In this document: positions 1 through 64,000 of the stretch, one piece after another | Layout: every line of letters starts with the position of its first letter | How positions within the stretch are numbered: position 1 is the stretch's first letter | Assembly: GCA_040954595.2 (NCBI GenBank) | Contig: CM082578.2 | Span: 15,484,998 to 15,548,997, forward strand | DNA: 64,000 bases | Source of the DNA: Balanoglossus misakiensis | Lineage: Eukaryota; Animalia; Hemichordata | Reading direction: 5' to 3' | Translations under genes and position numbers: made by a program | The notes under the pieces: model-generated | What the model was told of the DNA's origin: nothing | What the model saw: the letters and a program-made list of their open reading frames with translations, nothing else | Databases searched by the model: none

Positions 1-207
1 TAAAGAAAATGCCTTTTTAAAATGTTTTATGCAAAGTTTCAATATACTGGCATAATATAATAGCAATAAAACACCCCCAGCCATGGTATACCACTCGATT
101 TTGACCAGTTCAACTCCATATACGCACTCGCTATCGCTCGTGCGTATATGTCGAGAACTGGTCAAAATCTCGTGATATACCATGGCTGGGGGTGATTTAT
201 TGCTTAA
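1..207. mobile_element. Hairpin-ended non-autonomous repeat, copy 1 (truncated by the window start)
   Basis: Matches 9260-9466 with only about 2 visible mismatches. Contains an imperfect stem of about 50 bp (agcaataaaacacccccagccatggtat...ataccatggctgggggtg.tttattgct) around an inner hairpin atatacgcac...gtgcgtatat. Confidence 0.85.
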
Positions 208-803
208 ATATAATATACAAACACTTGATAAGACAGTTTATAGAAAATCAAGGCGTAAAGGGTTAATCTTTTACATGTGTGGGCCATTGACACCCAGACG
301 TAAAAATTGAAGAGGTATTACCTTATCAAAACACAGACTGTAGAAATTTCCTGGGTCCATAGTTCAGGCAATTCATGTTTTTATATATTAGACATTAGAG
401 TAAGTGTACAATGTCTTGAACATGGTTTTAACAACATTTTGTCTCTTTGTTAGTGTGCTGACATTATCTACGAAAAAGAATAATTTTAATTTCTGATATA
501 TGAAGTCTCGTATGGTTGAAAGAACCACATGTTGAAGACATATCATTCAACTTGAATGCAATGCAATCAACAGGTGGTTCTCTGAATTATCAAACGTACA
601 ATTTCACTCCCTTGGGTTGGATATGCAAGTAACTCTATGATTGTAACCCGCATCCTTCTTCCATGATAATCATAGGGTTTAGAATTTCCTCAAATTGTTT
701 AACAATGTGGTCTTTATAGATATTTGCTTCTAACTATTGACTGTAACTATTCACTCACACTGAAATAATGTAAATATTGTCTTCTTTATTTTTCCCTTGA
801 CAG

Positions 804-3800
804 GAGAAGCCAACATGTCACCATTTCTCACACCACGACAACAGATTCTCATTCCTCAATACTGTCACCTCCTTCCAAGATGTAAGTACAATTGTTATGC
901 ATGGTTACCGTAGCAACCAATTTATTTTCTTCCCCTTGGTTGTTTACACCCGTGTCAGGAATGAAGAACTCAACGGGCCTCAGTGGATACCACTTCCCGG
1001 GAGTGGTTGTTCAGCTACTGTACTGTAAACTGCAATGGCTTTTGTGAACCTGATACTACATGTAAATCTCTCCGCAGTCTGGAGTTTTAATTATATAATT
1101 GTACATTCGATTTGGTGTGTTAATGCTTTAATCAATGGACTGTTACCTGAGGCACACCTTTTTACTGGGCAGATTATGTGCAGTGGGTATTACTTGGGTC
1201 ATTTCCCATTGAGAGTGGCAAAACTAAACCAATTAAAGCAGACTGTTTGAGCCCTTGCAATACATGTGCCTTAGATGACGTACACGCAGCTAATTTTACT
1301 AAGAGATTCAATATTTTCTGAACTTTTATCTGCAAGAATCCTCACTATGTACATGTACAGTGTCACTATGGGTTGATTACTAGTATTTGTCATAGCAACA
1401 GCCAACACTATCTGCAGACACCCTAAATGAGCTCTCCAATACTTGTCTAGAACAACATTTTTTTCCTTCAGTGTGTATCCAACAAATAGTTTAGGCTATG
1501 TGGGACAAAAAACAAACAATGTTATCAGAAAGTTCCAGCATACTGCCCACAAAACTATGAACACAAACAAATTTACTCAAACAAGTGTTTTCAAGATTTT
1601 CCTCAAGTACATGTCAATGTTTTGAGTGTTTACATTAATTTTGCCATGTTATTTATCGTCTGTACACTTTTCAAATATTTTTAAGATCGCATGAAGCACA
1701 CACTTGGCTCCTGATTTGTAGTGCAAATATTTGCCAGTGTTGTACACCTTTCTTGTTGGTCAGTGCTTGAGTTAGGGACTTCAGTGTACACAGTATTGAT
1801 TTCAGTTGTTGACACAAGGACATCAAACATGCGGACAGATTCACTTTTAAATCATTTCACTAGACACTCAAATACTCTTTTAGTTCACTTGATCCATAAT
1901 TTGAAATGGGGGTCATTGTCTGGTTGCACTTGTCAGTGTTCATGTAAGCACTTAAATCAGAGAAAGTCATTTCAATTCATAGTACAAGTCTGTGTAAGTG
2001 TTTAAAAAAAACTAAAACCATACAATTACAAAGATATTCATTCACCATCCTGTTATCAAGAAAGTTAAGTGTTTTAGTTTTCCCATGACAGGGGGATTTT
2101 AAATTGTAATCCATCGCCAGTGCACAAGAGCTAAGTTAATAATAGCACCATTTAATTTAACACTTCAGTTCCTGGAGATTTCAATTAATGTTTCATTTTC
2201 AGTGATTAGCCCATGTGGAAATTTATTTCTCCTTGTAATGTCGCAAAGTACACTAAAAAGAACTTATGTTCGGTTTTCGAATGAAAGCAGTCCATTTTAC
2301 AAATTAGCTCTGATATGCTTGATCGAGCACAACACAACATAACAGTTGCCAGTAACCATGACAAAATTATGCCCTACAGCCTTTCTAAATTACACCATTC
2401 TGTTTGGGTTTTCGTGATTTCCATTGTTCCGACCGACCGTATGTGTGCAGAAATAATTGTAATGCTACACCATGTTGTAACCGTTTACTTCTTGAGGGGG
2501 CTGGGTAAATAAAATGCTACAATTATTGCCTTTCATACTACCAATGTTGATGGTTCTCCGGTCCCTGTAACAAAGATACCTCCAGGACACAATCACATTT
2601 CATTGTTTGTCTTGTGTGGTTTTTAAAAAAGTAATGGGGTCAGCGCAGGATTTAGCTTGTGATACCTACTAAGCCCACACACACAAGGAATTTTCTCGGG
2701 TCGTTCTGCATCAGTGCATGGTTACTGGGGAATTTTGTTCCACAAGAGATGTAATGTGCACTCGCAGTGTAAAACAGAAAACAATTATAACATTTTGAAA
2801 TGTCACACTTGTTGAGCTCTAATTGATAATGTGTGTTTGGGACAGATGGAATTTGCAGATTCAAGAGTCTATACAGTTGCTCTATTTTATCGTAATTTAT
2901 TTTCTTCTGGAAATTCCAATATAAGTTTTAGAAAAAATAAGCATACAATAACTTACACATCAATAAAGGAACTAAGTTAGGAAACTGTATTTATTAAAAT
3001 TCACTACCCTGAATACTGCACTGGACAATATGTCGTTCCTAGTAATATCAGCCAATTTAATGTTTCCTTAGCAACAGGTAAACAGTGGTTGCCGTGGGAA
3101 TAGTCAGACACAGTTGAGTGAAAATTAAACATTAAAAACCTCCTGATGTAGTGCTTTTAAAGAAATTAAAATTCCTTTGAAAATGAATATGTTTTCGTGA
3201 CAGCCTACTGGTTCATTACAACATTAAAAGGTTTTGCCATTTTAACACTATGAAATAATAAAGTTTTGCGTTGTGTAACAGCATATTTGTGCTATTGTTG
3301 AAAACCCAACAGTATTACATGTATATGTATGTAGTCTGTTCACAATATCCTATTTAACATCACTGAATTAAATGGATTAACTTTTTGTTGGTCTTGATTA
3401 GTAGGGATCAATAACATTAAAACTCCTTTTGTATGTGTCTGAGAATGTCTGAAAAATCGATAAATGCAATGTACTTTTTGTTGTAATTCAGCAGATGCCT
3501 GTTGTATTGCAGTTACGCTGTTGGGAGGGGGATTTTGTTGCAGTGGAAATTTCACATGAATTCTTCTGGTGTATTTCATAAAAATTGCTACTGGAATATT
3601 GGTCTTCATGCTCTTAATAACTGCAGATACGTTGCAAAGCTTTCAACACATTTCCTGTTGTTCTTAATGGAAATCCATCCTTATTATGCACTAATTGACC
3701 GTAATGGCAAAAGGTACAGGATTCTGTGTGCAATAAAACCATGCAAATCATGATCTCAAAAGTGTGCTTCGTGATGAGAATCAGCAATACTTGAGTGGAT

Positions 3801-4866
3801 TTAAACAGTTTCTGTGGAAACTTTGTGTGTTGTACAAAGAATGTGACATGGTCATTGAGAGGAATTTTATTCTCAATTTGAAAAGAGAATAATCTAAAGT
3901 TGCCTTGAGCAAAATACATGTACAGTGTACGAGAAAAAGTTTAAGACTGATTTTTGAGACGCATACTGTCATGATTAAATTGTTGAGGGCTCAAGTACAG
4001 TGCACCTCTTGTACTGTTTCACTCATGAACGGAGTCTCCTGTTCTTGCAGGGTCTGGGGAAGAGGAAGATCCAAGGCAAACAGACAGATGTTTTTCGTCC
4101 AGACTTCATCTCATGGGTGCCCCATGCGAGGGAAATCAGAGAAATGGGACCAGTTGTTTCATCCTACAGGAATGATTTCAAAGAATCCCGATCGGCTCCA
4201 GTTCAACAGATTCTGATCGATTCAGTGCGGAGACCCAACACGGCCAATCCCATAATTCCCCAGCCACCCATTGATGAAAGACCTGTCACGACGTACCGAT
4301 TCGTTCATAGACATTTACAGCCCAACCCGAAGGTCAATACAAATATGAACACTGGCGAGGTCGAAGATCACCCGGTACCAACAGTCAAATCTAACCCCTA
4401 CATCAATATCAAAGTCCCGCCCGTTTTCGACAGACAGAAGCACCCGTCTCTGACAAAGCTTCGGAGGAGTCGGGCGGCATCGGCGCCACCAATCAGGGAA
4501 AGCGTGGCCATGTGCTTGCAGTGGTACAAGCCGACGTCGGAACAGGTGACGCCGTTGCAGCTGGTCAGTAGGGAGAACAAGTTCGCACCGGCTGAAATCA
4601 ACGTCAACCAGACGACAGTACCAGGAGGTATGGAAAACTCATTTCCAACCGTGCCAATGCAGATGCAGACAGCACCAGCCTCTCTGCAACATTCTTCCCT
4701 GCAAGCAACTCCCCTAGTACCACCACCTGTTGCGACAGCGCCCTCTATGTCCACTACAATGCCAGCATCCACTTCTGATTTTACAGCCACGCATTCTATC
4801 CCCCCGGCAACTTTAGACACAGCACCCAAGTCAGCACCGGCAGTTGATGTCTGCCTGGCTGAATAA
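804..4866 (+). CDS. CIMIP7: C3orf84/CIMIP7-like ciliary microtubule inner protein, 3' exons only (804-881, 4051-4866); 5' exon(s) not identified, probably upstream of the window
   Basis: Exon 804-881 (ag|...|gtaagt, phase 0) joins 4051 to give EKPTCHHFSHHDNRFSFLNTVTSFQD-GLGKRK...FISWVPHAREIREMGPVVSSYRNDFK...SVAMCLQW. This matches recalled human C3orf84 motifs (HFFSKHDNRTSF..QGIGRRK..FLRWAP..GPLESSYQADF..VSECLNW). A Pro/Thr/Ala-rich C-terminal tail follows. Confidence 0.75.
904..917. promoter_or_regulatory. RFX X-box (GTTACCGTAGCAAC) in the intron of the ciliary gene
   Basis: Matches the X-box consensus GTTNCCNTRGNAAC and lies in a ciliary gene. Confidence 0.5.
3062..3101. promoter_or_regulatory. 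Paired RFX X-boxes (GTTTCCTTAGCAAC 3062-3075; GTTGCCGTGGGAAT 3088-3101)
   Basis: Two X-box-like imperfect palindromes 12 bp apart in the same intron. Confidence 0.5.
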
Positions 4867-7119
4867 ATTCTCCTTTGGGTCCAAAAATTTAACAGTTATT
4901 CAAATAATCACAATTCTACAGTATAAACAGTACACTAAATTTTCAGTGACGAAATTCCACACATTAACATATCTTACCAGGGGGTACTTTGTAGTGAAGA
5001 GTTTCTCAAAAACCAAATAGTGTATATTTTTCGCCATTTTTAAAAGTGACTCAGAAAAAAGGGCTTGCAAATTCAGGTCAACAAGGTCATCTGTTTAGTT
5101 CATTTTTCAGTTGGACCATTTCAGATATTTTCATTTTACATTGTGTACAATAATCATGCAGCTTTGTCTTGGTAAATGCATGGGGAGTGCTTTTGTCCGA
5201 GTTTGATTTGTAATTTGTAAATTGTAGCCGAGATTTGCACTGAAAAATGATGATGCATGAACATTGTAATGAAGGGAGCTCTCCTCGAGTGTCAACTAAA
5301 CTTTATACTTCACTAGCATTGATGTCACTTCACACTGTGCCATCAAATATGAGAGAGCTGTTGTCGTGATTAATTTATTCTCTTGAAAAACAAACAAACA
5401 AACAAACCTTTAACTCCAATGGGTATGCTTCATGTGACCTGCAGTGAGAAGGCTTTTCAGATGTATTTTATGGATTGATGATAAATTTAATGCCTCATTA
5501 AACACTACAGGTACATGTATATGTCGTTTCAAACAGTGTTTTTTAACTGCACCATGGAAAATATCCACACTTGCACATTAGTGTGCTTGGCACACTTGAA
5601 AGAAAGCCAAAGAAAAAAAATGAAATGTTAATTGATAATTGATATCCAAATCTTTACATTGAAGATGAACCTTTAAAGTATGTGTAATTTTATAACTCAT
5701 TGTATTCCACATCATCTCAGCCACGTATGCTATGAGCTTGTATGACTGTATACCCAAAATAGGATTCAGTCCCAAGTACGCCATACAATTCATTCTCATG
5801 CTGAAATAAGATTGTGTTTTTTTTCATTCCAGTCAGAACATTGTCAGATGAAACCGTCCTCCATTCTCTGTGCAATTTTGTCACATGTCTTCTAGCATAT
5901 TTCATGAAAATAATTTAAACTTGTATTGTCTAATGTAAGAAACTCACTGTAAAGAAATTATTTAAGCTTTCAATTTATATGCACCTTTTTTGACTGCTAG
6001 TTGTGTATCAACTCCAAAATTAGACCATACTGTGGCCTCCTTGGCCTTGACACTTAGAGTGATGTATAAAGATTGTAGAGGTACACATTAATTTGTACAA
6101 TCATTTCAGTTTTTTTAACGATAATCAAAAAAAGATATATAGGAAGCCAGGGTATCCTTATAACATGACTTTATACTCTGAACTTTGAACTGTATATTGT
6201 AATGCAAATAGTAAATACTGTAAATAATATGTTAGTTGTTGGTCACTTTGTGTATTTCTATGAAAAGACCTTGGTCTCACCATTTGCACACCATCAACTG
6301 CAAAATTGCATATTTGTACATTTCCATTAAAAAGATATTTTTAAAAATCCATACTTATGTTTCTGGTATATTTTTTCCTACACTTGGAAAGTCCAGCATA
6401 ATTGCTGATCTTTCAAACTAGGCATGTTTCAAGTATTATATATGTATATATCAAGTGTGTCTGCGTATCATGAAAAGGGTGGGTGTTTTAAACTTTTCTT
6501 TGTCATATGGTCCAGTCGATCCTCAATTTTGGGTTTGATATGCAATTAAATTTTTGTGTGCATGTGACTGAACCTTGGGTAAAATTTGGACATCGCCGGC
6601 ACAGACATGATCATACTGACAACGTAGAGGGCGCTGTGTGATAATTGCAGGCTTAAACCATGAACAAACTTTAATATTTTAATTAACGACACAACGTTTC
6701 AGTTTGATTTGCTTTGCATCAATAGCCACTTTAATGTCCAGATTACACAGTTTGCTATTTGAAAGGAAATATCAAATCATTAGACCCTTGGTACAAACTT
6801 ACATTTCAAGTTCAACAAATTTTACAAAGCGGTGTACCACTTTAATGTACTGTCATCATTACACTTCCATTGTCTATAACATGCTAAAAAACACTACTAA
6901 TATACATGTACTATGTTCCTAACATTAATATTATTGAAATCAGTGATTTCTTCTAATAATCATAATCACAAATACATGTACCAATGTCTCATTTTCTTTA
7001 ATACCAAGCTGGCATTCAGTAAATACATTCAAGCCTCTCATTGTTGTTTAGATTGTGAATTGGAGGTCATGTTCAGATTTGAAGGGTCATGTAAATTAGG
7101 GTACTGAATGCGCTCTTTC

Positions 7120-10100
7120 TTATTGCTCAAGAAGACCCAACTTGCATTCAAATTTCTGTGATTTCTTTGCGATTTCTGCCTGTCGTTTCATTTCGATCTC
7201 TTCCTGTGTCCAAGGCCTGTATACCTTGGACCATTCTTCATCTGGAAACAGCCTTTCATAGTGATCCCCTTTCCCGACTCCAATCTGGAAACAAGAGAAG
7301 AAAGAAAGTACTGTCATGATGCATTTTTCTTTGAAGCAAATTCTGACAAACTATAATTTCATGCCATATAGGATTCTATCCTAGTCTTAACGAAACCAGG
7401 CATTCCTAGTACATGTACACGTATATGTCAAAGTGTTTTGTTGCTATGGGCAGCCATCTTGTTAGCCTCGTCTTGAGTGTGCATATTTGCTTGTCGGTAT
7501 ACATAGGATTTGGAATGATTCAAAAATTAGAAGGACATTGCAGTCTGTCACCCATACTGTACCTGTCTATGAAATAGATTTTTTAGTTTGTTGCTGAACC
7601 GATCTGGGTTTGTATCTCCAACAAATATCTTCTTGTCCGCTCTGACCACAAGGGAACCACCAACATGAACTTCTTCCAGGAGTACGCCACGCTTGTAAGA
7701 GTAAAATACACCCTGCGGAAAGGCTGTACATTTGCAGTCTCTTGGATTCATGTCACCAGGCTTGAAGAATTCTGTTGCACTCATTGTTGGAAATCTTCAA
7801 AAAAGAAAGAAGCTTGGGTTAATGCTAGGCTTAAAGAAGATCAATAAATCTAAAGAACCAGATTGAAATTACTGTGAGATATGTTATACTCCCCATACAG
7901 GTGATTATGTTTGCAGTGTTGACTGTGATAATTTAGTCTGATATTTACCGTAGCACTCCTCTCATTCAATTGACAGACAACTATTGAACATACCTGTGAT
8001 GGCTATCTTCAATTGTAATGATTAACATGTGTTCTTGGCTCATGAAGTAGTCATTTTTCAAAACCCATGCTTGGGGCAATTCATAGTAGTACTCTACAAC
8101 CCCCTTCATAGTTTCACTGCCATCTGATAAGAAAAGAAACATTTTGATGTTACTCAAATATGTAACAAATGGATAACCTTCAAAAAGGTGTACACGTTCT
8201 TGTCTGCTGAAAGAAAATGTCATTAAGTTGTGGGTAGGTGTTACCTCACACATCAGTTAAAACTTAAAACCAGTTCTGTACATGCTCCCAACAACTTTAC
8301 CCATCTACAAGAGTTTTCTTTGCCGAACACATGAAAATGGGCAAAAAACTGTAGAAGTATACTGTAGAGGTAGTGTACCTTCTTTTGGCCCCTCTTCTGG
8401 TTTCAGAACAGCAACATCACACATGAAGCCTTGACCAAGTTGGTAGAGTGCAGATGAGACACTGATATGATCTAGAAGAAGGACGTGGTACATACACTCT
8501 GTGTTGGTATGTGCTTATAGCAATCAAAGATTTCCCTTGTCAGTTTTAAATACACATTAGAAATCAGGAAATATATTGAATAAAAACTCACCAAGATATC
8601 GAAATAAACAATCCCTAAAAATTCATTCATTTGCTTTTCTTTTCAAAAAAATTGAGAACAAACTGGTGAAATCAGGCAAAAAAGTTCATGCCCCCTCTCT
8701 GACAGTGCAACTGTTTCCTTTGTTTTTACTTGACCACATGGATCAAAGAACAGGTGGGGAGTATGTTGTCAATAGCTGATTTGAATAGAGTTTTTCTGAG
8801 ACTTCCGTGATCAACAAGTGGGAATATCGACTCACGAGTCATGAACTTTGCAAGTTCTTCTGCATCTATTGTTGGGAACACCCTCTTCCACAAATCCTGG
8901 CCATCATACCGCAAACCCAGCATGTAAAACAGTGAACGGATGTTGTAGCGGAAACCATGGATGAAACCCGAGGCTGCTCTGCGATCCCTCGCCTGCATGG
9001 CTGTACCGATGAAGTAAACGTCTGGTACAGTAGTCTCCCAGTGTTCATCAAGGATGGGAAATTTGCCTTTACAGTGTGTTTCTGGAGAAGGAAGAAAGCT
9101 TAAGGGTTAGTAATTCCACTGGTTCTTGAAATCCAGCAGACTAAATTTGTTATTATATTATACCAGTATATTGATGGTGTAAATCACGCTATTTGATTGG
9201 TCGAGACACGACACGTGACCGTGATATATTAGCCATATACCACAGTCATATATCATAGTTAAAGAAAATGCCTTTTTAAAATGTTTTATGCAAAGTTTCA
9301 ATATACTGGCATAATATAATAGCAATAAAACACCCCCAGCCATGGTATACCACTCGATTTTGACCAGTTCAACTCCATATACGCACTCGCTATCGCTCGT
9401 GCGTATATGTCGTGAACTGGTCAAAATCTCGTGATATACCATGGCTGGGGGTGTTTTATTGCTTAATTGAAGCATGCGAACAAGTATATACCGACATACT
9501 ATAAGGCGAACGTTTATACAAAACGGAAATGGGTCCAAGGTAAATTAAATGACCAAGGGAATCTTTGTTTACCTGGTTTGCAACTGTCGTCAAACAAGTC
9601 CAAATTAATAAATTTCCACCCAGTGGCCAAGATAACTTTATCATAACCTTTACTGGTGAAGGTAGCTGTGCCTGGTGGGTCCCAATGGGGGAGTTCCATC
9701 TCAAACACCTGAGTTATTTTCCCATCGTCTTCCTTGATGAATTTCTTGGTGTCACATTGCCGCAATGCATGTAGGGACTTGAGGTGGTACATGTCGATGA
9801 TGGAGTTGTTCACGGCGCGAAGGTTGCCCACAAAATGAGTGTCCCACGCGAAAATCACCGGCGTTCGGGTGCACATGTGAATGATGGCAGCGCTGCTGGC
9901 CAGGTGATCTGCGGTCTACAAAAACGTATACGTTTTATGTGACAATGATATACCAAAGGAATTTGTCTTCAGTTTGAAGGAAACCAGTTTTTCCTAAAGT
10001 TCTTTACTTTGGTTTAGAACTCAAGTAAACCAGAAGAACTCGTGCAAACTGCTGAGCACCGTAAAATGGATCAAGATCATAGGATGACCACTTACTTCGA

Positions 10101-11066
10101 ATGCACTGTTGCCTCCGCCGAGGATGAGCACTTTCTTGTTTTCATACTCTTTCAAATCCAGGGAGTGGTTTTGGTATGTGTCAACATGCTCGAGGCCCTC
10201 AATGTCAGGGTTATCTTCAAGGACGGGGCCGGTGCCAACCAGGAGGACTTTGCAAGTAATAGTGTTGCCTTTGTCGTCAGTCAGTGAAAAACGGGAACGA
10301 AATTTGCCATCCAGAACTGCCTCCCTATGAACCTGCTTGATGGTGGTGTTGTAGCGAATTTTCAGTTTGAACTTTTGAACGTAGTCACTTAGGTATCTGC
10401 AAGTAGAGAATGGCAGTCGAGACAGTTATGGTTTGGAGTATAAAGGATGGGATGATGCTGAAAGTGTGAAGGATTGTCAAAACCGACGTATAAAAGCGCA
10501 ACGCCTCAGAGTTGTCCCAAGCAGAGAATGTAAATTAATTTTCGTTCGACCCCCAGAGGTCGTGACTCACTTGACCAGCACGTCGGCTGATGGAAATAGT
10601 TCATCGGTGTATTTGGTGAAGAGCATGTCATCGTCATCGCTCAGCAGAGAGTTCCAGTCGTGGCGAAGGTTGAACTCTTTCTCGGGGAAATAGTTGAACT
10701 TCTTGTTGATGGAGATCAGCGTCCGATGACGCGGCTGACACTTGAATAGAGACCCGGGACAGTCGGCCTTTTCTAGTACAATGTAATCCTTGTCAGCTTT
10801 CTCCATGTAATAGGCCATCTGGACCCCAGCAGGGCCAGCGCCAATGATGACGTATTCGAAATCTGAAAGGAAAACGATATGCGCACTGGTATATATGATC
10901 GATGATGATGGCAGTGGTGGTGGTGAGGTTTATAAGATAGTAGTAATTTTCTCATACATCAGTTAGCAGTCAAGGACTGAACGTGAATTACCAGAAAAAA
11001 AGATAGCAACTTGTAGCTAAAGTAACCGTAGTTATAAACAACGCAACACATACCGTTTTTGTCCAT
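7120..11066 (-). CDS. FOXRED2: FOXRED2-like FAD/NAD(P)H-dependent oxidoreductase, paralog A (about 604 aa, 9 coding exons, no signal peptide)
   Basis: Exons 11066-11054, 10862-10571, 10396-10096, 9915-9573, 9081-8836, 8471-8379, 8123-7994, 7794-7563, 7284-7120; all GT-AG with consistent phases. Motifs: YVIIGAGPAG (FAD), PRHRTLISINK, EFNLRHDWNSLL, ILGGGNSAFE (NAD(P)H), WDTHFVGNLRAVNN, ASGFIHGFRY, all characteristic of the FOXRED2 family. Confidence 0.9.
9159..9466. mobile_element. Hairpin-ended non-autonomous repeat, copy 2, in intron 4 of FOXRED2-like A (possibly Crypton-type)
   Basis: 9260-9466 is near-identical to 1-207. Long terminal stem-loop, no terminal inverted repeats or clear TSD. 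Left boundary approximate; superfamily is a guess. Confidence 0.8.
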
Positions 11067-11340
11067 CTTCAACAAATTGGGGCTTCTGGAAGAAATCACA
11101 CAATTTAAAGACTTTTTATTAGATCGTGTCGTTCTTAAAGGGCATATGTTATGCACAGCTGACCTGCTTCCCTGTTAGTTCCCAATCATACAGTTCCGTA
11201 CACAGATACATAAAGAAGTTTCTCTTGTAGGTTTTGCTTTTAGTATGCAATGTTTTTCCCCCGGCGGAACCAACAAAGTGCCACTGTGAAAGTGTTGAAT
11301 CCTATGTCACCTTTGCCAGCAAGAACATTTATTCTATTAC

Positions 11341-11438
11341 CTCTCTCTATCTTTCTCAGCCTCTCCCCACTCTCTCAATATCTGCCCCTCTCTCTCCCAC
11401 CCTCTCTATCCCCCCTTTCTCTATCCACACACACACAC
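11341..11438. repeat. CT-rich / (CA)n low-complexity tract
   Basis: ctctctctatctttctc...cacacacacacac. Confidence 0.7.
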
Positions 11439-14280
11439 GCGAGATTTGGAATCGTGATGATCTAGCCAGATCTTACCTGAAATCGCGTGAAAGTAACCGC
11501 TAACCCAGCGCCAGGTCAACTCACTCGACAGTAAGAATACCAGTGGTGCTCGACGGGTTCATAGTCCAGTTTAAAATAGCTGCTGTAAATTTATCTTCGG
11601 AAATGTCTGTTTTGCATGTGAACACGACTGACGTCGCCAACCATTTTCTACAATGCGACCAATATGTGAAGTCGAAGAAGTCAGGTGATACGAATGCATC
11701 TGTCAGTCAAAAATCATACCTACCACACGTGGGGGTAATATTGGCAGACACGTCTGTGATATACTGCCACTGAATAATTGCAATGGTTCGTTTCAACAAA
11801 AGAGCTGATCCAGACAAATAACCTTGTCATGCAATGCACTCTGGCGCGACCTTTTGTGGCCTTTAAAATGCAAATGTCACCTTTTTACAAAAACGTCCTT
11901 GGCTTAATATGATCACACGTGGTGTGACCGAAAATTGGCATGTGGACCTAAACCCTCGTCTCCACAACTGATTAAACTTCAAAATACAGATATTAAGGAA
12001 CGTGGATAGAGTAATTTTAACTAGTTCCAGTAACGCAGAAAATCCGGCGGTCAATACTCCAACTGACATACTGCCATTTCTCATGCCCTCTGGTCAGAAA
12101 CAATGTTAAATATAAAGTTGAAAGGTGGTGGTCGATGAAAAGCAGCGCCTATACTTATTCAAATTTGACATTTGCGACGTACATCTTCCGACAGTCTCGG
12201 GTTAAAAATAGACCAAGGATGTAGGACAACGGGACAAGGTTAATGTGAGGTGTGTGTGTGGAGGGGGGGTGGTGGTACACACGGGTGTAGTACGGTACGA
12301 ACTTTATCCATTTTCGGAGCATGGCAGTCGGATGTTTGAAAACACTATCACCAAGCACAACATCACAACATGGTTTACTGTTAATACGACCAATTGGTTG
12401 ATCAGCTCAATTCCTAAATGCTGTCGCAGAAAAAAATCACACGCCACAGACTTATATTGTCCAGTATGTCAGATTTCAGCACTATCATTCAGGCCATTCT
12501 GAGTATGCAAATATAACCTTTCCGTTCCGTTCCATTTGTGTTTTTGTCGATGGTGAAAGTAATGTTACCCACGGTCTTTGACTTGTCTTGAACTTTGTAT
12601 GAAGTGAAGATTTTTCCCAGCACAGCCACTGCAGTCCAATATTTGAACTATAAGACTTGCATCACTTGAAAAGAACAATTTATTGCAAAATAAAGCTCAC
12701 ACAGGGACTGTGAATAAACCACAACAGCTTCGCCTTGTACTCAAACGTACGTACGAAGGCTAACTCAAGTAAACAGGCCAACAGCTCTCGCCCTGTCAGA
12801 AAACAGTCACTAAAACTCGACTCCGAGAAGACTCACAAACACACGGACTGCAAAACAGTCCCTAAAGAACATGCACCGGTGAAAAAGAACATGCACCGGT
12901 GAAAATGCATCACACACATGCATGACACAGGCGCAGCCACGTACAACATATATTTTAAGCTTATTGGCGTAGAGGGCGTACACTTTTATCATGGAGGCAC
13001 GCCCATGATCGCATTGAATTATCAGAATTTCTCAACCAGTTTATGTCAATGGAGAACAAACGATTGACAATATCCAGGGGTTATGTCTGAGTTAAAATCC
13101 CATAAGAAAATGTGACTTGGGTGAATAAAACGGAGATTTCATATTGCTGGTGGGTGTGTATGCGATCTTTTGTTTCTGATCATTGACCGTTCCCCCAACG
13201 AAGTTACTGAGGTTTACGTCAAGATAAAAACAAGATTATATAGAGAAGACAGGAAAGAAAATCTTTGGGTTTTGTCCATTTTTATTTATAAAAGTTCAAC
13301 GCAAGAAGTCAAAAAATAAAATCAGACAAAAAGACACATAACTCAGATAATCAGAAAAGAGACATTTATAACGAAATTAGTGTTTGAACATCTTTATAAC
13401 TCGAAGTAGGATGCTTCACAGTAAACCATGAGTAAACCAATGTAAGACAGTATATACCATATGTCATATGAAAGACTGCTCTACGTACAAAGAATCCTGT
13501 AAAATTTCTACACGCAAAAAATGTTTGTCTCTTCGATAATGTAATTTTGAAAACATTGTGATTTCTTCTTGCTTATAGTACACCCGGTTTGTCTGGGGGA
13601 AAAGCCCTTCTTGGAAGCAAATTTCAAAACAAAACTTGGAAGATTTTTGAAATATATAATGAAAACATGAAGAGATATACATGTATAATGAATCATCCCG
13701 TGTAAAACTTTATACATTTTTCATAAAATATGTTTTATCAATACACATAAAGAACATTTAAATCAACGATAAGAGAAAACTGGTTGCATTGTCCTATTTC
13801 AGAAAACCATTAATCGCTGTTGGTAAATGGATGAAATGTCCACATCTCTCAAAGTTTTAACTTCAGAGACAATCGACCCCGCAAAAGGCAATATTTCGGC
13901 GACAAACAAAATACTTCCAAATATGAATGATCAATAGTCGGCCCATGGTTTTGAGTACCAGTAATTGAAAGTCGGATATTGAAATACAATCTTTCATATA
14001 GAAAATCGAACCATGGTGTTTTTGCTGGAGACTGAGAGGTGTTTCAATTCTCACATCAACGTTTAACTCGAAAAGACTCATTTCACACGCCTTTGTGGGT
14101 TTTTTCCCGTTTGACCAGTGTCGATGGTTCGGCCACGCGCACGGAGATACATTTGAAGTGTGACCAAATTCCTCATTGTCAGTGAGTTCATTTATCTACA
14201 CACCGTTCATCTCCTGGTGTACTTTATTATTTACAAAATATAGAGCATGAATATTTTGAGTGCAGTTATTAAAAATCGTG

Positions 14281-17200
14281 TTACGGCTCGATTTCCAAGT
14301 AGATCTCCACCGATGGAATACTGCTTCTGTATTTGCACCACGTTGGCTCCACCTGTCTCACGGGTGAACTGGGTTCCCCGGGGATGCTTTTCCTGTAAGC
14401 CTTCGACCACGTTGGGCCGTCTGGCGTCACGGTGTGTTCTTCCTGGAGAAGGAAATTGAAGAAGACGTGTACACACACAAAGAAAGTGGAAGTTGGAGAA
14501 AAAGGGGTGAGCAAAAAGTCGGAGAACGAAGAATAGAAGAACAAGGCGAAGATGTGATTTGAAGGATAGCACCACAATGTAAAGTTAAGCAGACTAGAAG
14601 ATGTATAGAGAGATAGACAAAAAATTAAAAGCAATGATTAGTATAGCAGCACATAGACAGCAGGCGCCCCTTATAGCATGTATAGCAATTAATGCATGGA
14701 TTTAAAGGGACAGAGTCACCCACTTTTGACATTACTTTGGTTGCTTCTCTTGATGACGTATGTCCAAAAAGAGGTTGTCACGACCACTACGAAAAATTAA
14801 ATGCTTGCCCAAACAATGTTACAGAGTTTTTAGTGTGAGTAGTTGAATTGCTGCAACCGATCGTCAATGTCAAAGTTGGGTAACTGTTTCCCCTCGTAGA
14901 TGTTATTAAGCACGCTAAGCAGACATTTGCACCCCAGACGAATGTAGGCCTATATCAATTACAATGTAGCACAGCCTAGCCGTGGGGCTCAGTCGTAAAA
15001 AGTTAAAATGACGTCATGGCACTGTAAAAAGGGGTTCTGCGCGGACCTCTCCTTCAAAATTAACGGATGCCATTTGTGTAAAAGATTTATCATTCACTGT
15101 TCGTTAAACGGATACTGCTGGCTTTATAAATCACCACACCACCACAGAAATCCACAAATCGAAGGAAATATTCGATAGAGTAGAAATGACAATATATGTA
15201 GAACTTTGATTCTTACCTTGTATTCTTTGTGGGCAATTTCCATAGCTTTGAACAGCGCTGTAATGTTACCCGCGCCAAAACCAGTAGCTCCTACTCTAGT
15301 GATAATTTCCATAAAAGCAGTCTTCTTTTGAAAAATGGGTGCTGAAAACGCTTGCATCAAAAACCTGAGAGAAAAATAGGATTAATCACTCAAATTATAA
15401 ACGCAGACCTCCAATAGAATCATAACTCACAAACCACACAAAATTATCTGGCATCACTGAGAGAAAATATTCATGATTGGGCAGTTACATACCGTTCGCT
15501 TTTTTGTACGGAGTCGGTGTACGAGAATTCGCCTTCGGCGTCCAGGAGTATACCAAACTTCTTCATATCTTCGAGACACTTTCCTGCCCTTTTGATTTCT
15601 TCGTCTTTACCAACCTTCAGTGTAACAAGGAAAATAGCCGTATTTTAGAGTTGTTTTTTGCATAGTCTATGCTTTCAGTCATTGCCATAGAAACCATACA
15701 TACATCATGTGGGCACAGGCAATCCACAGCTTGCTTTAGCTGCAAACAAGGAAGATGTACACAAATATAACCTAACGTACCGATGTGTAATACTCCACAG
15801 GTATAACTGGAAACACGGAACCGGCTAGCTTCATAGACCTCACGGTATTGACAATATCGTCTGTATACAGTGCGATGTGTTGAATGCCTGGTCCACCATG
15901 GTGTTCAAGAAAAGTGGCTATTTGGTTGCGACTACCAGTACCTTAAATAAAAACATATTCACCGTTAAGCATTATATTTTTTTCGTCAATTTTCCGTACA
16001 CAGAGATTCTTTTACAATTAGCCCCTTCAAACGTCGAAAAGAGGTATGCGACGAACATACTTTTCACGGACATAAAATATTTCCACCAAAAAGCAGTAAG
16101 TACATGGTTCATTAGTACCTTCGGCCCAGATTGCTTCTGCCATGACGAAAGTCACTGCATTTTTCTTGGAACCCTCGGGTTTTTCCAGTCGAACTCCAGA
16201 TTCGGCGCATTTCCAGTACTGGGCGGCCATCAGACGCAGCTCAACTGTGCCAAAATTGATTGGCATGCCGGTTTCGTCATCTTCATTCAAATTGAGTCTG
16301 AATCTCTCACAGCCAAATGCTTCCTGGTAGAATTGGATCATCTGGAAAGATAAGATCAAAAATATTTGTAAAAAAAAGTTTAGTCAACTTATTGAAATGG
16401 TTCAAATGAACATGCGTAGAGGTCGGATACGCATTAATCGGGGGATATCCCAAACTGTCGCAATCACCACAGAACCCGTGGTTCGGATACGTCAACCGTT
16501 TTGCTATCATCCTATGGTATGGGTCATGTCTGTTTAGAACTTGCAAAACCAGGTCTGTGCCTACGAAATATTAACCGAGCATAGATCACGCGTTGTTTGG
16601 TCGTAACCGATTAGAGATTACACCAACAAAACATTAAATCCGGTCATAGACAATGGGATAGAGAGATCAACTCACGTGCCACCATTTCACCGAGTGGTAA
16701 ATGATGATGGCGAGATATGTCAGACCGCGTCCCGGACTGGCACGGCACTTCATGTGCGGCACGTAGACGGTGAACCCCGATGGTCACCGTATCAAGGTGC
16801 TCGGTACTCAAGTCACGGTTACGATGATTTTTGATGATAAAGCTTGTGTTGTGTTGAAGAATTGCACGTCCTATAAATAGGATTATGGGAACGCCCTGAC
16901 ATTGATTGGTCTCAAACGCCCTTGATTTGAAATTTGGTCTGGCGATTTAGGCCTCATTTTGAGAGAGTCGCAAAATGAATGCCTTTAATGGGGAAATATG
17001 TATTTTTTTCACTATGTACTAGGTTGTTCTGCACACTGGTTTCCCGATACCATACACAGAAAAGAGCAACCCTCCCTTTGGCAAAAAAAAATCGATATTC
17101 TCTGCGTTTTGACACAATATTGCTTTTTCGACAATGAGTACATCAGTTCGTTTCGGGGGCATTCGCACAAACTGGGGGGGGGATTTTTGGAGTGATCGTG

Positions 17201-18345
17201 TCTTGGCACCCATCTCCTCCTCCTCCGTCATCATTTCAAGGAATCCTCCTGCTAGGGTGAGTCCCGTGTCCACACCCTTTAACTTTGTAACTGACGATGG
17301 AATGATAAGCCCTATCTGGTTCCAACTGGCACCGCGCTCTGAGAGTGGCACGTGCATGATGGACATCGATCTTCACGGGACACGAGAGTGGACAGTGCCA
17401 GGTACGCATACGCAAGTCACGGTTATGAGCACAATCGCGTGTGTCATGGAAATAAAGATGAACTTCCTCTTTTTCTGTGGCATATTACGATATAGGATAA
17501 CATACCTTGGGTGATGTTCCTGACTCCACCACGTAAGTAAGGTGATCGATGTGTGTGGTTTTGGGGCGGGGCTCGCTGGGAAATTTGGCCAGCAACTCAT
17601 TATTCGGTTGGCTGAACCCAGGCAGGAAGACCCCGTTATATTCTGTGCTGTTGATCAGCGTATGGACAACATTACCTGCAAGAAAGTGAGATAAAAATAT
17701 AACTCACATTTTCTGTAACGTGTTGTGTAAATCTCAGCAAATGTCAACCCTAACAGTCGAGGGTCGACGGTGCAAAATAAACAACACATCTCTCACTCTG
17801 TATCTCTCTCCCTCTTTATCTCTCTCACCCTCTCTCTCCCCCTCCCCACTCCCTCTCTCTCTCTCTCTCTCGGTATTGCATCAACAGTTTTGTGAGGGGA
17901 AATCATATGTTGACGATCCAAGATTTTCGTGTACATGTTCTTTCTGGGTAGACAATTTGTGTTTTGATGAAAAAAACACAACAGGAAAAATCAACTAACC
18001 AATTGGTGATCCTATGACAGCCATGTTAACGCTGCCATTGCCATCCTTCAACGCCGCGGGTTCTTCGATGACAGTCGCCCCGGCCGAGACGGCCCTCCTG
18101 AACACCCCTTCGACATTTCTGACTTCTAAAGCGCAGTCGAAGATGGTGTCTCCGGATATGATGCAATCCTCCGGTCGCTGAGAGAACACGAAGACACTCT
18201 CCCCTGCTCTCACGGCGTACTGGGGAACATCAGGGTCGTTGAAGTTGACGGCAAACAGTTGAAAGCCAAAATGCTTGCTGAATTCTTTGGCCCTGGAGAA
18301 TGCGTCAGCGCAGGCGACTTCAAAATGATGCAGAGTAGCGGCCAT
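14281..18345 (-). CDS. HPDL: 4-hydroxyphenylpyruvate dioxygenase-like (HPDL-type) Fe(II) dioxygenase, about 443 aa, 7 coding exons
   Basis: Exons 18345-18000, 17675-17506, 16341-16119, 15941-15781, 15614-15493, 15364-15217, 14442-14281; phases consistent. Two VOC domains. Intact metal triad: IDHLT, GPGIQHIALYTDDI, FMEIITRVGATGFGAGNITALF. The YNGVFLPGF, GILLD and GATGFG.GNI.AL segments fit HPDL better than HPD. Confidence 0.88.
14706..14894. mobile_element. Degenerate MITE, possibly Kolobok-type
   Basis: ttaa|agggacagagtcaccca ... tgggtaactgtttcccct: imperfect terminal inverted repeat with TTAA on the left only. Confidence 0.3.
17788..17870. repeat. (CT)n-rich microsatellite in HPDL-like intron 1
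   Basis: tctctc...ctctctctctctctct. Confidence 0.8.
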
Positions 18346-19413
18346 TGTTGAAGTTTTTAGAATCGCCTGTTATAGACAAAATCAGAGAATTAATGATACT
18401 AACAGAATGTGAAATCGTGAAAAACTTAAAATCGTTTTTTTTTTCTCTGTTGTCTCTTCAACTCAAACAATGAACACCGTCATACCCCAGCCCATTTTAC
18501 AGGGGAGTTCCGCTTTTAATAATAACAGTAGGGCCTACCAATTTTTTTCCTGTTGCGTTCGTTCGTCTTATTAGTGCGTAGGTTTCTACAGAATCTTATT
18601 CGCATACAGGTAATATGGACATCAGGTAGCCAACAAGAATGTCTTCTCTGCGTGTCGGAGAATGATGTAATGTCACCCCATATGACGTATGGTATCGGTC
18701 GGTAATCATGCCATCCCCGCCTTATCTCAAATTTTTATATTTTGTGGAGTTTTTTTCAAAACAGCTTCGTCTTTCCAACTGATGCAACACGTGCCTGAAT
18801 ACATAACCCGACCCTCGTACACGGCATGTCTCCATTGTTCAGTACAGCTGTTATGTAATAGTTTACAGACGGACCATCCCAATATACCAACTGTTTATTG
18901 GATGACACTTTCGCGTCAGGTGTGGAGTGACTGTTGCACCATAATACATATTGTTTCCCTCTAAAAAATAGAGGTCCACGTCGCTCTCTCTCCCTGTCAT
19001 TACTGGTGGCACTGTTTCTTTTCCTGTCGCGAATATAACCCGTTTTACAGTAGCATTCTACATTTGTACTCATGCACTTCACGTCAGCGGTCGTTACACA
19101 CGCGCGAGAACTGTAATGAGGGTATCTAAGACCCCTACACTTTCCCCAATCTCGGTGCGTTACCAAGGAACTATGCCCGGTGACTCTCGCTCTAAAACTG
19201 CCTTGCAAATTTTTGAAATTACTGCCAAATGCGCCGGTTGATATGACAGGTACTCTTATGAATCATCACGATGACCGAGTCAGATAACCTGACTTGTATT
19301 AAAAACGGAGCTAAAGTCATGATCCCATTGACTGTATCGTGGCAACACAGGCTAATAATAGCAGTTCTCTTCCACTGAGCATTCCTCCACACAGGGAGGG
19401 ACTGTGGCCTAAC

Positions 19414-19441
19414 CATAGACCCTGGAGTTCCAGGGTCTATG
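19414..19441. repeat. Palindrome CATAGACCCTGGA-gt-TCCAGGGTCTATG (P-element-like termini)
   Basis: Perfect 13-bp arms with a 2-nt spacer; no flanking TSD visible. Confidence 0.6.
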
Positions 19442-20756
19442 ATCTTATGATCATACTCCTGAACATACACATTTGTGACCATGTTCCGTAACACAGATAT
19501 GGTTCAGAACGGGGTGCACGGATGTCAATCACTCGATTGGCCTGAAAACAAATGACTTCGTCGGATTATGACCCAATTTGAGCTCTTCAAGTCACGTGGT
19601 TATCTTATCAGAAATCTTCACCGTGATAACGCATACGGTTTCCGCCCGTTCTCACACATGAGCGACTCTTTACCTGGTCGTTCAGTAACTACACATTGAG
19701 GGGGGCTAAATCCCGCCGTGTTATATTTGTTACAAATTAGAGAGGCTCACGGCAAAACCTGATTTGTGTTGTGTCACTGTTGTGCGTACTTCTGGTAGGC
19801 AGTTACGGAAAACCTCCAGACGGTCGGCGGGACGGGACGGGACGCAAAATACAATGCTTATGTAATGTACACGTGAGCAGCAACACCAACGCTTGGCATA
19901 CAAAGCAAAATTCTCTTTTTAAAAATAACAGAGAATCATGTCCTATTTTGCAGTATTTTGTCACAATTATTTTAATTTATACAAAAGCGCTGATTCTTTG
20001 TTCAGACCTAAACCGTCACAACCCACGAGCAAGCTGCAAGGGAACCTCTAGCAAAGCCTCCGAAAAAGTCGTTCCTCATGCAATGAAACTCAAAGAAACG
20101 TACGAAATACTTACGGAATTCAACTGCTGTGCTGATGTGCCTGTTGTTCCGAGCGAGGAGGGGAATGAGAGATATTCCGCAGCAACAAGATGATGTATAT
20201 GTAGATATGCAAATGAAACATTTGAAGTTTAAAAGAAGATCACGTGCTATCAAGGTGATATGATTACACAGCAGGCGAAGATTGGTGCTTACTGCAAAGT
20301 AAATAGACGATCTGCAGATAAGAAAATTTGGAACACAATCCTCTCTGTTGTCTGTTGTCCTCGCATGTTTTAAATAATCATTTATGTTCAAAAATACAAT
20401 TTTCGTGAAGTTCGTGACATGTAATAATATCGACACAATGAGACTTGAAAATGCTGGCACTCGTCCAAAGTACGCTAGTGATCATTTTGCGACCGACTCC
20501 TTGGGGAAGTCCGTTCGGTCTAATATGATTATAGAGGTAGGAGAGCTAGCTAGGGAGCTAGAAGGGAACGGGAATTAAAAACTTTTTTTTCGGTGGGTGA
20601 AGGGTTAGGGAATTTTACATTTATCGTTGTATCGCAGTATGTGGCCACCATAAAAGACTAAAAGACTGGTTCTTAGGCGCATTTCCTCAGTGTGTGCTGA
20701 CTGCACAGTATGTACATGTATCTTCTTCATGTATAGACACGGTCACTCGTTCCTAT

Positions 20757-20779
20757 CATGGACGTAAAAAAAGTCCGTG
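20757..20779. mobile_element. Minimal P-like element/footprint catggac...gtccgtg
   Basis: Flanked by ttcctat / ttcttat (7-bp TSD with 1 mismatch). Confidence 0.45.
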
Positions 20780-21124
20780 TTCTTATATATACAATGTACC
20801 TCTGATTGTTCCATGTATTATCCAAACTCAGGTACAGCCCTCAAATAAATGAAATAAATGTTGTACCATTTCTTCATATGCCAAGAAATTGACAGGCCAG
20901 TTCCATTTGTTTTATTCACAGGCGATTTTGAAGCTATTGAACATTTCAGAGAGTGCTGGCATTTTTACGATTCCGTCCGGCTCACACGACAGAGTGTGTA
21001 CTCCATGCTTCTAGTTAGTACAGACCCTACACCCTTGGAGGTACCACAGTCCACCAAAGTGTCGTATTATGATAAACTTAATACTTACGGAGCATTCGCT
21101 GAAAACTCAGACGAGTGATTACAT

Positions 21125-21146
21125 CATAGACAGTCTACTGTCTATG
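21125..21146. mobile_element. Minimal P-like element/footprint catagacagt-ct-actgtctatg
   Basis: Perfect 10-bp inverted arms flanked by a perfect 7-bp direct repeat attacat. Confidence 0.65.
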
Positions 21147-22121
21147 ATTACATGTACTAGTAACTTGGGATTAGGGACAGGCGAGAACACACGTTTTCAT
21201 AATATGTGAGATTGCATTGGTCGATTTCTCATCGACTTCATGTATTTCTATCTTTCAAATTGAACATGGCGTCTGCATTTGTTTAGTGGGTCCCGTCTGA
21301 CCGTGCCTTCTTCACTGATTCGATACGTGTAGACCCTGGAAGGTTTCTATTGTTCGCTCTGTATCTGTTTTCCACGGCCGCATGCGCTCCGCGAGATGGT
21401 TGTGCAGGAAAGGTTACATTTGCATGTCAATAAGATGGTTTGGTTCAATAGAAGATTTATCAATAGCGAATAAACATCAGTAATAATCGGTTGCTAACAC
21501 TAACTACAGCGTGCCTAATAAACAACCCCCCACCCACAGTGAGTTACTGTGTGGGGGTGTGTCCACCGTCACGGTGCCGTCTACGAAAGGGCTTATTTGC
21601 ATGCAATAAATCTCGGTGGCCGAAATGTCTCATTAGCATGTGTAAATCTAGAGAAAAAATTCCACTTGCCTGGAGCATGGAGGAAAGTCGCTAAAAAGCA
21701 AATCATCTCAAAAGTCAAACGCGCAGTCCAGAAGCATGGGCCGCGAATGGAGTGACTGATGGGTTTGAACACGAAACTCAAGAAACAAGGGAATGTGGTT
21801 TACAACACGAAGAAGAAAGAGTGTTTAAAAAAAAGAACTGAATTCTGGGAAACGATAGAAACATACTTTTTGACCAATCCGTGTGCCCCGTCCGTTCTAC
21901 ATTCTCCATGGGTGCATTTCGTACGTTCATTTAGTGGTTGAGACCTCGTACTGTGTCCTTTTTTTTGAACTACCCCATGAATATCCAAATTCGTGGTCTG
22001 GATCTAAGCTAATATGTCTGTAGGTGTTCGTGGCCATGGTGAAACCATAGACAATGGAGAGGGGGGGGGGGCACAATGTGCCAGGGGCCTCGGCCTATTT
22101 TCAGATGCCTCTCAATAAAAC

Positions 22122-22137
22122 CATGGACATTTCTATG
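22122..22137. mobile_element. Minimal P-like element/footprint catggacatttctatg
   Basis: Flanked by a perfect 7-bp direct repeat ataaaac. Confidence 0.55.
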
Positions 22138-23333
22138 ATAAAACCCAGTCGCTATAAATGTCTCATTAGCATAAGAAAAATATGGAAATGCGACATTGCA
22201 GTACTTGTCTGGAAGTCTACGAAAGGTCTTTGACTGTCTAAAGCATAATTTCGTGAATAGAGTCGTTCATATCTGCCTACATAGGTATATTCAAAGGCGT
22301 TGGAGACCTTGTACCCTGCCCTTTTTGAATTACCACAGAATTATACAAATTCGCGTTATGAGTTCTGATAGACCCGTACCGCAAAATCGTGACATTCGAG
22401 CGTAAAACTTTCACGTGGCTATTCTACCTGTTCAATTTTGTACGGGTTCAAGTTCTCAGACGATAACAATTCACAAGTTTCCTTTGTCGGAGAATCGATC
22501 AGCAAATCGGCATACTTTCTGAAAATTACAACTTTATAGCTTTTACAGCTTTGACACCTGACACAATTGTATGTCCTATAAACCACGGTGGGGTGATCGT
22601 GTTCCAATTCATGAGTAAGAGTGTTATACACAGTTATCCTGAAATCCGGGGCGAGGAAAAACTCCGAGACTTTCTGCAGGGATTTCACAGAGACACCGTC
22701 GCAATGAACCACTGTCAAATTTCAAATAATGTTACATGAAATAAAGAGAGATATACTCTTCAGACGGCATTAAAACGACTTTCCTTTATTCACCGACTTG
22801 TATCAACTCATGGTATACGACCATCGCTTTCTGTTTGATAGATGTTCTTGATGGTAGCGGAAATCTATACAGCAAATATGCTATCTAGTATGTAATGTCG
22901 TGCAAAACAAGATTCAACCTTCATTTGTGACAATGAGATAAAAGCAAACTCCGGAAAGGTTTAAGACAAGAAGTTATCATTGATTCCAGTAGCAGGTCAA
23001 ATCATTCTTGTTCGAGTATCATGGCCCAACCTTTCTCCAATGAAAGGAGTTGCTTGGCATTTAAAAACCCGGTCAACCGTAGAGGCAAGGGGTTCAGTCT
23101 CCCATTTCACTTTTTTTTAAATGCCCATACACGATTGGTCCGCATATGCAGATACACGCCTTTCTACAAGTCCCTCCCAGTCAGCTGATCACAGCCACAG
23201 TCCAACCCACTTGTTAGGATACTTCAAGCGACAAACTGGTGCTTTCGACACTTGTCCTGAGTTCATCGTGGTTCTCAGATTTCTCCGTCGTCATCATTTG
23301 CGAGTATCAACTTTCCACTAGGCAAATAACACA

Positions 23334-26300
23334 ATGGCAGAGAAAACTGGTAAGTGTAGGCAACTGAGACATAGTCATTAGTTTTCTCACATGGACTGAA
23401 GAAAACTTCTATATAGTGGGTATCTATTTGGCCCGCTCGATTTCTTACACTTATGTGTTGACCCGTTCCGTGTCTTGTGATTTCTCCCCACTATTTTACC
23501 GGAGAACCTGTACTTTTGGGCCAAGGCATAATACAGTGCTATCATTTCATCCCCAGACTACGAGTACATCGTCGTAGGCGCTGGGCCTGCTGGTGTACAG
23601 ATGTCCTACTTCATGGAGAAGATGAAGATGGACTATCTGGTGTTAGAAAAAACCGACGTGCCTGGATCATTCTATCTCAAATACCCCCGCCACCGCACCC
23701 TGATCTCCATCAACAAGAAATACAACGTTTTCCCAGAACCCGAGTTCAATCTCCGCCATGACTGGAACTCTCTCGTCAACGATGAAGAAGAGGAACCGCT
23801 TCTTTTCACCAATTACACAGAGGAACTCTTCCCAAACGCCGACGTCTTAGTCAAGTGAGTTACACATTGACTCCGTTTTTTCTTTGCTTTTGAAAAGTGC
23901 CCCTGAAGCAGTATATATAAAATGACCCCAACAGTCTGATGGTGAGAACTTGGCGTCTTGCATCATAAATAACGCACACTCCTGTTACTTAGCTGCAGCG
24001 ATAAGGCTAGGAGACCGTTTTGGGGATTCCTGTTGAGGTTTTGGCTGTCCGCCCATCTCTCTACACCAAATCGATTTCACGCGATCTGCAGCATGCAATA
24101 CTGTATCGCGTCTTTCTGTTCTTTTTGCATTCCAGATACCTTGCAGATTTCTGCGAAAAATACAAGACAAACATTCGTTACAACACACAAGTAAAAATTA
24201 TCCACCGAGATGAAATTCCCGGTGACGATAAGTTCAAGTCCAAGTTTACCATTACAACAGAGGACGGACAGACCTTCACTTGCCGGGTCCTGCTGATGGC
24301 CACTGGACCAGCTTTACCACACGACCCGAAGATAGAAGGAGTAGAAATAGTAGATACATACCAAGACCACAGTTTGGATCTCGAGGAATACAAGAATAAG
24401 AGAGTTTGCATTCTTGGTGGAGGAAACAGTGCATTCGAGGTAAATAAGAGCGCCACCAGTGCCCGGAAATTGCTTGGACCTTTGTTTTCGCACATTTCAC
24501 ACCTACGGTCACAATGACATGGCGTATCAATGTTATTTTACCAGAAATACAGTGTTTTTCAATCGAGGACGATTTTATCATTTTTTTTTCAAAATAGGTT
24601 GCTGACTATATCTCCGGTGCGGCTGGTCTCATCCACATGTTCAATAGGCACGCTGTGAAATTTGCCTGGGACACTCACTTCGTGGGTCACCTTAGAGCCG
24701 TCAACAACAATGTGCTGGACATGTACCACTTGAAATCACTGCACGCTCTGCGCAAGTGCGACGCCACCCGCATATGGAAGGCCGACGATGGCACATTCAG
24801 CATTGAGTATGACATGCACCTTCCTAACTGGGACCCACCAGGCACCGGGCGGTTTGTCAGCAATGGTTATGACAAGATCATCAACTGCACCGGTTGGAAA
24901 TTCCTGAATCCTGCGTTATTCGATGAAACCTGTCAACCCGGTAAGCCTGTCTATACTATGACGTAACTTTTCAGTCACATGGCGCCCAGTGGGACAAGAA
25001 ATTTTCACATTGTGTGACCAAAAGTTTCATGGATCGAATAGAGCAAATGCTACGTGTATATTTTGCATGTTTGTAAACATGTCTGCTTACTTTCAAAATT
25101 ACATCTTGTAAAAATGTAGGTACCCACACTGATGGCAAATACCCCACACTTGACGAACACTGGCAAACAACGGTCCCAGATATGTACTTCATCGGGACAG
25201 CCATGCAATCACGTGACCGAAGAACCGCATCCGGTTTCATCCATGGCTTTCGGTACAACATCCGTTCTCTGTGTCACATGTTACGCGAAACCTACGATGG
25301 AATCAATCTGCCTCGAGCCAAAGTGTTCAGTCCTATTGACCAGGAAGAAGTCTGTCGGTGGATAGTCAGTAAGTTGCGTCTGTTATGTGCGCATGCTCAC
25401 ACTTCTTCCAAACCTCTTCTTCCTTGAGGGAAAATGTAGTTTTTCCACCCACCATCCATAACCTTAAATCGGTTTTCTTCCCAGAACACGTCAGCGTCGT
25501 TTCTGCCCTCTACCAACTCGGTCAAGGATTCCTCTGTGATGTCGTTCTGGTTCACGCCGAGGACGGCGAGAAAGGCAGTGTTGAGTACATCCGGGAACTT
25601 CCCCAGGCCTGGATTAGGAAGCAGTCGTGGTTCTTGAATGCACCGCTGGCATTTCTCATCAGCATAGAGGACACCATTGCCAAGTAAGCGCAATAAAATA
25701 TGTTAAAGCATATTATATAGACAACTTATGAAAATGGCAGGTGGAAATAGGAAAGATCAGCGTTATGTTTACCACGCACACGGTGACGTAATCACAAGCA
25801 ACCAAGATGACACCAAAGTCTATTAAAGAAGCGATAGTTGAACTTTCATGAGCCACTTTTGATCTGCAGTACTACATGTACAATATACCACAATGTCTCT
25901 TCTGCTGTCACTCAGATATCCCGAGCTGAAAGCTACCGAGTTCTTCACTCCCGGAGATGCTAACGTCAGCAACTGCAAGTGTTCACCGTTCCCCCAGGCT
26001 GTCTTCAGGGTCTTTAAGGAAGGCAAACTGGTAGACGATCTCTTCATCGGCGGCTCGCTGGTCGTCCGTGCCGATACCCGGAACTTTGACGGAGACACGA
26101 ACCCAGAGAGATATGTCAACAAAGTGAAAAATCTTTTCCATCGTCATGTAAGTATTTCTCCGTCGAGTTGTTGTTCCTAACTACTGTACTTTGTATATTT
26201 GCTATCGGAATGACATTATGACAATTCATCGAAATGTTTCCGAGCATCAAATGTAGATATCGCCTGCATGAAATATTCCGATCCAAAAGCATCACCACCC

Positions 26301-26547
26301 CAACCCGTTCATTCAGTCCGGGACCTCATATATTTTTTCTTCCTCTCCTCGAACACAGACCGGTCTTGGGAAGGGAGGATTCTACGAACAACTCTTCACG
26401 CCGGATATATGGCCCAAAGTTTACAGACCGTGGAGTCAGGAAGAAATTGAAGAGCAGAGAAAGGCCGAGATGGCAAAGGCGAACAAGAAATACGAGTGTA
26501 GTCTGAGTGTAATCCGGTACAACCAAGTCGACATTGCCGATGTGTAA
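23334..26547 (+). CDS. FOXRED2: FOXRED2-like FAD/NAD(P)H-dependent oxidoreductase, paralog B (about 609 aa, 8 coding exons, no signal peptide)
   Basis: Exons 23334-23349, 23557-23854, 24136-24439, 24598-24940, 25120-25368, 25485-25683, 25916-26147, 26359-26547; phases consistent. Reads MAEKTDYEYIVVGAGPAG, YPRHRTLISINKK, EFNLRHDWNSL, ILGGGNSAFE, WDTHFVGHLRAVNN, ASGFIHGFRY. Collinear with paralog A. Confidence 0.9.
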
Positions 26548-27413
26548 TCAACCGCCGATGACGTCGTCGTCATCTTTGACACCGATCTCAACGAACTCTG
26601 TGTGTGATTAGTGATTAATAAACAACACACCTCTGGTAGCCTACAATATCGGACTAAACCTTGACAGTAGCTACATTGACTATTTGGCAAAAATGATAAA
26701 AAAAACTATCTCAATCATTTCATAGATTACATTACGGATTATGTTAGTGTAGTTTTATTATTAGAACTTCAGTAGCATTTTAATCCTTGCCACACCAAAC
26801 CAGAGAATTTTAGTTGCAATGGCCATAGATTTCATATTTCAAATTTAAAGGCTTGATATGAGTCTACGTAGTCACGGTGCAATAGTTATTTTGTAACCCC
26901 CACTTCTTGTATATTAGTGGTTCTTATATGGAAACACATTTGAATTTCGTACAATTGTGGCAGTCATGAAATGCTGTAAGTGAATTGTTAACTGTGAGCA
27001 AAAATGGATGAGGTTAGCAATTTGAAATAAACTTCAGAAAGGGTTTCTGGAACTATGCTGTGTTCTTGTTTGAAATGATCCTAGCCTAGCCCCTCCCCAC
27101 TTACATCTCAAGAATTTCCAGGCCCCCCACCCTCTATTACCCTTTCCTCCTTTCTCTGTATGTCTGCCTGTTGTTACGACACACCCTGTTTAGTTGCTTG
27201 GTCGAGAGAGGGGTAGCTTTTCTTTGCATAACAAAGGGCCCTACCTTTTCAACTAGTTCATTTAAATATTAGTAATAACCAGATGGTCACCCATATAAAA
27301 TGCCTTCTCACAAAAACAACGAGGCACACTTCTCAACACTGACTCGGAGGAGCACGTAGCTCCAGCTCCAACTCGCCTTGGGAATTAGGAATTAGGAATT
27401 TACCTAGCTTGGC

Positions 27414-27540
27414 TGGACTCTGTGAGCAACGGACTTCATGAGCAAGGGACTTTGTGTGAGCAACTGACTTCTGTGAATGACGGACTTGGTCAGCAATGGA
27501 CTTCTGTGCCTTGAGTTCGGCCAGGACTTTTGTGGACTCA
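27414..27540. repeat. Degenerate tandem repeat (units of about 16-18 bp, ggactt..tgagcaa)
   Basis: ggactctgtgagcaac / ggacttcatgagcaag / ggactttgtgtgagcaac / tgacttctgtgaatgac / ggacttggtcagcaat / ggacttctgtg. Probably an internal array of a transposon remnant. Confidence 0.6.
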
Positions 27541-28242
27541 ATAACTCCTCGACCAAGCAATGCGGACAGATAATGTCATCGTACAAATGAGGTAATATAA
27601 AGCGCTGTACATATCTCATTTATTCAACAGTACAGAACAAAACAAAACAGAATAGAATTGAATAGCAAGAATCAGAGAACAAACACATATCAAAATCATT
27701 CACGTAAAACAACACAATGTCACACACATTGTGAAAATTAAGTTTTGAGCATTAAAAAATCGGGGACAGAATGCAATACATTATACTTCGGATCAACAAG
27801 AAGGCAAGGTCAATTCTTTACATATAGTAATCCAATAATTGTGTGCTGAGTAAATATAATTTGTGTCAGTCATATGAATATTATAAACCACCAATTAAGA
27901 ATGAAAAATGTATATTTTAAGCTGGCGATGTTAAAGTTCGGTGCACGTCTCATGAAATAGCGTTCAGTGCATATTTAAATAACGACGGCGGAGGCAGATT
28001 GAACCTTGTAATAAATCCCACAGTTCTGGCTTGACGCATGTCTTCACCAAGATGACGCACGATACAAGTGGACTGTCGAGGCTCTGCTCCGCGAAGCCTG
28101 TAAAATGACAAGAAGATAAATCTGAAAAGTGGTAGCAATTGATTCTGATCATAAAGAGAATACAATTCGGAAAGTCTTTCTGTAGCTAATGACCGAATGA
28201 TATTAAAATCATTTTCTTAGAAGAATTTTTGTACCTGCGATG

Positions 28243-31200
28243 CTACTCTCTTTTCACTCGTTGCATTCTGGCGTCAGAGATGCTATCCGCTTTCCTCTTT
28301 AATCTGGATACCTCTAATTTCGGGTTCTCGGCTGCCCTCTTCAGTCTCTTGTATCGCGCCAAGATTTTCTGATCGTCGTCCACCACCCTTTTCTGTCTCT
28401 TCACGCGATTCAGTTTGTCGACACCTTTGCCGCTACTGCGCTTGTGCAGACCGGATTTCTGGAAAGCTGCGTCCTCGGCCTTTCTTCTCATTCGTTTCAC
28501 GCGTTGAAGGGCTTTCTGATTTTCATCCGCGCCTTTCTTGACTCTCTTGGTTCGTCTGTGCGCTTCCGGCCCGTCATCTACCGACCCTCGGCGGAAGCGT
28601 TTCACTCTCTCCAAGGCCTTTGGACTCCCTTTCTCTTCTCCTCCAACATCCAAGCCTTTCACGCGCGTCAAGGCTTTCTCCAGTTTGTGCGTGATTGCCT
28701 TCGTCTCCTTGCGGGTTTGCTTTATTCTGGCATGGATGTCGTTGGCCTCGTCCTTTGGCTTTGCTTCGGCGTTGTCATCGGATTTTCGCCGGAATCGTTT
28801 GACCCTGGTCAGTTCCGGCAGGTCTTTTTCTTCGCCGTCCGTGATTATTCGCTTGATGCGATTTAAATCCTGAGAAAATAATGAAGCATACTGTTAATGG
28901 GCTCATGAAATGATAGTAGGGAATTACATAGAAATTTCATCTGATCGACAGTTGACATAACATATTGTGTTGCCCGGTGGTGGCGCTCCCAGGGAAGATG
29001 GGTACCCACGCAATACCTATACCTTGATATCGGTCCCTGTCTTAGATTTTGTAAATGAGGGGTTGTTTTTTGGTCTAAATTTCTCCCATAGTTCACAAAA
29101 AGGTGTCTCCCGGAAAGGGGCATATACGTAAATACGTAGAGTTAATTATCCTAGCTGTCGGTTTATTGGGAATTAAGGTCACGAAGTATATGACCTCACC
29201 CGGTGCATCGCCACTGTTATATGGAGACAAATTTCAATTTGAATTTGAACTGACATGTACAATAATTTAACGGCAATAAGCGCTGCTTACTGTCCGTGTG
29301 CATCATATGTCATGATTTGTTGAAACCATCTGCAGGAATAACTCAACATCTTATGAAAATAAATGGAGCCCTTGGAGATGTTGACGTGTGGAGGTTTCTT
29401 GATAAAAAATTAGGACGTTGCAAACATGAGATATTTGAAAATTTAGCCACAGTTGCCATGACAAATAGAGATTTGATTGAACGTAATATGATAATTTTAA
29501 ATTGACGCAGCTGCATCAAATTTGATATAAATGACTAGCAAATGAAAAATTTTAACCAGGAAAAAACTGTCAAATATTGACGAAAACAAAATTCAGGGTC
29601 ACAGTTAGCAGTACTATTGGATTTGATATGTCAGTCAAATGTTCCCAAATAGCGTTGAATCCACTTGCAAGTTTCCTGCTTGAGAAGGTGTCATGTGTAG
29701 GGGCCTATTGATTAATGATGGCCATCTATTCTTCTTGTAGGATTCGTCTCTCATCAGAGAAGAGGATAAGCACAAAGCGCTTGCAACAAGCCTTTGAATG
29801 AACGCATTAAAGATGGCTTTCATATTTTATGAGCTCATCATGAAATTATAATTCAAAACAGACTTTTTCGGTGAAAGTGAAATTTATCATGTAATACTCA
29901 GTAGGAAAGTGTAATGATTTTCAGTTTATATTAGTACGTTTTACATGCAGGCAAAACGCTAACAATCGACGTTCTCATTTATTGGAAAGAAATATGAGGT
30001 TTCTTTGATGGCTTCATCACGTTCAATTCCGGTCACGTGATGTGTATGTAAATCCGACTGTGTAGGAGACATCTCGGGCCCATACTCGAACCGTTCCAAT
30101 TGTTGACACAAGGACGTGTCAGTGTTGCGTCAACCATGGAGGTACCAGTGTACATCCATGCTAATGATTCTGTGTATTGCTCAAAGACCTTGTGACAACA
30201 CAGTTCAAACGCAATCATTTCCCAGACGACGTAAATCTCAATTACTGATGTCATGACATCCACTGTACACTAGGGAATTTCGCCGAAAGGTGTTTGCGTT
30301 TTGCAATTTGTGGGACGTAGCAAACGCCAGATAATCTAATTGGTTCAAAGAAAGGTTAAACCATGGACCTTGAATTGATGGTACGATTCGTTGGATTTCA
30401 TGCATATTTCATTGCTTCAACTTATCGCTTCGAGCTCCGCCCGTTTTCATGCCTGTTTTCACGGAGTTTTGTAGACAGACCATATGCATATCGAATCAAT
30501 AATCGCCGTTCACCACTGTCAGTAGTCACTGGCACACGAAAAATGTCTGAGTTTGTCATCATTTTGCAGTTGGTATGCGGATAAAAATACAAGGGTGACA
30601 TCTGTCAACAGGTTTCGTGCAATTATATAACACAATTATCACCCTTGTAATGTCTATCTGTATATTGATTCTGAGAAACTGCAAAATTATGTACGACTTA
30701 GCAATTTTCCGAGCCCCTGTGATTACGATATGAACAAGCTGCGTATATCAATCTGTCTGTCTGTCTGTCCCTCTCTCTCTCTGTGTCTATCCGTCTCTTT
30801 CTCTGTCTCTATTTCACCCTCTCTCTGTATATAATCACTTACTCTGTGTGAAAAATGAATTAAGGTACATGGTTTTCGAGGATATATTTTGTAGCGAAAG
30901 GTCATTCTTGTCTCTTGGGAATCAATTGATGTTATCCTAGTAGTTCTCTGACTTGTGTTACGATATAAGGTGTTAATGTACTGGGAATGTGAAACACTGC
31001 GGATTAAGCCGTAATCCCATAATCCCAGAAGACTCGTGTCGTGAGCCCGCATTGCCAGAAATTGCTGTTCTCTGCAAATTACAGCCGCAGGTCAGGCGAT
31101 GTGAAATGAAAATGAGAATGTCAGAACAGATGAAATAGAAGTAAATTTATTATCGAATGCTGGGGAAACCTATGATGATTGCCATAGCAACTGTATTTCG

Positions 31201-31994
31201 CATGATTTTACGACTCTGAAATTCCTGTCATGTGACATTTACACGGCATAGAGGAAACATTTCGAACCCTGTATTCAGAAACGTTTGAAGTATCAACTCA
31301 CTGAGTGAAAAAATATATACGCGGAACGAACCACTTGTCATAATTCGGTACCCTGGCCTAGCATCATCAATAATTAATACTTCAAATAATGTATTTTTTT
31401 AATTGATGGAGAATGAAGGTTAAATGTCTAACAAACAACTTTCATAAATCATCTTTAGTGGTATCTAAGAAACCGTTGTAATTGTTAGCTTGCGATGTTG
31501 ACATGTTGACAATATAAAGTAATTAGATGGAAAATTAGTTATAATTTATTCATTAGACATACGCACCGATGTATAGACCAAGTGTATTTATATATTCGAC
31601 ACAACAGAATCTTTCAAACACGGTCAAATCTCAGTGAACGGCGCTTAAAATTTTTCAGTCATCTCAATATTCTAGCCGCATCTTAAAAAACATACGGAAT
31701 GCTCTGGTTGATGTTTTCAAAACGAAACAAAATTGACTTGTCGAGCTGATCTGAAAACACAGCGCTAACAGCATCCGGCCTATGCCGCAATCGATTTATA
31801 TCAAGATACGCAATGAATGCGCACGCGCGTTGCTCAACAAGATGCTATATTCTTCGACGACATTGAGTGAAGTAAAAACAGTCGCGAATGCGGGAAAAAC
31901 ATCATTCTGTACCTACCTCGAACGATGCAGATAACACGGTGACTACACCCAAACACAACACGGCGACAATTAATGCCAAAGCGTACTTGCTCAT
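28243..31994 (-). CDS. Secreted Lys/Arg-rich protein with repeated L-x-R-V-K-R motifs (234 aa; exons 31994-31917 and 28869-28243)
   Basis: Exon 1 (not in the ORF track) encodes the signal peptide MSKYALALIVAVLCLGVVTVLSA-SFE and ends gag|gtaggt in phase 0. The acceptor tattttctcag|GAT at 28869 opens an uninterrupted 208-codon frame DLNRIKR...MQRVKRE*. Additional micro-exons in the 3-kb intron cannot be excluded. Confidence 0.8.
30752..30828. repeat. (TCTG)n/(CT)n microsatellite
   Basis: tctgtctgtctgtctgtccctctctctctct... Confidence 0.75.
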
Positions 31995-32790
31995 GACGAA
32001 CGTTGTGTGTGTGTATTCTATCAGGTGTTGACGGGTCTTCTTCTAGCGCGGTGTTGACTATTACATGTTCCTGAAGGTTCTATGCTAACCAATGAAACAG
32101 TAGCGAGCGTCAGTCCGTGACAAGAGCCACCGAGAACTTAATATTCATGTTTTATATTATCATAATATATTTACTTCGAATTATTGTTTTTATGCGATTG
32201 ACTTGAAGACCATATGATTACCGAGGGCAACTGACGAGACGAGCCCGGTTAAGCGACATAAATGAAGAAAATTACTGTAAGCCTATAGGGCACTGATAAA
32301 TCATTATATGTGTAAACCACGTTTTCTGTAGAGCGCAATTATATTTTGCTAATATAATGGCGCCCTCTGTAGCGTGATAGTATTTTAATCTGAACTATCG
32401 AGATTATATCCTGCAAACAGTAAACAAATAAATAAGAATCATAGACAGTAAATAATATCACTTGACTCCCATTTAATACACGATAAAGAACAAAACTCAA
32501 TACATGATAAGAATAAATGTGACAGATTGGTGCTGAAACAGATGCCTAATCTCTGTAAAGTTGTATTAATCTTATGTTTAGATACATTTCTAGTTAACAT
32601 GTTTCTTTGACTCATTTCGTATCATAATCATTTTTGACAAAAAAAAAACGATGGCTTATACAGTGCAAGATTACGTTTAAGATTGGAATCAGAGGACAAA
32701 TTACAAGTAATTTATTTGGTTATAATATAAGTTATATGGGTAGATATTCGTGTTGAATGATTTACTGGTTGGTTGGTTGACTTTCGCCAA

Positions 32791-35700
32791 CTACTCATGT
32801 CCATTGTCACGCTTGCAGCACACGTCACGATACAGCCCAGCTGTGCGCACGCGTAACAGAAACGCCCCAAAAATGAACACGCCCTGTAAGGTATTTGTGA
32901 CTATGAATATGTAATCCAGCAGATCGCTTTGAAGGAAACCATCCAGAAACCCCACAATCCATGCCAATCCCATCACAGTGGACATCTTTACAGCAAGGAG
33001 CACGTGGTTACGTGTGTATGATTTCTGTCGGTGTTTCTTCATGTCTCTTTCAGACATTAACATTGAACTCACGGTGTACACAAAACACATGATATTGACA
33101 ACGAGGATAAGCCCAACAGGCACGAGAAATGCAACAATCAGCGGAATACGTCGACCGATCCAACACACGGGCCCTTCACCGTAACCAACCTGAAATTTAT
33201 ATGGAGCAAAGTTGTCCATTATCGCGCAGATTCCAACGAAAATGAATGGTAGAAACCAAGCATATATGCTGTAATACAGAAACATCCTTCCGTCCCCCAA
33301 AACCAACTTTGTACGCAAGAACATGTCAATCGCCACGACGCTCATCCAACAGAAAGCCGCCAGCCAAACAAAGTGTGAAACAACAGCAGCCGTTTTGCAC
33401 AGCCACGGGAACTTGGTGACGTCCATAACAGTTAGAAACAACAGCTGGGCAAGAAAAAGTGCTATGGCCAAGTTCAATATAATTTTTCCTGGTCGGGTTC
33501 TCATCTGTTTGAAAGCAGATATTGTGATGATGGTGATGGACAGGCATAATATTGACAAGATGCAACCAATAGTTGTTAACAACTTCTTTAGTTTTGTCTT
33601 TGACTTCATGTTCCAAAACTGAGCCCCCGTGTTCTGTATATGACAAGCAAATGCAAAGGAACCATCTTCCGAGAGTATGAATTGTCCCTTTGGATATATT
33701 AATGATTTGATTGAAAGACCATCGTTGCTCACACGGAACCCTCCTTCAGGAAATTTCAAAATGACCCCTTCTGAACAACGTAGGAGAAAGTTATCACTTT
33801 CGTCTTTTGGGCGCATACACATGTCGATTTGAAAGTTTATATTAGACAAAGTAGACCCTTGTAGCTCAAAATAGCACGTTTTAGCTTTGAAAAGTGACGA
33901 GTTGTAATTTGGGTGTGTTACATTTGCCAGAAAATCTTCGTTTGAAGACCCTTTATCGTAATTAAAAGTGCTACCTTTAATTGCCATCAATTCGGTTTCG
34001 TTGCCGCATTCGTTATGCCGTATTGTGAACTTCACTGACCTTATAACAAAACCAAGCATCAACAATTCAGAGCCCATTTCAGTCCAGGTTGTTGTACACG
34101 CTGTCGGTAGAAACTCTGTTATATGTCTTAATTCTGCATCAACCATAAGGTCCATAGTAACATCATAGGTTTCGAGAGACTGTGTTTTCTGGTACCGTGA
34201 TATGAAAATATTGTGAGTATGATTTCGAAACATGTTTCGAATAAATGCTTTTAGGTTTCTATCAAGGTTAATCAGGAAAGAGGGTTGAATTTGCGAGTTG
34301 TGATGAGAAAGATGAAAGGCCAACACTATTTGAGATGCGATTTCTGCGGGGGAATCGGTGTGATTAGTCCAACGTGACGACAGTGGAAAAACTGTCGACG
34401 CTGACTTTGTGATCATGTCTGACCTGCGGTTGACAGTTGTCGACAAAGTACGTCCTAACTGAAAACGCACTTTGGAGACACAACTTTCTTGGAATACATC
34501 AAAGACTTCTTCTTGTCCACAATTCCATCGTTCAACCTCCTCAAATAAACCAGCGGCTTTGACACGTTGTTCATTTTGAGCATTGAAATCGAAAAGTATA
34601 TCGAACGTACTAAAGCGTCCGGGAACTTTAATACCCAGTGGAATCCCACATTGTACCATCTGATGCTCTAACATGAACAGAGGCACGTTGCAAATCGCAC
34701 AGTGGATATTTTTATAGGCACGAAGATCCATTAACGTGACAATCGTTGAGGTGTAATTGTGGCAAAGCTCGATGATTGTCGTATTGGTAAAGCTAGCAGG
34801 ACAGTCATTGATGTATGTGGCACATGCGGTCACGTTCAAATCTTCTGGTATTGTGGGCACTATACGGCACTGGTCTGATGAGTTTGCTGCGAAAATCACG
34901 GATGAAATGCTGCCCGTATTCCGCAAAATCTCACTTCTTATTCTCCTTCCACACTCCCACGCCATGACGGTAAAGTCAACATCCAATTCTTTTACACCAT
35001 GACAAATAGCGCAGTAGATGTTACTGTATACCACACCGAATGAATTAATCACAGGAGTTATATCAAGAATTGATTTATCTGAAATTAAAAGATATATTTG
35101 TAAAAAAAAAAATAATGTAACAAACCTTACTATCCAGGTATGAAACATACACGTAAGCTAAGCGTATGCCATTTTAACGTGTTCGGGAGTCTAAATATTT
35201 GGAAGACCCAAAAAACGATATGTTCAATGTAGAATGGTTGGTGGGATGGGTCGTTGGGTGACTGTGTGTGTGTGTGGGGGGGGGTGGGTGGGGGGGGGGG
35301 GTAATTGCATGGATGTATAAAGCCCACGTCTTACCATTGCTATTTTCACATTGTTGTCTTATGTCGTCATATGGCCAGTCTCTGGGACATCTGTTTGTTA
35401 CTAGTACCGTAACGGTCCATGATTGAACCCGTCCGGCAACCTTTACTTCTGTGCAACGTTCTGTTATCCACATCTCATCGAGGTTCGGGAGGTCTTCACT
35501 GTCAGCAAAGCATTTATCTTCGTAGTCGTGACAACAGTCTCCGCGCACTAAACATTCGGGATCACAGCTGCACATCTCATAGACTGCCGTTCCACGTTCC
35601 ATAGCCGCGGCACCGTTGCAAATCAGTCCGTTTGATGTGAGGCACGAGTCAATTCGGTTTCCAGTGTTTGTGTCAAGACACATCAGTGACTCGGGGTCTA

Positions 35701-36043
35701 CGGTTAAATAGGGAGGAATATATGTCGTCAATACCGGTGGAGTGTTAACCGACTCGGACCACTGAGGATACCCAAAAGTTGTCGCCGACATCGTCGAACG
35801 TTTAGATGACACCTGTGTCTTTCCTGGCTGGGGTTTTTCAGTTGGAGCATCGGATGTTGTGTCTTGGCCCCTGCTGCTGGTGTGGTATAGCTGTCCATCC
35901 TTTGATAACACCTGGCTCACGGTCTTCGGTGTTGTGATTGCCGGTCCGAAACGAGGCGTTTGATAGACAGTTTGTGTCCACACTGCTATCCTGTCCCCAT
36001 AAAGGAACAGAACCAAGCAGAGAAAACAGAAAACTGCTTTCAT
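32791..36043 (-). CDS. Family-B/adhesion-like 7TM GPCR with an N-terminal somatomedin-B domain (about 998 aa; exons 36043-35335, 35078-32791)
   Basis: Signal peptide MKAVFCFLCLVLFLYG; Ser/Thr-rich stalk; SMB motif CSCDPECLVRGDCCHDYEDKC; two Y.NI(Y/H)CAIC repeats. 7tm_2-type helices: GCILSILCLSITI, GKIILNLAIALFLAQLLF, CKTAAVVSHFVWLAAFCWM, YAWFLPFIFV, GYGEGPVCWI, MGLAWIVGF, FIVTNTLQGVFIF. Phase-1 intron g|gtaaga...tttcag|at. Confidence 0.88.
35263..35302. repeat. (TG)n + poly-G tract in the GPCR intron
   Basis: tgtgtgtgtgtgtggggggggg... Confidence 0.75.
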
Positions 36044-37279
36044 GCTTTAAACGTTTTGATAAACCTGAGAAGCAATAACAATAAAGTAGAATGTACTTGA
36101 AGAACATTTACAAGAGACATAGTTATCGATTCAGTGAAGGCTAAAGAAAGGCTACAAAGCAGTTCTTTGGGTCGTCACGGCCAAAAACATGTACATTTTC
36201 CAACTTGAAAAAAAGTGGTACAGGAACCACCTGTTCCATAGTTTTGAAGGTTAGGAATGACATGCGAGCGCAGAAGGCATTGATCCTGAGCTAATGCAGT
36301 TCAACTGTTAGGATTTCTATCAACTAGATGAACTACAACTTACCTGCTGCAATATGTGAATCACTTACGCTTGCGACGAGTCTTTACCACAGACTGACAA
36401 CTGAACAGTCGATATATACATGATATATCAATTTAACCACATGCGCACTTTGTAATCGAAACAAACCATGACAAAAGTGTCCACTTCATTATGATAATGC
36501 ATCACTATTACCTTTATTGGCAGCATTCTTGTCAACTTTTATGTTCGTGAGTGAAATAGTTCAGATGTTGTTTATGGAGGGCCATTTGATATCGGGAATA
36601 TCTTGATGGAAAGGATGGTCAGCAGACACCCATGGGAAAGAAATCCAGCCATGTTTAGCACGAAGCAAATACAGATGCCAGGCAGAGAGGCGAAGAAAAT
36701 ATCTAGCAACAACCATCTGCCCGATATTGTCTGTCAATTTTTTGGCACATCCTTTCGTCCCTCAAACAGTGTGACAACGATATTGGTATAAAACTATAAT
36801 TTATTGATACATAAATATTAACTGATCGTTTACATGATCTTTAGTGACGCAAATCTCCTGTTTTGATTCGTATCGTTTTATCAAATCCTTTCTCTTCAGA
36901 GGGTTTTCTCAGTTGTCCGGTTCCTGATTATACCAGTTTTGTCTTGTTCTCTGGTTTCATTTACTCGCGAAGGCAGTATTTATTTACTATCCTTCTATTA
37001 CACCTCCCTTGATATGGTCGGTGACATTTCCTGTTCCATTTGCAGGCAACTGTCAGAAGTCTTGAAAATGGGGAATTAGGCTAAGATTGCATTAACCATG
37101 TTAAGCACCAGTGACTGATAGACTTGCATCTTCACATGGAGGTTAGACAACTAAGCAAAGTAAGACTTAGGTGGACATTGCTTGCAAAGTGAAGTATGTG
37201 ACTTTAATACGAGTGTCCTAACTAAAAATTTGTCTGTAATGACAGGTTTTGTGGTATTTCAGTTTTATACATTTAGAAA

Positions 37280-40200
37280 TCAATCAGAAGGTACATCAAG
37301 AATTTCTCTCAAAAATACAGTTGCATATGATGATGGCTGAAGGATGAAGGAAAGTTTGATAGCAGCACTGCATCGCTCTTTATTTTTCTCAGCAAATTCC
37401 GTTTGATGTTTTGTCGGCATGTCTGTTCCCAACTTTTCATCACCGCCGTCTGCATGTTCGTCAACACCCTGCATGAGTTCCCAGCTCAGATTTTGGGGCC
37501 AGGCCACAAGTTTTCTGTAGTCTCCAGGAATGTTCAGTTTCAAACAGGGTACCCTGAACTGGTCCAATCTGATGCCGTCGGACTCAAGCAGCTGATGGTA
37601 TCTCTCACTCAAATGGTTTGTTGGCATGGTAACACTGTTGCCAGGTAACGGTAGTACAACATCCTGGATGGTATAAGTCTCTGCTAATATATCTTCCTCA
37701 GTGACGGCATGTATCTGTTCAAAAAGAATGAATTAGAGAAAAAATGGCTTCAATGACACTATTTTACCATTTGATATAAGATTGGCAGTTACTCTATTCG
37801 ATACTTCATCCTTACTTAATTAAATCTGGAATACTTGATCTCATTCATAAAATATTACCTCAAAATAATTTTCAGAAGAACACTGCACCTAAAATTTATA
37901 CCAAAATGATAAACACATAATATCAAGTTATAAATATCAAATTGTTATTTCAATGAATCTTTGGAGAAGTGACTGATATGAACAACTACCTTGGTTTTAC
38001 CATCTCCATCGTGAACCTCCACAAGGTCACCTTGAATCACCTGACATCCATTAGTCTTGACCCGATAGGTGGCCATGCGATTCCACACCAGACTGCAATA
38101 GCTGTGGACATACATAATTCTCATGGAGTGTGGGATAGCCATCAGGGCCTTTACGAAACCATCTTCATCTTGGCCATGTCTGTGTAGTGCCTTCAGGATC
38201 ATACACTCTCTGCTCTTAAACTTTGGCATCATCTGGAGAGATTGTTTAGCGTTGCGTGTTGTGTGCCAGTGTCGCTTGGCTGCGTTCACAGGGTCTTCAC
38301 CTTTGGCTGCCAGCAATATGAGGTCCACTGCATCTCTCTGAATGGAAAGAAACAAAGAAGTATTAAATAATATTGGTACATGTACATTGAAAATTTGAAG
38401 ATGAATAGCAAATGATAACATGTTCTGATTGATCTACCATAAAAAATAATCCAATTACCATGTTTCCTTTCAGCAAGGCCAGTCCTACCCTGTCTGCTGT
38501 CCCAGGACTCTCCAATGCTCCAAATCTTTGGTTTCCATAGTAATTCACAAATCCCCTTTCCTGGGTAAAGAATGATTCAAAACAACATGTCAAGGCATCG
38601 TGCCACTTTCTGTACCAACTCATGCAAACAGCAGCATGACTTCTGACATATTACTTAATATGTGTGTCACCATATGTGCTAATTGGCATATTTTATTTCT
38701 TGGTAATTGGACACATACTATAAAGTAGATGAAAACTTACTTTCAAACTTCAAACGAAATGGAAAAAAGTAGATGAAGTCAATACATGTCAAAAGTTGTA
38801 CATAAAAGTTATGAAGATTATGATGATGCTAACCTGTACATTTGTAACAGCTGTGGAGATTAATTCCTGGAGCTGTGTAGCACTGAGGTGTGATTGCGTA
38901 TGTATTTTCACATCTCTGGGGAATGACTGGCTATGCTTTCTGACATCTCTGATTATAATATCAAAGCGATTACCAGCCAGGTTACCAAGCTGAAGAGGTT
39001 CACTGCGCTGGTGTATATTTCCAATTGTGATATTTCTCAACATGCCTTGGATTTGCTGTAGTCTGTAAGCGGATATACAATTAGTGATATTTCAACTTCT
39101 TTGGAGGTGGTATGCAGGGCGCCCTCTTTCAGTCAGTAGTATGAATACTTTTTTTTCTTTCACAGTTTACATATTAGCTATATTAAATCAGTATTTCAGA
39201 ACTACAACTTCATTGCATAGCAAATCTCAGATTAATCTGATCAGCTGTTCATGAGATCTTGTGAACATCCCAGCTGGTTAAATACAACTTTTTTAGTACA
39301 ATCTCTCACCTTGATGGAGTCACACCTTTGATCACCATACCCTGTGTAGTAACAGCTTTCTTGTCCTTAGTTCCAGCATAACTGATACAAGATGCTTGAC
39401 TGTCTGTTGCCATGGCAATCTGTTGAATGGCATCCAAAGTCTCTATATCCTTCTTTTTGACCGTAAATGCTGAAATTACAAAATTATGGCAAGAACTAGT
39501 TTGCCCAGAGATGGCCAGTTAAATTGAAGGTTTCTCCACCCAGCCTAATTTTAAGTTTGCATATGTTCACTATATTGATTGCTGCAATCAGGATGATCAG
39601 GTATGACAATAATAATGGCATACAATTTGTATTTACCTGTATAGACTGTCAAATCTGCTTGCTCATCACCAGAAGCCTTCCTCTTCTTTGCTTTATGTTT
39701 AAATTTCTCCCGGAACCTCACAGAAATAGTAGTCTTTTCATTGGTTTGATTTCCACCTTTGAAGCTGCCAACAAATGTCTTACTTTCAACCATGGTACCA
39801 AAGTGCTTGGCAAGTAACCTATGAATGGCTGTTCTTTTCTCTTTTGATTCTCCAGCTGTCAGCTGTAAACAGGCATTGCAATCTTTGGTATCCACAAACA
39901 ACATCAGCTTATCTACCTCTTCTGCATCAAAAAGTGATCTGAATTCTTGATAAACTGGGTCAGGGGTCACTACAATTTCACTTCCAAGAGCTTGATCATG
40001 TCTTCGGTTGGTTGTTGTCTTCAAGTGTGGATAAAGTCTTTTCACACATTGGTGAATTTTGCATCTCAGCTCTTTTGACTCAAACACACCCAATGATAAG
40101 TGTTCTCCGTCCCAAGCAGGGTTGTCTTGGTAACAGTCACATTTATTGCCATGGTTGGTTTTGTGGTGTATAGAAAATGTTTCCAACATCATACAAGTGT

Positions 40201-40561
40201 TTTGATCAATATAGTCATTAATAGCAAACTGATGACCACTCAAATCTGGTATCTGCCAGATATCCGTACCTTTCATTCTTTGCATGGTTGCCGACTCATC
40301 CTTCCCCATTACTTTGACCAAATTCTTGTCACTTTCATCGCTCAATTTGACGCATTTTGCTGATTTATTGTCTGAAGCATCTTCGAGGCAGCTCGTAGAG
40401 TCCTCGAGACTGACAAGCCTTCCATTAACATCCAGTTCAGTGACGCAAAAGTCTTCACTAGTTTGCTTATATTTACCGATTGCTCTTTCATGATCAGAAA
40501 GATAACATTCAATCCCCAGATTTTGCAGGAGTGTATCTGGATGAACGGGCACTTCCTCCAT
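37280..40561 (-). CDS. PUS7L: Pseudouridylate synthase 7-like (TruD family)
   Basis: Exons 40561 (or upstream in-frame ATG 40669)-39637, 39469-39310, 39062-38834, 38560-38459, 38337-37990, 37714-37280. Motifs: GKYKQTSEDFCVTE, catalytic YAGTKDKKAVTTQ, LGNLAGNRFDIIIR, GFVNYYGNQRFG, YVHSYCSLVWN, IPGDYRKLV, LSFILQPSSYATVFLREI. The long N-terminal insert with two R3H-like segments (KELRCKIHQCV, KEKRTAIHRLL) favours PUS7L over PUS7. Confidence 0.88.
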
Positions 40562-40669
40562 CTTGAGATAGCAGACTGGTCGCGATTGAAGCAGTCGACT
40601 ACTTCCGGTATACTCCGAAAGCGAGGTTGGGCTAGCCCCGAACAAACTATACTTTTCAAGGGGCGACAT

Positions 40670-40904
40670 TCATTTAACTATTCACGATCCTAATATCACA
40701 TAGTTTCTCAGAAAACAATATTTTGGGCTTTGGTTTGGAAGTTATACATTTGAATTTCCAACAAAAATGAAGAATTTGTGTTTTTGTTAACGAAATTCAA
40801 CCTCTCCTGAAAGGCATAATTCAAACTCTCCCGAAACGTACACCCCTAACACCGGTTTTTGAATAGTTTCTTCCTAGCAACAAGTTTGTTACCAAAATGG
40901 CGGC
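40670..40904. promoter_or_regulatory. Putative bidirectional promoter PUS7L/CFAP54 with RFX X-box-like site (gtttcttcctagcaac 40866-40881) and YY1 motif (caaaatggcggc 40893-40904)
   Basis: Divergent start codons are only about 230-340 bp apart; motifs read directly from the sequence. Confidence 0.6.
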
Positions 40905-43900
40905 CGTGTTGCAGCATAAAGCTGCATTGTCGGTTAAACCGGCGGCGTCGACATTTTACAGTGACAAAAAGAATCCAGTGATAGCTGCATTCGAAGACGA
41001 ATGTAAGCTATTTATCCAGTTTACAAGAAAGAAAGTTTCTCCTGGGTACAAGAAGAAACATGACGAGGCTTGTTCGCGCGGGTATGTACACAACGATTTG
41101 CAACTTGACCTGGGCAACAGTCCTATGCTGGGTACAGCCTACACAACTTGAATGACATGTACATGTACTTTATGTACTAGTATGCAGTTACAAAAGAATT
41201 TTAGGATCAGTTAAGTAGGCTGACCACCTCGCTACCCTCATTTCTCAATCGGCCCTACCTAAATAATAATGGTATAGTCCCAGGGGATTAGGGACTGGTC
41301 AGTTTCATCAGCCGGGGGGGGGGGGGAGTAGATTCTATTTTGTGCATATCAAAAAGTGACTGACCACCCCTCCCTCATTGAACGTGGAAAAGTGGGTTCA
41401 ACCCCCTTCCCCCCATCACCAAATTCCAGGGTGCCCCCCCCCCCCAGGAATCCACTGCGCCCCCAGGCCGAAGAAACTGAACAGTCCCTTAGATTAAAAT
41501 ATTCATTTTTATGTTTTGTATAAATTTATCTTTTTCCATGTAATTTACACATACCTAAATTTACCAATGTGACATGAACTGATTTTATAGATAGATAAAA
41601 ATAATAAAATATTTTGATCTTCGCACGTCATGACATTTCAATGATTTATGAAAAACTGTTGATTTTACTTAACAGTCCTGATATGTTGTTTGGATTGTGG
41701 AACAAATATGAAGCCAGACTACCCAGAATGCTATACGTTACAAAGCTTATTGAAATGGGAGATTTCTTGGTGTCTGTCAAGGTAAGTCATTGTGAAAACA
41801 CTGTTTTTTGTTGATTTTGATAAAGGAGCTAATGATCCTGGTACTGTCAAATCGTGAAAAACATACATGTAGGACTATAGCATACTTACATAACATTTGC
41901 TGTAATGTAAAACAGGTATGATAGTATGACAATATGTAATATGAAATGACTTTAAAAGTGAAAGCAATTATTCTCTTAGTTTTTAAAAGTAAAAAAATAA
42001 CAATAACATCTTTTGAGTTGGCGTGAAGGTAAAAGCGCTTTGTAAAATTTGGAAGACACTTACAGATACTGTACATTGTCAGTTTCACCCTTCAATACAT
42101 AAATTGGTTTCTATAGCAATAAGCAGTATAATAGTATTGCTGTTTACTGTTGTCAAATTTTATCCTAAATTCAATGTTATTAAAATGATTAAGATTCGGA
42201 ACCGGTCAACCCTAGGTACCTGTATGTGTACCACTTTATTGCACACAGTGAAAACATTGAGGTAATGGTACATGTATATTTCCAAAATAATGCATGTGTG
42301 CTGGGGTAATTTTTATCCTACAGGAATACAATATGGCCTTGTGGCAGTGCTATGGTCGTTACTTGGACCAGTTTGGTGATCGACACATAGAAGATATAAC
42401 TGACATTGAAACAGTGAAAGAAATCTTCTTTCCTGGTGGAATGGAATCTGAAGATGCAAGCTTGACTGTAAGTGCCCATTAGGAATCATGTAGATCATAA
42501 ATAAAATTATCAGAACAAGTTATTTTGCCTCAAAACTGAACTTTGATGTCTGGTCACAGTATATAATTTCCACCAGATTAAAATAAGCCTGGTATTTCTA
42601 ACTTCTCCCAACTATTCTCTCTGACAGTTCCGTGCCCTGTATGGCAAAAGTATTTGCAACTACCAGGTGGTGTTGATGACTGATCCGAAACTACAGAACA
42701 CTCAGTCTGTAACCAGATGTATCAGTATTCTGTCATTTCTACGACTCATAACCCAGGTGGTCCTACCCAAGGAGCCTCTCTGTTGGTTGGTCTACAATGG
42801 TGAGTTAGACAAGCATGCAAGTAAACGGTGCATTTATGCTGGTCAAACTTGAATTGAGAAACCCAGAGGAGTACAAAATCCTAATGAATCTAGGCCTTTA
42901 TGGGACGGAAAGATTAGAAAATTGCAGTCTATATCAAAAGGTGCTACATGTACTATTAATTTGTGTTTTTCACCCCAGGTACAATCCACATCTACAGTGT
43001 CTCCAGACATTTGATGACCTTAGGTCACTCTGCAAGGGTAAGGCCAATTTTTCATTCCTACTGTGGTGAAAAGGGAATGTGATTTAGCAGTAAAATTCTT
43101 TTTATACTGAACTGTGTGTTGCCAGCATTTTCTTTGGTACATGTAAGAGCCTCCAAGAGAAAAGTGTACATGGATCTTCACAGTTGAACGTTACTTTGGC
43201 AAATTTTGCTTGAAGAGAAATTTGCTTCAAGTGTTGGATAATGACCAGCAGTTTGCAAAATTGGAGATGCACACAAGGTTGCAGGGATGGAGTTATGAAT
43301 TGATCATTTTGTTTTGTAATGACAGGTTTTGGAATATCTGCTATGGGGTTGCATGTGTATGGAGGCATCTGTGCCACTGATGGGAGTCAAGTATCTTCTG
43401 TGGAGAACAACCTTGTACACTGCTGTGTGTCAGTGTTACTATGACACCAAGGCTGCTCATCATGCAGAGGTGAGAGAGACACATACTTGCAGGTCACATT
43501 CTAACAACACACACAAGCATCAATATAAATGCAAATTCATATAACATGTGCACGATTTCTTTGTATATGTGATGAAGAAAATTTGGAAAATGATAAAAAT
43601 AGTATAGAATTTTTCCTTTTATGTTTTTGTTCAACGGTCACATTAAACAGTTGCTCAATTGTATTGTGTTTTTTGTCTGCAAGGAAATTCTTTGTCACTT
43701 CACAGCAAGAAATATCAGTGTTTAACCTTTTTTTTTCATCAACTACACAACAGATGTTTGCAAGGAGAGCTCTTGGCAAAATAAATGAACTAAGTCAGCT
43801 GGAGAAAATGAGTTCAGCACCAGCTAGTCTTGAACTTGAAGCTGTCTTCAGACAAGCAGCTGTCAAGGTATGTCACTCACATAATTTCTGTCAGTCTTGC

Positions 43901-46900
43901 TTTTTACATGTATAGGTATGTCCTCATAATAAAGATACCAGTAAGGTTGTCAACAGATTAAAATGATGAGGTGGTTTTTCACGTGTCATGTAAGCTAAAA
44001 CTAGGTATGGTAATTATGTGTTTCTTTGTAACTTTTTCAAAAGATTGGAGTGATGGTGTACAAGAGGGGAGTGTTTGAAACCAGGAAGAAACCCAAAGGC
44101 CTCTTGAGACCAAAGACAAGGAGTAATCTGAAAGATGCCCAATCTGTAAGTACAAAGTAGAGGTCAAACCCCCGCATGGCAATCTCGCGTCTGAATGGAC
44201 TACATGCATGCCATTCCATGCATATCATGTGTGACGATGTGCATGCATATGCATGTGCACATGCTTGCTTGCCACAGTATCGGCGCAACAAAGTCTTGAA
44301 CACACTGCGACCCCCCAAAAAAATATTTTCTCAAGAAACGCTTGGAATAAATATTCACATTATGTCTACAACATAATCACAATTATCACTCGCCACTTCC
44401 GCGAAGCTCACTGTCTTTTTTGCATGTTTCATTAAACTTTGCATTGACTGCTGTTATATTCAATCACCTACAACATTGATAATATCACATTTCATCGAAA
44501 ACCGCACTAACAGACTCTTGCTACATTTGCATGTTTTATTTCAGTCACACAAGACCAAAGTTTGACAATTTTCACACACACTCACTCTGCCACTGTGCAT
44601 TATCATACAATCACAATTGTTGCAGTCGCACGAATAACATGTACACTACAAACACACTAATTACATTTCTACACATGATTTTATATACCTCCACAAGTAC
44701 AACTCAGACATTAACACTTGATAACAAATTAATTGACAATAAAAAACATTGCACAAAACATATATCTACACCACATGCCAAACAACAGATAAGTCAGTCC
44801 ATTTTTATTACATATTGTATTAACATACTTATTACCTTATTCCAGTAAAGTAAGCTATTCTCTGATATCTATAATTATTACTAACTTTATATTTTTCCCA
44901 ATGTGCATACCTGGTAACGTATTTTCAGCTTGAACTTGAAAAGCAACTCGAAATAATTGTCTATTTTCAAATAATAAGCGAAGTGAGTCAACTGCTTCTA
45001 ATACCAACATTATTATCCACTGAACCTCGACCTATCCTGGACTGCTGGTATTTTCTGACAACTCATTGTTAACTTTGCACCTTTTTTTCCTCATTCTTGC
45101 ATGTGCATGACAATATCTGGGTGTCTTTTTTGCATTTTTTTCTTTCTGTTTTTTTTAAACCCCTGCGTAACCACATAGCCTGTTGATGGCCATGCTCCCA
45201 CAGTCATAATTGCGAGTGATGGCCGCCTAGTCTGGCGTAAGACTTCAAAACAGCGGCATGACGACATCGTCAAAAAGTTTGGGAATGTGAGTAAGGACGA
45301 CAAAAAAAAGTACATGGGGCCTGTGTATCATGTGTTTGTCTGTATTTGTGTCATTGCTTAGGTTTAAGGTGAACAAGAGAGATGTTAAGTGGCTACTGCA
45401 AAGATGCATTTTTTATGGCAAAGTATCGCTATTTTGCTTGTAAATAGCAAAGCTTTATACCTCAAAACATTAGTAACTTCATTTCATAGTTAGCTTCAGG
45501 CATCATACCTATCACCCCCAATCCCTTTAAAAGGAATAGACCAACATAAGAAAAGGCTAGGATTATTCCATTATTTAGGGAATTTAGGGGTGACAGGATT
45601 AGATTTGATTATAGTGCAGAAATAACAATGGACACATGTAAGTTGTAAGTACTTGCATGTGGTACTAACGGTCACATTTGCAGCACCTATAGAAGTCATC
45701 TTATATTCTCTCTTTTATCTGCAAGGCCCTTGCTCTCAAATAAACTCAACATGTGCATCTATTGTTTTTGTACACTCTGACGTCCATACAACCCTGATTG
45801 TTTGTTTGTGTTTTTATTTTCAATACTTTGAGTATTACTGTGCATTATCCTTCAAGACATTGTTTTACTTTGTTTTGTTTGTGTGCCCAACTCTGGTCCT
45901 AACTAGACTGGTGCTAGCCAAAGACTATAACTCAGAAAAGACTACAGTTAAAGAACCAGTACATTGTTAACCCTTTCACCCCCATACATGGGTATGTGAC
46001 TGACCATATCACAGAAATAAACAGGGTCAGACCATTTTATGGGGGTGTAAGGGTTGCATGTAAATTTTCTGAATCTTGTTCCACCCATTTGGAATGTCTG
46101 TTATGACATGGTTTCATAACCTTTATAAAAAATCTCATTCAAGCATTCGCTTCTCACATTTCCTATGTTACACCCATCTGATATTAGTAAAAAGTATATA
46201 AATTACATGTATAGGGCATTTTACATTTCATACACTATGGACATATTAAAACAAATATGGAACAAGAATCAGAAGAATTTCAAGTTTTTTTGGTAGTCCA
46301 ACCGGGTTTCAGTCTTTGATGTTGGAAGCTTGTATTGTGTTTGTGAATATCCATTTGTGATGAATTTTCCAGTTTTTACTGAGACTTTGATTTTTGAGGT
46401 TTTGATTGGAAAATACCATTCACTGAAATTGAATCTTACAAAAACAATAATCAGTGATACTACATTCACTCCACATAAATTCTTCTGTGGTGCATAAGAT
46501 TTTATATGGTGAATGCAGTCAAAGATAAGCATTCTAAAAAAAGACAAAGCGTCACCACACGACTTATTACTTATTGCAGCTTCCATGGCCTCGTACGCCT
46601 GCTGAGAAACTACTAGCTGACATGTTTGAAGGCAGTGCTGCACAGTTCCTGGCCATCTTGGAGACCATCTCAGACAGTACACGCCGCACACTGCTGACAG
46701 GTCCACCAGCTGCAGAATCGGATGATCATATCTTGGATGTGTTTTCTGAGTTATTCTTTGCTGGTGTGGAACTCATCTCAGGTATCTACTCAGAAATGTA
46801 TTGGTAGTAAATGTCAATGTTTCAGATCATCGTCTTGTTGTGTATAAGGAGAATTCGCTGAAAACAGAGGAATATCAGAAAACATTTTTCCATCGATGTG

Positions 46901-49900
46901 TGCTTTAATTCTTTCAGGTGGTGGCGGACATACACCCCGCAGTCCCCAGCAGTCATCTGAGGCCAGCTTGTTTGGAGTGGCCCAGGGGAGAACCCTGATA
47001 GACATGGCCACCAGAGGAGAAGATGGCATCTCGCTCAGCTCTGTGGTCAAGTTTGTCAAGTGGGCATATAACTATGAGCAGTGGGAGACATTTGATGCAC
47101 TGGTAGAGATTACCCTGGAACATATCAAGGTAGGCTACCCAAGGCATGAAAATTTATTGCTGAGGAAAACTTTTACCATAGCTGGCTTCAATGAGCTTGA
47201 CAACATTTTACATAAGTATTTAATACACAGTCAAACATGACTATGGTAGCAGTCAAGGGACTTTCCAAAACTGGTCTTTAAAGACAGGTGGCCTATATAG
47301 ACAGGTCAGTAAATGTACAACCTGTAGACTGCACAGGGACTGTAATACAGTGGGCACTGTAGAGAAGTTTTCACTACATAGATGTGACCACCAACACAGG
47401 TTTGACTGTAAGTTTTCAGGGCCAAAGATATTACATACAAGTGCGCAAACTGATGTGTGGATGACTGTTTGAGTTTGCTTAATACAGGAGCTTGATGACC
47501 AACGTTATGCTGGAGATCAGAAGACGTTAGAAATCCTGCTAGCCATGGAGCCTCTGAATCCAAACAGGAAGTTCAAGAAAGCAGTGTCACATGTTGAAGA
47601 AAGTAGTCAGAGTGATGGGGCCCTGCCACAACCCCCTACACAAGGTAAGACACAAGCCATAATCTGTATTACCACTACACCTAACACGTTTTGAATAAGT
47701 AATTTCTGGGATCATTAAATTGATTGGAAAATTAACTACCGGTACTCCAATCAGTTTTGGTCCGTAAGTATACAATGTAGATCCTGACTCAGATTCTCAG
47801 TGAGGTCTTGTGTTTCTTTCATCAGCATCTCAGAGATCTACAGCTGCTGTGGGTCACCATGATGATATGATCAATCTGGCTGAGTTGCTGTATTCCTGTA
47901 CCAGAGAGCCTGAAGGGGTGAGTACAAAGTCAAGAGAGACAGTGAATGAAGCTATAGACTGGGTAGAATATATACCTACAGTGGATGCAAGCATTCTGAG
48001 GTTGTGTATATTGACTGTAGTTTCTTGAGCACTCTAAATCAAAGTATCTTTGTTTTCTGATACAAGGTGCATGTTGACAAAGACATGGTGGTGGATGCTA
48101 CACTGTACTTGTGGAACAAGTGTAAAAACACGTTCCAGAAATTCCAGACTGGTGCATCTGATAGTGGCAAGTATCTTCAGAGGATGGAGAATCCCGGAAA
48201 GGTGAGATTGCCACACACACATTTAGTGTCACTGTGTCATGAAATGTTGTCTGTGAATGGAGGACGTGCTTTGATGTATAAATGTACATGTTGTAGTAAC
48301 AACATTATCAGATGTCTCATCCAGGCATCTGTTATAAATGTGACATTACAATTGGCACAATTTGATATGCGATAGCTTTTCCTAATATCCACTTCTGTTT
48401 CCCTTTCAGTGGGTACACATACTGAGTATTGTACATGAGGTGATGTACTGGTGTGGAATCTGTCTGGTGGATCCGGCCGTCACAGCTGAAGTTGCCCTCC
48501 GATTGGCCTTGGTCTTGGAAAACAATGTCAGTAGTGATTCATCTGAGAGAGCTCAGTCGGGTGAGTAAAGTAATGGATTTCAGTCACTAATATGACATAG
48601 ATACTCTTGTGAATGTCTGACATCTGTATGTTGCACATTGCAGTTCTAATTTGTACAGTTTACAAAAAATGAACAGGCAATAACTTCTGCATGTACCAGT
48701 ACTTGTGTCAGAACATTTATCCACAAAGGAGTTATACGTTTAACAATAGTACGTGAGGCATTTCCATTTCTTTATACATTTCATAACTATTTTGTGTTGA
48801 CCAGGTAAAGCCAAGAGTAAGAGTGGGACAACAGCACCAGTTGTAGACACAGGATCTGTGACAGGTCGAATGTCAGCTGATATAGATGAACAGTCTGTAT
48901 CCTCAGCTGTGGCAAAAGGTGAGATGTGTAATCACAATGGATTGGGTAGATCTCAACTTTCCATGGTAACTCTGGCACATGTGACTGTATACCTTTAGAA
49001 CTTTGCCCCTGAGTAAATGATCAATTAAAAGTGTGTTTTTTTCCTGTGTTTTCTTAGATTCCTCTGGTGGCAAATCCCCAACTAAAAGTATCAGCAGCGA
49101 TGTCGGGAAACCTCCAGCATCTGTCTACTCGTCATTCATACTGCAACAGAATGCCAAAGATCAGTTGATGTTGGCCAGGGACATCTTGGACAGGGCATTG
49201 CAAGGCATCTCTGACGCAAGGCAGGCCGTGGCACTCACTGATGGGAAATCTATCGCAGATGTGGGCTGGGTCAAGGTGAGTCAGACTTACGCTGAACAGA
49301 GAAGCCTAGTCAGTGATTCAGAACCTGTTTGTATTGCCAATTTTGCTGTAACTTGCATGCAGAATACATGTACCATATATGTACATATATACTAGTACCC
49401 AAAATGACAGTAATATGATTTTTATGAGTTTCCATTTCATTCCATGCAGGAACTCAATCCGGATGACTTCTGTCTAGATTCTGAGGAGAAAGACACATCC
49501 ACAGAGAAACCTTTGGAGAGTGCTGATGCCGTCCGTAATCTCATCATGGATCTTCACATGGAGTTGATGTTCATGTATCATCGCGTATGTTTGAAATTGT
49601 TAGCTATGAAGCCTGAAGTTGAGAAGAGTAAGAAATCGAAAACTGGCAAAGAGGTTTGTGTGTCTCTTTCTTCTCCTTCTTCAGATGTCTTTATGAAGTA
49701 AGATCTGTTGTCATGTGTCATTACTTATTCCTGAACAGTGCATATTGAATCTCATGCAAGCACAGTCTTAACAATGACCTGTCTGTATCTTGATTCACAT
49801 CTACAGGCTGCAGGAGACCCCAGCACTTACATCGAGAGTATTGAGGAGTTGGCCAACCAGTGCAACAAGAATCTGTTGTACAAATCGCTGTTCTATTGCC

Positions 49901-52900
49901 AGAAGGCTTTGATGGCATTCCGTGATGGTGCTACACCTAATGAGCTGCAACCAGTCTTGCAGGTCTGTAAAATCACAGCACTGTTGGATTTTTTGCAAAC
50001 TTGGATTTTCTGACCCTATAAATTAAACTTTATGTGACTGTATTTTTGTTTGTACATACTGACTATGTTCATATTTCTCAGACTGCTGAGTATATACATG
50101 TACATGGAGTTTTCAAACCAGAATTAGATTCACAATTTCATGACGATTAAAAAAGTTGTGCTTAAATTTAAGAGTGTTGTTTGTCAAATCTCCAGTGCAT
50201 GACACATGTTTGACATAATAGTAAGTGGTATTGGACCAAAATCTGGTGATGGAATTTCAGAACCAACAAATAAACCCGTGAGGGTAAACAATCTTTGTGT
50301 TTTACATCCCTTTTCAGGAAACAATGAATTTGATCACCAAGTCACAAGATCAGGAATACAAGCTCTATACCCAGAACACAGAGCCTGTCACAGCTAGAGA
50401 ATCTGGGGTACCTCCAGCTCCACTGCTGTTATGCAGAACTGATAGTACCATGGTGTTCAAACCAGCACCCTTCAACCCACCTCAGAAGGTAAGCAAACAT
50501 TAGTTTTGCGCAATGAAACTGTAATTATGTGTTGTGTGTCTGAATGTTGAAATCATGTGATTAAAATGTATCATGTATCAGTACCGGTAAATGCCACATC
50601 TGTCAGTGTGTGTCTCATTATCAGGAGAGAAATCTTTAGCCACTCCAAAAAATTTTTTTGTTATAATTATATCATTTATTCTTATTTTTTATTATCTTCA
50701 GGTTGCTTGGTATCGTTTGTTTGGCCGTACTGCTTCTGGAAGCAACGTCAAAGTCAGACTCAATGATTATTTCCTGCAAGGCACAGGTGATGAGGTATGT
50801 GTGGGTTACAGCTTTTACAGTGCTCTGTCTGATGCGTATGCTTCTTCATCATGAGTGACTGACTGAATGGACGAGTTAGAGAGTGAAAGTGCTTGAGTGA
50901 GTATGACTGCATGACTGACTGACCAAAGGTATAGTCAATTTTACTGATATGTGTATATTATCCCCCCCCCCCCCCAGGTGCCATCATATGACTGTGAGTT
51001 AGCTGTGTCTGGTCTCAAACCCAACGAGAGATACGTCTTTGCTGTAGCAGCTTACACAGCAGAAGGACAGCTGATTGGTGGCAGTATTGGAGATACCAGC
51101 AAATCCATCCTTGCGTCTCACCCGTTGCCCGTACTCATGGCCTGGGCTTTCCTCAGCCAGGTAGGGTTACCAATAGTCAACAAATCTAATTGATTTGACA
51201 CATTGAAAAGCTTCTTTAATGAACATATACACAATATATCCAAATCCTAATGAAGCATTGTGATTTATCTTCTGCCGTTTGATGTTTGTATTTGTAGGCT
51301 GCATGTCAGGTCCAATGCTACTCCATCGCCCAGACAGCTGGTGAAGTTCTGTGGAGTCATTTTGTTGCCCCGGCACCTCCTCCAGACCATGAAATCTTCA
51401 AAGAGACAGCACAGAGAGACTTTATGTTGACGCTCAAGAAGTTAGTAGTACTTTTTGATATTGTTATCACTTTGTAATTTATATCCTATTACATATCTTG
51501 CAAAATTTGCAAAATACTGTTTTTAAATCTGAATGCGATCATTGACGATCTAGATATTGTAGCATTATACATGTAATAAGGATTTTAGTGATGCACTTGT
51601 CTGCAGATTTTTATTTCTGCTTGTGTGTGCAATTGGCACAGCTTTTCTGATTGTAAATTACACCTGACTTTGCTTTGCATTAGGTTGAACAAGCACACAG
51701 TATCTGTATCATCCCCAGTGCTGCTCAGAATGTTCCTGGGTAGTGTCTTCATCAATGTTGATGTCAGTGCTAGAGAGGGCGCACTCTTCAGTGATAAGCT
51801 GTGTGATCAGGGACCTTACTATCCAGGCCAGGTAAGTGTCACTGTAATAGAGATGGATAGTTTCAAGCTTTCATGAATGGCAACAACCAAATAACCCTAT
51901 ACCCATCTCTCCTCCTCAACTATCCAGATGGGTCGTCTTGGTCAATGCGAAAGGATGCTGGTTGCCATAGAGTTAGCTGGTTGGTTGAATGAATCCAACA
52001 TGGCATTACAAGCTGTGGTACAGTGCTATGGTTTGCTGGCTCCTATGCTGCATTTCAAGATTCCGTCCATTCCCGTCTTACAGGTAAGGCACGCAAGAGT
52101 TGAAGTGGGTTTTTTTCACTCACAGAGTGCATTAAAGAAGTATTTGGTCTTCTACAGTGTGTATCTAATTCCCTGGCTGTCATTGCATACGTAGTACACC
52201 TAAATCCCTCACATAGTTCCTCACGTTTTGATTGGTTGACTCGCCAGGTGTTGATGAGATGTCAGGCGGTCTTGCAAGAAGTTCCCATCAGCCTCCGCAT
52301 TCGACGCCAAGTCTCCATCAACGACAGCATACATCACATGATCGCTACAATTACATACTATCTGACCAAAGTGCTGAGAACAACATGGAGACAACGAGGC
52401 TTGGCGAACAACGTCATTGACGGTGGAAAGAAAATGCTGAAAGAAGCAGTCAAGGTAAGTCAGGCTTCTGAATTAACTCTTCCACTGCAGGCGCATGTTC
52501 ATATAAACTTTTCCCTTTGTGGTTGACAATGTTTACTTGTTTATACTTAGTCTATCAGATTAAGTTAACAACGGAATATATTAACATTTATTTATAAACA
52601 TGTTGCCGATACATATAGTGGTAAGTAGCTGTACACTTGTACATTTAAGTATGTAGTATATAATTCCACACTTGAAGCCTAAAATACTTAAGTAATCATT
52701 TATTGACAGGAAAAGGAAGGCCAGAACAAAGAAGGAGGGGCAATAGACACTGTGGATAGTTTAGAAGGTGCGCAAGGCACTGTGGGGACTGGAAACGTAC
52801 ACACCAAGAAGAAGAAAATCAGAAGACCAGGTCAGATGACGTACAATGTTGAGGGACCGCAGAATGAGGAACTGAGGGCTCTGGAAGCCCATATGTTGAA

Positions 52901-55900
52901 ATTATCCAAGATGGGTATGTCTTTATGCTGCTGTATTTCATAACTGTGTCTTTGTTCAATTAGTTCAATTAGATTTTGAAGGTAAATATGATGTGCTCAA
53001 CACTTTGTCAAATATTGTCATTCAGCATTATGTTAATGGTGGTCCCTGTGCTATTCAACCACTAATCCTACTTTTTAAAGTTATCAACACCATTCTATAT
53101 TTAGTCCATAAAATTGACATACATATGTAAAGTGGTTTGTTCACAGTGATCTTCATCTTTTATTTTCAGCTCAAAGTTCGGATGAGTTGACAGGGTCTGA
53201 AGATCCTAATCTGTTGCATGCATATATCGCAGCCTTGCCAAGTAGGCATGCATATAAGGAAGGTAAATGTTCCACAAACTCACATTCACAGTACAATGTT
53301 TTCCTCAAAAGAGCTCATACAGAAATTTGAGAAAATGAGATTTCTGTATGTTTTTATCTGAATTAATACAGCTTACAAGTACATGCAACATGTGCATCAG
53401 TGTATAATAACGCAAACCTTTCCCTTGCCAGTTATCAAGTTCAAACGCCGTACCAGATTCTTAGAGTTCTTGGTGCTCGTGGTGCAGAAAGCTTTGAGTG
53501 AATCACAATGGGATGTGGCTATAGATTGGTGTGAAGAAACCATGGACTGGTTGCACAAGTAAGTCAAGCCAGCCAGCCAAACAGCCAGCTCTTTAGTGTA
53601 CGCTGTGATTCCTGTACATGTATTATGAAAACATGTGCACTGTCATTTTTACAGTATTGAATTTTTTCTGTCTAAATTTTTCAAGACTGTATACCACAGG
53701 GAACTCTACATGAACTGACCACTATCACTGCTTTTTGTCTCCTAATTTATCAATCAGACGGAATGAAACTCTGTCGGCTGTCAAGGCTACTTTATCCAAG
53801 CAGCCTGGAGCAGTCACAGTGTCAGGTGATGATCCAAAGAAATTTGCTGCAGCAGTAGTCGAGTACAACAAGGTCAGTTTGACATCTTCTAAAGTCTAGG
53901 TGACATTTTGAATTATTGCATCAGTATATAATTGTTAAATTTTACTCAACTTTCAGAAATACTTGTGTCTATCATGCTTTGATCGAAATTGATCCTTGAG
54001 TTTTGTGTTTTCGTCTTCTGTTCAGAATAAACCCCAGGAGAAGTCCCCTGAACAGAAATCTCCTAGGAAAAAGAAAAGAAAGTACTATCTACTGGTCAAC
54101 AAATCCGATTGTAAACTCCCAGATGCTGAGAGAATGAAACAAGAAGACAAAGAAGAAAGGGTGAGAACAAACTGCATGACATTATTCAAATTTCAGCGAT
54201 CATTCATCATCATGTTTTTAATATAAAAGAGAACTTATTGAGTCTTAGAGACTGTTTCGGCTTGTCACATATGTTCAACTTCAACTTCGCGCAGAATTAC
54301 TGTGTGTAAATACTGACTGTTTTGTTTTGTACATAGGCTGTTGATGTGTTGGATGCCATATTGCCTGATTACTGGCACACCTATCACAGACGAAAGAGAT
54401 TGAGGAAAATCTGTACTGATGAGTTGCCATGGAGATGTCAGGTAAATAGAGTGTAAATGGCAGTGTCCAATTAAAAGACGATTTTAAAAATCAATGGGGC
54501 ACACTCTTCTCTTTTTATTGCTCCATGTACTACATACATGTACTCACTAACTATACTTACCATTTATCATCACAGATGAATATTCTACAAGGTCTGTGTC
54601 ATTTTGCCCAATTTCTCAACAAGATAGAACTCCGGGAAAAGTTCATGCATGGGTCAGCCACAGATATTTTCAGGTTAGCAGATTTAGTCACTTCATGAAC
54701 ATTTACTCTTACTTTTTCTTTTATATCACATGGGCATGTCTTAGCCAATCCTGAGTACTGATTATGTGTGAGGTTTGCATGATCAATATTTTCATTTGTT
54801 TGACAAGCAGTGTAATTACCGCAACTCACTATTTTTCTCAATTTATTTTTCAGATCCTCGTACTTGGACCATGAGTGGTTTGTCTTCGAGACAGCTGGCA
54901 CGCTGGTTGTTGGATGGGAGGGTGGTCCCTCAAGACAGGCTACCAGGGGGGATTACAGACCCCCGACCCACTCTGACCTTGTTATGGATCCCCTCCAACA
55001 GATGGACTTCACTGAATCAGAGAAGGGGGGCTACAACACAGCCATTGATATAGCTGCAGCTGCTGCTATTGGTATGTGCAGTACAATGTTGAAGTGTAGA
55101 GAGTGGTTTTGCTATATGGCTGGGGACATTGGCAAATGTCGCATTACATTTACCTGGGTACCACCCTTACTGGGAGGGCTGTGTTTGAACCATTGGCGGC
55201 GTACATGTATGGGGTTTCTGTGAGCAAAACATCAGATTACCTGAGAATACTGAGCAATACACTGACATTCACTTCTTACCTATAATTTTGAATTGTCTGT
55301 AAGCTAGACATTCCTTTGTGTGCATCAAATATTCACTAATTCAAGGCATTCATGTTTGACAGTTTCTTAATGTGTGTTGATTGTGTTTAATCACTGCAGG
55401 AAATGCCCCTCCACCCATTCCTCCCCCACCAGAGGACAAGGATGACGACACTCCCAGGACCTATCGATCGGACGATAGTGGGGACAAAGGTGCCAAGACT
55501 GCAACACAAGCTGCGTCAGAGTTTGAGTCGATCTCTGTCAAGACAGCCATGCAGGAGCTTCAGAAGACGTTTGACTTCTTCCAGAAAGCAGTGGTAGGTG
55601 TAGCCAAGTGGTTGGAGAAGTCATGGCAGTACAGAAGTCAGTGTCTGTATCAGTGGATTGGAGTGGGTCAGAACTTTTAGTGGTGTGCTGGACCACTTTA
55701 TTTGAAATCGAAAACACACAAAATGTCATGTTTGCATGTCTTTTGCACATGGAAGTTTTCATTACATCTGTGTGGCATACTGTTTGACATACATGTATAA
55801 AACTTAAAAGTACACCAACTTTAATTACACTTTTTCAGCTAGCTTGGAATGTCTACTTGCAACACTGATGTGAGACTTTTTCCTGGTAGTATTGGGCGTA

Positions 55901-58900
55901 CCTTTACTGTATCATTTCATGGTTACAAAATCACAGGAAGACAATCATATACAACATGATATCCATGCACAACGACTAACAACATTCAATTTCCAACAGG
56001 TACTTGCACATCGTGGACATCACTGGACCTTGTTACAGAACGCATGTCGGTCACTGTGGAACTGCGCTCACACTGCACTTCTGCGGGCTTTTGCCAGCAG
56101 CACTGGCAGTGGGTCTGGTGTTGTCACCACGGATCAGTTGAGACAGATTGTATGGCAGCCTTTCTACATTGCCTCAGATTGCCTGCTGGATATGATGGTC
56201 TACCTTCAGAATGAAGAGGAGAAAAGGGCAAAGGTGAGTAGTTTCTCTGATACAGAAGAATCTCACACACCCAAGCACCTGTGGTCAGATTTCTTACACG
56301 AGTTGGGGAGGTGAGTGTGAGAAATCTTGGATAACGTTCTGGGAAACATTGACTATTGTAATGGTATACATGATTAACACATCATGGCAATAGACATTGC
56401 TTGTCCATTTGTGGATTGACTTTGATCTAGATAAAAACCACCATTAGTGTACAGTAGGCAGCAGTAATGTAGATTGAGATTTGAATATTAACATGAGCTC
56501 ACCTGTGTGTACTTCAGAAGAGGAAGAAACCTCAGGTCAAAGTGAACACCTGGATGGGATCAGTTACAGATGAGAAAGGAGGCGCCAGTCTCAAGTTTGA
56601 AGAACCGCTTGATGACATCACTTCCATTGATGCACGCTGGATCAGACGTATGGTGATGAGAACCATTGAGATTCTCTATTATGAACAACGATGGGAGAAG
56701 GTGGCTGAGATGGCCATGAGATTCAATGTCATCACACTGTGAGTATATCCAGTTCAGTGAATCTCATCATTCGGTGGTTTTCCATTGTTGTATAAAAAGT
56801 CTGGCATCAATATTTCGGTGATAACACCAACCGTAAGGTGTTACTCTTACCAAGATCATGGTAGCACAACCCCATCTTCTGCACTCCTACCCCACTATCA
56901 CAAAAAATAAAGAACAACATTATACCACCTTGTAATGTGATTATCATAACTAATTGATTTGATTTCTCATGGTTTCAGTGAGAGATATTCCCAACAAGTG
57001 AGTCCACTTCTGGTACAGGCACAGAGGAAACTCATCAATCGAGTGGATGCCTATGGAGGTCCACCCCCACCACAACCTCACTTCAAGAGGGCTTCAGAGG
57101 AGGCTGGTGGCATCGCCATCACAGCCAAGAATTACCAGGAAGTCCTGCTGAGAGTGGAGGCTGATCCTGGAAACTATAAACCCATTGATCCCGGTGGACA
57201 TATTGATCCGGAGGGCCATGATGTCTACTTGGGTGAGTTAGTCAGATTATGATTCTCGTGACTTTTCACAAAAGTTCAGCTGTGCATAACACATTTGCAG
57301 CAAAGCCAACCTGAAGGCACATTCCTCTTGATTCATGATGTGGCTTATACATTGTTATTATCATAATTATTATAAATGTAAAAAATAAATGTTCGAAGAC
57401 AAGATTAAATTTTGGTGAATCCTTTGTAAATTTCAGGACCAGCTGATGCATACAAACTAGTGTGTGTGCCTCTGGACGTGACTGACAGTTTGACCACCTT
57501 CCGAGATGCACTGGATGTGTCTCATTACATAGCCAGGGCATTGCAGCACAGTCGGAAACTCATGGTGTTGTACTTGGCTGGGCAGCAAAATGGTAAGTTG
57601 CAAAGGGATTTGGTGATGGTGTAATCATGTCTAAGGGTAAACCCTACTGATGACACAAGAGTTATAGAAAAGACTGTAGATGTGTTTTTTGGTAAAATGT
57701 TCAAATATTTGGTTGTGTGCATTGACTTTTCTTAGGCATTTTGAAATGCTGAGTGTTATTGTACTGGTAGCACTAACACTTGCAAACTCAGTATTTGAAC
57801 ATAGAACAAGAGACTACATGCAGTTGATACACAGAATGAAAAGTCCTGCATGAAAAGTGAAGAGTTATAGCTATAGGTACTGGCCATTAAATAATAGATC
57901 TTCCATGATTCTCGTGACTTTTCACACAAACTCCAAACACTTGGAAGAAGACTTAGTTTGACTGAATGGTGCTGTTCTTTTCAGCTACACGAAGTCCAAG
58001 TCGCATGAGTACCTACAGCCACGTAGAATTCGCCGACAGTGAGGGCAATCCACAAGGACCAGCACCGCCTGATATGATGAAAGATGAGTTCAAATCCATT
58101 GCTGACGTACAGAGTGCGTCCTTACCCAAGTCACAACTTGGTGTGGTCATTGCGTCCTACGATAAAACCATAGAGATGTTACTGGCCAGGAACTACCGAG
58201 GCCTGGCGTCACAGTCGATGCATGAATTGGGAAATATACACTACCATTCTGGAAATATCAGGTATGTTGTTTTGTGTACATGTATACTTATATTTACTAG
58301 TGATTTTGTGGCGATAGGGATACTGGTTTTTGTAGACTCTATAATACACGGTACAGTGTATGTGGTTTGCAAGCTTCAACATCGTTTTCAAGGAAATCAA
58401 ATCCATTCCCCTTTTTGCTTGATTTCTTAGGGGTGCCTACAAGTGGTGGGCTGAGGCACTGGATCTGATCCTGAACACCCGAGACACACTTCACACTTGG
58501 AGAGACCTTCTGTCCAAGAAGGCATCAGACCAAGACGACAGCGCCAAGTTATTGGAAAGATGTGGTCTGTGGGGATGTGTGCTGGCTGGAATACTCACAG
58601 CAAAGATTGCTCAGTACGTATAATGAAATTTAACCCTTCCACCCCCAGTTTCCTTCTTTAGAGGTCCAACCTTACCATAGAATAATGGATTTGGACTGGA
58701 GCATAATGGTGAAAAGGGTAATGGGGACCATGGATGATTGACGGACTGTGGATTGTATAAGAGCCTCTATACATCCATGGATATGGACACATGTTTTCAA
58801 TTTATTTTATTTTTTAACAATAACTTTATTTTTCTGAGAACTAAGCTCAAAATATTAACTGGGAATTGTGGTGTTCTGTGTTGTAGATATATCCTGACAT

Positions 58901-61900
58901 CAGATCTTGGTCTGAGAATGGAAAGCTGTTTCCTATCCGCTGTGTTGTTCAAAGCCCTGTTCCGCACCACCTTACCGCATCCCACAGCAGACAGAGACTA
59001 TGCATTGTATGAAGTAGGGGAAGGCTGCGAAGTGCAGTATCTGCTGCCAGGAATTGATCTTCTGTCGGATAGATTCCGATGTGATGGCAGAACTCTAGTG
59101 GCTTGTCTGAGATGGGTGACAGAGGAATTGTCAAGAGGCAGACATAATTTGATGGTGAGCTCCATTTTATCCATCATACAAGAAGTTTTCATTAACACAG
59201 TTGTTTATTTTCATCTTGCTCAGTTCCACCGCTTTTCTGTGTGTGGATCCAACCACAGTCTCTCAAGAAAGGGACTGTGATCCATATTCCTTGTCACATT
59301 CATTAACATTTACAGTATCTGAACATTTGCTTTTCCCAGGTCTTACCATTGTTGACCTTGTACCAGTATTTCACAACATTTGTATGCAGAGACTTGCAGC
59401 GAGCTGTAGATGGACGCATTCTCAAGGTAATAAGAATTTTTGTGTGTAATATAAGTAAATGGGTTCTCAGTAAACCAAAATACTAGTACTAAAATACATG
59501 TACACATGATGCTTAATGAAGAATGCCATGTTTTAAATAAATCACATAGTAGTTAGTACTGCTGTGAATTCAATGTCATTTCCATTTTCAATCTTTTATA
59601 AATATTCTCGATTTTGCAATGATATGTATACAATTATGTTGTCTGTCACTGCGCAGGTGAAGATTCTGACAGACTTGGGATTGTTTAGTGAGGCCATCAC
59701 AACATTGTTGCGCTTACTGCATGGGGAAAGACTTCCTCAGACTGCAGATAGTAACTTCAGACAGGTGGAATCAAGAATGGTGAGTTTGGCAGTTAATGAC
59801 ATTATTGTTCTCTTTGGCCCTTTTTTTCACTATAGTCATAAAGTATCCAATCCTCACAGTATAACCAGATGTATGTTTTACAATGTATGTGTAAGATTGA
59901 TTTTTTCTTCTGTGTTTACTGTGACAGACTTCACATCAGTTCAACACGAGCAAACCACTCTTGGAACCCATCAACCTCAAGGTGAGAGAGCACTGTCATT
60001 GACATGATGCAGAATCATTTGGTCAAAACTTCGCCCATGATGTCCATATTCATGTCAAAGATTGTTCAACTTCAAGTGTTGATGTATTGATCAAAATGCT
60101 ATCTTCTAAAATAGTTAAAACTTACATAAGGTTGCTTTTCTAATCTTTTGACAGATACTAGAAATGTTGTTAGAGAAACGTTTGTCACCCGGTCTGGCTA
60201 CCTTATTTGGTGCCCATCTGACCTGCCATCTGTCACTGGTACAGTCACACCTTCTGACAGCCATTGCTGATACTATAGCTGTCATGCCAGAGTTTGAAGA
60301 AGAGGAAGAAACGTATGTATGCCTGTTTTGCTTTAAACAGTCTGTGAAATTCAACATTTTCATTGTCATCTGTCACCAGTGAAGAAATGAGTAATTTAAA
60401 AAAAAAATATAATGGCATTTGGGTAATGAACTGTTGCAAGATCAGAATCCTTGCAATCACTTTGAATTCAATTTCAAGAATCTAACATGCATGCAGGACA
60501 ACTTGAGATTTGTCTTTGTGCATCTAAAAGTTTTTTTATTAAAATTTGGCAATTGATGTGTCCAGTCCACCAGAACCCACTCGCAAGATGAGCACCAGTA
60601 CCTTCAAATCCACCAAACCACCACCTTCCACAACTTCCAAGAGAGCCGTTCCTAAGACAGTGGACGAAGCACTGGGTAAGTACAAATGTACATGATATGC
60701 TCACATTATACACTTTCTCTGTCACACATGTACGCACCCGGACTCGGAATACAACAACGCATTATACGATTGGACACCATGGGTTACGGCAATGGGTGTA
60801 CAATAATATAATACATCTATCTCCATGTTATTTCAGCTACAGAAACAGCAGGCTCTGATGACAGTGCCAGTGAGACTGAAGACACAATACGTGTCTTCAC
60901 CGGAGGAAACACACCACCAACACTTGAAAGAATCAAGGTACATACACAGATTCTTGTGTGTGCATTATTTTATGTGCTGTTGATCGTGACTTATAACTGC
61001 CACAGAGACAGCAGAAGCAAGACTTGTACATGTACTGTCTATATCTCTGTCTACATGTATGAGCAATGGGAAATATGACATATACTATTTTCTTTTACTT
61101 GACAGGGTATCTTGTTGAGATCATCTGAGCAATCACTTACCAGTCTGTGTGAAACCATCACAGATCAAGGTAATGTTTCTGAGAATTTCTCAAAATGCTG
61201 GCATTGTCATTCCTTCTCAAAATGATTTTTTTTTCAACATCTGTAGAATGTATAAGGGCATTTCTTGAACAAAGTTAATAACCATAGCAACAGGTTGCTG
61301 GCCATGCAAGCAATATAAGTCAGGCTTTGTATGAAACCAGAATAGCTAGATTGTAACTTTTGTGCCATTCAACACAGTGGGCCATGTGTTGTTTGTCATG
61401 TGTCTCATGATAATGGCCTCTCATAAACTGCCCAGCCATGCAAACCTCAGATCTCACGTTGTCTCGTGGAGTTCAGAAAATGGTCTATTGATTGCTCTAT
61501 TGTTACTCACAGGTGGCGATTACCTGGCAGCCTCGGAGCTGGAATTGGTTGTGCTGTGTAAGCTTGAGATAGCAAACATCGCCAGGCAGCGTCACCTTTC
61601 TAAGACCAGCGCTGATGTGGTTATCTCTGCCATGAAGTTGATCCAAGGTGCCAGGGTCTTTGAAGAAGCAAGAGAGTCAGAGGCAAAACACAGGTATATA
61701 TTATATGCTGCCTGCTGTGATTTGCAACTATTAGTTTAGTTGTTGTCTGGAAATGTTAGTCTGGAGAACTTCTATACTTCTAGTTGATGAGTCAAATAAC
61801 TTGTTGCATTATGATGAATGTCAAAACTTCTAATTCTATATTATTCTACTATAGTATTACCAGTTCACAGGCTCTTGAAATCAAAAGCAAGCATGATGAT

Positions 61901-63991
61901 TCTACTGCCCAGTGAGCCTTAACTAGTAGTGCAACACCTCCAACCTTTTACCAGAAAAACTCATTCTGTTGTTCCTTTTTAACTCTCTGGGACAGAAAGC
62001 CCACAACATGGTAAACCACAAGATCTTAAACTTTCAATTCTCAATGTTTTTATAAATAACGCGTGGATATTCCTGTCGTAAATATTGCAGGCCTTCGTCT
62101 ATGCGTGGTGCTCGCAGCAGACCAGAGCAGGACCTAGTGACCATCACACAACCCAACAAATCAAGCCAGTACCAATATCAGAACTTCCAGAGCCGTTCCC
62201 GGCTGGACGCACGATTGTGGCTGGACTGCCGTCTGGCGCTGGTCAAAGGGCTCATGGGAGAGATCAGAGGAATGGGACAGATTGGAGGTGAGTGGAAAAA
62301 GGAGAATATGGTGTTCTAACAGATGATGCATCCTTCATTTGTCTAGAAAATGGATGGTGTGTATTTCTATGCAAGGCCATCTGCATGTTGTACCTTCATG
62401 TGCCAGTATGTCTGTAATTGATCTTGTGAATTTATGACACAGTGCATAATGAAAATGTCGACATGAAAAGGAACCGGCTGTCTTTCTATCTTGTGCAAAT
62501 CCCAGATGACCTGCATTAATAGCAGGAGTGCTTTTTGTACAGCTGTTCATTATACTGGATGAATTGTTTCAGTCAGGCCCAATTCTTCTCCCAGCTAGCA
62601 CTCAATCAGGATGACCATCATCTGTTGCATCAAAATTCCTCTTTCAAGTGCACTTTTCTACACCATTCATGTCAATCGTGCGCCGGCTGTTTCATTTGTT
62701 CCAACACCATTCATTGTTATTTCCAGGAAGCTACATACTATGGAAGGTTCAGTGAGTGATATGAGTATCATTAGCAGAATTTGAAAATACAACTCATGCG
62801 TGCCTCACTGAAAACACAGCGATCAATCTTTTTGCTGATCAAGGTCAATGCATCATTGGCTGATCTTGGTTCATGTAACAGCTGGACTATAGTTCTACCC
62901 TTGAACGATTCTGAAAAAGTTGATGCCATGATGGATTATAGATCAGACCTATATGAATTCCGGGATTAAAATAATGATCAATGGGAAAAGTACAAATCAG
63001 GGATGAATGACAGTGTTTAAATCAGGGCACAATCCATTCATTCTGATAGTGATTTTGGAAAATCTTGTGCCATAGTTAGAACAATTTGCCATGTATAACA
63101 AACTGTTTTGTCAGTTATACATATTTTCGTTTTAACTGAAGGGAAAATAAAGCTGAGCAGACCCAGCTACCCTGTGAACTCAACTATTTTCACAAAACAG
63201 GGGCATACGCCACTTAAAATTCCATTGGTACAACTATTGATTGAAGGGAATTTAAGACAAAGCACTTTTGTAAAATTTTAGTCATCTGTAAATAATATTT
63301 GCACAGCGGGTATTAAATAAGTCCGTCTTTCTGTATTTACATGAATTGGTAACATCCTGTAAATTGTATAAAGAACATGAGAATGTCAAAGTGTAGATTT
63401 TTAAGAAAGGAAGAAAATGGTAAAGGGTATTGAAAGATCCATGGCTATTACAACAATAACTTTTTGGGCCGGGTTTCAATTGAGGCCTAGCACTTTTTGA
63501 GGTTCCACATGTGCATAGCGTGGGTGAGTGTTAGAAATAAAAAGTAGGGTATATGGATTTAATAACCAACAGAGAGATTGAATATGCACAGCAGAAATAT
63601 TACTACATGTACAATGATTCTTTCCCTGTAGTATGGTTTTGGTCAATGAATATCACACACTTTCAATTTAGTTGATCTTTGTGGAGGGGTGTGTCCAAGT
63701 GTGTTCAAATTCAGTTGCATTTGTTGTGTATGACTGAGTATAATCATCCACAACCCCTAAGTTGGAAGGTTTCTGTGTGAAATACATAAGCTAATGATGT
63801 TGTCTTAATTTCTTTGAACAGGCAAAGAGAATGACCTGGATCTACCCGACTCGCGCCAGTATTGTGTGGAGGGACTGGCCGAAGCAGAGGCTTGTGGGGA
63901 CATAGAAATACAGGCAGAGTTCTTGCTGTTGGGTGCCATGATTGATTTGCATGAAGGTCGTAGTTTAGATGACGTCAAGCAGGTGTTACAG
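40897..63991 (+). CDS. CFAP54: Cilia- and flagella-associated protein 54, many exons, 3' end beyond the window
   Basis: N-terminal exons give FYSDKKNPVIAAFEDECKLFIQFTRKK..LFGLWNKYEARLP..KLIEMGDFLVSVKEYNMALWQCYGRYLDQF..LCWLVYNGTIHIYSVSRHLM..YLLWRTTLYTAVCQCYYD..FARRALGKINELSQLE, matching recalled CFAP54. Later exons (FN3-like VSGLKPNERYVFAVAAY, VLAHRGHHWTLLQNACRSLWN, LFRTTLPHPTADRDYA, RLDARLWLDCRLALV) continue in GT-AG structure to 63822-63991. Confidence 0.92.
41291..41488. mobile_element. PIF/Harbinger-type MITE in CFAP54 intron 1
   Basis: Imperfect TIRs of about 23 bp (gggactggtcagtttcatcagcc / ggccgaagaaactgaacagtccc) flanked by TTA on both sides; internal poly-G and poly-C tracts. Confidence 0.7.
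45971..46053. mobile_element. Short piggyBac-like MITE
   Basis: ttaa|ccctttcaccccca...tgggggtgtaaggg|tt; related copy at 58634-58718. Confidence 0.5.
47228..47408. mobile_element. Tc1/mariner (pogo/Tigger-like) MITE
   Basis: cagtcaaacatg ... caggtttgactg|ta termini, with internal repeated gacaggt units. Confidence 0.55.
58634..58718. mobile_element. Short piggyBac-like MITE, degenerate
   Basis: ttaa|cccttccaccccca...ggtgaaaaggg; similar size and termini to 45971-46053. Confidence 0.4.
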
Positions 63992-64000
63992 GTGAGAAAC

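Follow-up and report, generated by a model that had tools for sequence, protein, structure and literature searches.

A candidate acorn-worm biosynthetic locus pairing two cytosolic-type FOXRED2-family flavoenzymes with a diverged HPDL paralogue

Closest described systems

The oro bundle of sponges (Kim, Lin, Agarwal and Schmidt, JACS 2026; PMC12833800) includes OroF, a flavoenzyme of the ERFAD/FOXRED2 family that is reported to brominate pyrrole carboxamides in vitro when supplied with FAD, NADPH and KBr. According to the same account OroF carries a signal peptide for the ER and differs from the flavin halogenases known so far, the determinants of its halogenating activity are not known, and no reaction is known for human FOXRED2 (PMC12833800). 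The brominase OroF is the only biochemically characterised member of the family that we found. The main text of the oro paper does not mention hemichordates, worms or HPPD, the main text of the hemichordate genome paper (PMC4729200) does not mention the flavoenzyme family considered here, and we found no description of the present cluster in the open-access literature. Enteropneusts are reported to contain high levels of bromophenols together with haloindoles (bromo- and chloroindoles) and bromoquinones, and whether the worms or their microbes make these compounds is stated as an open question (PMC6315191).

Mammalian HPDL is described as a 4-hydroxymandelate-forming dioxygenase that supplies CoQ head-group synthesis. 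Bmp5 and AetF are single-component class B flavin halogenases with a two-Rossmann architecture, and the bmp route begins at chorismate rather than tyrosine. The Balanoglossus misakiensis locus analysed here is like the oro bundle in that both join an ERFAD/FOXRED2-family flavoenzyme to duplicated primary-metabolism genes in an animal neighbourhood of known or, here, candidate biosynthetic character; it is unlike it in consisting of three directly adjacent genes, with an HPDL duplicate as the partner.

Gene models and linkage in acorn worms

Gene models were built across the window, by which we mean the whole 64,000-nucleotide stretch of contig CM082578.2 that was analysed. Gene A (7120..11066, minus strand) is a scripted model of nine exons (11066-11054, 10862-10571, 10396-10096, 9915-9573, 9081-8836, 8471-8379, 8123-7994, 7794-7563 and 7284-7120) encoding a cytosolic-type FOXRED2/ERFAD-family flavoenzyme of 604 aa, and lies 3.2 kb downstream of the HPDL gene on the same strand. 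The latter, a clustered HPDL paralogue that we call HPDL2 (14281..18345, minus strand), is a scripted model of seven exons (18345-18000, 17675-17506, 16341-16119, 15941-15781, 15614-15493, 15364-15217 and 14442-14281) encoding 443 aa. Gene B (23334..26547, plus strand) encodes a second cytosolic-type FOXRED2/ERFAD-family flavoenzyme of 609 aa in eight exons (23334-23349, 23557-23854, 24136-24439, 24598-24940, 25120-25368, 25485-25683, 25916-26147 and 26359-26547). Every intron in the three models is GT-AG, no reading frame is broken by an internal stop, positions 7120 and 26547 fall in the stop codons of the two flavoenzyme genes, and the model sizes agree with RefSeq orthologues (HPDL 443 aa, A 604 aa). 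The models thus bear out the initial annotation, which was made from the letters alone and had described three consecutive intact, intron-containing genes with HPDL and B diverging around about 5 kb. A splice acceptor 24 nt upstream of the HPDL2 ATG implies a non-coding exon further upstream, and an in-frame stop lies four codons 5′ of the ATG of gene B. The genes flanking the trio were identified by Pfam as an adhesion GPCR, PUS7L and CFAP54.

The divergent start codons of HPDL2 and B are separated by about 5.0 kb (18346..23333), a region that may possibly serve the two genes as a shared control region. Its repeats are short and weak, we found no shared upstream motif of note, and six ORFs checked within it gave no convincing Pfam match; all 11 ORFs checked in intergenic or intronic sequence stayed below the Pfam cut-offs. 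Within the window we recognised no hydroxy-acid oxidase or decarboxylase that could bridge 4-hydroxymandelate to 4-hydroxybenzoate.

The nearest sequence relatives of the trio are from enteropneust hemichordates, which agrees with the earlier guess, made without knowledge of the source, of a bromophenol-bearing worm. Identity to the Ptychodera flava orthologues is 83% for A (P0013), 82% for HPDL2 (P0076) and 87% for B (P0001), and these carry consecutive accessions in P. flava: XP_070559152 (B), XP_070559153/54 (HPDL) and XP_070559155 (A). In Glandiceps the same longest contig, 35,921,338 nt, is recorded for the orthologues of all three genes, and B and HPDL of Saccoglossus share one scaffold of 1,949,945 nt; no A-type gene was present among 61 Saccoglossus matches. 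Absence of this linkage from relatives had been named beforehand as a result that would count against a cluster. Judged by accession order and by matching contig or scaffold sizes of protein records, rather than by the DNA of the relatives, the linkage appears to be kept in P. flava and Glandiceps and, for B and HPDL, in Saccoglossus, although this order could simply be inherited among acorn worms. A metagenome scan with P0013 returned no relatives.

Family placement of the three proteins

Genes A and B encode proteins of 58.5% identity with homology to the FOXRED2/ERFAD-like family across the FAD/NAD(P)H core and with the family motifs. Pfam Pyr_redox_3 matches exons 2 and 3 of gene A, and the two Rossmann motifs that had been read from the letters were found in both genes, the first GxGxxG starting at residue 11-16 in all 16 full-length A/B sequences. 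All seven intron positions of B, with their phases, also occur in A, which carries one extra. These common introns mark A and B as true animal duplicates, and bacterial contamination or recent transfer was ruled out on this ground. In a quick, midpoint-rooted family tree the A and B sequences form a hemichordate-only group (support 99) with a distinct A clade (100), and the copies from the trio locus form their own orthologous subclades of A and B (98 and 93). An Intoshia protein and 2-kb contigs are sister to this group, and with midpoint rooting an older bacterial origin of the A/B clade is possible.

The same tree separates A and B from the ER proteins. Signal-peptide-type FOXRED2 sequences form a clade of their own (94), and A/B lie across a branch with support 99; A/B have no signal peptide, their C-terminal ends are not KDEL-like, and the C-terminal region differs. 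Identity to a vertebrate-type FOXRED2 sequence is only 36% for A/B, and 38% over 437 columns for P0001 against the vertebrate-type sequence P0247, which we take to be from a vertebrate. From these sequence features A/B do not appear to be orthologues of canonical ER FOXRED2/ERFAD, and a cytosolic location is predicted; no canonical signal-peptide FOXRED2 was identified by name in hemichordates. What A/B and human FOXRED2/ERFAD have in common is a TM of about 0.8 to FOXRED2 clusters in the Atlas and the family core, S60, N62, K63, R76, D78, W79, N206, R243, K256, H366, G367 and R369 being kept in every A/B sequence that covers it. This core also occurs in the ER protein ERFAD and is therefore no marker of a halogenase. 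OroF, placed by its published description (PMC12833800), belongs to the same ERFAD-like family as A/B; it is a single protein whose ER signal peptide makes membership of the other main clade probable, whereas A/B are two paralogues without one, in a clade nearer to bacterial long forms.

Bacterial relatives of A/B are frequently found in biosynthetic surroundings. Of 25 long-form loci scanned, 11 have neighbours of the NRPS, PKS or AMP-ligase type, one relative adjoins benzoate-CoA ligase and salicylate synthase, and one representative is fused to an IDO-family domain. An FMN alpha-hydroxy-acid oxidase lies near the flavoenzyme at 18 of 79 bacterial loci, all outside the scanned long-form set, and no HPDL/HPPD homologue was found within up to 8 kb at any of the 79.

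HPDL2 has the His-His-Glu triad and the HPDL-type conserved positions of its family: of the positions that at least 80% of 108 other HPDL sequences conserve, 88 occur in at least one of the five clustered copies, including H160, H268 and E360, which from knowledge of the HPPD family we take to be the iron triad. It is like mammalian HPDL and bacterial HmaS in family, and unlike them in its long branch, its non-basic N-terminus, an additional last exon of about 50 residues, and seven conserved positions (34, 70, 165, 176, 206, 236 and 293) that are altered in all five clustered copies. Over residues 1-40 the five clustered copies carry a net charge of 0 to -3, against +4 to +7 in the three other hemichordate copies; among 107 other HPDLs the mean is +2.3, with -1 or lower in 12. 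These other hemichordate copies represent a second HPDL, present in all three named relatives (P. flava, Glandiceps and Saccoglossus) from which paralogy is drawn, on a different contig and with 35-38% identity to the clustered copy; HPDL2 of B. misakiensis is 37-38% identical to this second hemichordate HPDL. In a tree built without an HPPD/HmaS outgroup the non-clustered copies group with echinoderm HPDL (SH-aLRT 91), while the five clustered copies form a clade (support 100) on a branch of 1.3 that falls beside Trichoplax, probably as a long-branch effect. HPDL2 thus differs from a housekeeping (mitochondrial, CoQ) HPDL in lacking both the echinoderm grouping and a basic N-terminus, and as far as sequence can tell it is a long-branch, lineage-restricted paralogue and not the housekeeping copy. 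The objection raised at the outset, that this might be the sole housekeeping HPDL, is answered for hemichordates by the second gene of these three relatives.

Candidate chemistry and competing readings

The AlphaFold model of P0001, the P. flava orthologue of B, has a pLDDT of 94.7. Of the solved folds among the best 50 structural matches, Bdr/YpdA, a disulfide reductase, is nearest (Z 31.4, rmsd 3.0, 315 aligned) and is also the top PDB match by sequence; type II FMOs come next with Z of about 30, then N-hydroxylases with Z of about 28. None of these nearest folds is halogenating. The initial annotation had linked A/B to halogenation through Bmp5, and had proposed comparison with AetF. A/B share with these enzymes the two-Rossmann class B architecture, and the proposed end products overlap in bromophenols, but neither Bmp5 nor AetF is among the 53 PDB sequence matches or the best 50 structural matches; absence from these lists does not exclude kinship, and the link is weak. 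By analogy, OroF appears to be the better halogenation precedent for A/B.

We consider evenly balanced the case that the trio is an acorn-worm-type cluster providing the worm's own route from tyrosine/4-hydroxyphenylpyruvate to brominated phenols or hydroquinones. Reasoning from human HPDL, HPDL2, predicted to be cytosolic, would convert 4-hydroxyphenylpyruvate to 4-hydroxymandelate. A and B, which may be co-expressed with it, would use FAD, NADPH and O2. At least one of them would oxidise bromide and put bromine on the ring at a position ortho to the hydroxyl, in the way that OroF brominates pyrroles; its partner would introduce another bromine or take off the side chain by oxidation, in an order that we infer. 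The products would be bromophenols, bromo-hydroxybenzaldehydes or bromohydroquinones. The linkage, the spare HPDL and the fit to acorn worms favour the earlier proposal of a host-encoded trio leading from tyrosine to a phenolic metabolite, the argument from Bmp5/AetF is weak, and the chemistry stays conditional. The bromination reading also draws on the OroF precedent with the retained family core, on the hemichordate-only A/B group with its repeated pairs, on the organobromines reported from enteropneusts and on the biosynthetic surroundings of bacterial relatives. Weighing against it are the non-halogenating nearest folds, the probable place of OroF in the other clade, the occurrence of the core in ERFAD, the A/B pairs that lack HPDL2, the missing A-type match in Saccoglossus, the bacterial loci without HPDL/HPPD and the want of a recognised enzyme bridging 4-hydroxymandelate to 4-hydroxybenzoate.

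Further adjacent A/B accession pairs occur at seven P. flava loci and one Glandiceps locus, a pattern of an expanding specialised module, and just one HPDL2 cluster was found per species. With at least eight pairs lacking HPDL2, A/B should be able to work without it, and they may be brominases whose substrates are free phenol or other rings such as indoles and pyrroles, with HPDL2 as an inherited or loosely coupled neighbour. The pyrrole substrates of OroF (PMC12833800) and the bromo- and chloroindoles reported from enteropneusts (PMC6315191) point the same way. We nevertheless regard this reading as unlikely, given that HPDL2 is lineage-restricted and fast-changed and lies between A and B rather than on its parent's contig, and that the A and B copies of this locus form orthologous subclades of their own.

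Type II FMOs and N-hydroxylases among the nearest folds would suit a pathway without halogenation, in which A/B oxidise or decarboxylate the 4-hydroxymandelate from HPDL2 to 4-hydroxybenzoate, hydroquinone or a quinone, or else detoxify the worm's halophenols. The alpha-hydroxy-acid oxidases near bacterial flavoenzymes suggest hydroxy- or keto-acid chemistry, and the described role of mammalian HPDL in CoQ head-group synthesis is in keeping with it. A canonical HPDL is still present for CoQ, however, the one characterised family member found is reported to be a brominase, and a single housekeeping step hardly explains many A/B copies, which makes this pathway quite unlikely. Very doubtful is ordinary microsynteny of unrelated paralogues with A/B acting in the cytosol as Bdr-like reductases of disulfides or thiols, a reading which the Bdr/YpdA matches and the retention of C502 and C604 (17 of 17 covering A/B sequences; 13-14 of 17 bacterial long forms) favour but which is opposed by TIGR04018 (YpdA) scores of 44.8 and 47.6 bits against a cut-off of 339.9, by lineage-restricted duplication of both the A/B and HPDL2 families and by the biosynthetic clusters of the bacterial relatives.

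Returning to the tyrosine-to-bromophenol reading, we offer a broader version of it tentatively, as plausible though short of probable: acorn worms may themselves make brominated phenols, quinones and indoles through previously unrecognised pairs of cytosolic FOXRED2-family halogenases. One such pair would have taken up a re-purposed HPDL and become a compact cluster leading from tyrosine to bromophenol, pairs lacking HPDL would have expanded for other rings, and through the same clade in other worms marine organobromines would have a source general to animals. With three named enzymes that can be expressed and few substrates to try, the locus makes the source of acorn-worm organobromines directly testable. 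Should neither halogenate, A or B may still show which steps follow 4-hydroxymandelate. If the proposal is true, it would add a further animal flavin halogenase in a clade apart from OroF and an example of HPDL diverted from supplying CoQ into specialised metabolism, and the paired paralogues would help to find how the FOXRED2 fold halogenates, which bears on human FOXRED2.

The A-HPDL2-B gene cluster

The gene cluster is real. Models built from the window sequence place gene A (604 aa) at 11066–7120 on the minus strand, the HPDL-family gene HPDL2 (443 aa) at 18345–14281 on the minus strand and gene B (609 aa) at 23334–26547 on the plus strand, with GT-AG boundaries at every intron and no internal stops, bearing out the initial annotation of three intact genes at this place. 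Identity between the A and B flavoenzymes is 58.5%, and the positions and phases of all seven introns of B are common to A. Adhesion GPCR, PUS7L and CFAP54 genes surround the trio. Intron 4 of gene A holds two nested, small-MITE-like inverted repeats (51 nt at 94% and 28 nt at 93%; 9147–9463). Two nearby open frames had no Pfam match: a 216-aa minus-strand frame (28243–28893) in which RVKR-like dibasic sites recur many times and which may be an exon of a precursor that is prohormone-like or cleaved by a convertase, and a proline/threonine-rich 295-aa plus-strand frame (3979–4866) that is probably the last exon of an upstream gene.

A homology search with exon 4 of B gave 61 matches among 114 candidates. 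The best 14 of these were hemichordate, 13 from Ptychodera flava, Glandiceps talaboti and Saccoglossus kowalevskii and one clustering with P. flava members; below them came two further hemichordate proteins, the others being bacterial where a source was given. Full-length identities to the P. flava orthologues were 87% for B (P0001), 83% for A (P0013) and 82% for HPDL2 (P0076), pointing to an enteropneust close to Ptychodera as the most likely source of the window. The P. flava accessions run from XP_070559152 (B) through 153/154 (HPDL isoforms) to 155 (A), matching the gene order in the window, with another A at 160/161; RefSeq numbering usually tracks gene order. The three Glandiceps orthologues have a common longest contig (35,921,338 nt) and scattered accession numbers, so that linkage there means the same contig only. 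Saccoglossus B and HPDL orthologues also have a common longest contig (1,949,945 nt), and no A-type Saccoglossus protein was present among the 61 matches. Linkage, the absence of which in relatives had been named as telling against the cluster, is thus found in them and, read from accessions and contig assignment, may represent inherited microsynteny. Full-length proteins of A, B and HPDL2 type are also encoded on JGI contigs of ~2 kb, which would fit spliced transcripts of some relative.

Phylogeny of the flavoenzymes and HPDL2

A quick LG+G4 tree of 97 flavoenzyme rows (the two window models, 18 hemichordate-linked sequences, 27 top matches, 22 of signal-peptide type by eye and 28 of 79 bacterial loci) recovered A and B as sister clades containing hemichordate rows only, with support of 100 each and 99 jointly. 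The nearest rows, from ~2-kb contigs (P0015, P0019, P0030 and P0204) and from Intoshia linei (P0205), suggest that the cytosolic clade is present in other worm-like animals. Next out, and sister to the A/B-containing group, was a third hemichordate clade without signal peptide (P0027, P0037 and P0206; P. flava and Glandiceps), whose members are further candidates for specialised chemistry; all of these lie amid bacterial long forms. Signal-peptide FOXRED2 rows formed a clade of their own (support 94), and neither a signal peptide nor a KDEL-like end is present in the A or B sequences. Over its first ~385 residues the AlphaFold model of P0001 (pLDDT 94.7) resembles Bdr/YpdA (Z 31.4), type II FMOs (~30) and N-hydroxylases (~28); the bacterial halogenases AetF and Bmp5 do not appear among the matches listed. 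Cysteines 502 and 604 (P0001 numbering), kept in A/B and most bacterial long forms and not in short forms, are a possible disulfide or redox pair.

The HPDL search gave 156 matches (120 listed). Those listed include, for each of the three named hemichordates, a second HPDL on another contig, 35–38% identical to HPDL2. A quick, midpoint-rooted tree without outgroup, built from 53 rows (the window model, 51 listed matches and P0076 replacing its isoform P0062), joined these second copies to echinoderms (support 91) and united the five clustered copies in one clade with support of 100, its branch measuring 1.3. The clustered gene is therefore not the sole HPDL in these hemichordates (a sole housekeeping HPDL would have weighed against the initial annotation), and judging from sequence it appears to be a spare copy. 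Clustered copies retain H160, H268 and E360 and deviate at seven positions conserved in other HPDL rows. Their first 40 residues carry a charge of 0 to −3, versus +4 to +7 in the other hemichordate copies, suggesting that HPDL2 may have lost mitochondrial import; a charge of −1 or lower also occurs in 12 of 107 other HPDL rows. The last exon of HPDL2 (14281–14442, minus strand) adds ~50 residues containing a short motif twice; Glandiceps and isoform X1 of P. flava keep this exon, and the Saccoglossus model and the second P. flava isoform, X2 (390 aa), lack it.

Bacterial relatives

We found 540 relatives and retained 79 bacterial loci; the ORFs of at least 120 aa in these loci include no HPDL/HPPD homologue. 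A scan covering 82 of the 128 ORFs that neighbour the gene at 25 long-form loci revealed NRPS, PKS or AMP-ligase neighbours in 11 loci and no halogenase of a conventional family. In 18 of the 79 loci the FOXRED2-like flavoenzyme has both a P450 and an FMN alpha-hydroxy-acid oxidase nearby, a recurring three-gene set (L037, L039, L041, L042, L049, L050, L054, L055, L057, L059, L061, L068, L069, L071, L072 and L077–L079), and two flavoenzyme copies occur in three. Among 19 long proteins scanned, the family core is fused with AMP-ligase and carrier domains in two (P0224 and P0230), with an AMP-ligase in one and with an IDO-family domain in one (P0260), PrnB being a member of the IDO family. Such contexts support small-molecule tailoring, but no specific reaction. 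At L008 (7998–14254), from the marine cyanobacterium Adonisia turfae, the FOXRED2-like gene is followed by benzoate-CoA ligase and salicylate synthase, each above cut-off, and a 3-hydroxyacyl-CoA dehydrogenase; it offers a simple setting in which to examine aromatic halogenation in bacteria.

Organobromines and the proposed pathway

The sponge enzyme OroF is described as ERFAD-like (43% to human ERFAD), dissimilar to known flavin halogenases and capable, with FAD, NADPH and KBr, of mono- and dibromination of pyrrole-2-carboxylate and its amides, with no chlorination (PMC12833800). It shares the ERFAD/FOXRED2 family with A and B, but the parallel has limits: OroF has a signal peptide, whereas they have none, and core residues retained in A/B are also retained in ER-type rows. 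The acorn-worm trio is a variant of a kind already known, the animal gene cluster that includes an ERFAD-family enzyme. In the earlier proposal of a route from tyrosine to a hydroxylated or halogenated phenolic, the analogy with the bacterial halogenase Bmp5 gives way to OroF, which belongs to the family of A and B. Hemichordates had also been counted among bromophenol-bearing worms, and one account agrees, reporting bromophenols, haloindoles and bromoquinones at high levels in enteropneusts and stating that their maker, host or microbe, is unknown (PMC6315191). In Capitella, 'foxred2' is described as a marker of an ectodermal cell population (10.1101/2025.10.31.685816).

Human HPDL is reported to convert 4-hydroxyphenylpyruvate to 4-hydroxymandelate. 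The favoured mechanism, to which we give an even chance, is a host route in which HPDL2 would perform this same step and A, B or both would act as brominase, the end products being brominated phenolics. That A and B are brominases not coupled to HPDL2 is unlikely by comparison; beside the linked trio stand adjacent A/B accession pairs without HPDL2 at seven P. flava places (XP_070555400/401, 555544/545, 556191/193, 556201/202, 557171/172, 536707-8/709 and 579886-7/888) and at one place in Glandiceps (XP_077994880/882). Several of the copies in these pairs are short, at 396–544 aa, and perhaps incomplete or disrupted. Slightly less probable again is oxidation without halogenation, or detoxification. 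Chance microsynteny, with A and B acting as reductases, is the least probable reading. With the host route to brominated phenolics as the favoured reading, the acorn-worm cluster makes the old question of the organobromine source testable with three proteins.
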